NCBI GenBank assembly: GCA_964643595.1
Contig: CAZXTQ010000001.1
Span: 1 to 32,000, forward strand
Length of the DNA: 32,000 nucleotides
Direction of reading: 5' to 3'
Source of the DNA: an uncultured Methanosarcinales archaeon
GTDB taxonomy: Archaea > Nanobdellota > Nanobdellia > Woesearchaeales > UBA11576
Shown here: piece after piece, positions 1 through 32,000 of the stretch
Layout of the letters: each line of letters opens with the position of its first letter
Position numbering within the stretch: the first letter of the stretch is position 1
Made by a program: the position numbers and the translations under genes
The notes under the pieces: model-generated
What the model saw: only the letters and a program-made list of their open reading frames with translations
Database searches by the model: none
What the model was told of the DNA's origin: nothing

Positions 1-3000
1 CGATAGATACCGAATCCTTGTACCAGTTGATTATGTTTTTTACACTATCAGAATCTGCGTCGTATGTGCTCACATTATTTGCTGTCAGGTTCTCACTTGT
101 ATAGTTCGTTCCAAGAGATGAGGTAAGTGTCGGATTTGAGTGTGTCGGCGGATAATTTGACTGTCCGTCAAAGTACCATACATTGTTAACGCTTATGTTT
201 CCTCTGTTTGATGTTCCGCCACCTGTTGATATTGTAATATATCCTTGGGTGTATGTGGTATCCGAGCTATTTATCCATACTGTGTCGTTGATAAAGACAA
301 ATACTCCTGACTGATTAAGTTCAATTGTGTAGTTTTGATAACCATCTGTTCCCACATTATTTTCGTTGCTGGCTATCACGGTCTCTGCGCCTGAATCGAC
401 TCTGACGAGTTGTGTTCCTCCATTGTTTCCTTTGAAGCAGACAAAGTAGCCATCACTTGGAGAATAGCCTGTGTTTGTTTCGCAGTTTTCTTGTTCATAA
501 AGCGATCCTGTGCCTATACCAAAATGCCAGCCTCGTCCGGTTCCTAAGTCTTCATCCAGCCAGGCGTCGACCGTGTATTTTGTGAAGTTATTTTTCAAGC
601 CGCTTGTGTGTAGTGTGAGTTCTGATGCGTCATTTTCAGAATCTAGTACATAATAGCCGGTTCCGGTTGCATAGATATCGCTTTCGTCTCCGCTGGTCAT
701 CTGGTTTCCGAAAGCGCTTGAGTTGATTGTCGCTCCGTTGCAGTTATCGTAGTTGCCGCCAGGTCTTTCTGGCTCGGCATTATCTACTATCGTGAGAGTA
801 TTTGACTCGAGCGTGCTTCCGTCAGCTTCGCCATCATTTGGTGTTATCTCTGCTTTCCATACATCTCCTAGCGTTGTCTCCTCAGATACTATTGTGGCAC
901 CACCATTCTGCCATATTTCCTGTACTTGTGTTGGTGTCAGGCTGTGGTTGAAAATCATGAATTCATCTATCTTTCCTTGGAAGTTCCTGTCGCCTGCTTG
1001 TCTGTTTCCTATGTATAATGTGTTGGAAGTATCAGGTACGAATGATGCGATGTTACCGTTTTCGGTTACGTCTGTTCCGTTTACGTAGAATGTCATGCTG
1101 CTTCCATCGTATGTTATTGCTACATGCTGCCACGTGTTTAGGTCTATTACATAATCATTTGTCTGTGCGTATATTGCAGGGTTTGCGTAATGCGCCACTC
1201 TCATGCCTTCATAAGTCTGTGAACCTGATACGGTATTTGACAGGTACCAGACGTAGCCTTTTGTTGCTGAATCACCTTTCTCGACTATCCTTCCGTATGT
1301 TAGTTCTCCGTATCCTGTCGGGTATATCCAGGCAGACATTGTATATCCTGAGCTTGTAAGCTCGATGCTTGGATCATCTGATACAGATATCATGTCATCT
1401 GTGAATGTGTATGCTCCGAAGCCATCATGTCCTCCTGTCTCTGACCAGGCTGCGCCGGTCACTGTTCCGTCATTGCTGTATCCTGAATAGTCTTGTGTAG
1501 CCGTGCTTTCGAATCCGTTTTTGCCTTCGAATGGCAGGTTTAGCACAGCGATAGATACCGAATCCTTGTACCAGTTGATTATGTTTTTTACACTATCAGA
1601 ATCCGCGTCGTATGTGCTTTGGTTATAGACTGTGATGTCCTCGTCTGTGGTGTCTGTTCCGCCTGAACTACTGAGTGTTGGTGTGTTATGCGTTGGTGCT
1701 GTGTTTTCTGCTGCGGCTGGCGCGAACACACCAAGCACGTGTACCAGCCTGCTCGCAGACTGGGACCACCCCATGTTTGTGCTGCCAGCACTAACTATCT
1801 CTTTTGTGCTGATTCCAATTTGTGCGGTTGTCCCTCCAAGATCAACTCTTTCTGTATTGCTTTGTGTGGGGCTGAATTCTCCTGAGCTTCCGCTTCCTAC
1901 CGCGTCAAACACAACGGAATTATCTGTTGTTGTGGTTATGCTGGTTGTTATGCTTGAGGGGTTTCCTGTCGCATAGTTTGTGTTGGTAGCTTCTGGTGCT
2001 TGCTGTGCTGCTCCGTAAATTGATATTGCTCCTGCGTTTGATTCTCGTAATGTTCCTGCGTACGTGACAGATACTGTTGCACTTCCTGAATCAGGATTCA
2101 ATAAGTACCATAGGGACACGCACTGGTCTGCTCCGGAATCATCAAGTTCGTATCCTGCTGCTTTGGTTAATGCTATGCTGTTGTATGTTACTGATGTTGC
2201 TCTGCAGGTGTCTGTTGCGACGCTTTCTGATACTGATTCTGCTTCAACACCTACTACAAGTATCCTGTTTTCGTTTGTGCCTACTGTGTGTGACCATGAC
2301 AATGATGCTGTTCCTGTGGATGAGCTGATTGTATCATCATACCCCATTGGTCCACTTTCGCCAAATCCAGGATCATCAGGAGTGAGAACGAATTCATAAT
2401 CCTGACCAGGAACAAGATCTTCCATAAACAATACCCATTCTCCATAACATGATTGTGTTGTGAAGTTCCAGTCTGCGCACTTATAGAGCATAGTGCCTGT
2501 CGCTGTCACAGTGACTGTTGCGTTGGTGAAGTTCATTGATGTGGGATCGATAGCGTAAACTTCGACATACTCTGTCAGATTCTGCGTTACCTCATCCACA
2601 TCTTCGATATTGATGAGCGAGCTTAGGTTTTCATATATTTCAACATCTTCTATGCTTATCTGTTTGACAGGATGCTCGTCAGGCATGTCGATTATTATGT
2701 TGTATTCTCCTTCATCGATCACTTCTTCTGATTCTCCAGATGTCTTGGTGGCGACTGTCTCTTCAAGAAGCGAATCGATAAACTCGATGTTGGCTCCTGC
2801 TGATTTGCCATCTGCATCCAGTACCGATGCGTTCACAGTGAGTTCTACAGGATTTCCGAACTCGAACACTTCACTGTGGCTTCCGACCACTATTCTGAAC
2901 CTGCGGTTGCTCCAGTTGGATATGACTGCAGTGACTTCTTCTCCTGCCCTTGATTCGTTCACGCTGAGCTCTGCATTGACTTTTCCTTTCACGAATAATG

Positions 3001-4444
3001 GGAGAGCCACTGGACTGTTGTGGTGGAACTTGATTGTCAGTGTGTCTGTTGAGTTATCATACGTTGTATTGTCCAATACTGCATCATAATTCCTGTCGGT
3101 TTTGACCTTGTCATAGCTGACATTTTCTGTAGTGTTTGCCGATAGAATTGTAGCATTCAAAACATTTTCATTAACACCCAGATATTCGGTTGTGTTATCG
3201 AGAGAGTATACAATATCTGATATGTAGAGTACCATTCCTTCGTCAAGCTCTATTTCAAGCCTGTAACGTGGCCTTTCAAATCCTGCAGGCAGTATGCAGG
3301 TATCCGCGCATAGTTCTGTAAATGCATATTTTGGTTTTGGGATGAACCTGACTCTCTTGCTTTCAGCCTCGCCGACTGTGCTTTCGAACCTGACATCTCC
3401 ATCAAGATTCTGGTCAAGATACACTACTTGCGCACTTACATAGTTTGACTCTGTCGAATCATATTTTCCATTGAAAACATACAATGGTGTGTCCCATTCT
3501 GGTTCTTCTGGTGCTACTCCTGCTAGCATGCAGCAGTCTTCTGCTCCGTTGCATACGGTAGTATCGACTCCTTCACTGTTGGACACGATCCACTTGGTGC
3601 ATAATTTGCTCGAATCCACATCCCAGCTGAATTCAGTATCTGCAACAGTTAGATCAACAACTCCATCTTCGATATATGATGTTCCGTCGTCATCTGAGTC
3701 CCACAGTGTTCCTGTGTTATAGTCGAGAACTGTTGTTATTGTCCTTTCTTCAGTTTCCTGTTCAGGAGCCTCTTCAGTTATTTCTTCTTCTACAACATCT
3801 TCCGCAGACGCTTCTTCAACAGATTCTTCTGTCACATTATCAGCAGAAGGGACTTCGCTTGCAGTCACGTCAGGCAGGTCTGTTAATTCGTCTACATACG
3901 CACCTACTTGAGTCACAAAACCTGTTATCACATTTAGTCCATCACTCTGCACACTATCCTGGTCAAGCAATAGATATCTTCTTCCATCAGGTCCTACAAG
4001 GTGTACGCTTGCACTTCCTTCTCCGCTTAACGTACCGCTTATTTTAACAGACTTAAGCTCGAATTCTGCAGGATACGAATCAAGTTCCCACATCAAGTCC
4101 ATGGATGAGGTTACATTTGTATTGACTGATTGTGAATATGTGGTGTACCTCTCGCCGCCTACTACCCAGCCGGTCATTCCTGATTCGAACATGATTGCTC
4201 CAAATATTACTATCATCAGAACAAGTCCTGTTATCCACACTCCTTTCATGTGTGGTTTTGAAAGATGTGATTTCACTCTGTCGATATGTTTTACTATCGG
4301 TCTGGAAACTATGTTGCTCTGCACAGGCCTGCTCACGCTTTTTCCGAGTTCTCTGTTCACACTATCAAGGTCTTTGTTGAGTTTGTGGATATCTCTACCT
4401 GCAAGTGTATCTTCCAGTTCTTCGAATAATGCTTTACGCGGCAT
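1..4444 (-). CDS. Giant cell-surface protein, 5' end complete and 3' end running off the window (at least 1481 codons). Short cytoplasmic N-tail, one TM anchor, acidic linker, then repeated LamG/concanavalin-A-like lectin modules.
   Basis: My manual minus-strand translation is open from the ATG (complement of cat 4442-4444) down to nt 1. It reads MPRKALFEELEDTLAGRDIHKLNKDL...KPHMKGVWITGLVLMIVIFGAIMF (TM), then EEASAEDVVEEEITEEAPEQETEE. A LamG-type signature sits at about 905-1365: SGYTMSAWIYP...WQHVAITYDGSSMTFYVNGT...LYIGNRQAGDRNFQGKIDEFMIFNHSLTPTQVQEIW. The gene is absent from the ORF track because no stop falls in the window. The + strand track ORFs at 753-4505 are antisense shadows. Confidence 0.8.
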   Translation of the reverse strand, partial: MPRKALFEELEDTLAGRDIHKLNKDLDSVNRELGKSVSRPVQSNIVSRPIVKHIDRVKSHLSKPHMKGVWITGLVLMIVIFGAIMFESGMTGWVVGGERYTTYSQSVNTNVTSSMDLMWELDSYPAEFELKSVKISGTLSGEGSASVHLVGPDGRRYLLLDQDSVQSDGLNVITGFVTQVGAYVDELTDLPDVTASEVPSADNVTEESVEEASAEDVVEEEITEEAPEQETEERTITTVLDYNTGTLWDSDDDGTSYIEDGVVDLTVADTEFSWDVDSSKLCTKWIVSNSEGVDTTVCNGAEDCCMLAGVAPEEPEWDTPLYVFNGKYDSTESNYVSAQVVYLDQNLDGDVRFESTVGEAESKRVRFIPKPKYAFTELCADTCILPAGFERPRYRLEIELDEGMVLYISDIVYSLDNTTEYLGVNENVLNATILSANTTENVSYDKVKTDRNYDAVLDNTTYDNSTDTLTIKFHHNSPVALPLFVKGKVNAELSVNESRAGEEVTAVISNWSNRRFRIVVGSHSEVFEFGNPVELTVNASVLDADGKSAGANIEFIDSLLEETVATKTSGESEEVIDEGEYNIIIDMPDEHPVKQISIEDVEIYENLSSLINIEDVDEVTQNLTEYVEVYAIDPTSMNFTNATVTVTATGTMLYKCADWNFTTQSCYGEWVLFMEDLVPGQDYEFVLTPDDPGFGESGPMGYDDTISSSTGTASLSWSHTVGTNENRILVVGVEAESVSESVATDTCRATSVTYNSIALTKAAGYELDDSGADQCVSLWYLLNPDSGSATVSVTYAGTLRESNAGAISIYGAAQQAPEATNTNYATGNPSSITTSITTTTDNSVVFDAVGSGSSGEFSPTQSNTERVDLGGTTAQIGISTKEIVSAGSTNMGWSQSASRLVHVLGVFAPAAAENTAPTHNTPTLSSSGGTDTTDEDITVYNQSTYDADSDSVKNIINWYKDSVSIAVLNLPFEGKNGFESTATQDYSGYSNDGTVTGAAWSETGGHDGFGAYTFTDDMISVSDDPSIELTSSGYTMSAWIYPTGYGELTYGRIVEKGDSATKGYVWYLSNTVSGSQTYEGMRVAHYANPAIYAQTNDYVIDLNTWQHVAITYDGSSMTFYVNGTDVTENGNIASFVPDTSNTLYIGNRQAGDRNFQGKIDEFMIFNHSLTPTQVQEIWQNGGATIVSEETTLGDVWKAEITPNDGEADGSTLESNTLTIVDNAEPERPGGNYDNCNGATINSSAFGNQMTSGDESDIYATGTGYYVLDSENDASELTLHTSGLKNNFTKYTVDAWLDEDLGTGRGWHFGIGTGSLYEQENCETNTGYSPSDGYFVCFKGNNGGTQLVRVDSGAETVIASNENNVGTDGYQNYTIELNQSGVFVFINDTVWINSSDTTYTQGYITISTGGGTSNRGNISVNNVWYFDGQSNYPPTHSNPTLTSSLGTNYTSENLTANNVSTYDADSDSVKNIINWYKDSVSI

Positions 4445-4873
4445 TGTCTTGTTCTGGGCTTTTTTGTTCTGCCCTCTTTTTCTTGGTCCGGGTGTAGACT
4501 GTTGAGACAGTCTTGTCTGATCTGCTGAGTGCGACTGCTATCTGATGGTTGGAGAACTTTGCTTGTTCTCTGAGATATTCTACTACAACTTCAAGGATTG
4601 AAAGTGATCTATCTGTAACAACAGAGAGTGGTATCTGTACGAGTTGTCCTTTTTTGATAGAAGGTTTTTCTGATTCGCGTTTCTTGCGCGACCGGTCATA
4701 AAGTGTCCAGATGTTTCTTTCATCTCTGTTTGTCAGTTCTGCTATCTGGTGGAATGAATATCCTGATGAGTCCTTGAGATACTCTACAATTGCTTCTAGA
4801 AATGAGAGTGCTCTGTCATAGAATATTGTCGTAGGTATGAGTACTTCGGACTGAGAAATAGGCTGTTTGCCAT
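4434..4873 (-). CDS. Tandem helix-turn-helix DNA-binding protein (two ~62-aa sigma-70 region 4/LuxR-like repeats). The frame is open over 4434-4964 but contains no in-frame ATG, GTG or TTG. The nearest ATG (4873-4871) is offset by one base.
   Basis: Minus-frame translation: NGKQPISQSEVLIPTTIFYDRALSFLEAIVEYLKDSSGYSFHQIAELTNRDERNIWTLYDRSRKK followed by KKGQLVQIPLSVVTDRSLSILEVVVEYLREQAKFSNHQIAVALSRSDKTVSTVYTRTKKK, then a stop at 4436-4434. The stop overlaps the ATG of the giant gene by 11 nt. The internal duplication and amphipathic HTH pattern argue for real coding. The start is unresolved. Confidence 0.5.
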
Positions 4874-5003
4874 TCCTTGGCTCTAAAAGACCGCTATTAA
4901 CGACCTCTTCTCCTAAATTAATCTTTTTTAGCCTCTTTTTCGATAAAAAAGCTATATTTTGCCTTTAAGTTACGAAAGGATGATTTTTTCGCATTTTAAT
5001 TAT

Positions 5004-5148
5004 ATCCTACAATGTATGTTTGAACCTTAAATAGTTTTGCATCTGTATGATTATATTTCTTCCTACTATGTGTGTATTTTATCCTACAATGTATGTAATT
5101 TGTCCTACGATGTATGTAAATAATATTTTTCATACTTACAATGTAAGT
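5004..5148. promoter_or_regulatory. Array of five 16-bp direct repeats, consensus (A/T)TCCTAC(A/T/G)ATGT(A/G)TGT. Candidate operator array.
   Basis: Copies at 5004-5019, 5060-5075, 5081-5096 and 5102-5117, plus a degenerate copy at 5133-5148. The three central copies are exactly 21 bp apart. The array lies in the intergenic region upstream of the HTH ORF on the minus strand. Confidence 0.6.
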
Positions 5149-5211
5149 AGAATTGCTTTGTTAATTTGGTTATCACTATATTATATTGTTATTTTTGTAA
5201 AGCTGATCTGC

Positions 5212-6054
5212 TTATACAAGAAGTGGTGTGACAAATACTTCTATCAGTGCCGCAAGGAACAATGCGATGATTGATATTGCCATGATGTCAAGCGAGTCAA
5301 GCATCTGTTTCCTGAATTCGGGTGTTCCAAACTCATGTTTGATTACGCCTATAGATAATATGCCTCCTGCAAGCGCTCCTACAAAATAAGCGACTATTTC
5401 GAATATTCCGTGAGTCATATATTTTAGTACGCCTATAGAAACAAGCTGGGAGTATGCTCCGAAGGAGGGTACTGTGTTGACCATTACTTTGTTCCGGATA
5501 AATATGCCTATCGCAACACCAACTACGGATGCATTCCATGTGAGTATGAATATTGCGCCTGCTCCAAAGAAGAACGACATGACAAAACAGAATATCAGTA
5601 TTTTCATGTTGTTCGCAAGTATGGGCAATGCATTGCCTATTGTTGATATGAAGTTGCCTGTCGGAGTTGCGCTAGTCACCTGCGATATTGTATCGATCTG
5701 CACGCTGAATGCTTCATTCACAGTATTGACTGGAAGCACGACAAAAAGTATCAGGAATGCTGCAACAAATCCAAGAAAAAGGAAAGTGAATGCTGAGACT
5801 GCTTTGCCATGTTCTTTTATCAGCCAGTATTCTTTTTGTGGGGTGTTGTCTTTCATCGCCTCGTATTTAATCATATTATATAATAGAGGCACTGAACATA
5901 TTGCTGTAAGTGTGACCATGATCAGGCTTATGTGTTCTTTGAACACCCACCAGCTCATGAGGAATGAGAATCCTGCATATGCTAATCCGACGAGAAATAA
6001 TTCCCACGGCTCTTTTTCTGCTCTCCGAGGACTAAACAAGGATTCGAGTACCAT
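5212..6054 (-). CDS. Polytopic membrane protein, SpoIIM-like (stage II sporulation protein M / DUF95 family).
   Basis: 280-aa track ORF with about six hydrophobic segments. The motif ILANNMKILIFCFVMSFFFGAGAIFILTWNASVVGVAIG resembles SpoIIM-family proteins. Confidence 0.6.
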   Translation of the reverse strand: MVLESLFSPRRAEKEPWELFLVGLAYAGFSFLMSWWVFKEHISLIMVTLTAICSVPLLYNMIKYEAMKDNTPQKEYWLIKEHGKAVSAFTFLFLGFVAAFLILFVVLPVNTVNEAFSVQIDTISQVTSATPTGNFISTIGNALPILANNMKILIFCFVMSFFFGAGAIFILTWNASVVGVAIGIFIRNKVMVNTVPSFGAYSQLVSIGVLKYMTHGIFEIVAYFVGALAGGILSIGVIKHEFGTPEFRKQMLDSLDIMAISIIALFLAALIEVFVTPLLV

Positions 6055-6456
6055 GTATACTGTTACCTTGGTGAATTCTGTTTAAATAATTTGTGTTTAG
6101 ATGTATGTAATAAGTCTGCTGCACAAAGTGAATATGTGCCGCCTAGCTGACTGTATGTACAATAGCAACGCCGCAGCCGTCTAAAGAGCCTGTGAAATAT
6201 TATTAGATTACGATTCATGCGTGGTGGACGTTAATAGGTGGGTATTCGGTGCTCGCGACGCTGGGGCGTTGCAATTAATTTCAACTCTGCCTATCACAGT
6301 TATAGGGTGGTTCTTGACTTCACAATTCCACCAGGCATCAACATCGCGGGTGAATACACAGGTGGAATTGTAGTATTCGCAGTCTAGCTGACTCCTTACA
6401 TACCAACCGCAGAAACATTTAATAATGATTGTTCGATTAGGTGATGAAAGAGGTGT

Positions 6457-6675
6457 ATGATGCATATAAGGCGTTTGAGTTTGCTTGTAGCATTGATTAT
6501 AATATTTGTCCTTACTGGGATTGCTTTTCTTATGTCTGTTTTAGGTGGTGATCCTGTTACTGGTTCTGCTGTAGGAACTTCTGCAGTTCAACCTATTAGG
6601 TTGAGCATAGTGCTTCCGGGTCTGTTATTCATAGGTTTTGTCCTCCTTACAATCTTTTATCTTGAGAAAAAATAG
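6457..6675 (+). CDS. 72-aa membrane peptide. N-terminal signal/TM segment, Gly/Ser-rich middle, C-terminal TM ending IFYLEKK. Paralog of 19815-20033.
   Basis: Track ORF. It aligns without gaps and at equal length to the 19815-20033 product, sharing GG at residues 30-31 and P.LLF.G.LL..IFYLEK at the C-terminus. Confidence 0.6.
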   Translation: MMHIRRLSLLVALIIIFVLTGIAFLMSVLGGDPVTGSAVGTSAVQPIRLSIVLPGLLFIGFVLLTIFYLEKK

Positions 6676-6685
6676 GTTGCCTGCC

Positions 6686-7387
6686 ATGCCTCAATACAAT
6701 ATAATCCGTTTCGACACTATTGATTCTACTAATTCTTTTTTGAAAGCACATTGCGCAGAGTACCCTGACCTTACGGTCATTGTATCAAAGATACAGACTG
6801 GAGGGAAAGGACGTTTCAACAGGGGGTGGTTATCTCCTGAAGGCGGTCTTTGGTTTTCAGTCCTTGTTCACCATACAAATCCAGAAAAGGCTTTCCTGCT
6901 GACTTTTGCAGCTGCAGTTGCGATGGCCGATACCTTGGCATCTCAGAGTCTTTGCTCAGAGATAAAATGGCCTAATGATCTCCTGGCTAACAGAAAGAAG
7001 CTGTGCGGGATACTTACTGAAAATATTATATCAGGAGATGAGTGCGACAGCATAGTGGGTGTGGGTATTAATATAAACAATGCGCCTCCGCTAGAGACTT
7101 CAACATCTGTGAAGATTGGGCTCGGAAAAGCTGCCGACCCAAATATTCTTCTAGAGCATTTTATGGATTCTTTTGCTGGCTATTGCGGAATGTTTAGACA
7201 AGGTGAGTACACTAATATTATAGATTCATGGAATTCTCATTGGAATGGTAGTGGTAAGAGAATCAGTGTAAATACAATCAAAGGAGGTATATGTGGTATT
7301 GCTAAGGGCATATCTGCTGATGGCGCGTTGATTATACAGACTGATGATGGAGAAGTAGAAATTATTGAAGGTGATCTGTCAATGTAA
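6686..7387 (+). CDS. birA: Biotin--[acetyl-CoA-carboxylase] ligase (BirA catalytic type, no obvious N-terminal HTH).
   Basis: MPQYNIIRFDTIDSTNSFLK, the biotin-binding loop GGKGRFNRGW, and KWPNDL. I prefer the internal ATG at 6686 to the track start at 6638, which overlaps the preceding gene. Confidence 0.85.
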   Translation: MPQYNIIRFDTIDSTNSFLKAHCAEYPDLTVIVSKIQTGGKGRFNRGWLSPEGGLWFSVLVHHTNPEKAFLLTFAAAVAMADTLASQSLCSEIKWPNDLLANRKKLCGILTENIISGDECDSIVGVGININNAPPLETSTSVKIGLGKAADPNILLEHFMDSFAGYCGMFRQGEYTNIIDSWNSHWNGSGKRISVNTIKGGICGIAKGISADGALIIQTDDGEVEIIEGDLSM

Positions 7388-7398
7388 TTGTTTTGGTA

Positions 7399-8940
7399 TC
7401 ATCGGGTGAGGTTTATCGTGCCTTCTTCTATGGCTCTTCTTGTCCAGTTGTCTATTTCTTGGTCTAGTAGTTTATGTTTGTATTCTTTTTCATATATCGC
7501 TGTAGCAATGATGGCTATCATCTCTGGTGCGAGCGTTTTTTTGATGTGTGCATCGATAATGCCTTTCTCCCTGATGAAGTCAGTGCTTAATCTGCCTTTT
7601 TTCATATCAGGATGGTCTATGACTGTCTTGCAGAATGATATGTTGTTGATTATGCCTTCTATCTTCAGGTGCGTGAGTGCATCTGACATCGCCTTTATTG
7701 CAGAGCGACGGTCTTTTGACCATACCATCACTTTTGCAAGCAGAGAGTCATATTGAGGGTTTACTTTAATTCCTGAGTATATTGCAGTATCTATCCTTAG
7801 TCTGTATTGTCCTGATATCTCTTTTTCTGGTTTTGAGGATAGTGCTGCGTGTGCTACTATGCCTCTTGATGGGCTGAAGTTGTCTCTGGTATTTTCTGCG
7901 ATTATCCTGCACTCTATTGCGTGACCGTTCAGGTTTATGTCGGTCTGTCTGATGGATATCGGGCTGCCTTGTGCTATCCTTATCTGTTCCATGACTAGGT
8001 CTACTCCTGTAATCATCTCAGTTATGCCATGCTCTACCTGTATCCTTGGATTTATCTCAAGGAAATACAGTTTGCCTGATTCATCAAGAAGGAATTCAAC
8101 TGTTCCCACTCCTGCATATCCTGCTCTAAGAGCCAGCTCACAGACTTTTTTTCCGAACTCTTCTTTGATCTTTCTGCTGAGAGGTGATGGTGCTTCTTCT
8201 ATGAGTTTTTGGTGTCTCCGCTGGATTGAGCATTCTCTGTCAGAGAGGTGTACTGCTTTTCCGTGCTTGTCTGCCATGAACTGTATCTCAATATGTCTTC
8301 CGCGGATGTGTTTTTCTGCAAATAGGTCTTTGCAGTTGAAGGTTGCTGTAGCCTCATTTAGTGATGCTTCAAACAGGGTCTGTATGTTCTCTTCCTTATA
8401 GACGATACGTATTCCTTTTCCTCCTCCGCCTTTGCATGACTTCAGGACTAAGGGGTAGCCGTTATCAGATCCGAATTTTCGGGCATCATCTGCAGTGTAT
8501 AGCCTTGTGCTGCTTCCTATTGTTTCTAGTCCTGATTCTCTGGCAAGGTCCTGCGCTGCGAGTTTGTCTGCGACCCTGTTCAGCGCTTTGGATGACGGTC
8601 CGATGAATAGTATTCCTGCATCTTCGCATGCTTCTGCGAGTTCAGGGTTCTCTGCCAGAAAGCCATAACCTGGATGTAGTGCATCACATCGAGACTTTTT
8701 GGCTACCTTTATTATTTTCTTTATGTTTAAGTGGGTGGATACGAGGTTTTCTCCTTCTATCTTGATGTATTCGTCAGCAGAATGTGCTATTATCTTATTT
8801 CTGTCGTTGGTTGTATAAATGGCAGCAGTCTTGATTCCCATCTGCTTGCATGATCTTATTATCCTTAGGACTATCTCTCCTCTGTTTGCTATGAGTATCT
8901 TCTTGATATTTCTTACTTGATATCTTTTCGCGTGTAACAT
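7399..8940 (-). CDS. accC: Biotin carboxylase subunit of acyl-CoA carboxylase (ATP-grasp).
   Basis: KKILIANRGEIVLRIIRSCKQMGIKTAAIY, GYGFLAEN, GGGGKGIR and EINPRIQVEH are classic AccC motifs. 513 aa, as in archaeal AccC. Confidence 0.9.
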   Translation of the reverse strand: MLHAKRYQVRNIKKILIANRGEIVLRIIRSCKQMGIKTAAIYTTNDRNKIIAHSADEYIKIEGENLVSTHLNIKKIIKVAKKSRCDALHPGYGFLAENPELAEACEDAGILFIGPSSKALNRVADKLAAQDLARESGLETIGSSTRLYTADDARKFGSDNGYPLVLKSCKGGGGKGIRIVYKEENIQTLFEASLNEATATFNCKDLFAEKHIRGRHIEIQFMADKHGKAVHLSDRECSIQRRHQKLIEEAPSPLSRKIKEEFGKKVCELALRAGYAGVGTVEFLLDESGKLYFLEINPRIQVEHGITEMITGVDLVMEQIRIAQGSPISIRQTDINLNGHAIECRIIAENTRDNFSPSRGIVAHAALSSKPEKEISGQYRLRIDTAIYSGIKVNPQYDSLLAKVMVWSKDRRSAIKAMSDALTHLKIEGIINNISFCKTVIDHPDMKKGRLSTDFIREKGIIDAHIKKTLAPEMIAIIATAIYEKEYKHKLLDQEIDNWTRRAIEEGTINLTR

Positions 8941-8976
8941 ATTTCTGGGGGTATAGTGCTCATCATTATTCGATTA

Positions 8977-9438
8977 TTATTCAAATTCTATGAGCACGTC
9001 TCCTTTTGATACTGTCTGATTCTTTTTGGTGTTTACATGTTTTACTTTTGCATCTTTTTGGGATCTTATCTCGTTTTCCATCTTCATTGACATGAGTTTT
9101 ATGATTGTCTGGCCTTTCTTGACCGCAGCGCCTTCAGGGACCTTAACTGCAGTTATTATCCCTTGCATAGGGCTTCTGAGGAATCTGGAGTCTTCTTGGT
9201 TGTCATATGCCTTTTCCACACAATATGTCTCTTGACCTATGGTTATTCGGGAAGTTCCGTCATCATCAGTGGCAGTCCTTACTTCATAAGTATTCCTGTC
9301 GGTGTGTATCAGAGGTCCTTCGACAGATGTAGATACTTTTGCTGTTTTTATTTTCTCACCGGAAATAGTGACTTCGTAGCTGTCTCTGCCTGGTTTGATC
9401 GTGACTTCAAAGATGTGTCCGTCTATGTTGAGTTTCAT
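8977..9438 (-). CDS. accB: Biotin carboxyl carrier protein.
   Basis: C-terminal biotinyl domain PMQGIITAVKVPEGAAVKKGQTIIKLMSMKMENEI with the MKM biotinyl-lysine motif. Lies between accC and the carboxyltransferase gene. Confidence 0.8.
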   Translation of the reverse strand: MKLNIDGHIFEVTIKPGRDSYEVTISGEKIKTAKVSTSVEGPLIHTDRNTYEVRTATDDDGTSRITIGQETYCVEKAYDNQEDSRFLRSPMQGIITAVKVPEGAAVKKGQTIIKLMSMKMENEIRSQKDAKVKHVNTKKNQTVSKGDVLIEFE

Positions 9439-9452
9439 CTTGTAGAAACAGT

Positions 9453-10970
9453 TCAGAGTGGCATGTTGCCGTGTTTTTTCAGTCTGCGCTGGACTCTTTT
9501 TGTGGCTAGGCTTTCAAGTGATTTTATGAGTGTCTGCCTTGTCTTGGATGGATCTATTATCATGTCTATGCTTCCTATATCTGCCGCCACATAAGGGTTA
9601 AGGAACTTCTCTGAGTATTCTTGTTGTCTGACCTGTCTGTCTTCGGATCCTTTGAAGATTATTTCGGCTGCCTGACGTGACCCCATCACGGCTATCCGTG
9701 CGATGGGCCACGCTATTACCTGGTCAAAGCCCATCTCTTTGGAGCACATTACTATATATGCGCCACCGTATGCTTTTCTCATTATGAGTGATATTTTAGG
9801 TACTGTTGATTCTGCGTAGGCGTATAGCAGGTCTGCGCCATGTTTTATTATTCCGTGGTATTCTTGTTCTTTTCCTGGGAGGTATCCTGGGACGTCAACA
9901 AAATTTATGAGTGGTATGTTGAATGCATCACAGAACCTGACGAATCTTGCGGCTTTTTCTGATGCGTCTATGTCTATGCAACCGGCTAGCATGCTTGGTT
10001 GGTTGGCCACGACGCCGACCACTTTATTGTTCAGTCTTGCGAGAGCAATCACTATGTTCTTTGCGAATGCAGGCTGTATTTCCATGACAGAATTCTTGTC
10101 GAGAACTTCACAAAGGACGTCTTTTACATCGTAGCTTTTTTCAGGGTCTGCAGGCACTATTTTCATGAGCTTCTTTGTATTGCGGTTAGGTGTGTCGCCT
10201 GTCTTCATAAGTGGTGGTTTTGTAATGTTGTTGAGTGGCAGGTAGCTGAGTAGTTTCCTGACTTTTGTGAGTGCATCTGGTTCAGATTGCTCTTCGAAGT
10301 GTGCTACTCCGGTCATCTCTGCGTGGACTTCGGCTCCGCCAAGCTCGTCAGGTGATACTTTTTCAGAAAGCACGCTTTTTATTACTCGCGGTCCTGTTAT
10401 GAACATCTTGCTGAGACCTTTTACCATGAATACAAAATCAGTAAGTGCTGGAGAGTATACTGCACCTCCTGCGCAGGGTCCTGCTACGACCGATATCTGA
10501 GGGACCACTCCGCTGGCTTCTGTGTTTCGCTGGAATATCCTTGCGTAACCGTCGAGAGCCTTTATGCCTTCCTGGATTCGCGCCCCTCCGGAGTCTTCGA
10601 TACCTATTATCGGACAGCCAGTCTTTATTGCAAGATCCATTATCTTGACTATTTTTTTGGCATGCATCTCACCTAGTGTGCCGCCTTTCTGTGTGAAGTC
10701 CTGTGCGTATACGCAGACATGTCTTCCGTCTATTTTTCCATATCCTGTTACGACTCCGTCGCTCTTTAAGTGTTGCATCTGAGGGTCGGATGATCTTACG
10801 AACAGGTCTGTCTCTACGAATGTTTTCTTGTCTAGAAGCATGACTATTCTTTCCCTTGCAGTTAGCTTGTTGTTGTCGTGTTGCTTGTTTGCAGGGATAT
10901 TCTTTGTATTTTTCTCTTTTTTCAGGAATTCTGCATTCCTCTGCATGAATTCGTCAGCTCGTCTGGACAT
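9453..10970 (-). CDS. pccB: Acyl-CoA carboxylase carboxyltransferase subunit (propionyl-CoA carboxylase beta / methylmalonyl-CoA decarboxylase alpha family).
   Basis: KLTARERIVMLLDKKTFVETD, GVVTGYGKIDGRHVCVYAQDFTQKGGTLGE and GIEDSGGARIQEG are typical of single-chain CT subunits. Confidence 0.85.
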   Translation of the reverse strand: MSRRADEFMQRNAEFLKKEKNTKNIPANKQHDNNKLTARERIVMLLDKKTFVETDLFVRSSDPQMQHLKSDGVVTGYGKIDGRHVCVYAQDFTQKGGTLGEMHAKKIVKIMDLAIKTGCPIIGIEDSGGARIQEGIKALDGYARIFQRNTEASGVVPQISVVAGPCAGGAVYSPALTDFVFMVKGLSKMFITGPRVIKSVLSEKVSPDELGGAEVHAEMTGVAHFEEQSEPDALTKVRKLLSYLPLNNITKPPLMKTGDTPNRNTKKLMKIVPADPEKSYDVKDVLCEVLDKNSVMEIQPAFAKNIVIALARLNNKVVGVVANQPSMLAGCIDIDASEKAARFVRFCDAFNIPLINFVDVPGYLPGKEQEYHGIIKHGADLLYAYAESTVPKISLIMRKAYGGAYIVMCSKEMGFDQVIAWPIARIAVMGSRQAAEIIFKGSEDRQVRQQEYSEKFLNPYVAADIGSIDMIIDPSKTRQTLIKSLESLATKRVQRRLKKHGNMPL

Positions 10971-11728
10971 TATGTGTGATACCCTCCGTTTGCGGATATT
11001 ACTTCGCCTGTGGTGTAGGTCGCATCTGCTACAAGGAACAGTGCTATTTTTGCTATCTCTGAAGGTTCTGCAAGCCGTTTCATGGGATTTGCGTCTATGT
11101 ACATCTGTCTGAACTTGTCGTCGACTCCGCGCATCATGTCGGTCTCTACGCCGCCTGGTGCGATGGCATTTACAGTTATCCCATGACGTGCGACTTCAAG
11201 TGCGATTGATTTTGTAAAACCTACCACTCCCCACTTTGCAGCGGCATAATTGGACTGGCCGAAAGCGCCTGTCTGACCGTACAAGGAGGATATGTTGATT
11301 ATGCGTCCGCCGTTATGTTCGATCATATGATTGACAAGAGCACGTGTCATGTTGAAGGTTCCGTTCAGGTCTATATCTATGACTTTATGCCATTGGGATA
11401 CTTCCATCTTCAAGAGGAGTGAAGGACTGACTATGCCTGCGTTGTTGACGAGTATATCTATGCGGCCAAAGAATTCTTCTGCCTGTTTTACTAATGATTC
11501 TGCTTCTTCATATTTTGATATGTCTGCCTTTGCAAGGTATGTCCTGACCGGGTGTGTCCGTCCTTCACATATCTTTTTTATATCTTCTTCAGTGGCGCGG
11601 GCTGCTTCGTCGTTCCGCGAATAGTTTATGACTATATTACATCCCTGACGGGCAAACTCTAATGCAATTGCCTTCCCTATCCCTCTAGAGCTACCTGTTA
11701 TGATTGCAGTTTTTCCTTGGAGTTTCAT
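10970..11728 (-). CDS. fabG: Short-chain dehydrogenase/reductase, 3-oxoacyl reductase (FabG-like).
   Basis: TGSSRGIGKAIA cofactor-binding motif, NNAGI, and catalytic S...YAAAKWG. Its stop codon shares one base with the start codon of the CT gene. Confidence 0.8.
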   Translation of the reverse strand: MKLQGKTAIITGSSRGIGKAIALEFARQGCNIVINYSRNDEAARATEEDIKKICEGRTHPVRTYLAKADISKYEEAESLVKQAEEFFGRIDILVNNAGIVSPSLLLKMEVSQWHKVIDIDLNGTFNMTRALVNHMIEHNGGRIINISSLYGQTGAFGQSNYAAAKWGVVGFTKSIALEVARHGITVNAIAPGGVETDMMRGVDDKFRQMYIDANPMKRLAEPSEIAKIALFLVADATYTTGEVISANGGYHT

Positions 11729-11780
11729 GTCTTCACCTTTTTCAATTTAATTAATTTAAGTTTTTGTGGTTTTTTGATGT

Positions 11781-12545
11781 TTATTTTTTCTTGTCAATAA
11801 ATGCAGATATTGCATCTTTTGCTTGCTGAGTTCCTAGACATTTTTTGAATTCGGATATCCCCTTTTCAGTTGTGTTCTCTATTTCAGAAGCTGCAGCTAT
11901 TTTTTTTATTGCGGCGACTGCGGCAGGATTTTGCGAGTTAACCTTTTCAGCAATCATTTCTGCGCGATTCATTATGTTCCAACTGTTGCTTATTTCATCT
12001 ATTAGACCCATATTCAGTGCTTCTTTCGCAGTGATTGTCCTTCCTGTTAAAAGTAGGTTCATTGATTTTCTTTTACCTACTTGTCTCACGAGCCTTTTTA
12101 TCCCTCCTGCTCCGGGAATAAGTCCTATTTTTATCTCAGGAAGTGAGAATTTTGCTGTAGGAGTTGCTATTATGTAGTCGAATGCGAGCGTTATCTCAAA
12201 ACCTCCACCTACGCAGTATCCGTTGACTACCGCGATGCTAAACTTGTCAGATATTTCAAGCTCGTCAAGAACAGTCGCGCCAAGCTTGACACCTTCCATG
12301 ACTTTGTTGTTTGTCAGATTTCTGAAGTCATTTATGTCCAGGCCAGTGCAGAATGACTGGTTCCTTCCGCTGACTATTATTGTGGAGATGCTATTATCTC
12401 TTATACCTGATCTTACTGCTGCAGAGAATTCTTTGACTGTCTCACTGTGTAGGACCGGATATTTATTCATCGAACCTATTGTTATATGTAGTGTTTTTCC
12501 TTTTTTTTCTTTAAGTATGGTTGTTTTGTTTTTTGTGGTGCTCAT
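11781..12545 (-). CDS. Enoyl-CoA hydratase (crotonase superfamily).
   Basis: AVVNGYCVGGGFEITLAFDYIIATPTAKFSLPEIKIGLIPGAGGIKRL. Both catalytic Glu positions of rat ECH are present (GGGFE and LPEI). Confidence 0.8.
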   Translation of the reverse strand: MSTTKNKTTILKEKKGKTLHITIGSMNKYPVLHSETVKEFSAAVRSGIRDNSISTIIVSGRNQSFCTGLDINDFRNLTNNKVMEGVKLGATVLDELEISDKFSIAVVNGYCVGGGFEITLAFDYIIATPTAKFSLPEIKIGLIPGAGGIKRLVRQVGKRKSMNLLLTGRTITAKEALNMGLIDEISNSWNIMNRAEMIAEKVNSQNPAAVAAIKKIAAASEIENTTEKGISEFKKCLGTQQAKDAISAFIDKKK

Positions 12546-12549
12546 TTTT

Positions 12550-13572
12550 TCACCGATTTTTTTTGTACCATCGCAGGACGTTTGCTCCCCATGATAGTCC
12601 TGAACCGAATGCTACAGTGACGATGAGGTCTCCATCATGAAGTTTTCCGCCACGGTTTGCTTCATCGATTACCGTCAGGACAGACCCTCCTCCTATGTTT
12701 CCGTGTCGCTGTACATTTGTGATTGTCTTGTTCATCGGAAGCCCGAGCATTCTCATACCTTCTTTTATGATGTTGAGGTTTGCCTGATGGGGAAATACAT
12801 ATTTTATCTTTGATATCGATGTTCCTGTCTTCTCAAGGACCTGTTTGATAGCATTCTCAAATTTATCTACTGCGAATTCAAATATTGGTCTTCCATTCAT
12901 GTGGATATGGTATTCTCCTGATTCTATGACTTCCTGCGAGAAAACTTTTTTGGATCCTCCGACGAATATTCCGAGGTTCTCTGCACCGTCTGCTTTTGAT
13001 CCGAGTACGCTTCCGATCAGTCCGTATCCTTTCTTGACTCGGGATACTACTGCTGCTGCAGCTCCATCTCCAAAGATGACTGATGTTACTCTGCTGTGTG
13101 GGTATTTTGAGAATATCTCTCCGTTGATTATCAAGCCTGTCTTGTACCTTCCTGATTCTATCATACTTGCCGCGATTTCCAGACAATAGGGTACTCCTCC
13201 GCAGATTATGTTTAAGTCTATCGCGAATGCCTGTTCTGCACCGATAGCTTTCTTGACAAGGTTTCCTGTGAATAGTGTTGCAGGGTAATCGTGGCTCATC
13301 GCGCCGGTGATTATGAAGTCTATTTCAGAAGGTGCTATTTTTGCATCCTCGAGTGCTTTACGTGCGGCAGGTATTGCAAGGTCTGACAATGCTAGTTCGG
13401 AGCATGCAAATCTTCTTTCTTTTATTCCGGTCTTTGTGATTATCCACTCGTCTGTTGTATCGACCAGGTTTTCAAGTTCTTTATTGGTTACTCTGCGAGG
13501 AGGGAAGTATGTTCCCGTACCTATTATTCCTGCGGAGTATATTGATTCTTTTCTGAACAAGTAGTTCACCAT
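12550..13572 (-). CDS. fabH: KAS III-type condensing enzyme (FabH / NphT7-like thiolase fold).
   Basis: A Cys-His-Asn triad in the expected contexts: AIDLNIICGGVPYCL, FPHQANLNII, GNIGGGS. 340 aa. Confidence 0.8.
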   Translation of the reverse strand: MVNYLFRKESIYSAGIIGTGTYFPPRRVTNKELENLVDTTDEWIITKTGIKERRFACSELALSDLAIPAARKALEDAKIAPSEIDFIITGAMSHDYPATLFTGNLVKKAIGAEQAFAIDLNIICGGVPYCLEIAASMIESGRYKTGLIINGEIFSKYPHSRVTSVIFGDGAAAAVVSRVKKGYGLIGSVLGSKADGAENLGIFVGGSKKVFSQEVIESGEYHIHMNGRPIFEFAVDKFENAIKQVLEKTGTSISKIKYVFPHQANLNIIKEGMRMLGLPMNKTITNVQRHGNIGGGSVLTVIDEANRGGKLHDGDLIVTVAFGSGLSWGANVLRWYKKNR

Positions 13573-13613
13573 CTTTTTTGATTATTGTTGAAATTAATTT
13601 TTTCTTTTTTTCT

Positions 13614-14447
13614 TCAGATGTGTTTTTTGAAGAATGTTACTGCTTCTTTACACACGTCTGGAAGCGTTCTTTTGAGGAAATGTCCGTCGTCAACTTCAAT
13701 GATGTTTTTGTCTTTAGAGCCGCAGAGGTTAAACATCTCTTTCACAATATTTGTGTTTATCATCCTATCTTTTTTTGATTGTATAAATAAAGTTGGTATT
13801 TTTATTTTTGGGAGGACTGTTCTCGTATCGAGTCCATTTATGAGTTCTGGTATAAATTTTCTAGGGCTATAGTGCAGACCTGTGCCTTTTTCTAGTTTCA
13901 CGACGTGAAGTTCGCGCTGACTATCGGGTACGAGTCTTTTTATCCTTATCTTTTCGACCAGCCATGCAAGCGAGTACCTGAAATACCTGGTGTTGAACTG
14001 TCTGCTTCTGCGTTCCATATAGTCATAATCAGGATAGGAGTTGACAAGCGTAATTGCTTTGACTTTATTGTTTGTGGCTGCGCAGTATGTTGCGGGTATG
14101 CCTCCATAGCAGAAACCGAACAGCGCGACATTGTTTTTTTTGTATCTCTTGGTTAGGTGTGAGATTATCTTATCAAGGTCTTCAGGAAGTTTTTTTGCAG
14201 AGAATTCTCCTGTTGATTCATTATGCGCTCTGCGATCATATGCAAATGCGGTAAATCCTTTTGCTGAGATATATTCAGCGAACTTGGTTGTTATGTTCCA
14301 TCTGTTCAGGCTAAGACCTGTATCTATTATGACGATTGATTTTGGATGAAGATCTTTCTTGGGTTTGAATATTGTACCCACTATATCTGCATCGCCTACA
14401 TTAATTTTGATGTCTTCCATAATCTTGTGATTTGCTATTTTTGGCAT
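13614..14447 (-). CDS. Alpha/beta-hydrolase with a Cys nucleophile (dienelactone-hydrolase-like). First gene of the acyl operon.
   Basis: The nucleophile elbow reads ALFGFCYGGIPA (G-x-C-x-G, as in the DLH motif GYCLGG) rather than G-x-S-x-G. A C-terminal DDGHF supplies a candidate His. Confidence 0.65.
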   Translation of the reverse strand: MPKIANHKIMEDIKINVGDADIVGTIFKPKKDLHPKSIVIIDTGLSLNRWNITTKFAEYISAKGFTAFAYDRRAHNESTGEFSAKKLPEDLDKIISHLTKRYKKNNVALFGFCYGGIPATYCAATNNKVKAITLVNSYPDYDYMERRSRQFNTRYFRYSLAWLVEKIRIKRLVPDSQRELHVVKLEKGTGLHYSPRKFIPELINGLDTRTVLPKIKIPTLFIQSKKDRMINTNIVKEMFNLCGSKDKNIIEVDDGHFLKRTLPDVCKEAVTFFKKHI

Positions 14448-14487
14448 TTTTTTATTTGTTTAGTAACTATTGGTGTCCTTTTTATTA

Positions 14488-14495
14488 TTTATAAA
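14488..14495. promoter_or_regulatory. Palindromic TATA box TTTATAAA in the divergent promoter region between the acyl operon and the 1007-aa gene.
   Basis: Its near (minus-side) edge lies 41 nt upstream of the minus-strand ATG at 14447. The same octamer precedes S3Ae, trkA and hisS. Confidence 0.45.
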
Positions 14496-14589
14496 CATAT
14501 ATACCAATATTTTTATAAGGATTGCTTTATATTTTAGGTATTCTTATTAACTATGATTGTGTAGTTACTGGTTTGGTGAAGTGAAGCGT

Positions 14590-17500
14590 ATGGGGGAGAA
14601 CACAGGTCTAAGTGAGTTGGAGCATCTTGTGGAAAGGTGGCGGGTTCAGTTCAATCCTTTTGTGGAAGAACGTTTTTTGACAGGTAGAGAAATACCTGGG
14701 CGGGTTGTCCGTGAAAGTGTGGAGTATTTCTTTGAGTCGGGAGGTGAACCTGGTATTATAGCTCGAGAGTTAGGGTCTAAGTTCAGAGAATCAAGTAATA
14801 GGGGTCTTTTTGGTGTCAGTTCAATTTCTGTCGATGATCTTCTGGATGATTCAAGATTCTATACTGATGAGACTTTTGCACTGCTGTCTTTCCTGCTGAA
14901 GATTGATCGTGGAGATGCTTCTTTCTGTTTCAATTCAGTTGAATCTGAGTTGTACGATGCAGGGCATAAGCTTTATGAGGTTGCACCCCTACGCTCAAAA
15001 GTGTTTATAGAGCCTAATTCTTCAGGCAGTGTTAGTTGTCGTAATTTTGGGGCTGCGTTGGATACTATGCGGGATATCTGTTCTGAGCGGGCACAGGATA
15101 GGGGTTGGGATGTTGATAAATATGTTAATTCTCGTCTGGAGTTTTTATTCAGGATGTTCAATGTATTTATCAACAATGAAGGATTGTACATAGATCGAAA
15201 AGACCTTATTGACCCGAGATTATGGGTGCGGTATGAGGCGTCGCAGTTTTTCCTTGAGGCCTGTAAGATTGTGACAGGACGAAGCGATTTCGTCAAGATT
15301 ATGGCTGCGCGTAATTTTCCAGTATTTATCAAACTTCTTGCTAACATCTTAGATGTTGGAACTGGATTTCATGAGATAACTGGAATAGCTAACAAGTATA
15401 ATTCATTGCTGGATATTGGTCTTAAAGAGAGGGGAACTGGATATGCAGTAGTATCTGTGACTCCTTCAGATGTTCTGAGGGATATTGCAGGTAAACGTTT
15501 CAATGCGTGTATGCAGTTATCTTGTGATGTTGCTAAGTATACTATGGAGAAGATTCCTAAGCTGTACGGTCTGAATAGTTATGGATTTGTTGAAGTTTCG
15601 TGCTGTGTTGAAAATGCGATTGATTTTTCTGACCGGGCAGGGGGTATGGTGCCAAAAGGTCATATTTGTGAGTATCATTACAAATGGTTTCCTATAGCAA
15701 CAGGTTGGAGAAGGCTTTTGAACCCCGTTTTCCTCTTAGGCGCTGCTAATATTCCTTTGATACCTGCGGTAATCGGGTCTGATATGTCTTCTCTTGAGAA
15801 AGTTCTCATGATAGGTACAGGTCTGATTGCACCGTTAGGTGCTGCTGCTGTGAATAAGATATTCAACCAACAGAGGCACATAGGTGATATCGAGGAATAT
15901 CATCGTATACAGGAAAATAAAGCAGAGCAGCAACGTCATGACTTGCTCCAGCGTGAGATTGATGTGGCTAAGACCAATCTGGAACATACGTACAGCAGTC
16001 TTTATCTCATGAGTCTTCAGTACACAGATTATCTTAGGTTATTGAAGGGAGGGGATATAGATGCTGCTTTGTCTCAGATGGACACTCTCCAGGATACTGT
16101 TGTAAAGTATTTGGAAGATACTGCGTTGAAGGGTGCTCGTAACACAGGTCTTTTAGATTTTAGGCGTAAGTTGGATGATGCTGCGCTGTTCCTTGCATAT
16201 GGGCAGGCTGTCGACGGGACGTTCAATCCTCTTACTGGCAAGAGTGGTAGTGCAGTATTTCTTACAGAGTCTGATGAGAAACGTACTAACATATCTAAGC
16301 GTTTTGCTTTAAAGGAGATGGGTTCTGTCGAGGCACTGGTCTATTCCTGGTTTAGGGATAAGGGTATGAAGGAGATGATGCGGTTCCCTACTCCTGAAAT
16401 TCTTGCTTATAGGGTTGTGCCAAGTTGGGATGAATCTAAAAGTTGTATTGTTGAGGTTCCTATAATGTTGATGGAACAGATTGACGGACCTACTCTTTAT
16501 GATTTTTTCAGGATGTTGAACAATAAGACTTGTTTAGATGGTTCTGGAAATGATTTGACAAGACACTATATTGACAGTCTTAAAGATTCAGTCATAGATA
16601 GATTGTTGGAAAGGTACTGTTACCTGACGGATCAATTGCAGAGTGATGAAGAAGGTTCTCTTGGAAGACATCTTGATTTGGGGGGTGTGGTTCGTATACG
16701 CGAAGGTGCTTATATTGCCAAGACGACAGAAGTGTTTGAGGATTGTTTAATGGGTGATGCTTGTCCTGACAGTCAGAAAGAGGTATTGTACGTGGTCGCC
16801 CAGATTATAGGTGAGGTTCTGGATAAGGTGAAGAAGGTTCCGTTCATTGATATGGGTTCTTTGAACGCAAGTCTTCCTGCAAGGTCACTTTATTCCCGGC
16901 TTCTTCTTTTACATGAAGGTGTGGACGATTTCAGCGCAGAGGTTTCTGCAGTTGAAAAGCCTGCACGTACGACTATGGAGCTTGCGCTTGATGATATGGT
17001 GTCGCATATGGACGATGCAGATTTCCGCGAGAATATATTCGATGTGTGTGCTGATGAATTGGTTCGTTTTGATTTTGAGAAGCTCAGGATAGACACGTTA
17101 GAGTTTGATGACCTGAGTCATATGACTGATTTCTTGCCTTACGGTTCGTCACCAGAGCGAAGGGCTAAGGTTAATGCGAGATACCTTGCGTTGAGATATG
17201 TTGCTAAAGACGAGCCTTGCGGACAGCATATTCTGGGGCTGATTCATGAAGGTCGGACTGATGATGCTGTTGAACTCATGCGCTCGGTCATAGATTATTC
17301 TAGTATTGAGTCTGAGCGCGCACTTGTATCTATATACAGGAATCTGCGTTGGGTGCGGTTCTATTCAGACTTGGATGCTGATAAGTTTGATGATCTGCAT
17401 TCTAAAAAGCAGACTCGTGAGTATCATTTAAATATTATACTTGAGGACATAGGGGTATATCTAAGAGAGAACAGCATCGGCAGAATGCAGGATAGGGTGA

Positions 17501-17613
17501 TATCTTTGGATTCTGCTTGGCAGGATGTTTCTGATAGGGGCATCATTGGAGCTTTAAGTTACTTGAAACATTACCTGAATGGCATTATTGATGATGGGGG
17601 GGGGCAATCTTGA
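14590..17613 (+). CDS. Large (~1007 aa) membrane-hairpin protein of unknown family. N-terminal ~370-aa domain, two TM helices, a coiled coil, and a C-terminal region with protein-kinase-like motifs.
   Basis: The track ORF is 14557-17613. I prefer the ATG at 14590, which has GGTGA upstream. TM pair: LLNPVFLLGAANIPLIPAVIG and VLMIGTGLIAPLGAAAVNKIF (~15715-15870). Coiled coil: EEYHRIQENKAEQQRHDLLQREIDVAKTNLE. Kinase-like string: GKSGSAVFL, FALKE, LMEQIDGPTLYDF, FIDMGSLN, VDDFS or RFDFE. Confidence 0.7.
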   Translation: MGENTGLSELEHLVERWRVQFNPFVEERFLTGREIPGRVVRESVEYFFESGGEPGIIARELGSKFRESSNRGLFGVSSISVDDLLDDSRFYTDETFALLSFLLKIDRGDASFCFNSVESELYDAGHKLYEVAPLRSKVFIEPNSSGSVSCRNFGAALDTMRDICSERAQDRGWDVDKYVNSRLEFLFRMFNVFINNEGLYIDRKDLIDPRLWVRYEASQFFLEACKIVTGRSDFVKIMAARNFPVFIKLLANILDVGTGFHEITGIANKYNSLLDIGLKERGTGYAVVSVTPSDVLRDIAGKRFNACMQLSCDVAKYTMEKIPKLYGLNSYGFVEVSCCVENAIDFSDRAGGMVPKGHICEYHYKWFPIATGWRRLLNPVFLLGAANIPLIPAVIGSDMSSLEKVLMIGTGLIAPLGAAAVNKIFNQQRHIGDIEEYHRIQENKAEQQRHDLLQREIDVAKTNLEHTYSSLYLMSLQYTDYLRLLKGGDIDAALSQMDTLQDTVVKYLEDTALKGARNTGLLDFRRKLDDAALFLAYGQAVDGTFNPLTGKSGSAVFLTESDEKRTNISKRFALKEMGSVEALVYSWFRDKGMKEMMRFPTPEILAYRVVPSWDESKSCIVEVPIMLMEQIDGPTLYDFFRMLNNKTCLDGSGNDLTRHYIDSLKDSVIDRLLERYCYLTDQLQSDEEGSLGRHLDLGGVVRIREGAYIAKTTEVFEDCLMGDACPDSQKEVLYVVAQIIGEVLDKVKKVPFIDMGSLNASLPARSLYSRLLLLHEGVDDFSAEVSAVEKPARTTMELALDDMVSHMDDADFRENIFDVCADELVRFDFEKLRIDTLEFDDLSHMTDFLPYGSSPERRAKVNARYLALRYVAKDEPCGQHILGLIHEGRTDDAVELMRSVIDYSSIESERALVSIYRNLRWVRFYSDLDADKFDDLHSKKQTREYHLNIILEDIGVYLRENSIGRMQDRVISLDSAWQDVSDRGIIGALSYLKHYLNGIIDDGGGQS

Positions 17614-18491
17614 TTGATCTTCACGTCCACATCAATGAGGATGATGCCAAGAATCCTCCTGAGGTTGTAGTTGAGCATGCTGTCCTGCAGGGCATCACTG
17701 ATATTGCTATGGTGGTGCATGATTATGTAGGTCATATGGCGCGTTGTGTAGGATTAGGTGTGCGTAATGGTCTAAAATCGCTTCCTGTGACTGAACTCAC
17801 TGCACATGATGGTCATTATCTTATGTTTTTTCCTGACCTGTCTGCTATGGATGATTCTGATTTTGTGAGGCGGCTCCAGTTTATTTATGATGCGCGAAGA
17901 TCCCGTCTGCAGAAACTTGCTGATGACACCCTGCGCAATCCGTATGTTTTTTATCTTGAAGGTTTCGGAAAGGTGGAGTTCTCGTTCACCGAGGATGATC
18001 TCGACAGGATAGCGTCAGGAGATAGGATCTTGAGTGGCCATCTTGCCCAGCTTCTATCGAAGAGGGTTGGGGGCATAGTGTCTGGCCGTTCTGCTTACGA
18101 TCTTCTGGGGGGTCTCTTGAAGCGCGAGTGTTACTGTTCTGATGATTGTTATTGTACTGCAGCGTTCTCATTGGACGAGCTTCTTGATTACAAGAAAAGA
18201 TTCGGTTCGGTTCTTGTGCAAGCGCATCCAGCGCTAATAACTGAGAGCGAGATTCTGTTGAAGCTTGCGAAAGGTGTTGATGGTTTTGAGCTCTCTCCGA
18301 AGAATCCTTTTGAATACAATCTGACGCTGGCAGAGTACTCTGCAAGGCATTCTTTCCTGCTTACTGTCGGTTCTGATAATCACATGTGGGAGTCTGACAG
18401 TCTCGGTTTCCTTGCATGGCAGCCTGAGATTGCTCCACATATCGACGAGAAGAATGTGGTGGCTGGAATTTACAGACTGCTTGGGAGATGA
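17610..18491 (+). CDS. PHP-domain metal-dependent phosphoesterase (TrpH/YciV-like).
   Basis: MIDLHVHINEDD (motif I DLHxH), AMVVHD, QAHP and GSDNH are in PHP order. The TTG start overlaps the upstream stop by 4 nt (TTGA), implying translational coupling. Confidence 0.75.
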   Translation: MIDLHVHINEDDAKNPPEVVVEHAVLQGITDIAMVVHDYVGHMARCVGLGVRNGLKSLPVTELTAHDGHYLMFFPDLSAMDDSDFVRRLQFIYDARRSRLQKLADDTLRNPYVFYLEGFGKVEFSFTEDDLDRIASGDRILSGHLAQLLSKRVGGIVSGRSAYDLLGGLLKRECYCSDDCYCTAAFSLDELLDYKKRFGSVLVQAHPALITESEILLKLAKGVDGFELSPKNPFEYNLTLAEYSARHSFLLTVGSDNHMWESDSLGFLAWQPEIAPHIDEKNVVAGIYRLLGR

Positions 18492-18733
18492 TTGTTTTCA
18501 GCACTATTTCTCTTGTATTTGTTTAGCGGTTATTGGCAGTGCTGCCACAGCGACGTGCGCGTTTTCCAACAAGAAATTCCAAAAGGATTGCACTTTAGCA
18601 TATTAATCAATGTTCGTGCACCGACCAAACACTATTTCTTCGGATAGCAACCGACTAGGGTGTAGCTGCGTGGCTGTGCTGCCATGATTGATCTAAACAA
18701 CTACTTCATCTCTATTATGGTGTTTTTCTTCCT

Positions 18734-19666
18734 TCAGCTTAGCTTCCCTTCAAAATCTGCTTTTAGGAATACCAGTGCGCCCACTGAATCATGCAGTGTC
18801 CTTGTTATGTATGATAGATGGCTTAATATGACTGAATTATTTCCTTTCTTTAGCAGCAGGAGTCTTTTGAGCTCTTCAGTTGTCTTGTCTAGTTTCTCTG
18901 AGAATGATGAGAAATCTTGTAGGTTAAATTTGTAGAAAAGTTTGTAGAATTCTTCAAGTGAGTTGTTGACCTGGTTGAATGCCTCCAGGACTTCTTTATC
19001 TATTTTGAGTGTTTTCACTTCTGAGAGGTCTTTGCATATCAGTTTGTATCCATCACCTATATTTTCGAGAAGCCATACTATGAAGTATTCGTATCTGTTT
19101 TCCAGAGTTATTGCTTCATCATTGAGAAGTCTTTCAGAGAAATTGGTCAGCTTGTCGTTTGTCTGTTCAAGTTTTATCACTTCATTCATTGCGTAATTGT
19201 CATTCTTGCTGATGAATTCAAGGCATTGCCTTGCCTGTGACGTGGTGACCAGAAATATTTTGCGCAGTATGCTATTGAAGTTCGTGGGCATGCCTTCTGC
19301 TATGTTCTTTATCAGGCAGTAATCGTTTGTCTGTTCGATCACTTCAAAGCCGAGAAGTGAGGATGATACTTTTTCGTGTATGGTCTGCATGACTTTTTTA
19401 GATATGCCTACTAATTTTATCTCGTGGTATCCTGTTTTGTGTATCAGGGATATCAATGGCCATATTGTGCGGGTGTCAATCTTTGATGCGTCTATGTGTG
19501 CTCTTTTGACCTGTTCTTGATTGTTTATTGTGGTTACAAGAAGGAATGTGCCTCTTTCGCTGACATCCAGTTCGTCACCTTTTTCAATCTTGTTTTTCTT
19601 TACCCACTCAGAAGGTAATGAGACTACTTTTGTGAATCCTGCTATCTGGACTACTTTTCTTCTCAT
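18734..19666 (-). CDS. AbrB/SpoVT-domain plus PhoU-like regulator (archaeal phosphate-uptake-regulator type).
   Basis: N-terminus VVQIAGFTKVVSLPSEWVKKNKIEKGDELDV (swapped-hairpin AbrB type), followed by a helical PhoU-like region. Confidence 0.6.
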   Translation of the reverse strand: MRRKVVQIAGFTKVVSLPSEWVKKNKIEKGDELDVSERGTFLLVTTINNQEQVKRAHIDASKIDTRTIWPLISLIHKTGYHEIKLVGISKKVMQTIHEKVSSSLLGFEVIEQTNDYCLIKNIAEGMPTNFNSILRKIFLVTTSQARQCLEFISKNDNYAMNEVIKLEQTNDKLTNFSERLLNDEAITLENRYEYFIVWLLENIGDGYKLICKDLSEVKTLKIDKEVLEAFNQVNNSLEEFYKLFYKFNLQDFSSFSEKLDKTTEELKRLLLLKKGNNSVILSHLSYITRTLHDSVGALVFLKADFEGKLS

Positions 19667-19814
19667 GATCTGCCACCCGTTTTTGTTTTGTTGTTTCTTT
19701 TTTACCTACACAGATATAAAATATAAATGAGTTTATAAAAGTTCGCAAAAAGAAAAAAAATATAAATGAATTTAAAGGAAATTTATAATACGGATAATAG
19801 TGATTTAAAATGTT

Positions 19815-20033
19815 ATGAATAAGCACCGTCCTAAACTGGTTGTATGCCTTACTCTAATATTCTTGTTGCTGCTAGTCGGTCTGTTGGCCAGCATGCAGTC
19901 TGGAGGCTTTGACAGCATGACTGCAGCATTAATCGGTTCAGGTCAGTCAGGCATGTCCCCTATCTCTTACGCACCTATACTTCTATTCGTAGGGTCTTTG
20001 CTGTTCGCTATATTTTATCTTGAGAAGAATTGA
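19815..20033 (+). CDS. 72-aa membrane peptide, paralog of 6457-6675, ending IFYLEKN.
   Basis: Same length and architecture as the 6457 product. TATA-like TTTATAAT at 19782-19789 is centred about 29 nt before the ATG, consistent with a leaderless transcript. Confidence 0.6.
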   Translation: MNKHRPKLVVCLTLIFLLLLVGLLASMQSGGFDSMTAALIGSGQSGMSPISYAPILLFVGSLLFAIFYLEKN

Positions 20034-20100
20034 TATTGTGTGTTCGCTTCATACTACTTTCTAATCAGACTTTACCATATTTTGGTGTTCTATCCAGTTT

Positions 20101-20271
20101 TTAGTTGGGTCTTGTTAGGTCCATGCTGTCAAGATCGTCGTCGTTCATGACTATCTCTCTGATTATCTCGACTTTTGCTTTTGATTTAGGCAATGTGTAC
20201 CTGTATCTTTCCCATTCTATACTTGGCCTGAATGATCCTTTGTGTATGTGTTGCATAAGGCATACCTCCAT
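20101..20271 (-). CDS. Possible 56-aa small protein, below the track size cutoff.
   Basis: My manual translation gives MEVCLMQHIHKGSFRPSIEWERYRYTLPKSKAKVEIIREIVMNDDDLDSMDLTRPN. A GGAGGT sits 7 nt before the internal ATG (MQHIH). It looks more protein-like than the overlapping + strand ORF 20105-20329. Confidence 0.3.
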   Translation of the reverse strand: MEVCLMQHIHKGSFRPSIEWERYRYTLPKSKAKVEIIREIVMNDDDLDSMDLTRPN

Positions 20272-20481
20272 TGTATTCAAGGCTACTAGGCTACTCGGCG
20301 ACTTTCTAGAATATCTTATGTGTGGTTAATTATGTGATTGATGGTTTACTATCACTTATCGCCTAATCCCTCACGAAGTATAGTGTAGTGAGGGCCAATG
20401 CCTACGGTGAAAACGCGCCCCAAAGATGTAGATAATATATATGGTAAATGTGGTATATAAATATTACCAAAACAGATACTA

Positions 20482-20642
20482 ATATGAAATCCTCTGCATA
20501 TTGAAAAAATAAATCTGCCCCAGGAGATTCTTCTATCTAATAACGCGATTTCAGAAGTTAGCTCGACGTAAAGATTCGGTTTAGAATATCTGTGGTCGGA
20601 TACAGTATCATCTTTATTACACTCAATAGGATTTCATAATGG
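20482..20642. mobile_element. MITE-like palindromic repeat, copy 1 (arms decayed, core intact).
   Basis: Shares tatgaaatcct...aggatttcataat termini and the invariant 28-nt core tttcagaagttagctcgacgtaaagatt (20549-20576) with the copies at 22955 and 29244. Confidence 0.65.
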
Positions 20643-20742
20643 TCTACACGTTCGCTGCGGCAGTATTGCTTTGCTCTGGAATTTATTTTGCTTCAGCCTT
20701 TCTAACATCCTTCCTCTCCGCTTTAAATATCTCACCAATAGC

Positions 20743-20750
20743 TTTATAAA
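20743..20750 (+). promoter_or_regulatory. TATA box TTTATAAA upstream of the S3Ae gene.
   Basis: Centred about 57 nt upstream of the ATG at 20804. Same octamer as at the other promoters in this window. Confidence 0.45.
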
Positions 20751-20803
20751 CACCCTCTTTCTCTATCCAAAAATACCATAAATCGTTATTGAAGGGTTTT
20801 AAT

Positions 20804-21490
20804 ATGGCAGTTAAGTCTAAAAAAGGCAAAACAGTTGATAAATGGCGTAAGAAGAAGTTTTTCTCAGTCTTAGCTCCGAAGATGTTTCAGGAGAGGGAGT
20901 TAGGTCAGGCAATGGCTTATGAGCCGTCTTTATTGCAGGACAGGCGTCTTAATACTAATCTTATGGTTCTTACTGGTAATATCAAGAAGCAGGATATAAA
21001 TGTCACTTTCAGGGTCGTAAAGGTCCAGGGTGATACGGCTTTCACAAGGCTTGACAAGTACGAGATCAGCCCTGCTGCTCTGAAAAGAAGAGTTAGGAGA
21101 CAGAGGGACAGGCTGGATGATTCTTTCCAGTGCGTTACCAAAGACAACAAGATTATTAGGATCAAACCACTTATACTTACTAGGGTTAAGACATCTAAGT
21201 CTGTGAAGACTGCTTTCAGGAAAGCTATGCTTCAGCATATGATAAATTCTATCAGAAATTATGAGTATGATGCTCTTGTCATGGACATAATTAATGACCG
21301 GTTGCAGAAAGAGATGTCTCATAAACTGAGCAAGATTGTTCCTATAAGGTTTGTCAATATCCGTGTGCTTCAGTATCTTGGTGAGCAGAAGTCTGCTACA
21401 GAACCTGTTACAGAAGCACCTAAAAAAGAAGAGGAGAAAAAGGTTGTCGCAGAGCCAGCACCAAAAACAAAAGCTCCTGTCGAAGCCTGA
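20804..21490 (+). CDS. rps3ae: 30S ribosomal protein S3Ae (eS1).
   Basis: MAVKSKKGKTVDKWRKKKFFSVLAPKMF is the canonical S3Ae N-terminus. I prefer the ATG at 20804 to the track start at 20789. Confidence 0.9.
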   Translation: MAVKSKKGKTVDKWRKKKFFSVLAPKMFQERELGQAMAYEPSLLQDRRLNTNLMVLTGNIKKQDINVTFRVVKVQGDTAFTRLDKYEISPAALKRRVRRQRDRLDDSFQCVTKDNKIIRIKPLILTRVKTSKSVKTAFRKAMLQHMINSIRNYEYDALVMDIINDRLQKEMSHKLSKIVPIRFVNIRVLQYLGEQKSATEPVTEAPKKEEEKKVVAEPAPKTKAPVEA

Positions 21491-21517
21491 TTTCTTTCAT
21501 ATTTTTATGAGGTAAAA

Positions 21518-21709
21518 ATGCCTACGCCTATCATAGATGAAAAAAAATGTACTGGTTGCAATACTTGTGTTGATATCTGTCCTATGCAGTGCTTTGTCTT
21601 AAACAAAGACAAGAAGAAAGCAGAAGCGCCTAAGGCAAATGAGTGCATCGGCTGCCGTGCCTGCGAAGTCCAGTGTCCTGAAGGCGCAATCAAGGTAGAG
21701 GACGAGTAA
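21518..21709 (+). CDS. 2x[4Fe-4S] ferredoxin.
   Basis: Two CxxCxxCxxxCP motifs (CTGCNTCVDICP and CIGCRACEVQCP). GAGGT lies 6 nt upstream of the ATG. Confidence 0.85.
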   Translation: MPTPIIDEKKCTGCNTCVDICPMQCFVLNKDKKKAEAPKANECIGCRACEVQCPEGAIKVEDE

Positions 21710-21803
21710 GTAATTCTAAGAATCAGCACCTATTCAAGTTACAGCGTCAGCTCCACCAGCACAAACCTCTCTTAGGTGTCTACATTTTATGTTTTGTAGT
21801 CGC

Positions 21804-22913
21804 CTATTCTATCTTCTCCAGTACGAAATCATCAAACATTGCGTATCCTATGGTCGGTGCTGTCAATAGCAGTCCGTATCCGTGTGGTATCATATCCCAA
21901 TTATATTCACATTCAGAACTTTCTCGTTTGAAGCTGTCCCATTGTTCCATGACTAATGGCACGTCGAATTCGTAATGATAATGTCTAAATCTGTTTGGCA
22001 GTTCTTCGAAGTATACCTCGTCGCCATTTATTTCAGTTGATACTTCGTAGCATCCAAAAACACCTATTGGCATTGGTTTCTTTTCCCACCAATCCTTCAA
22101 TGTAAGCTTGACTTGCCAGTCATTGTTTGCTGCAACGTCCTGTCTTGCCCAGAATGATAGTCTGTATTTACCTTCTTCAAACAATGGTTGAAATGATAGA
22201 TTATATTCTTCATTTCTTATCTGGTCACCAGTAAACAACTTTATTGTGGAAGAATCAGACCTGCTTTTCCAGTCATGGACTAACAAATCTTCATCGAGCC
22301 AGTTTCCGCTGGCAGGCGCAGGGTCTTCATTCACTCTGCCGTTTACTATGAGGTTTTTGCAATACCTAATTCCTGTTTCGCCCCACATCTCTCTCCAGCA
22401 GAATCCACCGTTCCACTTGTCTGATTCATATTTGAATTCTACATCATCTGTATAGATGTTAATAGGTCCTTTTTTCTTTGGACACTGTGATGAATGTGCA
22501 ACATCTTCAAGATCTCCGCCAAAGCATTGGTACAGGCATCTGTTGATGTAGGTCTTTCCGTCACGAGAACATATAGGATCCCATGTGAACGAACACCTGC
22601 AGGAATCTTTTTCTACAGATGATGGTTCGTCTGCTGGCGGTACATATTTTACAGGTGGCTTTACTGGTGTGACTGTCACTTCTTCAACTTCCTTTTCTGT
22701 GACTTCGAGTTCCAGCTCTGCAACGTTTTCTTCTTCAGGAGCAGAATCTAAGGGAGTTTCTTCTGTTTGTACAGGGACTTCTGGTTCCATCGGAACTTCT
22801 TGAACAGGTTCATCAGCCAATTCTTTTTCAGCTGGTTCCACGTACTGCTGCGAGCAACCAAAAGAAAGTATCAGTATCATTGCGATTGTCAGTATTGAGA
22901 TTGTTGATTTCAT
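21804..22913 (-). CDS. Secreted protein or lipoprotein with an acidic linker, a Kazal-like domain, and a ~225-aa C-terminal domain of unknown fold.
   Basis: Signal MKSTISILTIAMILILSFGC. Kazal pattern CSFTWDPICSRDGKTYINRCLYQCFGGDLEDVAHSSQC (nt ~22482-22601). TATA-like TTTATTAA (complement of 22936-22943) is centred about 26 nt before the ATG. Confidence 0.7.
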   Translation of the reverse strand: MKSTISILTIAMILILSFGCSQQYVEPAEKELADEPVQEVPMEPEVPVQTEETPLDSAPEEENVAELELEVTEKEVEEVTVTPVKPPVKYVPPADEPSSVEKDSCRCSFTWDPICSRDGKTYINRCLYQCFGGDLEDVAHSSQCPKKKGPINIYTDDVEFKYESDKWNGGFCWREMWGETGIRYCKNLIVNGRVNEDPAPASGNWLDEDLLVHDWKSRSDSSTIKLFTGDQIRNEEYNLSFQPLFEEGKYRLSFWARQDVAANNDWQVKLTLKDWWEKKPMPIGVFGCYEVSTEINGDEVYFEELPNRFRHYHYEFDVPLVMEQWDSFKRESSECEYNWDMIPHGYGLLLTAPTIGYAMFDDFVLEKIE

Positions 22914-22954
22914 AAGAAGGTAGACTTGAGAGTGATTAATAAAGCTTACCTTAC

Positions 22955-23126
22955 GGCTATTATGAAATCCTCGGTATGTTAAAAAGATGGATACTGCCCC
23001 TGGCGACTCCAGAACCAGAATAAATCGGTTTCAGAAGTTAGCTCGACGTAAAGATTCGTTTTAGAATATCTATAGTCGCGGTGCAGTATCCATCTTTATC
23101 GCGCTGAATAGGATTTCATAATAGCC
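22955..23126. mobile_element. MITE-like palindromic repeat, copy 2 (most intact, 172 bp).
   Basis: Perfect 17-bp terminal inverted repeats: ggctattatgaaatcct (22955-22971) and aggatttcataatagcc (23110-23126). A second perfect 15-bp inverted pair lies at 22983-22997 and 23083-23097. The 28-nt conserved core is at 23029-23056. Confidence 0.7.
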
Positions 23127-23141
23127 TTATCTTACAAAACA

Positions 23142-23149
23142 TTTATAAA
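23142..23149 (+). promoter_or_regulatory. TATA box TTTATAAA upstream of trkA.
   Basis: Part of AAAACATTTATAAA (23136-23149), starting 10 nt beyond the right end of the repeat element. GGGGTG precedes the GTG at 23190. Confidence 0.45.
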
Positions 23150-23189
23150 CCCTATTCCCTAATTCAACAGCATAAAAGGGGTGTATCAA

Positions 23190-23849
23190 GTGAAGATAAT
23201 AATAGTCGGTGGCGGCGAAGTAGGACTTACTACTGCTAATGTTCTTTCTACAAAAGAGCACGATCTTATTCTTATTGAAGGTGATGAAGCCAGGGCTAAA
23301 CAGGTAGCCAACAGCATAGATGCTTTAGTTATCCATGGTGATGGTACTGATCTCTCAATCTTGAAAGATGCTGGTGCTTCTGATGCTGATGCGATTGTTG
23401 CTGTAACTGATGATGATAAGACTAATCTTATGGTGTGTGAGATCGCGAAGAGTCTTGATATCAAGAAGATTATCTCAAGGGTGAACAAGTCTGAGAATCA
23501 GGAGCTGTTCACTAAGTTAGGTATTACAGGTGTAGTTCCTACTGTTGGCCTTGCAGTTACTAAGATTAAGAATCTTCTTTCTGAGGGTGGTTCTGAGCGT
23601 GTCATCTACGAGATTGGTAAAGGAACTTTCCAGGTTATTGCGATAACTCTTCCGAAAGAGTCGAAGCTTGTCGGCAAGGCATCTGATATTAAGAATGCGG
23701 TCATCGGAGCGATTTATCGTGATGGTGAAATCCTGCTTCCCCGAGAGGGTACTAAGTTCAAAGAAGAGGATGTCCTGATCCTAACTGCAAAGACTAAGAA
23801 TATCAAGAGTATCAGGAATCAGATTTATGGAAAAGGCAAATGGAAATAG
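23190..23849 (+). CDS. trkA: K+ transport system NAD-binding subunit TrkA (RCK N and C domains).
   Basis: KIIIVGGGEVGLTTANVL Rossmann motif, followed by a TrkA-C-like C-terminus. I favour the GTG at 23190 (SD-like GGGGTG) over the track start at 23181. Confidence 0.8.
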   Translation: MKIIIVGGGEVGLTTANVLSTKEHDLILIEGDEARAKQVANSIDALVIHGDGTDLSILKDAGASDADAIVAVTDDDKTNLMVCEIAKSLDIKKIISRVNKSENQELFTKLGITGVVPTVGLAVTKIKNLLSEGGSERVIYEIGKGTFQVIAITLPKESKLVGKASDIKNAVIGAIYRDGEILLPREGTKFKEEDVLILTAKTKNIKSIRNQIYGKGKWK

Positions 23850-25351
23850 TGCTGAAGTATATGGGATATCTTTTATTGATATTCTCTGTATTCCCTTTCT
23901 TGCCGATAGTGGTTGCAATATACTATGGTGAACCTTTCCTTGCGTTTTTTGCGCCAGTGTTGGTATCGGTTCTGCTCGGTCTTTTCTTGCTGTTTCGTTC
24001 GAAGAACTACAATAAGAGTTTGCGTGTTACGGATTTTGATCTTCCACGCAGCATTTCTTTGAGCGCGCTTTCTTTCATAACTATTTCGATAATAGGATCG
24101 TTGCCTTATCTTATCATCCAAAAGACTTCAATAGTTGATTCTGTTTTCGAGTCTGTTTCTGGTTTCACCACGACAGGTCTTACCATTCTTATGGATGTGG
24201 AATCAGTTTCAAGATCACTTCTTATCTGGCGTGCTGAGACTCAGTGGATCGGTGGACTGAGCATTGTCCTTTTGTTTTTGGTTATCATATCTGCGATGCG
24301 TAGCCAGGATTCTTTGAAAGAGACGACTACAAAAGCAAGGACAATAGCTATTCTTTATCAGGCTCAGGGTGCTTCCGAGAAGATAGAGGCGAACATGCGT
24401 AAGTCTATGAGGAGAATTTTCTATATTTATCTGTTCTACACCGTGTTCGGGATATTCCTTCTGTACATAACAGGCCTTACGGTTTTTGAGTCTGTTGCGA
24501 TCGCGTTCACAGCGATATCTACTGCTGGTTTCTCTGTGACAAATCAGTTCTATACTTACTGGCCGACTCTTGCGGTTGTCTCGCTATTGATGCTTGCAGG
24601 TGGAATATCTTTTGTCGTGCATAATCGTTTTTTCAGGGGTTTTTTGCGTGACATGTGGCACGACAGCAATCTTAAATTTTACATTTTGAGTATTGTGTTG
24701 GCGATAGCAGGGTCTTTTGTCCTGATTGGTGATTTCAAGGTTGCTTTTTTTGAGATCCTTTCTGCGTTTACTACTACTGGTTATAGTATTGCTGATATCA
24801 ACTTTCTTCCTCAAATTGTAATACTTATCATATTTATAGGGATGATAACTGGCGGTATGATTGGTTCTACTTGTGGCGGTATCAAAACTAACCGAATAAA
24901 GCTTATGTTAAAGTCAATTCCTTGGATGGTGCGTAAGGCTTCAAGTCCTTCTGGCGCTATTATTCCTCTGAAAGATAACAAAGTTTCTGTGAGTGAGAAT
25001 AATGTGATGATAACACAGGCGTTCATAGCGTGTTATGTTCTTATTCTCATAATAGGCACGGGGATTATAATGTTGACTGGAGAGTCTTTTCTTGATTCTT
25101 CTTTTCAGACTGTGAGCGCTCTTGGTGGTGTTGGTCTGAGCACAACAAGTCCTGCGATGATGGCTTATTCAGCAAAGGTTGTTCTTATAATTGCTATGTT
25201 GTTCGGCAGGCTTGAGATAATACCTGTTCTTGTGCTTGGCAAGGTATTCTATGATAGGGTTCGTTCCAAGGTGCGTAAGAGTGAGGAAGATTCAAGGAAA
25301 CTTTTTTATACTAAGTGGCTTCCTTCTGATGTATGGAAGAGGAAACTCTGA
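23840..25351 (+). CDS. trkH: K+ transporter membrane subunit TrkH/KtrB family.
   Basis: 503-aa polytopic protein with repeated selectivity-filter-like segments SGFTTTGL, STAGFS, TTTGYS and GGVGLS. Overlaps the end of trkA. Confidence 0.8.
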   Translation: MEIVLKYMGYLLLIFSVFPFLPIVVAIYYGEPFLAFFAPVLVSVLLGLFLLFRSKNYNKSLRVTDFDLPRSISLSALSFITISIIGSLPYLIIQKTSIVDSVFESVSGFTTTGLTILMDVESVSRSLLIWRAETQWIGGLSIVLLFLVIISAMRSQDSLKETTTKARTIAILYQAQGASEKIEANMRKSMRRIFYIYLFYTVFGIFLLYITGLTVFESVAIAFTAISTAGFSVTNQFYTYWPTLAVVSLLMLAGGISFVVHNRFFRGFLRDMWHDSNLKFYILSIVLAIAGSFVLIGDFKVAFFEILSAFTTTGYSIADINFLPQIVILIIFIGMITGGMIGSTCGGIKTNRIKLMLKSIPWMVRKASSPSGAIIPLKDNKVSVSENNVMITQAFIACYVLILIIGTGIIMLTGESFLDSSFQTVSALGGVGLSTTSPAMMAYSAKVVLIIAMLFGRLEIIPVLVLGKVFYDRVRSKVRKSEEDSRKLFYTKWLPSDVWKRKL

Positions 25352-26223
25352 ACAATTATATCAAGGCAGGCAATATTGCAGCGCAAGCTTTGGAGTTTGG
25401 CCGAGGACTTGTTAAGCCTGGGACAAAGATTCTTGACATTGCAGAAAAGATCGAGGCGAAGATAGTTGACCTCGGAGCCATGCCTGCTTTTCCTGTGAAT
25501 ATTTCTTTTGATGATACTGCTGCGCATTACACTCCTACTCCTGGAGATGATACTCTGTTTGACAAGCAGGTTGTGAAGCTTGATGTTGGTGCACATGTTG
25601 ATGGTTGTGTTGGTGGTGATACTGCGGCTACTATTGACTTGAGCGGAAAATATTCTGAGCTTGTCAAAGCTTCTCAGGACGCACTCGCTGCTGCGACAAA
25701 AGTTTTGCAGGTTGGAGCAACTCTTGGTTCTATAGGTAAGGAGATTGAGCAGGCTATTGAGTCTCATGGACTCAAGCCAGTGCGTAACCTTTCAGGTCAT
25801 GGTCTTGGAGAGTGGACTGTGCATACGGGTATAACAATACCTAACTTTGATACTGAAGACCCTACTGAGTTGGAAGATGGTATGACTATTGCTGTCGAGC
25901 CGTTCGCATCAACGGGTGTAGGTCTTATCCAGGACAGAGGCAATCCTTATATCCACTCACTTACCAACCGCAAACCAGTAAGAAACCAAGTGACAAGGCA
26001 GGTGATGAAGAAGATTGACCAGTACGGTTCTCTTCCTTTCGCGACGAGGTGGCTGGCGAAAGATCTTCCTTTGTTCAAGGTCAACTTTGCACTTAAAGAA
26101 CTGAATCAACTCGACATACTGAAATCCTATGCACCTCTTGTCGAGAAGTCTGGCGGCATTATTTCTCAGGCAGAGAACTCTTTCTATATTGGAGATAAGG
26201 TAATCACGCTGACAAAGATATGA
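25333..26223 (+). CDS. map: Type 2 (archaeal/eukaryotic) methionine aminopeptidase.
   Basis: YIKAGNIAAQALEFGRGLVKPG, AAHYTP, KLDVGAHVDGCVGGDTAATI and GHGLGEW are MetAP2-type motifs. 296 aa. Confidence 0.85.
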   Translation: MEEETLNNYIKAGNIAAQALEFGRGLVKPGTKILDIAEKIEAKIVDLGAMPAFPVNISFDDTAAHYTPTPGDDTLFDKQVVKLDVGAHVDGCVGGDTAATIDLSGKYSELVKASQDALAAATKVLQVGATLGSIGKEIEQAIESHGLKPVRNLSGHGLGEWTVHTGITIPNFDTEDPTELEDGMTIAVEPFASTGVGLIQDRGNPYIHSLTNRKPVRNQVTRQVMKKIDQYGSLPFATRWLAKDLPLFKVNFALKELNQLDILKSYAPLVEKSGGIISQAENSFYIGDKVITLTKI

Positions 26224-26226
26224 TAA
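26164..26226 (+). repeat. Left copy of a 63-bp direct repeat (the authentic 3' end of map).
   Basis: Matches 27184-27246 at an offset of exactly 1020 bp, with 3 mismatches (26193, 26219, 26221). Confidence 0.85.
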
Positions 26227-26381
26227 GAACTGACTGCATCTGTACCACCACGGTTATGCGACTCTATCAATAACCTATTTAGTTGCATTATGAAAATGAC
26301 TCAGAATTGTTCTTTTTAAATGAGTGGTTCTTTGTCATCTGCAATAATTTTAAATAGTATGTAAATAAATATTGTATTAAG

Positions 26382-26972
26382 ATGCAGAATGCATATCATA
26401 TTGAAAATGGCGCTATTGTTATGAAACGGGAACTGACTGATTTAGACAGGTTTGTCAAGGATTTCCTTGAAGTATTGCAGAATCATTCGTGTCATTTGAT
26501 TGTTAGCGGTTTTGTCAGCATTTCTTCAGGAAGGACTCGAGGAACAGAAGATGTTGATGTCTTGGTACCTGTCATGGGAAAATCAAAATTTATTGAATTG
26601 TTCAAGAATCTGCAAGAATCAGGTTTTTGGTGCTACCAGGGGGAGACTGCAGAAGAAGTGTATGATTATTTCAAAGAGTTGTCAAGCATAAGGTTTGCAA
26701 GGACTGATGAATTATTTCCTAATATGGAAGTCATTCCTATAGATGAGACAAGAAAAGCTAAATTTTTTGAATTTAATCATCCGCAGAAGATGCGAGTACA
26801 GGATTTTGAGTTTAATATTCCTCCAATAGAATTTGAGATAATGTATAAGGAAATGGTATTGAAAGGTAAGAAAGATATTGAAGATGCACGTCATTTGAGA
26901 GTGATGTTTTCAGAATTGATTAACAAGGGTAAGTTCAAAGAGTATGAACTTGTTATAAAACAGGAGTTATGA
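26382..26972 (+). CDS. Nucleotidyltransferase-fold protein (MNT/AbiEii-like minimal NTase).
   Basis: SGFVSISSGRTRGTEDVDVLV fits the pol-beta NTase pattern G[SG]x(9-13)DxD. Encoded inside the repeat-bounded cassette. Confidence 0.5.
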   Translation: MQNAYHIENGAIVMKRELTDLDRFVKDFLEVLQNHSCHLIVSGFVSISSGRTRGTEDVDVLVPVMGKSKFIELFKNLQESGFWCYQGETAEEVYDYFKELSSIRFARTDELFPNMEVIPIDETRKAKFFEFNHPQKMRVQDFEFNIPPIEFEIMYKEMVLKGKKDIEDARHLRVMFSELINKGKFKEYELVIKQEL

Positions 26973-27175
26973 TGAAAAAATTGACTGATTTGGATTATGT
27001 AGAGTTATATGCTTCAAAAATGAAGCATGATAATCGTCTCTTTGTGCAACAAGGCAGATTGATAGATTCCCAGATGCAGAGCAGTTCAGCCATATTCAGG
27101 AACATGTTCAAAGGTGCTGATTTCAAGACGGGTGCTAGGGAATACTTGCGGAAGATTGGGCTATTGAAGAACTGA
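26969..27175 (+). CDS. 68-aa hypothetical protein, translationally coupled to the NTase gene.
   Basis: ATGA start/stop overlap with the upstream gene. It shares an N-terminal LTDLD motif with the NTase protein. Confidence 0.4.
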   Translation: MMKKLTDLDYVELYASKMKHDNRLFVQQGRLIDSQMQSSSAIFRNMFKGADFKTGAREYLRKIGLLKN

Positions 27176-27183
27176 TTACTAAC

Positions 27184-27246
27184 TCTCAGGCAGAGAACTC
27201 TTTCTATATTGGTGATAAGGTAATCACGCTGACAAAGACAGGATAA
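27184..27246 (+). pseudogene. Right copy of the 63-bp repeat, an orphan duplicate of the map 3' end (would encode ...SQAENSFYIGDKVITLTKTG*).
   Basis: Near-identical to 26164-26226. No upstream ORF is joined to it. Confidence 0.8.
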
Positions 27247-27264
27247 ACAAGAGTTAGGTATTTT

Positions 27265-27567
27265 TCAGGGTTTCTTATTCAACTTCCTCAGATATTTTTC
27301 AAGATCCTTATAATCATTTTTTCTGTCTAGGAGACACACTAATATTATGTTAGGTTCAATTACTGCATATATCAATCTCATCTCGTTTGATTTTATATCT
27401 AACCTTACTCTGAACACTCTTGAGAAATTCTCTGAATTTATCTTTTTGTATCGGAATGGGTTCGCTTTTATGAGTTGTATCTTATTATATACGATTCTCT
27501 TGGATTTAGAATCTAGTTTCTTGATCTGTTCTCTGAACTTAATCAAAGCCTTGACAGTGTAGCTCAT
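27265..27567 (-). CDS. relE: Type II toxin, RelE/ParE family.
   Basis: 100 aa, with FRVRLDIKSNEMRLIYAVIEPNIILVCLLDRKNDY typical of RelE/ParE. Overlaps the upstream antitoxin gene by 4 nt. Confidence 0.7.
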   Translation of the reverse strand: MSYTVKALIKFREQIKKLDSKSKRIVYNKIQLIKANPFRYKKINSENFSRVFRVRLDIKSNEMRLIYAVIEPNIILVCLLDRKNDYKDLEKYLRKLNKKP

Positions 27568-27815
27568 TCTAGCAGAATCTTGTTGATCTCTTTTTCAGAT
27601 ACAACTTCACCTTTCTTTATTGATGATGCAATCAACTCATCAATTAGCTCTATCTCTTCTTTACTGAAAGTTTCATCATATTCGTTCTTATCAAACACTT
27701 TCTCTCTGATCGCCACAGTAGCTAATTCTTGTATGTTCCGAAATCCATAATGGTCTACATAGCTGTTTGCAGCATCCAAAAGGTTGTCAGGTAGTTTCAG
27801 ATTGATTTGTTGCAT
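27564..27815 (-). CDS. Ribbon-helix-helix (CopG-like) antitoxin.
   Basis: The N-terminus INLKLPDNLLDAANSYVDHYGFRNIQELATVAIREKV has an RHH pattern. It sits upstream of and overlapping the RelE-like gene. Confidence 0.65.
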   Translation of the reverse strand: MQQINLKLPDNLLDAANSYVDHYGFRNIQELATVAIREKVFDKNEYDETFSKEEIELIDELIASSIKKGEVVSEKEINKILLE

Positions 27816-27823
27816 ATTATCAC

Positions 27824-27841
27824 AGATATCTATAGATATCT
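27824..27841. promoter_or_regulatory. Perfect 18-bp palindrome AGATATCTATAGATATCT. Candidate RHH operator overlapping the TA promoter.
   Basis: The sequence is self-complementary. It starts 9 nt upstream of the antitoxin ATG, and a third AGATAT half-site lies at 27844-27849. Confidence 0.6.
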
Positions 27842-27910
27842 AAAGATATTTAAATGTTTTGGTGTTAAATCTAGAAAAACGCAAATTTATTCAAGAAAAA
27901 AGACCTTTAT

Positions 27911-29197
27911 TCACTTCAACTTCTTAACAATCCCTGCAATACTAAGAAATTCTTCTTTCCCTTCTTTCATGTCTTTGAGCTTGTACTTTCCAGACTTCAA
28001 CTCGTCGTCGCCGACAAATAATACAAATGGAATTCCTTTTTTGTTTGCGTAATCTAGGTTCTTTGATGCTCCGCGTCCCATGATGTCCATGTCGACTTTC
28101 ACTTCAGATGAACGTAATTCCTCACAAAGTGCGACACATTCATTCACGGTTCCGATAGGTATGACATATAACTGAGTGACTGTCTGTTTGCACACAGCAC
28201 TTTTTTTCACGTCGCTCAGCACTGCGGTTATAGGCTCGATGCCGAAACTGATACCGACAGCAGGGAATTCCTTGTTAGAACCCAAGAAGTCTCCTATCAT
28301 TTTGTCCCAGCGTCCTCCGCCAGACAATGATGAACTGAATACTTTTGGATCAGAGTAGAAAGCTTCGTACACTGTGCCTGTGTAATATGATAGTCCGCGA
28401 GCAAGCGAAAGGTTGAATATGACATTTTTTTCGTCGACATAAGACAGCAATTTTTCTATCTCTTGGAGTCCTTCGTCTGCCTGTTTATTATTTACCAAGG
28501 TCTTAAGTTTCTCGAGCTTTTCAAAATTACTACCCTCAAGAGCGAGTATTTCCATTAATTGTTCAACAGCTGCGTTGTTGACTCCCAGCAAGCTTATCTG
28601 TTTTTGGACTTCTTTGAGTCCTACTTTCTTCAATTTATCCACTTCGAGCACGGTTGCCATCCTTTTATCTGGCTCGATTTCGCAGGATTCCATTATTCCG
28701 TCAAGCAGTTTCCTGTTCGAGACTTCAATCACGACATCAAGTCCTAATTCTGCAAAGAATCTTTGTGCTATTTGGATGCATTGCGCGTCAGCGAGCATTT
28801 TCTTGGAGCCAATTATATCAACATCACACTGCCAGAACTCGCGGTATCTGCCTGTCTTGATAGGTCCGTCTCGAAAAACTCTTCCGATTGCATATCTTTT
28901 GAATGGCATCTTCAGTGTGGGGTTCATGCCTACGAAGCGTGCTAATGGGACTGTTAGATCGTAACGAAGGCCAAGATTTCTGTCTCCCTGATCCTTGAAC
29001 TGGAATGTCTCTTTCATAATTTCGGAGCCGCCAGCATACTTGGCACTAAGCACTTCAAACCGTTCGATTATAGGTGTTTCTATCGGTGAGAATCCGTACT
29101 GTTCAAAAGTTCTGCGAAGCAGGTCAATGACTTCCTGACGGATAATCTTCTCTTCAGGACCAAAATCCCTTGTTCCTCGTGCATTCATTAGTTTCAT
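27911..29197 (-). CDS. hisS: Histidine--tRNA ligase.
   Basis: MKLMNARGTRDFGPEE, LRYDLTVPLARF and GGGRWD are class II HisRS motifs. I prefer the ATG at 29197 to the track GTG at 29209, because the TATA box is centred about 28 nt upstream of 29197. Confidence 0.9.
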   Translation of the reverse strand: MKLMNARGTRDFGPEEKIIRQEVIDLLRRTFEQYGFSPIETPIIERFEVLSAKYAGGSEIMKETFQFKDQGDRNLGLRYDLTVPLARFVGMNPTLKMPFKRYAIGRVFRDGPIKTGRYREFWQCDVDIIGSKKMLADAQCIQIAQRFFAELGLDVVIEVSNRKLLDGIMESCEIEPDKRMATVLEVDKLKKVGLKEVQKQISLLGVNNAAVEQLMEILALEGSNFEKLEKLKTLVNNKQADEGLQEIEKLLSYVDEKNVIFNLSLARGLSYYTGTVYEAFYSDPKVFSSSLSGGGRWDKMIGDFLGSNKEFPAVGISFGIEPITAVLSDVKKSAVCKQTVTQLYVIPIGTVNECVALCEELRSSEVKVDMDIMGRGASKNLDYANKKGIPFVLFVGDDELKSGKYKLKDMKEGKEEFLSIAGIVKKLK

Positions 29198-29221
29198 GAT
29201 AAAAAGCACTAGTATGGGGTC

Positions 29222-29229
29222 TTTATAAA
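29222..29229 (-). promoter_or_regulatory. TATA box TTTATAAA for hisS (leaderless geometry).
   Basis: On the minus strand it is part of AAAACATTTATAAA (complement of 29222-29235), starting 9 nt from the left end of repeat copy 3. Confidence 0.5.
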
Positions 29230-29243
29230 TGTTTTCGATTTAT

Positions 29244-29393
29244 GGCTATTATGAAATCCTCAGCGTATTGAAAAGATGAATGCTGCCCCTGGCGACTTTA
29301 TTATCATAATAAATCGGGTTTCAGAAGTTAGCTCGACGTAAAGATTTGGTTTAGAACATCTATGGTTGCGGTGCTGCTATTATCGAGCTGAAC
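29244..29393. mobile_element. MITE-like palindromic repeat, copy 3 (left TIR intact, right TIR lost).
   Basis: Begins ggctattatgaaatcct (29244-29260) and carries the core at 29319-29346. The right arm degenerates after ...tcgagctgaac. Confidence 0.6.
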
Positions 29394-29420
29394 AAATAAA
29401 AAATGATTGTTGAGCGCATA

Positions 29421-29520
29421 CTCCGCAGCTTGCTGCGGAGATGAGGTCAACACCAAAAACCACGTGCAAAAATACGGGTCATGTTGCTTATAGCAACATA
29501 CCCCGTAGCTTGCTGCGGGG
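29421..29520 (-). terminator. Paired GC-rich hairpins plus one AT hairpin downstream of the 359-aa gene. Candidate terminator region.
   Basis: Hairpins ctccgcag-cttg-ctgcggag (29421-29440), atgttgc-ttata-gcaacat (29481-29499) and ccccgtag-cttg-ctgcgggg (29501-29520). T-runs follow on both strands. Confidence 0.4.
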
Positions 29521-29546
29521 TTTTTGATTAATAAAAGGATTTAGGA

Positions 29547-30626
29547 TTATCTCTTCCTGTTTTTGCTGAAGTAGAAGTTTCGCCATCCGCGTTTCAGTTT
29601 CCGCTTTTCGCGTCTTTCTTTCTCTTCTTTTGAAATCAGTGCTTTTTGTTTTGTTGCAGTTCTCTTGACGGCGGGTGCAGGCGGTCTTTGTTCTGATCTT
29701 TCTTCTTTCTGTACTCTTGCGACAAGGTCTCTTCCGATGTTCTGTGTTTCTGTCGGGCCTCTGACAACAAGGCCTTTCGCACTTTGGTTATACACGTCGA
29801 GGACAAGTTTTCTTAATTCCATGGGCGTGATTATCCTGTCTCTGATGCTGTCTGCATCCTGGAGTGCTTTGAGTCTGAAACTTTCAGGTATTCTCGCGTT
29901 AGCTCTCTTCTGTGCGTAGAACTTTCCGTCTCGGTTTTCTATTTTAACTGTGCCTGCGTATATGCCTGCTATTGTCATTAGTGTATTCTTGTTGTTTTCA
30001 AGAATCAGGTATCCGTCTTGGTACGTCTTCAAATGAGATTTCTGCACGAATGCTGCCTGCTTCTTGTATTGTTCAGTCGCGTCTGCAGCGACGGTAGGTT
30101 TTGCTGCCATTCGCTTGTCGTGTTTGAATCCTGAGCTTTTTGAAGATGCCTTTGGATGAGCTTTAGCCACAGCAGGCATTTCTTCTCGTGGAGGTATGTA
30201 ATCTGCTGATCTTCCTTCTTTGATGTTATGATAGATGTTCTTTGTAAGCCAGACTATTTCAGGAAACGTGATTATGTTGTCGCGGTTCTGGTCAGCGTCG
30301 TTCAGGACTCTTTCAAGTGCTGCTTCATAATCGTCTGTTGCCATGGATGTGCCTTCAGGTATGTTAACCCTGAACCCATCGTTCAATTTTTCTACTTCGC
30401 CGATTCCTGCGTAGACTGCGGCAAGCGGTCTTAATCTCTGGGTGTCTGTTTGCCTGAGCGCTCTGTTGCGGAGGTATCCTACGCGGGAGCTGTGTGTCCT
30501 GAGGATTTCTGATGCTTCTTGTTTTGTGGGTGCGGTCATCGCGGGTGTTATATTCACTCTGCTGGTCGCACATCCTTCAGAAGCTAATGCTGCTACTGCG
30601 AGTGCCAGTGTGTATAGTGCTTTCAT
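29547..30626 (-). CDS. Secreted or lipoprotein-like protein with an internal duplication, one EF-hand-type Ca-binding loop and a highly basic C-tail.
   Basis: Signal MKALYTLALAVAALASEGC. DQNRDNIITFPEI matches the EF-hand loop pattern (D-x-N-x-D-x-x-I-x-x-x-E). A second degenerate copy reads DADSIRDRIITPMEL. Confidence 0.6.
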   Translation of the reverse strand: MKALYTLALAVAALASEGCATSRVNITPAMTAPTKQEASEILRTHSSRVGYLRNRALRQTDTQRLRPLAAVYAGIGEVEKLNDGFRVNIPEGTSMATDDYEAALERVLNDADQNRDNIITFPEIVWLTKNIYHNIKEGRSADYIPPREEMPAVAKAHPKASSKSSGFKHDKRMAAKPTVAADATEQYKKQAAFVQKSHLKTYQDGYLILENNKNTLMTIAGIYAGTVKIENRDGKFYAQKRANARIPESFRLKALQDADSIRDRIITPMELRKLVLDVYNQSAKGLVVRGPTETQNIGRDLVARVQKEERSEQRPPAPAVKRTATKQKALISKEEKERREKRKLKRGWRNFYFSKNRKR

Positions 30627-30943
30627 TATGTATCATTCCTCATGTATTGATTATTATCTTTGTTTCAACCTGTCTTTTTGCTCAGAATTCTATTTTGAGG
30701 TGCTGGACTGTTGTCTGATTTTCTTTTCAGAATGTTTTCAATCCGTGCTACCCAAAAAGCTTTTGAGTACCTTATGGTATTAAGTTTTAGTTTATAAATC
30801 TTTCGCTTATTTACCACTTATAAATAGTAAATAAAAACCACTTCTAGACCTGCTCAAAACCGTGTTTTCTTCAGAGAAGCGTTTTTTCAAAATTTTTGCA
30901 TCTCAGGGTTTATACAGTGAGTGCCAATGCTGCTAGAATTGAG

Positions 30944-31585
30944 CTAAACAAATAATTTTCCTTTATTCCTTCCTCTCTGCTCAACTTTTTCAAGCCGAGA
31001 GATTGTTGCTTCGGCATTCATGTTGACAGATTTATACCCTTCTAACACAGAGTCAAAACATTTTGACCATATCCTGTGATGCCTTGACTCAAGTGCATGA
31101 CGTAACAGGTGAAGGTCTACTGCATAATCTTCTGTTTTGTTAGAAAAGAACGATAGTCCGAAGTCAATCAGAAAGACTTCATTTTTCTCAGAGTGTAATA
31201 TCATGTTGGATGTGGTAAGATCCTGATGTACTATTCCTTGATTATGCAGCGCACCTACTCGTGAACCGACTTCATGGCACACTTCAAGATACCTCATTGC
31301 ATCAGCTTTTTCCTCAAGATGATCGATGACTGTTTTTATCATCTCACCAGGTACGCGTTCCATCCTTACTTGCATTGACTTATCATCAACACTCAAAAGC
31401 TGCGGTGCTGGTATCTGTGCTTCAGAAAGCTTTGTCAATATTTTTGCTTCTCTGCGAGTTCGTGCTTTACGGAGTTTATTATCCAAGTCAGGATGTCTAT
31501 ACAACTTGGCAAACCTATCCTTGACAACAGCATCATCTTCTGCATAGATGATTGCTTCTGCTCCTTGTGCTATCTTGTCTGCCAT
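30944..31585 (-). CDS. bud32: Kae1-associated Ser/Thr kinase Bud32 (KEOPS subunit).
   Basis: QGAEAIIY, VHQDLTTSNMIL and FLIDFGLSF are the Bud32/RIO-type motifs. The ATG at 31585 fits a TATA-like AATAAAAA centred about 26 nt upstream. The track start is the GTG at 31600. Confidence 0.85.
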   Translation of the reverse strand: MADKIAQGAEAIIYAEDDAVVKDRFAKLYRHPDLDNKLRKARTRREAKILTKLSEAQIPAPQLLSVDDKSMQVRMERVPGEMIKTVIDHLEEKADAMRYLEVCHEVGSRVGALHNQGIVHQDLTTSNMILHSEKNEVFLIDFGLSFFSNKTEDYAVDLHLLRHALESRHHRIWSKCFDSVLEGYKSVNMNAEATISRLEKVEQRGRNKGKLFV

Positions 31586-31641
31586 ATCTGTAATTCTCAC
31601 TACCCTCTTTTTATTCTTTGCTGTTCATACCACCAAAAAAC

Positions 31642-31649
31642 TTATATAT
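31642..31649. promoter_or_regulatory. TATA box TTATATAT in the divergent bud32/RHH intergenic region.
   Basis: Centred about 26 nt upstream of the ATG at 31672, consistent with a leaderless RHH gene. Confidence 0.45.
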
Positions 31650-31671
31650 CCAAAGGATATACTATAGATAT

Positions 31672-31929
31672 ATGGCTACTCAGATATTATTCAAGGCTGA
31701 AAAGAAGTTTGTGGACGAGATAGACAAAGCTGTTAAAGAAGGCAACTACCAATCCCGTACGGAATTTATCCGCGAGTCTCTCCGGAAAAATATTGATGAG
31801 AAAAGACAGCAGAAAGCGATAGAGCAGATAGCAAAGATCCGTGGGAGTCTGAAGATCAACACGACTCAGGAAGAGCTTGACAAGATACGTGAAAAGGCGT
31901 GGGAAGAATATTCCAAGAGATTTAAATGA
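31672..31929 (+). CDS. Ribbon-helix-helix (CopG/Arc/MetJ-like) DNA-binding protein.
   Basis: MATQILFKAEKKFVDEIDKAVKEGNYQSRTEFIRESLRKNI is a typical RHH N-terminus. I prefer the internal ATG at 31672 to the track start at 31618. Confidence 0.65.
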   Translation: MATQILFKAEKKFVDEIDKAVKEGNYQSRTEFIRESLRKNIDEKRQQKAIEQIAKIRGSLKINTTQEELDKIREKAWEEYSKRFK

Positions 31930-32000
31930 GGTCTTCGGGTTTGTGGTGAGGGGATACATCTATCAAATCCAAAAAATGTTTGTCTCGTGTAATCAGCTCT

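Follow-up and report, generated by a model that had tools for sequence, protein, structure and literature searches.

A seven-gene operon in a 32,000-nucleotide (32-kb) stretch of woesearchaeotal DNA, hereafter the window, may encode a self-contained, malonyl-CoA-driven line of condensation, reduction and dehydration in which acyl chains are held on CoA thioesters and not on acyl carrier protein (ACP). We give this reading a probability of somewhat under one half (about 0.47), and consider it the best one because the ACP-docking arginine is lost, no ACP lies nearby and the carboxyltransferase has an Ile variant. Bacterial fatty-acid synthesis needs ACP; here, a conserved operon would supply malonyl-CoA to a bacterial-style condensing enzyme, a ketoreductase and a dehydratase, with the carrier apparently absent. 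If biochemistry confirms it, archaea would have a third route to acyl chains.

Gene content, conservation and host

The seven minus-strand open reading frames (ORFs) at 7399-14447 are tightly packed (Table 1), with successive gaps, from the hydrolase to the biotin carboxylase (BC), of 41, 4, 52, −1 (a 1-nt overlap), 14 and 36 nt. An ORF check of the window reproduced the coordinates given in a first-pass annotation of this DNA, and Pfam and NCBIfam domain calls for all products agree with the gene order, packing and convergent birA that it described. BirA, encoded 11 nt from the BC stop, scores 172.6 bits against TIGR00121 (cutoff 83), has no repressor domain and presumably biotinylates the BCCP. 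Direct reading of the sequence places a TATA-like element, TTTATAAATA, about 40 nt ahead of the hydrolase ATG, and a sigma-70 scan of 14448-14556 gave scores at the level of shuffles; this region is presumed to be the promoter region of the operon, of archaeal type.

Table 1. Features of the operon and its borders in the window
Feature	Coordinates	Strand	Length and domain matches
BirA biotin-protein ligase	6638..7387	+	BPL_LplA_LipB; TIGR00121
BC, ATP-grasp biotin carboxylase subunit	7399..8940	-	513 aa; Biotin_carb_N / CPSase_L_D2 / Biotin_carb_C
BCCP	8977..9438	-	153 aa; Biotin_lipoyl 1.6e-14
CT, PccB/MmdA-type carboxyltransferase subunit of acyl-CoA carboxylase	9453..10970	-	505 aa; Carboxyl_trans 5.5e-179
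SDR, FabG/PhaB-type 3-ketoacyl reductase	10970..11728	-	252 aa; adh_short 1.4e-61
Crotonase-family enoyl-CoA hydratase/dehydratase (ECH)	11781..12545	-	254 aa; ECH_1 1.1e-43
KAS III	12550..13572	-	340 aa; ACP_syn_III + ACP_syn_III_C
Alpha/beta-hydrolase	13614..14447	-	277 aa; Hydrolase_4 + Abhydrolase_1 (Pfam)
AT-rich divergent intergenic region, presumed archaeal promoter	14448..14556		109 nt; TATA-like elements

The catalytic residues are intact, as first described: C124 (codon 13201-13203), H262 and N292 in the KAS III; S148, Y161 and K165 in the SDR; the Cys nucleophile C113 (in GFCYG, codon 14109-14111), D227 and H256 in the hydrolase; and the biotinyl-Lys K119 of the BCCP (in SMKME, codon 9082-9084), whose MKM motif recurs in each of the five cluster loci examined. 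The crotonase Glu pair (E117 in GGGFE and E137 in LPEI) is kept in the five cluster loci aligned. The BC has conserved HPGYGF, GGGGKG and EINPR motifs and accC-type NCBIfam matches at about 1e-150. The YxxxK motif of the SDR is the mark of a ketoreductase, not of an enoyl reductase, and no cluster copy contains an enoyl reductase.

The carboxylase had been called archaeal-type, which its three-subunit architecture bears out but its sequence affinity does not, the best solved match of the CT being Thermotoga PccB (1vrg, 3.7e-179), with human PCCB, S. coelicolor PccB and S. tokodaii 1x0u at about 1e-160. Ile406 of the CT stands at the specificity position (GGAY-I) and aligns with the Asp of human PCCB; GGAYI is found in the CT of all five cluster loci examined. 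A role at this position has been described for PccB D422 and AccB I420 (PMC7835884), and the CT has the Ile form, which permits acetyl-CoA.

The core of the cluster, KAS III, ECH, SDR, CT, BCCP and BC, is found with unchanged gene order in six further related loci (L001, L084, L085, L170, L171 and L173) from different contigs and samples, and the KAS III is 51-68% identical among the seven lineages sharing it. The first position is variable: it may be occupied by a hydrolase, by a FabZ-like hotdog dehydratase or by a protein that fuses both, or it may be empty. The hotdog takes the place of the hydrolase in L001 and L084 and is fused to it in L170, the hydrolase is absent from L171 and L173, and no hotdog occurs in the window, L085, L171 or L173. 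Thus the seven packed genes stand for this locus, but the conserved unit is six; the hydrolase is non-core and not a component of equal standing; and the lack of FabZ first noted is true of this lineage but not of the sister lineages in which a FabZ-like hotdog heads the same cluster. A convergent birA occupies the equivalent position in L001, L084, L085 and L170, and none was seen there in L173. These data support the view that selection acts jointly on the carboxylase, KAS III, ketoreductase and crotonase, all of them intact.

The host is a woesearchaeote (DPANN): the HisRS from the same contig is nearest to that of Candidatus Woesearchaeota, and genes for the S3Ae ribosomal protein and a Bud32-like kinase also lie in the window, in agreement with the archaeal assignment made at first. 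It is described as a tiny symbiotic-type archaeon. A bacterial contaminant or chimeric assembly, the concern raised in the first-pass annotation, has next to no probability. The nearest relatives of the KAS III, SDR and hotdog are bacterial, but G+C is uniform (0.41-0.46 over the cluster versus 0.34-0.47 over the window), and the flanks (S3Ae, a MazE-like protein, SpoIIM and a giant surface protein) are shared across contigs and syntenic in the six other loci. Contigs from at least six separate samples carry the cluster between those archaeal genes, and one 150-kb contig holds it together with a woesearchaeotal HisRS. This conserved synteny effectively refutes contamination or chimerism, and vertical inheritance of the operon in the woesearchaeotal lineage is the best explanation.

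Condensing enzyme, reductase and carrier protein

All scores mark the KAS III as FabH-like (NF006829, 306 bits, cutoff 249; TIGR00747, 289, cutoff 292; best PDB matches all FabH, from 3.6e-63), and they lend no support to the suggestion that it is NphT7-like. Its clade (P0001-P0013) is monophyletic (NJ bootstrap 97-99/100) and, judged by sequence, groups with good support as the sister of FabH-like enzymes. Outside an archaeal-rich neighbour group, the nearest named homologues are bacterial FabH at 40-46% identity, as is every close match in the genome collection. Asn267 (codon 12772-12774) aligns with E. coli FabH Arg249, an ACP-docking residue. Of 13 clade members, 12 have Asn here, and of the 107 nearest homologues, 99 have Arg; a basic residue (K/R) stands at position 257 in 82 of those 107 versus 1 of 11 core clade members. 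The loss of Arg249 supports the ACP-independent reading but alone is no proof of it, since the A. baumannii KAS III, with Asn at this position, still binds ACP (PMC8036411).

The SDR scores 265 bits against FabG (TIGR01830) and 257 bits against acetoacetyl-CoA reductase (TIGR01829), both under cutoff, matches FabG (to about 1e-59) and PhaB (7e-54) in the PDB, and is 65-80% identical between lineages. The cluster SDRs do not conserve the residues that correspond to R129 and R172 of E. coli FabG, which dock ACP.

Domain searches of every sizeable ORF in the window found no ACP, FabD, FabF or FabI, and an ACP profile, which as a positive control detected ACP at 23 of 80 bacterial FabH loci, found no match in the window, so the absence first noted is upheld there. 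The profile likewise gave no ACP-like ORF in the cluster loci L001/L002, L083/L084 and L085/L086, in L087, or, for L170, in the 8 kb on either side of its KAS III; for L171 and L173, the called genes include no ACP family. ACP, FabD and FabF are missing from all seven loci, searched over some 20-30 kb round each cluster copy and not over genomes. Among the loci compared, ACP lay within 8 kb in 35 of 164 with an Arg249 KAS III and 0 of 15 without; 129 of 164 bacterial FabH loci have no nearby ACP. Elsewhere, Asn249 KAS III enzymes have neighbours of CoA type: MaoC and 3HCDH (L169), MaoC (L172 and L087), or a CCR-like reductase and an acyl-CoA dehydrogenase (L088).

A proposed CoA-based line and its alternatives

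In the proposed line, malonyl-CoA would be made from acetyl-CoA, HCO3− and ATP, and the acyl-CoA-primed KAS III would carry out a decarboxylative condensation with malonyl-CoA itself to give 3-ketoacyl-CoA. The SDR would reduce this with NADPH to 3-hydroxyacyl-CoA, and the crotonase would convert the product to trans-2-enoyl-CoA, a step that the FabZ-like hotdog may share in sister lineages. The variable first gene would then act on the product; here the Cys113-Asp-His hydrolase, an accessory first gene and putative thioesterase or acyltransferase, would off-load or transfer the acyl group via a thioester intermediate. The line may stop at C4, with 3-hydroxybutyryl-CoA or crotonyl-CoA, or may iterate with an enoyl reductase encoded elsewhere to give fatty acyl chains. 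FabG-type reductases give (R)-3-hydroxyacyl products and two-Glu crotonases take the (S) form, which leaves a stereochemical mismatch in the line. The ACP independence first proposed is upheld in part: loss of Arg249 and of R129/R172 and the lack of a nearby ACP favour it, and the FabH-like KAS III and the hotdog of the sister lineages do not. Feeding into isoprenoid synthesis, also proposed, is unlikely if Woesearchaeota do use the MEP pathway, as has been published (PMC10936187, PMC8204110).

It is conceivable, though doubtful, that the operon is a horizontally acquired fragment of ordinary bacterial-type FAS II, in which FabH and FabG (and FabZ in relatives) would act on ACP-bound intermediates, with ACP, AcpS, FabD, FabF and FabI elsewhere in the genome, the carboxylase replacing AccABCD and the crotonase in a side role, for example as a FabM-like isomerase. 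FabZ is usually ACP-dependent, and the hotdog heading the cluster in L001, L084 and L170 has its GHF...PG...E motif; yet it is dispensable, whereas the crotonase belongs to the core, has retained the two Glu residues of a hydratase and resembles CoA enzymes most closely. By family and by structure, FabH and FabG are the top matches, and the nearest named homologues of the KAS III outside the archaeal-rich group are bacterial FabH, but Arg249 and the basic residue at 257 are lost specifically in this KAS III clade and FabG R129 and R172 are not conserved. The lack of ACP, FabD and FabF at all seven loci speaks against this reading. In its favour, an adjacent ACP is also missing at most bacterial FabH loci, and published Woesearchaeota MAGs have been reported with FabG, FabI and FabZ (PMC10936187) and with 'bacterial fatty acid synthesis' genes (PMC8204110).

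A non-iterative short-chain line is unlikely. It would make acetoacetyl-CoA in an ATP-driven manner and from it (R)-3-hydroxybutyryl-CoA or crotonyl-CoA as acyl donors for surface glycans, proteins or other acceptors, with the Cys-hydrolase as acyltransferase. The missing enoyl reductase and the Cys nucleophile, which suits thioester acyl transfer, are consistent with this, as are related KAS III-SDR-MaoC trios in other DPANN that adjoin a membrane acyltransferase, HGSNAT_cat (L172), or glycan-synthesis genes (L087). However, five of the seven lineages that retain the core have no hydrolase or another gene in its place, the cluster has no acceptor-specific gene, and no carboxylase accompanies the sister clusters. 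Giant Laminin_G_3 surface proteins show synteny with the operon, which would fit, but this may mean vertical inheritance alone. Very improbable is a PHA-like synthesis in which the carboxylase, KAS III and PhaB-like reductase would give (R)-3-hydroxybutyryl-CoA and the hydrolase would polymerise it as a minimal PhaC. The Cys-Asp-His triad in a lipase-box-like GFCYG, weak local NCBIfam matches of the hydrolase to class III PhaC and intracellular PHA depolymerase, and the acetoacetyl-CoA reductase score of the SDR would fit; but the match to the class III PhaC model (TIGR01836) reaches 25 bits where the cutoff is 365, the model has 350 positions against the 277 aa of the hydrolase, and the nearest folds of the AF2 model (pLDDT 77.9) are generic esterases, monoglyceride lipase and the thioesterase DcsB, not PhaC. 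The hydrolase family is tiny (5 matches among 5.8e9 proteins; 6 representatives at E<=1e-30 among 1.84e9), its nucleophile is Cys in seven of eight members and Ser in the other, and the gene is dispensable in sister lineages.

Comparison with known systems

The condensation step of the CoA-based line is modelled on NphT7, a KAS III able to use malonyl-CoA directly (PMC5509993), whereas the KAS III here is FabH-like by sequence. For the dehydration step, the view that the crotonase is CoA-type is borne out by its best solved relatives, the M. sedula 3-hydroxypropionyl-CoA dehydratase (5zai, 1.4e-41) and C. acetobutylicum Crt (5z7r), both of which are CoA-dependent.

Gene content and conservation of the cluster

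The first-pass annotation had described a seven-gene cluster on the minus strand (7399-14447); its coordinates proved exact against the ORF list, and every assignment was upheld by both Pfam and NCBIfam (see table). The intergenic gaps, read from the hydrolase to the biotin carboxylase (BC), are 41, 4, 52, -1, 14 and 36 nt, and all of the catalytic residues that had been named for the KAS III, crotonase, SDR, BCCP and hydrolase were found. The conserved unit, however, comprises six genes and not seven. The order KAS III-crotonase-SDR-carboxyltransferase (CT)-BCCP-BC is invariant in seven of seven lineages (the window and the related cluster-bearing loci L085, L001, L083/L084, L170, L171 and L173), whereas the position held by the hydrolase is variable: the first gene is a Cys-hydrolase in the window and L085, a 153-aa FabZ-like hotdog protein in L001 and L084, a single 402-aa hydrolase-hotdog fusion in L170, and nothing in L171 and L173. 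The sister-lineage hotdog carries the GHF...PG...E dehydratase motif. In the fusion the Cys-hydrolase is N-terminal and a FabZ/ApeI-like hotdog C-terminal, a Rosetta-stone link between the alternative first genes that ties both to the same pathway, and both are accessory to the cluster. A tblastn search of the window for a hidden hotdog dehydratase gave a best match of only E = 0.048.

Across lineages the most conserved cluster proteins are CT (64-85% identity) and SDR (65-80%); the KAS IIIs of the compared lineages are 51-68% identical to that of the window, and the crotonase (40-42%), in which both Glu residues are kept, ranks with the least conserved. The operon of this DPANN archaeon is genuine and conserved, and of an unusual hybrid kind. 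A scan of the window for sigma-70 promoters and terminators, a method ill-suited to an archaeon, returned matches at shuffle level only.

Coordinates of the cluster genes, of other genes in the window, and of features at other loci
Feature	Locus	Coordinates	Strand	Basis or remark
Alpha/beta-hydrolase	window	13614-14447	minus	ORF list, Pfam/NCBIfam
KAS III	window	12550-13572	minus	ORF list, Pfam/NCBIfam
Crotonase	window	11781-12545	minus	ORF list, Pfam/NCBIfam
SDR	window	10970-11728	minus	ORF list, Pfam/NCBIfam
Carboxyltransferase (CT)	window	9453-10970	minus	ORF list, Pfam/NCBIfam
BCCP	window	8977-9438	minus	ORF list, Pfam/NCBIfam
Biotin carboxylase (BC)	window	7399-8940	minus	ORF list, Pfam/NCBIfam
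birA	window	6638-7387	plus	convergent, 11 nt from last stop of cluster
Laminin_G_3 surface protein	window	2-4537	minus	at least 1512 aa, extends beyond window
Small HTH protein	window	4437-4964	minus	sigma-70 region-4-like
SpoIIM-like membrane protein	window	5212-6054		
1018-aa protein	window	14557-17613	plus	no Pfam match
293-aa protein	window	17610-18491	plus	overlaps preceding 1018-aa gene; no Pfam match
310-aa protein	window	18734-19666	minus	N-terminal MazE/AbrB-like domain
369-aa protein	window	21804-22913	minus	Kazal-type protease-inhibitor domain
Hydrolase-hotdog fusion	L170	8730-9938		402 aa
Tandem KAS III paralogues	L169	1558-8068		bacterial-looking
KAS III-SDR-MaoC set	L172	105-3310		TARA DPANN contig
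KAS III-SDR-MaoC set	L087	4507-8952		Ca. Diapherotrites GCA_043816965.1
Asn249 KAS III and neighbours	L088	2768-6372		high-G+C bacterial contig

The window also codes for ribosomal protein S3Ae, a Bud32/RIO-like kinase, TrkAH, HisRS and a giant Laminin_G_3 surface protein. The named relatives of HisRS all belong to Candidatus Woesearchaeota or Nanoarchaeota (at most 73% identity, with unnamed matches up to 84%), which places the host among the DPANN archaea. The G+C content of the cluster is uniform. Furthermore, the cluster recurs together with its archaeal flanks on separate JGI, ENA, NCBI (L173, GCA_027083015.1) and Logan contigs, one of which (150 kb, Ga0394877_0000124 of JGI 3300037851) also bears a Woesearchaeotal HisRS; the bacterial contaminant or chimeric contig that the first-pass annotation had allowed for is thereby ruled out. 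The cluster-bearing lineage is rare. It is absent from a collection of species-representative genomes, since no relative of the KAS III there is closer than 43% identity and all matches are bacterial FabH. A scan of metagenome contigs with the clade alignment likewise returned only bacterial FabH (34-42% identity), the matches being swamped by the generic FabH pattern VIFGDGAGA.

Several neighbouring genes are of note in their own right. Homologues of the 1018-aa protein (24-44% identity, 950-1234 aa) adjoin the cluster divergently in six or more of the seven lineages, by tblastn in five related loci and on position alone in L171. This linkage may have a function or may be no more than inherited synteny. 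The small HTH gene precedes that of the Laminin_G_3 protein, whose L001 homologue has a called length of 5659 aa, and both are syntenic in relatives with the SpoIIM-like gene. The Kazal-type domain is unusual for an archaeon, and the synteny of its gene and the MazE/AbrB-like gene is kept in L170 and L001. Searches of the whole window (1-32000) gave neither a tRNA gene nor an Rfam match at gathering score.

Predicted activities of the enzymes

All three parts of the carboxylase carry their functional motifs, namely an ATP-grasp BC, an MKM biotinyl-Lys (K119 in SMKME of the BCCP) and a Carboxyl_trans domain, and the presence of a carboxylase in the operon explains the adjacent birA. It had been termed archaeal-type, which holds for its architecture but not for its sequence affinity: the best match of the CT is the Thermotoga enzyme 1vrg (3.7e-179), with human, Streptomyces and Sulfolobus enzymes near 1e-160. 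The CT is of a generic PccB type. In the five cluster loci examined, the CT has Ile406 (GGAY-I406) at the position that aligns with an Asp of human PCCB, Asp being the residue of propionyl-specific enzymes. Mutagenesis of the Streptomyces and Thermobifida enzymes showed a preference for acetyl-CoA with Ile at this site (PMC7835884), and the CT is accordingly predicted from this residue to be acetyl-CoA-permissive. No epsilon subunit was seen with the window carboxylase.

The crotonase (ECH_1, 149.8 bits) conserves E117 and E137 in the five cluster loci aligned, and its closest structures are CoA hydratases, the M. sedula 3-hydroxypropionyl-CoA dehydratase and clostridial Crt. A fragment of the 3-hydroxypropionate cycle, which the former match might bring to mind, was rejected, as malonyl-CoA reductase is missing and the cycle has no step for a KAS III. 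The SDR has the TGxxxGIG motif and the N-S-Y-K tetrad (S148, Y161, K165), and its YxxxK spacing marks it as a ketoreductase and not an enoyl reductase. Its similarity to FabG is much the same as that to acetoacetyl-CoA reductases, and it scores below both equivalog cutoffs (TIGR01830, 264.7 vs 297.75; TIGR01829, 257.4 vs 302.1).

The 277-aa hydrolase, with C113 (in GFCYG), D227 and H256, belongs to a very small family: there are five matches among 5.8 billion proteins and six representatives at E<=1e-30 among 1.84 billion, and seven of eight family members have the Cys nucleophile. The folds most like its model (pLDDT 77.9) are those of generic esterases, monoglyceride lipase and the thioesterase DcsB. 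A PHA synthase (PhaC) was rejected on the TIGR01836 score (25 bits vs a cutoff of 365), the length of the protein and Foldseek top matches that are esterases or thioesterases.

The KAS III matches both ACP_syn_III domains (N-terminal PF08545, C-terminal PF08541), and its triad C124, H262 and N292, aligned to C112, H244 and N274 of E. coli FabH (the alignment reference, 100% identical to 1HN9), is invariant in the 13 members of the clade formed by the window KAS III and 12 relatives. The protein is FabH-like by its score with NF006829 (306.4 bits vs a cutoff of 249) and by the solved structures that match it best, which are FabH without exception (from 3.6e-63) and ahead of PqsD (8e-40); with TIGR00747 fabH it falls just below the cutoff (289.2 vs 292.1). 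Biotin or pimelate synthesis by a BioZ and a BioH-like esterase beside birA was rejected, as BioZ structures match the KAS III only at about 1e-30 against 1e-63 for FabH, and the hydrolase scores 26 bits with bioH against a cutoff of 207. The clade is supported by neighbour-joining bootstraps of 97-99/100 and adjoins a group including other archaeal KAS IIIs (Thermoplasmatota, Diapherotrites). FabH Phe87 is apparently replaced by Gly, Ser or Thr, which would suggest a wider primer pocket, but the site lies beside a one-residue indel and is not relied on.

ACP or CoA as the thioester carrier

The basic ACP-docking patch of FabH (E. coli R249, K256/K257) is lost from the window KAS III. At the Arg249 position, 12 of the 13 clade members have Asn (10 of 11 core members and both outliers), compared with Arg in 99 of the 107 nearest other homologues, and position 257 is basic (K/R) in 1 of 11 core members compared with 82 of 107. 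Equivalents of the FabG docking residues R129 and R172 are likewise not conserved in the SDR. The sizeable ORFs of the window are all free of ACP, FabD, FabF and FabI domains, as the first-pass annotation had noted. For the ACP question the DNA read was the 32-kb window and relatives' loci of up to 21 kb; in these neighbourhoods none of the parts of a complete type II FAS (ACP, FabD, FabF/B and enoyl reductase) turned up in any of the seven cluster loci, the window included. An ACP profile, which detected ACP in 23 of 80 bacterial FabH loci used as its positive control, had no match in the window, L001/L002, L083/L084, L085/L086 or L087 (a locus with another KAS III). There is no ACP within 8 kb of the KAS III in L170, and no ACP family among the called genes of L171 and L173, two loci outside the profile scan.

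These observations bear on the main rival, an ordinary FAS II whose ACP is encoded elsewhere in the genome. A nearby ACP is also missing from most bacterial FabH loci, the A. baumannii KAS III has no Arg249 and still binds ACP (PMC8036411), and the sister clusters contain FabZ-like hotdogs. Furthermore, the literature already notes bacterial fatty-acid genes in some Woesearchaeota, with FabG, FabI, FabZ and 'bacterial fatty acid synthesis' genes reported in published MAGs (PMC10936187, PMC8204110). Against this stand the docking replacements in both enzymes, the lack of ACP near the cluster copies, and the company kept by Asn249 KAS IIIs elsewhere, which adjoin CoA-type enzymes (MaoC dehydratases, 3HCDH, a CCR-like reductase and acyl-CoA dehydrogenase). 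Among the loci tallied for ACP, L170 included, one lies within 8 kb of 35 of 164 KAS IIIs with Arg249 and of 0 of 15 without it, a contrast that is suggestive and not significant because the latter represent about nine independent loci. On balance we place the ordinary FAS II on the unlikely side. The best-supported reading, if unproven, is the central idea of the first-pass annotation that the enzymes act on CoA esters, to which we give a probability of slightly below one half (about 0.47).

Other KAS III loci were observed along the way. L169 has five tandem paralogues without Arg at FabH-249, a MaoC dehydratase and a 3-hydroxyacyl-CoA dehydrogenase (3HCDH), flanked by LytTR, TetR and ABC genes, with no ACP in 14 kb. 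In L088 a crotonyl-CoA carboxylase/reductase-like gene is followed by the KAS III and then an acyl-CoA dehydrogenase. The KAS III-SDR-MaoC set lies beside a membrane acyltransferase (HGSNAT_cat) in L172 and beside an acetyltransferase and glycan-synthesis genes in L087, which hints at short 3-hydroxyacyl decoration of glycans.

With the gene content and its conservation, the apparent catalytic competence of the enzymes and an acetyl-CoA-permissive CT read from the sequences, a mechanism can be proposed, for which we infer the carrier, the chain length and the end product. The carboxylase, biotinylated by the adjacent BirA, would convert acetyl-CoA to malonyl-CoA, which the KAS III would condense with an acyl-CoA primer by NphT7-like chemistry; the SDR would then reduce the 3-keto group and the crotonase dehydrate the reduced product. 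The variable first gene may off-load or transfer the product, or in sister lineages act instead as an (R)-specific dehydratase. This scheme does not account for the occurrence of a reductase of (R) type together with a hydratase of (S) type, for the lack of an enoyl reductase or for what exactly the Cys-hydrolase does. A fuller version, a carrier-free decarboxylative fatty-acyl-CoA synthase in which one KAS III serves every round with malonyl-CoA from its own carboxylase, intermediates stay bound to CoA and the enoyl reductase is encoded elsewhere, we regard as distinctly doubtful. The supply of acetoacetyl-CoA for isoprenoids, which had also been suggested, is unlikely if the MEP pathway, reported for Woesearchaeota (PMC10936187, PMC8204110), also operates in this lineage; no mevalonate gene is nearby, with HMG-CoA synthase, HMG-CoA reductase and mevalonate kinase all missing from the window and related loci. 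The gene set itself, made up of a six-gene core, BirA and a variable gene for off-loading or dehydration, is concrete, compact and conserved, and could be directly expressed and reconstituted.

Archaeal fatty-acid making and the firmness of the bacterial-archaeal 'lipid divide' are open questions. The usual assumption for DPANN archaea is that they scavenge lipids, and published surveys go no further than noting bacterial fatty-acid genes in some Woesearchaeota. If the cluster does act on CoA esters, at least one DPANN lineage spends ATP on its own acyl chains, FabH can be repurposed in nature without ACP, and a ready-made ATP-driven acyl-CoA module is at hand for metabolic engineering. We found no description of this operon or its ACP-docking changes in the literature searched; the supplementary tables of Castelle 2021 hold no matching terms, and Liu 2018 does not mention fatty acids.

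Comparison with known systems

The cluster shares with the bacterial FAS II initiation module (FabH-FabG-FabZ plus acetyl-CoA carboxylase) the KAS III fold and Cys-His-Asn triad, a FabG-type ketoreductase, malonyl units supplied through a biotin carboxylase and, in sister lineages, a FabZ-like hotdog. It differs in that the seven cluster loci lack ACP, FabD, FabF and FabI, Asn takes the place of FabH Arg249, the core genes include a CoA-type crotonase, the carboxylase is a three-subunit BC/BCCP/PccB-type enzyme and not AccABCD, and the host is an archaeon. Judged by its sequences, it would work like FAS II initiation and fall outside it by its ACP-docking residues and companion genes. Were an ACP encoded elsewhere in the genome, this would still be an unusual hybrid, joining bacterial FAS II enzymes to a crotonase and to a three-subunit PccB-type carboxylase built like those of archaea and actinobacteria.

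The proposed chemistry resembles that of Streptomyces NphT7 and of engineered pathways combining ACC, NphT7, PhaB, a dehydratase and Ter, in which a KAS III joins acyl-CoA and malonyl-CoA before ketoreduction and dehydration, and carboxylase ATP drives the condensation as proposed here. NphT7, however, belongs to a mevalonate cluster, unlike the window enzyme, whose best matches are FabH, and the engineered pathway has an enoyl reductase, which the cluster lacks. The CoA-dependent FAS of Sulfolobus acidocaldarius, made up of a ketothiolase/DUF35, ketoacyl-CoA reductase, hydroxyacyl-CoA dehydratase and enoyl-CoA reductase (bioRxiv 10.1101/2024.07.05.601840), likewise represents archaeal ACP-independent acyl-chain synthesis on CoA esters with an SDR reductase and a dehydratase. 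That system is non-decarboxylative, with a DUF35-held thiolase and no malonyl-CoA, whereas the window has a decarboxylative KAS III with its own carboxylase, and neither thiolase nor DUF35 occurs in the window or related loci. The carrier-free synthase, if it exists, would be a third acyl-chain architecture beside ACP-based FAS and the thiolase/DUF35 archaeal system, and a natural counterpart of the engineered NphT7 pathways. Finally, the carboxylase shares its subunit architecture, MKM biotin site and Ile at the AccB-I420 position with Metallosphaera/Sulfolobus AccC-AccB-PccB and S. coelicolor AccB/PccB (CT matches of about 1e-160 to the S. tokodaii and S. coelicolor structures), but its operon links it to a condensing enzyme and not to a cycle of CO2 fixation.

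Follow-up and report, generated by a model that had tools for sequence, protein, structure and literature searches.

What do a large protein of no recognised family and a PHP phosphoesterase, encoded by overlapping genes, do together? This question is raised by a gene pair at positions 14590–18491 of the window, i.e., the whole stretch of 32,000 nucleotides analysed here. In an initial annotation, the pair was described as a candidate membrane-associated module. The best reading of the present analysis is that the large protein and the PHP protein form one functional unit of a rare, undescribed family.

The gene pair and its relatives

14590..17613, + strand: large gene, ATG at 14590, 1007 aa, stop codon included
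17596..17604, + strand: run of nine G (G9) within the large ORF at its 3′ end, leaving 5 nt to the start codon of PHP
17610..18491, + strand: PHP phosphoesterase gene of TrpH/YciV type by profile matches, TTG start, 293 aa

The reading frame of the large gene is open from 14557, and the ATG used is that at 14590. As initially noticed, the 1007-aa protein falls into no known family: no curated model in Pfam, NCBIfam or PADLOC matches it, and just 14 relatives turned up when 1.84 billion representative proteins were searched exhaustively. An orthologue with 44% identity is full-length, lacks the frameshifts against which the initial annotation had cautioned, and keeps every domain (35% identity in the N-domain, 49% in the hairpin, 56% in the linker and 46% in the kinase-like region), indicating that the large ORF is more than a product of chance.

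The two genes share the four nucleotides TTGA, in which the PHP start codon TTG (17610–17612) overlaps the stop codon TGA of the large gene (17611–17613). This overlap and the order of the PHP motifs, DLHVH (aa 3–7), VVHD (35–38), QAHP (204–207) and GSDNH (254–258), are both seen in the sequence as first described. Indeed, the PHP protein is real and complete: all of the metal ligands are present and conserved (H5, H7, D12, H37, E62, H69, H206, D256, and H258), and profiles match 3e0f (E 1.9e-9), the 3′,5′-nucleoside bisphosphate phosphatase Cv1693 (2yb1, 1.2e-6), and RNase AM (7ug9, 4.1e-4). It shares the full set of ligands with these TrpH/YciV (COG0613) proteins and aligns with them over its full length, the inserted helical region included. 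Unlike them, it is very divergent, with no match to the Pfam PHP model and weak matches to the NCBIfam models for nucleoside bisphosphate phosphatase and for RNase RNM, where the scores reach 27 of the 400 bits and 21 of the 375 bits required of an equivalog, a shortfall of about 15-fold, and it is coupled translationally to a kinase-like protein or, in some relatives, replaced by a fusion. Of the two PHP types initially considered, the nucleotide/RNA type (TrpH/YciV) is retained and the tyrosine phosphatase type (CpsB/YwqE) is rejected, since TrpH/YciV structures match and no CpsB/YwqE structure does.

Apart from the G9 run, the window has no G/C homopolymer that reaches 7 nt. Orthologues have GGAAGGTG, GAGGAAGAGG or GAGGGATGG at the position of the run, and a purine- or G-rich Shine-Dalgarno-like element precedes each PHP start in the paired-gene lineages. 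Probably, the run is the equivalent of a Shine-Dalgarno sequence for translational coupling.

The pairing claimed at first also holds in the gene neighbourhoods of relatives. At least four lineages, the most distant at 25–27% identity, keep the two genes side by side, with an overlap of 4–8 nt or a gap of a few nucleotides. For example, proteins of 980 and 299 aa are encoded with an 8-nt overlap in L001–L005, a few nucleotides separate the genes in L006, and a 953-aa protein (25–27% identity) is followed by a PHP start with a 4-nt overlap in L009, a Candidatus Woesearchaeota metagenome-assembled genome. Four further lineages (P0008 and P0013–15, 1195–1234 aa) have no separate PHP gene; instead, a C-terminal domain of ~320 aa is fused to the protein, with the invariants HxH, EH, E, H, H(P), E-x-N, and DxH. 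Profile tests for PHP in this fused domain were negative or weak, and it appears PHP-like by motif order only. The pair is thereby coupled or fused in eight lineages. PHP is not obligatory, because the relatives P0019/P0020 lack it while keeping both the kinase-like domain and the AbrB partner.

Domains of the large protein

14590..15699, + strand: N-domain, aa 1–370 (AlphaFold pLDDT 84, pTM 0.76; Foldseek; conservation)
15712..15864, + strand: hydrophobic hairpin, aa 375–425 (hydropathy; identity to the orthologue)
15865..16224, + strand: helical linker or signalling helix, aa 426–545, the best-conserved segment (AlphaFold)
16225..17610, + strand: APH/choline-kinase-type kinase-like domain, aa 546–1007 (AlphaFold, Foldseek, invariant columns), which includes, on the same strand:
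G-loop GKSGSAVF
16297–16299: beta3 K570, conserved in 4/4 sequences
hinge MEQIDGPTL (IKK-beta hinge alignment, E 0.28)
16849–16866: catalytic loop D754..N759, both residues conserved in 5/5 sequences
17071–17079: D828-F-E830, D828 and E830 conserved in 6/6 sequences
D840/H844 (D-x3-H), 12 residues past D-[FW]-E, conserved in 6/6 sequences
C-terminal SxYRNxRW motif, invariant

The N-domain is modelled as a helical subdomain followed by an H-NOX/V4R-like beta-beta-alpha-beta-beta part. Its best 32 Foldseek matches are all H-NOX (probability 1.00; TM up to 0.66, normalised by target length), followed by YslB and Bet3; a V4R-TRAPP relation has been described (PMC2253512). It is like the H-NOX/V4R sensors in fold and in its placement N-terminal to signalling outputs. 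Unlike these sensors, it carries an extra helical subdomain of ~150 aa with invariant polar residues, lacks the YxSxR motif, and matches neither the Pfam HNOB nor the V4R model, and the position of the proximal haem histidine is variable (H261 in the window protein; G, T, E or R in relatives). The N-domain and hairpin precede HisKA/HATPase in P0021 and come after a Pkinase domain in P0011; because it thus recurs on kinases of both the histidine and the Ser/Thr type, the N-domain is probably an input module. The residues invariant among relatives are E42, G51, E94, K104, D109, H126, E130, and P133, and the invariant polar ones at aa 40–150 mean that the domain could be catalytic instead of sensory.

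The two transmembrane helices proposed initially correspond to two Pro/Gly-containing hydrophobic segments, aa ~377–396 and 404–423, connected by the short loop GSDMSSLEK. Their hydropathy is moderate (Kyte-Doolittle 19-residue maxima of 1.74 and 1.44), and the values for the matching region of relatives lie between 1.26 and 2.05, marginal in some members, so that a membrane hairpin is plausible from the sequence. AlphaFold predicts a single unbroken helix over aa 401–469, which fits the coiled coil or signalling helix proposed before.

The initial annotation left it conditional whether the C-terminal region is kinase-like. This idea is strengthened by a confident model (pLDDT 78, pTM 0.80, built on six sequences only) with the N-lobe order beta-beta-alphaC-beta-beta-hinge, by a list of PDB neighbours whose top 50 include ~45 kinase-fold proteins, and by the catalytic motifs listed above. 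The best neighbour is APH(3′)-Ia (E 9.9e-3, probability 1.00), with choline kinase (ChoK) also leading, and YopO, LegK7 and eukaryotic-type protein kinases are also among the neighbours. TM-scores for the kinase fold are low (0.26/0.42) and Foldseek E-values are ~1e-2 at best; the low TM-scores are partly due to a helical insert of ~69 aa that separates N759 from D828. At the sequence level, no kinase is recognised with Pfam or PDB profiles, and an hhalign comparison with an APH sequence was not significant. The phosphotransfer residues K570, D754, N759, D828, and E830 are conserved across 22–48% identity. Together, model and motifs predict a kinase-like domain of APH/choline-kinase type, divergent but with its catalytic set intact, which resembles small-molecule kinases of this branch more than protein kinases. 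The likeness to the APH/ChoK branch lies in the bilobal fold of the model, the beta3 Lys, the D-x4-N loop, the D-[FW]-E metal motif, and D-x3-H 12 residues on. Unlike that branch, the large protein has no profile match to any APH, ChoK, EcKL or FN3K family, no His before the catalytic Asp (FIDMGSLN), the ~69-aa insert, a C-terminal helical extension of ~160 aa bearing SxYRNxRW, and a joined H-NOX-like domain, hairpin and long helix.

Genes around the module

7399..14447, − strand: divergent acyl operon (gene annotations), recurring in L001, L007, L009, L015 and L016
14448..14589, no strand: intergenic region between the large gene and the hydrolase/acyl operon (sequence reading)
18492..18733, no strand: convergent spacer, 242 nt (repeat and folding analysis)
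18734..19666, − strand: gene of an AbrB/MazE/SpoVT-type DNA-binding protein, 310 aa (Pfam MazE_antitoxin 3.1e-5)

As first annotated, the module is divergent from an acyl operon and convergent on an AbrB-type gene. The operon encodes biotin carboxylase, BCCP, carboxyltransferase, SDR ketoreductase, enoyl-CoA hydratase, KAS-III, and an alpha/beta hydrolase; the pathway is CoA-based, and the cluster shows no ACP gene. The large gene is divergent from an ACC/KR/ECH/KAS-III(/FabA) operon or its hydrolase gene in seven loci (the window, L001, L007, L009, L013, L015, and L016), and the sole exception among archaeal loci with upstream sequence, L018, has lycopene-cyclase-like lipid-type genes there. 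This conserved, specific tie to a fatty-acid-type operon goes beyond the initial annotation. The intergenic region, a candidate promoter region, is AT-rich, with TATA-like stretches near 14505–14535, a GGTGA-like element before the ATG, and only short AT-rich repeats.

The AbrB-like gene is convergent in 9/9 loci having downstream sequence, and its product, which in the window has a helical C-terminal domain, is 300–330 aa across loci. The AbrB/MazE part of the initial AbrB-PhoU assignment stands (the NCBIfam doc_partner model also matches, 4.3e-4), while the PhoU part is not confirmed, at only 0.064 in Pfam. The convergent spacer contains two copies of the 14-nt TGGCWGTGCTGCCA, the first a perfect palindrome, inside inverted repeats of ~35 nt, and folds with dG −69.4 (z −3.2). 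Its absence from the orthologous locus L001, in which the PHP-side and AbrB-like genes abut, makes it an unlikely part of the module. Synteny with the acyl operon, ribosomal protein S3Ae and M24 peptidase is kept across relatives of 18–44% identity.

Possible functions and comparison with known systems

Our leading, still tentative, reading is a sensor-coupled kinase/phosphoesterase switch with predicted enzyme activities. It is probably tied to lipid metabolism, because lipid-type genes and a DNA-binding regulator adjoin every relative found; the metabolite-linked signalling initially envisaged is kept in this form. The large protein would face the cytoplasm, probably anchored in the membrane, and its N-domain and hairpin may sense some ligand, or a state of the membrane, connected with lipid/acyl metabolism. 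The long helix would carry the signal to the kinase-like domain, which may phosphorylate the convergent AbrB-type regulator or, alternatively, a lipid or small phospho-metabolite. We infer that the PHP enzyme acts as eraser to this writer by stripping the phosphate from the same target, and the balance of the two would set the output of the divergent fatty-acid-type operon. The APH/ChoK-type motifs, which point to small-molecule substrates over a protein regulator, count against such a switch.

The same motifs, D-[FW]-E included, suit a metabolic enzyme pair, an unlikely but substantial alternative: a membrane-anchored small-molecule kinase would act on a lipid/acyl-CoA-type intermediate (e.g., a hydroxyacyl-CoA or, in salvage, a glycerol-ether lipid), PHP would serve as its counterpart phosphatase, and the N-domain, V4R/Bet3-like, would bind the hydrophobic chain. 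Small-molecule kinases among the structural neighbours, Bet3- and YslB-type folds among the N-domain matches, and lipid or acyl genes beside the module in all archaeal loci agree with this. A precedent is given by ACAD10/11, whose APH-fold kinase domains phosphorylate 4-hydroxyacyl-CoAs (PMC12440821, PMC11342911), and by ACAD10, in which a 1-O-alkylglycerol kinase, whose D-[FW]-E motif is essential, is joined with a phosphatase in ether-lipid salvage (PMC13596139). Like ACAD10, the module pairs a kinase-like domain with a phosphatase in a lipid-related context, and the phosphatase here is PHP, not HAD (PMC13596139). Against a purely metabolic role, the reuse of N-domain and hairpin on other kinases is typical of input modules, the large gene is divergent from the acyl operon, never inside it, and always has a DNA-binding protein as partner, which is how a regulator would be arranged, and a kinase joined to a phosphatase of its own would run a futile cycle unless regulated. 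Moreover, we know of no PHP enzyme acting on lipid phosphates.

It is improbable that the pair serves nucleotides or RNA, with PHP as a pAp/3′-phosphate phosphatase or 5′–3′ exoribonuclease, the kinase-like domain acting on a nucleotide, (dephospho-)CoA or an RNA end, and CoA or pAp chemistry as the link to the acyl operon. The closest solved PHP relatives, the weak NCBIfam matches and the CoA-based neighbouring pathway point this way; however, those scores are far under the cut-offs, the kinase-like domain is unlike known nucleotide, polynucleotide or dephospho-CoA kinases, and the membrane hairpin and sensor domain would be left unexplained. We give equally little credence to a pseudokinase, i.e., a non-catalytic scaffold beside an independent PHP enzyme in mere co-expression: the missing His, the large insert, the lack of a profile match and the P0019/P0020 group without PHP would fit, but the conserved phosphotransfer residues and the coupling or fusion in eight lineages argue otherwise. 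Finally, the defence, stress or toxin-antitoxin system that the initial annotation allowed for, in which the AbrB/MazE-fold neighbour would be the antitoxin of a kinase-like toxin as known from HipA and Doc, is very improbable, as PADLOC gives no match, the AbrB-like gene is long, convergent and not co-transcribed, and the constant housekeeping-type synteny is unlike that of defence islands.

Returning to the switch, a further point against it is that TrpH/YciV-type PHPs have nucleotides and RNA as known substrates and are not known to reverse kinases. In the CpsB/YwqE and BY-kinase systems, as here, a PHP gene adjoins the gene of a membrane-associated kinase or kinase-like protein; unlike those, the PHP here aligns with TrpH/YciV structures, and the kinase-like protein is not Walker-type. 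The DesK-DesR system of Bacillus comprises a membrane-anchored sensor kinase with opposing kinase and phosphatase activities that controls lipid genes. The module as predicted follows a logic like that of DesK-DesR: a membrane hairpin with almost no external loop, a long signalling helix, a kinase output and an opposing phosphatase activity, all encoded beside lipid-synthesis genes and the gene of a DNA-binding protein. Unlike DesK-DesR, it has no HisKA/HATPase and no receiver domain; its output would be an APH-type kinase-like domain with PHP, and its candidate regulator is AbrB-type.

Conservation of the gene pair and its fused relatives

The large gene and the PHP gene on its 3′ side lie between genes of the opposite strand, as listed here.

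Module and flanking features in the window
7399-14447, minus strand: acyl operon (alpha/beta hydrolase, KAS-III, enoyl-CoA hydratase, SDR ketoreductase and three acetyl-CoA-carboxylase components)
14557..17613, plus strand: ORF of the large gene by ORF reading, first ATG at 14590, giving 1007 aa
17610..18491, plus strand: PHP gene by ORF reading, TTG start, giving 293 aa
18734-19666, minus strand: AbrB/MazE-type gene, 310 aa, with an AbrB/MazE-type N-terminus and a helical C-terminal domain

As the initial annotation had stated, the TTG start of the PHP gene and the TGA stop of the large gene share four bases (TTGA), and the PHP motifs DLHVH, VVHD, QAHP and GSDNH are all found in this order. 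Conservation of the pair in other genomes, which had been proposed as a check, was also found. Two homologues of the PHP protein were detectable, one 50% and the other 45% identical to it. On the contigs carrying the first (L001-L005), a 980-aa gene lies directly upstream, and its product aligns with the large protein over the full length at 44% identity and without a frameshift (N-domain 35%, hairpin 49%, linker 56%, C-domain 46%). On the contig carrying the second (L006), the C-terminal tail of a third orthologue is located just 5′ of the PHP gene. Furthermore, in a Woesearchaeota MAG, the gene for a 953-aa protein of 25-27% identity overlaps by 4 nt with the start of a PHP gene (MIDLHMH...VVHD). 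The junctions of these pairs are overlaps of 4, 8 and 4 nt or a gap of a few nt, and at 5-14 nt upstream of every PHP start lies an SD-like purine or G-rich element; such overlapping or nearly touching junctions with SD-like elements indicate that translational coupling of the two genes is a feature kept across the relatives. In the window, the only G/C homopolymer of at least 7 nt, a G9 run at 17596-17604, is found 5 nt 5′ of the TTG start, where the orthologues carry GGAGG-like elements. As a separate observation, a −1 slip or a G10 variant at this run would join the large ORF to the PHP frame (…GGGAILIDLHVH…), and this read-through would mimic the fused architecture of the ~1200-aa relatives.

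The family is rare. An exhaustive phmmer search of 1.84 billion representative proteins at E<=1e-3 retrieved only 14 relatives of the large protein, which is itself unrecognised by Pfam, NCBIfam, PADLOC and PDB sequence search. The first three of these libraries do not see the family, so that its present annotation is no more than “hypothetical protein.” When the large protein or a family alignment of 15 sequences served as query, word-index homology searches returned no relatives, likely because candidates were capped at 8000 and the 90% cluster of the large protein is represented by a 40-aa fragment, and none came from a first scan of genome contigs or two scans of metagenome contigs. This representative in the 90%-identity protein collection is named “DNA polymerase”; with this entry standing for the cluster, word-index searches miss the family, and an incorrect name could be passed on.

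The fused relatives (P0008 and P0013-15; 1195-1234 aa) have no separate PHP gene, and the AbrB-like gene follows them directly. Their C-terminal domain of ~320 aa has the invariant residues HxH, EH, E, H, H(P), E-x-N, and DxH, and the order HxH...DxH is that of PHP family motifs. NCBIfam and PDB-profile searches with this domain were negative, and none of the PHP sequences had a Pfam match at E<=10. In hhalign, of which all four comparisons in this study are weak consistency checks only, the split PHP aligned with the fused PHP-like domain at E 0.031, and the PHP-like test against YcdX gave E 0.014, both in a sensible register and not significant. Because these profile tests are negative or weak, the support that a gene fusion would lend to the pairing is suggestive rather than proven. 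The N-domain of P0008 (L013 1202-4789) is 44% identical to that of the large protein while the sequences are not alignable beyond residue ~453, which implies that close lineages either swapped a domain or diverged very rapidly. The kinase-like version in the fused relatives has the canonical spacing FDFSPRN-x12-DLD (D-x4-N-x12-D), and its hhalign comparison with the window-type domain gave E 0.016 and 2.8% probability, with a sensible register and again not significant.

Predicted domains of the large protein and the PHP protein

The N-domain was modeled by AlphaFold from 11 sequences (aa 1-470; pLDDT 84, pTM 0.76). In a Foldseek search against the PDB, the top 32 neighbours of this model are all H-NOX (best E 8.4e-4, probability 1.00), with target-normalised TM of 0.5-0.66, in agreement with an H-NOX fold, and YslB and then Bet3 are found lower in the list. 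A relation between V4R and TRAPP has been described (PMC2253512). Based on the H-NOX, YslB, and Bet3 neighbours, the N-domain is predicted to belong to the H-NOX/V4R fold group. The H-NOX-like part was mapped to aa ~150-366 by the order of secondary structures. H261, which by this mapping occupies the position expected for the proximal His in the helix before the sheet, is G, T, R or E in the relatives, and no YxSxR haem-propionate motif is present on the sheet strands of the N-domain. Since H261 is not conserved, haem binding is unlikely, and a haem-binding H-NOX was rejected. The preceding aa 1-150 (14590-15039 in the window) form a helical subdomain with family-invariant residues of polar type (E42, G51-G52, E94, K104, D109, H126, E130, P133, and S149). 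This cluster resembles a polar ligand, metal or catalytic site more than a hydrophobic pocket.

The initial annotation had also proposed two closely spaced transmembrane helices. Two closely spaced hydrophobic segments are indeed present at aa ~377-396 and ~404-423, but their hydropathy is only moderate (Kyte-Doolittle maxima 1.74 and 1.44; 1.26 to 2.05 in the equivalent region of relatives), so that a membrane hairpin or a re-entrant anchor is plausible and not proven. The second segment continues into one helix covering aa 401-469 in the AlphaFold model, and the linker is the best-conserved part of the large protein; both would fit a signalling helix. The N-domain and the hydrophobic hairpin are shared by a distant relative, P0021, in which HisKA/HATPase_c follow, and by P0011, in which they are placed after a Pkinase domain. 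Judged from these architectures, the N-domain probably behaves as a signalling input module. The large protein itself has neither HisKA nor HATPase_c, the domains searched for as a test of a two-component histidine kinase.

For the C-terminal region, an AlphaFold model of aa 515-1007 was made with a 6-sequence alignment (pLDDT 78, pTM 0.80). The model is bilobal, with a beta-rich N-lobe including alphaC, a hinge, and a helical C-lobe, and the elements of the N-lobe are in the canonical order (strand, strand, alphaC helix, strand, strand, hinge). About 45 of the 50 top Foldseek matches in the PDB are kinase-fold proteins; APH(3′)-Ia ranks first (E 9.9e-3, probability 1.00), and choline kinase, YopO, LegK7, and numerous protein kinases of eukaryotic type come after it. 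Inserts in the domain are one reason why these E-values and TM-scores are weak. In the alignment, the G-loop GKSGSAVF, K570, and the hinge MEQIDGPTL are recognized. The beta3 lysine K570 is kept in all four sequences covering the N-lobe, and D754 and N759 of the catalytic loop D-x4-N in five of five, while D828 and E830 of D-[FW]-E and D840 and H844 of D-x3-H are invariant in all six; D840-x3-H844 sits 12 residues beyond D828-F-E830. The kinase-like nature of this region, raised conditionally in the initial annotation, is thus borne out by the fold of the model and the conserved catalytic motifs. The conserved residues are those expected of an active enzyme, for which ATP-dependent phosphotransfer is predicted, and a pseudokinase is a less likely reading.

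Neither type of kinase-like domain matched Pfam (APH, Choline_kinase, Pkinase, and others) even at E<=10, the sole match of a PDB profile search was IKK-beta at E 0.28, and an hhalign comparison with APH(3′)-II yielded E 0.91, with a sensible register and no significance. As no sequence profile detects a kinase, the modeled domain is treated here as a new, very divergent kinase-like family outside any curated one.

In the PHP protein, the metal ligands H5, H7, D12, H37, E62, H69, H206, D256, and H258 are kept in all full-length orthologues, giving the ordered series HxH, D, H, E, H, H, DxH. A profile of the orthologues matched the PDB entries 3e0f (1.9e-9), 2yb1 (Cv1693; 1.2e-6), and 9etk (2.7e-5), and also RNase AM 7ug9 over the full length (4.1e-4); the single sequence matched 3e0f at 2.6e-6 over residues 3-258. 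The Pfam PHP model did not match the protein, and the NCBIfam equivalogs for pAp phosphatase and RNase RNM scored 27.3 and 21.3 bits, below their cut-offs of 400 and 375 bits. Since curated cut-offs are not reached, the protein is best regarded, on sequence grounds, as a divergent TrpH/YciV-type (COG0613) enzyme and not as an equivalog. An activity of the pair on nucleotides or RNA, toward which the RNase AM match points, is less likely. The CpsB/YwqE-type tyrosine phosphatase, another option listed initially, was rejected, as no such structure was among the PDB matches at E<=1. To our knowledge, physiological substrates of TrpH-type PHP enzymes are mostly unknown.

Genomic neighbourhood

The module diverges from the acyl operon and converges on the AbrB/MazE-type gene, as originally described. 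This arrangement persists well outside the circle of close relatives. In seven loci (the window, L001, L007, L009, L013, L015, and L016), the large gene is divergent from an ACC/ketoreductase/hydratase/KAS-III(/FabA) cluster or its alpha/beta hydrolase, and a gene for biotin ligase is often close by. The window, L001, L007, L009, L015, and L016, which are DPANN-like archaeal contigs, keep a bacterial-type fatty-acid-like cluster of biotin carboxylase, BCCP, carboxyltransferase, SDR ketoreductase, enoyl-CoA hydratase, and KAS-III, with a FabA-like dehydratase, alpha/beta hydrolase, and biotin ligase as variable members; no ACP or enoyl reductase gene was seen inside the cluster on these contigs.

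On the other side, all nine loci with downstream sequence (the window, L001, L006, L007, L012, L013, L015, L016, and L018) have as convergent neighbour an AbrB/MazE-type gene of 300-330 aa. Its product is the most constant partner, present even in L012 and L018, where the proteins have the kinase-like domain and PHP is absent; the upstream genes of L018 encode lycopene-cyclase-like flavoproteins. Of the AbrB-PhoU-type regulator initially assigned here, the AbrB/MazE-type N-terminus stands, whereas PhoU for the C-terminal domain was not confirmed (Pfam E 0.064; no PDB profile match). Further downstream, the ribosomal protein S3Ae gene of L001 is syntenic with the window ORF 20789-21490; together with the Woesearchaeota relative, this marks the source as archaeal and, probably, DPANN-related.

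Two other features of this region were observed. A 369-aa protein encoded at 21804-22913 (minus strand), syntenic in L001-L003, has a protease-inhibitor domain of the Kazal type, an unusual feature for archaea. The 242-nt spacer between the convergent PHP and AbrB-like genes (18492-18733) is absent in L001, where the genes abut. It contains the 14-nt motif TGGCWGTGCTGCCA twice, at 18534-47 (a perfect palindrome) and 18671-84 (0.35 expected by chance), both inside ~35-nt inverted repeats, and folds as one long stem (dG -69.4, z -3.2) without an Rfam match. The spacer may represent an insertion of MITE-like type or else a structured RNA.

Possible function and relation to known kinases

Tentatively, and with nearly even confidence, we favour the view that the module is a phosphorylation switch coupled to a sensor and linked with lipid or acyl metabolism. 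A ligand or the membrane state would be sensed by the N-domain and the hairpin, the helix would pass the signal to the APH-type kinase domain, and the PHP protein would reverse the modification made by this domain, with the AbrB-type protein and the divergent acyl operon as likely elements downstream. A regulatory role is favoured because the input module is reused on other kinases, because the large gene is always divergent from the acyl operon and never within it, because it is invariably paired with a DNA-binding protein, and because the phosphoesterase is either coupled to the kinase or fused with it. In the main rival reading, the pair would be a metabolic kinase/phosphatase for a lipid or an acyl-CoA; this agrees with the small-molecule-kinase motifs of the domain and with the precedent of ACAD10/11 (PMC12440821, PMC11342911, PMC13596139), and we regard it as unlikely beside these regulatory features. 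A defence or toxin-antitoxin module is less likely still to fit: neither protein has a PADLOC match at E<=1, the conserved, housekeeping-type synteny around the pair is stable and counts against a type II toxin-antitoxin system, and the AbrB-like partner is convergent and 310 aa long, not a small co-transcribed antitoxin; both options, including the defence role suggested initially, were rejected.

In a further reading, possible though doubtful, the pair is the first example of an undescribed archaeal phospho-switch, in which a ligand-sensing, membrane-anchored APH-type kinase and the PHP protein act on a metabolite or on the AbrB-type regulator. In the former case, the target would be a lipid or acyl-CoA-type metabolite, making the pair an archaeal counterpart of the ACAD10 ether-lipid kinase/phosphatase, and this would suit lipid-scavenging DPANN cells. 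In the latter, modification of the regulator would control a bacterial-type fatty-acid pathway in archaea.

Archaea make their lipids as isoprenoid ethers, and for DPANN archaea a dependence on hosts for lipids is assumed. Nevertheless, the module-bearing lineages retain a bacterial-type acetyl-CoA carboxylase/KAS-III/ketoreductase/hydratase cluster, and the only gene consistently attached to it is the sensor/kinase-like/PHP unit with its AbrB-type partner. Should this unit control or feed the pathway, it would open a way to study by what means, and to what end, fatty-acyl compounds are made or remodelled in such archaea, a question relevant to the “lipid divide.” The APH-fold kinase with PHP would then be a new output type in prokaryotic signal transduction, the N-domain a new non-haem branch of the H-NOX/V4R fold, and the large protein a new partner class for TrpH-type PHP enzymes.

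Each single fold is already known. As far as the libraries and searches used here show, the three sequence families, all of them below curated family cut-offs, are undescribed, and so are the architecture of H-NOX/V4R-like domain, hairpin, helix, APH-like kinase, and PHP and its fixed link to a bacterial-type fatty-acid cluster in DPANN-like archaea. Among known kinases, the APH/choline-kinase branch is typified by D-[FW]-E, by D-x3-H after it, and by having no activation loop. The DWE motif has been shown to be essential in the APH-fold kinase of ACAD10 (PMC13596139). The domain described here differs from this branch in that it has no His before the catalytic Asp, carries an extra helical insert of ~69 aa between N759 and D828, and ends with a C-terminal helical extension containing an invariant SxYRNxRW motif.

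Follow-up and report, generated by a model that had tools for sequence, protein, structure and literature searches.

A probable MITE family with the ends of an IS5-family insertion sequence lies just upstream of gene promoters in Woesearchaeota

We analyzed a stretch of archaeal DNA of 32,000 nucleotides, called here the window. The host, judged from the homologues of its HisRS, is an archaeon of the Woesearchaeota (DPANN). Hundreds of these homologues were named Candidatus Woesearchaeota or Nanoarchaeota, the closest being 84% (relatives L002-L004) and 80% (relative L001) identical. The window also contains genes typical of archaea, which encode S3Ae, type-2 MetAP, a Bud32-like kinase, TrkA and TrkH. 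The order of the genes around hisS, map, trkH and trkA is conserved in the four relatives.

Some features of the window were recorded in their own right. A direct repeat of 112 bp (83% identical) occupies positions 1-112 and 1549-1660, where the ORFs are small and have no Pfam matches. A SpoIIM-like gene (5212-6054) is flanked by copies of a 21-bp repeat (ATTTTATCCTACAATGTATGT-like) within 4999-5119 and 6087-6110. These copies form a cluster upstream of this gene, some of them in tandem with 21-bp spacing, with one more copy downstream, and may be binding sites for a regulator. A 1018-aa ORF (14557-17613) matched no Pfam family at E <= 0.01 and is followed by an overlapping 293-aa ORF that was also unmatched. 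Further, the 3' end of the MetAP gene is duplicated 1020 bp downstream as a direct repeat of 63 bp (95% identical, 26164-26226 and 27184-27246), which encloses an ORF without a Pfam match (26382-26972). An insertion seems to have entered the end of map and to have regenerated the gene terminus. In the relative L001 map directly adjoins hisS.

The first-pass annotation described a palindromic family of three copies in this DNA and read it as non-autonomous MITEs. We confirmed the three copies of an element of about 170 bp (150-172 bp), all on the plus strand, all intergenic, placed within 9 kb beside different genes, and refined their coordinates. No ORF of at least 25 codons is conserved across the copies. 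The second copy (22955-23126) is intact and 172 bp long. Its left terminal inverted repeat (TIR), GGCTATTATGAAATCCT (22955-22971, plus strand), is the same 17-mer that ends MITEs and insertion sequences (ISs) in other archaeal genomes, and its right TIR (23110-23126, minus strand) is the exact reverse complement of the left one. A second perfect inverted pair, of 15 bp (22983-22997 and 23083-23097), lies inside. Both pairs had been reported before and were found as described.

The remaining two copies were correctly called decayed. Copy 1 (20477-20644 after refinement, 80% identical to copy 2) has both termini mutated, the left reading TACTAATATGAAATCCT and the right, as reverse complement, GACCATTATGAAATCCT, with 3 and 2 mismatches to the TIR. 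Copy 3 (29244-29393) has an intact left TIR, has about 6 nt deleted in the right arm and has lost the right TIR. Copy 2 is still structurally competent, while copies 1 and 3 are dead relics whose ends were mutated or deleted. The three copies share one interior of about 140 bp, which is 80-85% identical. No transposase was found in the window, either by Pfam scans of 30 ORFs or by tblastn with the transposase of the partner element described below, in agreement with the earlier view that the elements are non-autonomous.

A fourth relic had been proposed at 20297-20325. The collinear 9-mer and 10-mer on which this proposal was built are present, yet an event of this kind occurred in 61 of 300 Markov shuffles of the window and nhmmer was negative, and we rejected this candidate as not above chance. 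The same part of the window includes a stretch of 1.1 kb (19667-20788) with no ORF of at least 80 codons, no Rfam match and no tRNA according to ARAGORN. It contains a G+C-rich hairpin, ccctcac...gtgaggg, at about 20369-20395 with a fold z-score of only -0.8. The stretch may contain a small gene, or a transcribed RNA that is not annotated. Elsewhere in the window, the gene of the Bud32-like kinase is separated from copy 3 by a 359-aa ORF without a Pfam match (29547-30626). In the relative L002 this ORF is missing and the kinase gene lies directly beside the hisS promoter. Copy 3 may have lost its right end when the ORF arrived. The apparent terminator of the ORF is a hairpin with a T-run behind it, at about 29405-29440.

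Conservation within the element is uneven. Identity between copies is 93-96% in a non-palindromic core of 45 nt (23027-23071 in copy 2, plus strand) and only 41-80% in the arms. The core contains an invariant 28-mer, TTTCAGAAGTTAGCTCGACGTAAAGATT (23029-23056), which occurs exactly three times in the window, compared with 0 expected from 100 shuffles; among 20,000 column shuffles, 14 reached an invariant run of 28 nt. If a selfish element simply decayed neutrally, its core would not be expected to be better conserved than the arms, and this counts against a plain MITE reading. The core may act in cis as a site that the active lineage requires, or it may have acquired a host function. Exact 21-mers and 22-mers of the core were absent from the collections of genomes, metagenomes and viral contigs, so the interior of the window family is not present in these collections. 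A blastn search of copy 2 against plasmids gave no match.

We considered whether the repeats are structured ncRNA genes, or a regulatory palindrome selected beside certain genes, and not mobile DNA. The conserved core would fit such a role, as would the common orientation of the three copies, all of which adjoin promoters, and the fold of copy 2, which forms a very stable hairpin on either strand (-70 kcal/mol, z = -7.7). However, the folds of copies 1 and 3 are not more stable than those of shuffled sequence on either strand (z from -1.1 to +0.3 on the plus strand), and the changes in their arms are not compensatory. The description of the family as hairpin-forming therefore held for copy 2 but not for copies 1 and 3, in which the hairpin is not conserved. 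Since only copy 2 forms the long hairpin, a selected structured RNA is unlikely. There was also no Rfam match at the gathering threshold in the whole window, and permissive E-values on the element, as well as on the two metagenome elements L005 and L006 described below, corresponded to generic long-hairpin noise. ARAGORN identified no tRNA in the DNA examined. Taken with the empty sites, the target duplications, the IS ends and the direction of the neighbouring promoters, all presented below, these results make the RNA or palindrome explanation very improbable. Retron ncRNA, C/D-box RNA and IS200/IS605 PATE or omega-RNA were dropped as candidates, as there is no RT or TnpB nearby and Rfam was empty. 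An IS200/IS605 identity is also a misfit with perfect TIRs and 9-bp duplications.

Copy 2 is flanked by a 9-bp target-site duplication, TTACCTTAC on the left (22946-22954) and TTATCTTAC on the right (23127-23135), which match at 8 of 9 positions. The duplication of TA or TTA that had been guessed earlier was wrong; the actual duplication is 9 bp long. The 9-mers that flank copy 1 match at 2 of 9 positions and are not recognisable as a duplication. The window offers only one copy with both ends, whose duplication is 8/9 and not 9/9, and both this and the missing duplication of copy 1 count against the MITE reading. We tested 27 complete TIR-bounded elements. Two of these were window copies 1 and 2, and 25, the full-length IS in L097 among them, came from other archaeal loci. 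In 22 of the 27 the flanking 9-mers agreed at 7 or more of 9 positions, 13 perfectly, while displaced control 9-mers gave mostly 0-4 matches.

The relatives showed what these sites look like without an element. The right 9-mer of copy 2 occurs once in L002 and in L001, directly before aaaacatttataaa, and the trkA promoter is uninterrupted in both. The hisS promoter of L001 and L002 is likewise uninterrupted, and nhmmer detected no copy of the element in L001-L004. The first-pass annotation had named conserved synteny of the element in relatives as the pattern that would indicate a regulatory palindrome. We observed instead that relatives carry the trkA and hisS promoters without it, which supports the mobile-element reading and argues against ncRNA genes or a palindrome selected at these promoters.

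We found the same TIR in other archaea. A gapped TIR pattern, scanned against metagenomes with a gap of 105-135, matched two elements, L005 and L006, in different gene contexts; the gap of copy 2 is 138, and elements of that length would have escaped this pattern. These two elements have the TIR GGCTCTTATGAAATCCT and an interior with 55% G+C that is unrelated to the window family. The single 17-mer was found in at least 114 stretches of GTDB species genomes, with 26 loci in the MAG CAYMIF01 and 13 in the Woesearchaeota MAG JAUUYB01. The MITEs of CAYMIF01 are 122/123, 187 and 279 bp long and those of JAUUYB01 165/166 and 209/210 bp, and these families have the same ends and unrelated interiors. 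Many matches to the 17-mer lie about 40-50 nt from contig ends, as a multicopy repeat would give. The bacterial matches were single and had none of these features. Five matches in viral contigs, four of them in the same gene, had no partner TIR and were judged to be chance.

Two side observations concern these elements. The MITEs at L005:2052-2218 and L006:1471-1638 have multi-branched interiors with a G+C content of 55%, while their genomes have 35-39%. Their folding energies are -68 to -71 kcal/mol (z from -3.7 to -6.1), and the interior contains CTCGTCGA...CGACGAGGGGG, which resembles the leader of the full-length IS described below. CAYMIF01 (L014-L122), the genome in which copies of the identical 17-bp TIR are most numerous, has the title 'uncultured Methanosarcinales archaeon', which is a phylum other than Woesearchaeota. 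Either the IS spread horizontally or this MAG was mislabelled or mis-binned.

A search for an autonomous IS with the same TIRs, which had been suggested as a check, was successful. No partner from the genome of the window was seen, which is a point against the MITE reading; the nearest full-length ISs belong to other Woesearchaeota. In L097 (Ca. Woesearchaeota AB_69_Bin_160), positions 1586-2607 hold an IS of 1022 bp that is bounded by the same TIRs and has a perfect duplication, CTACAAAAC. A frameshift in a G-run interrupts its only ORF, which after repair encodes 305 aa and runs into the right TIR. The product matched the NCBIfam model NF033579 (IS5 family) with 161 bits at a cutoff of 140, and the Pfam families DDE_Tnp_1 (PF01609, E = 1e-15) and DUF772 (PF05598, E = 1.4e-5). 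Seven further ISs of full length (1015-1024 bp) end in TIRs that are the same or slightly diverged, and they too have 9-bp duplications. At least 590 clusters of homologous transposases are present in the protein database. The best 120 of these are about 305 aa long (301-318) and 72-90% identical, and most lie on contigs of about 1 kb; some clusters bear the name IS5 family transposase of Woesearchaeota or Nanoarchaeota. Among annotated transposases of cultured organisms, the nearest are IS5-family proteins of haloarchaea and Methanomethylovorans, with 32-35% identity. The 9-bp target duplication and the GGC-starting TIRs of about 18 bp are traits of the IS903 group, and the partner is an IS5-family IS with IS903-like architecture.

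The 5' leaders of the full-length ISs were compared in L097:1586-1700, L126:1-115, L131:2403-2515, L136, L137, L140 and L141. Common to them are a TATA-like box and, behind it, a conserved inverted repeat, CTCGTCGA...TCGACGAGGTGA, which ends just before the transposase ATG. The hairpin formed by this repeat would cover a Shine-Dalgarno-like GAGGTGA, and this arrangement suggests translational control of the transposase. We did not accept homology between the core of the window family and this leader (CTCGTCGA...TCGACGAGGTGA), as the two share TCGACG and a few bases in two incompatible alignments. Further, L137, L138 and L139 contain the same IS with swapped flank combinations of two insertion sites (GGNGAAGAA and GTTTTAATA), which reflect either recombination between IS copies or assembly chimeras.

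The presence of partner ISs in the phylum allows another origin of the small elements, in which each copy is a full-length IS that was gutted in place and was never mobile as a small element. Copy 3 is an example of internal and terminal deletion. But one interior of about 140 bp is common to the three copies, which independent deletions would not produce, and this interior has no convincing similarity to the interiors or leaders of the ISs. In other genomes, small copies that are almost identical occur in large numbers at different sites, and each of them has a duplication of its own. We consider deletion in place improbable in the extreme. The MITE reading is supported by the TIRs shared with the IS, the 9-bp duplications, the empty sites in relatives and the lack of any gene within the element; the duplication, the partner IS and the empty sites uphold what the first-pass annotation proposed. 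Ends in common with a transposase-encoding IS and flanking 9-bp duplications are also not what ncRNA genes or a selected palindrome would be expected to have.

All three window copies lie next to a TATA box. To the right of copy 2 the order is TTATCTTAC, then an A-rich BRE-like aaaaca, then the TATA box of the trkA promoter, TTTATAAA (23142-23149, plus strand), which starts 6 nt past the duplication and is also present in the relatives. A TATA box, TTTATATA (20454-20461, minus strand), lies 6 nt past the left flanking 9-mer of copy 1 and faces away from the element; there is no ORF of at least 60 codons downstream of it. At copy 3 the TATA box of the hisS promoter, TTTATAAA (29222-29229, minus strand), lies 5 nt past the flanking 9-mer TCGATTTAT. 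The hisS ATG follows its TATA box by about 24 nt, so the hisS mRNA is leaderless. The offsets at copies 1, 2 and 3 are thus 6, 6 and 5 nt. This constant placement with respect to promoters had not been noticed in the first-pass annotation.

The same position was occupied in other archaeal loci. We read the flanks outward from every occurrence of the TIR. The motif TTTWWAW started at outward position 15 in 19 of 81 flanks, with counts of 3, 3 and 3 at the adjoining positions; it started at positions 13-17 in 29 flanks and at positions 18-37 in only 1. It was present in 24 of 77 archaeal flanks compared with 0 of 70 bacterial chance flanks (Fisher p = 2.5e-8), and intervals of equal size farther out in the same flanks contained 0, 0, 0 and 1 motif. 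Among 33 complete MITEs and ISs, 26 had TTTWWAWA with at least 7 of 8 matches at offset 5-7 on one flank (18 perfect), while 3 of 33 had it at a control offset; the other 7 had no good TATA box at the expected offset.

The boxes point outward, and ORF starts cluster 45-46 nt from the TIR, as leaderless mRNAs would give. We conclude that the TATA boxes beside the elements are real promoters. As they face away from the element, the promoter and its gene stay intact. Such promoters would not transcribe the element, which is a further point against ncRNA genes. No insertion between a TATA box and its gene was observed in the 81 flanks. The side on which the TATA box lies is independent of the orientation of the element: MITEs were found both ways, and six full-length ISs have the box on the right and two on the left. 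We therefore rejected a rule of orientation with the transposase gene always directed at the promoter beside it. The choice of target is not random in these sequences, as shown statistically, the 9-bp target lying immediately upstream of the BRE/TATA promoter of the neighbouring gene. Overall, it is very probable that the repeats are MITEs derived from an IS5-family IS common in Woesearchaeota and Nanoarchaeota, with a target just upstream of a gene promoter.

The elements may be real MITEs that land at random, of which only the harmless insertions upstream of BRE/TATA survive in a compact genome. The intergenic spacers in these genomes are short, and the gap tolerated between the divergent TATA boxes at copy 2 is only 17 nt. 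Survival would also account for the lack of insertions between a TATA box and its gene, and the data consist of fixed insertions and none that are de novo. Yet the offset is exactly 6 nt in most cases, with a peak at one position, while selection would yield a sharp boundary with a tail and not a spike. The opposite flank is often free of long ORFs for 80-357 nt, and insertion there would be equally harmless. Because the far side often has this free intergenic space, survival alone does not explain the single-nucleotide spacing, and we regard it as an unlikely explanation, although purifying selection against disruptive insertions certainly contributes to the promoter anchoring.

For MITEs with a true insertion target we propose the following sequence of events. 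A transposase supplied in trans by a full-length IS elsewhere in the genome would bind the TIRs, excise or copy the element and join it to staggered cuts made 9 bp apart; the binding and the 9-bp staggered insertion follow what is generally known of IS4/IS5-type DDE transposases. The transposase complex could be positioned by the A-rich BRE and TATA sequence or by the bent complex of TBP and TFB with the promoter, and the site upstream of the promoter would serve as a harmless landing place in a tightly packed genome. We suggest only tentatively, from the spacing in the sequences, that the transposase may read such a landmark of pre-initiation (the BRE/TATA sequence or the TBP/TFB-bent complex) and integrate about 37-45 bp upstream of the transcription start. 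The TBP/TFB-bent complex is the more interesting of the two landmarks. The targeting machinery may have a second cis-acting site in the 45-nt core of the window family.

The partner resembles IS903 (IS5 family, IS903 group), whose traits are taken here as they are generally known from the ISfinder families. It is a compact IS of about 1.0 kb with one DDE ORF of about 305 aa that reaches the right end, TIRs of 17-18 bp that start with GGC, and a 9-bp duplication. It differs in its host, a DPANN archaeon, and in its target, which lies at a fixed distance from an archaeal TATA box. The reported preference of IS903 is a symmetric pattern around the duplication, and we know of no description of targeting at a fixed distance from a TATA box for it.

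MITEs are known from Sulfolobus, Halobacterium and Haloquadratum, and the Correia elements of Neisseria are a further example (PMC10969869). The present elements are like these in being small, non-coding, bounded by TIRs with target duplications, multicopy and mostly intergenic, in that a hairpin is often possible and in having ends in common with an autonomous IS. They differ in that they form a new sequence family, with several unrelated interiors under one TIR, and in that they lie at a single-nucleotide-defined spacing from promoters. Correia elements carry promoters, whereas the present elements sit beside those of the host. In the literature that we searched there was no report of a MITE in Woesearchaeota and, recent reviews included, none of promoter- or TATA-directed IS insertion in archaea. 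The MITE itself is ordinary, one more of a well-known class, and the promoter-anchored insertion is the part of interest.

Directed integration is familiar from eukaryotes, where TFIIIB directs Ty3 to the start sites of Pol III, Ty1 inserts upstream of genes transcribed by Pol III, and Pol II promoters are the target of Tf1. The elements described here share with them a narrow position relative to an initiation complex of TBP and a TFIIB-like factor and, as the probable gain, a safe haven in a gene-dense genome. The eukaryotic cases involve retrotransposon integrases, and their tethering by host factors was shown experimentally, whereas the present case concerns an archaeal DDE IS of the cut-and-paste type that is known from sequence-level spacing. 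If true, it would be a prokaryotic DDE-transposon counterpart of promoter-tethered integration of the Ty3/TFIIIB type, and a promoter-proximal safe haven in archaea.

In summary, the mobile elements of Woesearchaeota (DPANN) have barely been described, and the target rule matters as it concerns an abundant archaeal IS and its MITEs, which lie at a single-nucleotide-defined distance from the TATA box and leave the promoter intact. If the rule is mechanistic, it would explain how transposons persist in very gene-dense, reduced genomes, and insertion sites would annotate real promoters and leaderless starts in uncultured archaea. It would also provide a simple DDE transposase with which targeting by TBP/TFB or by promoter DNA shape could be tested in vitro, and it would bear on the evolution of promoter-tethered integration and on tools for promoter-proximal insertion in archaea.
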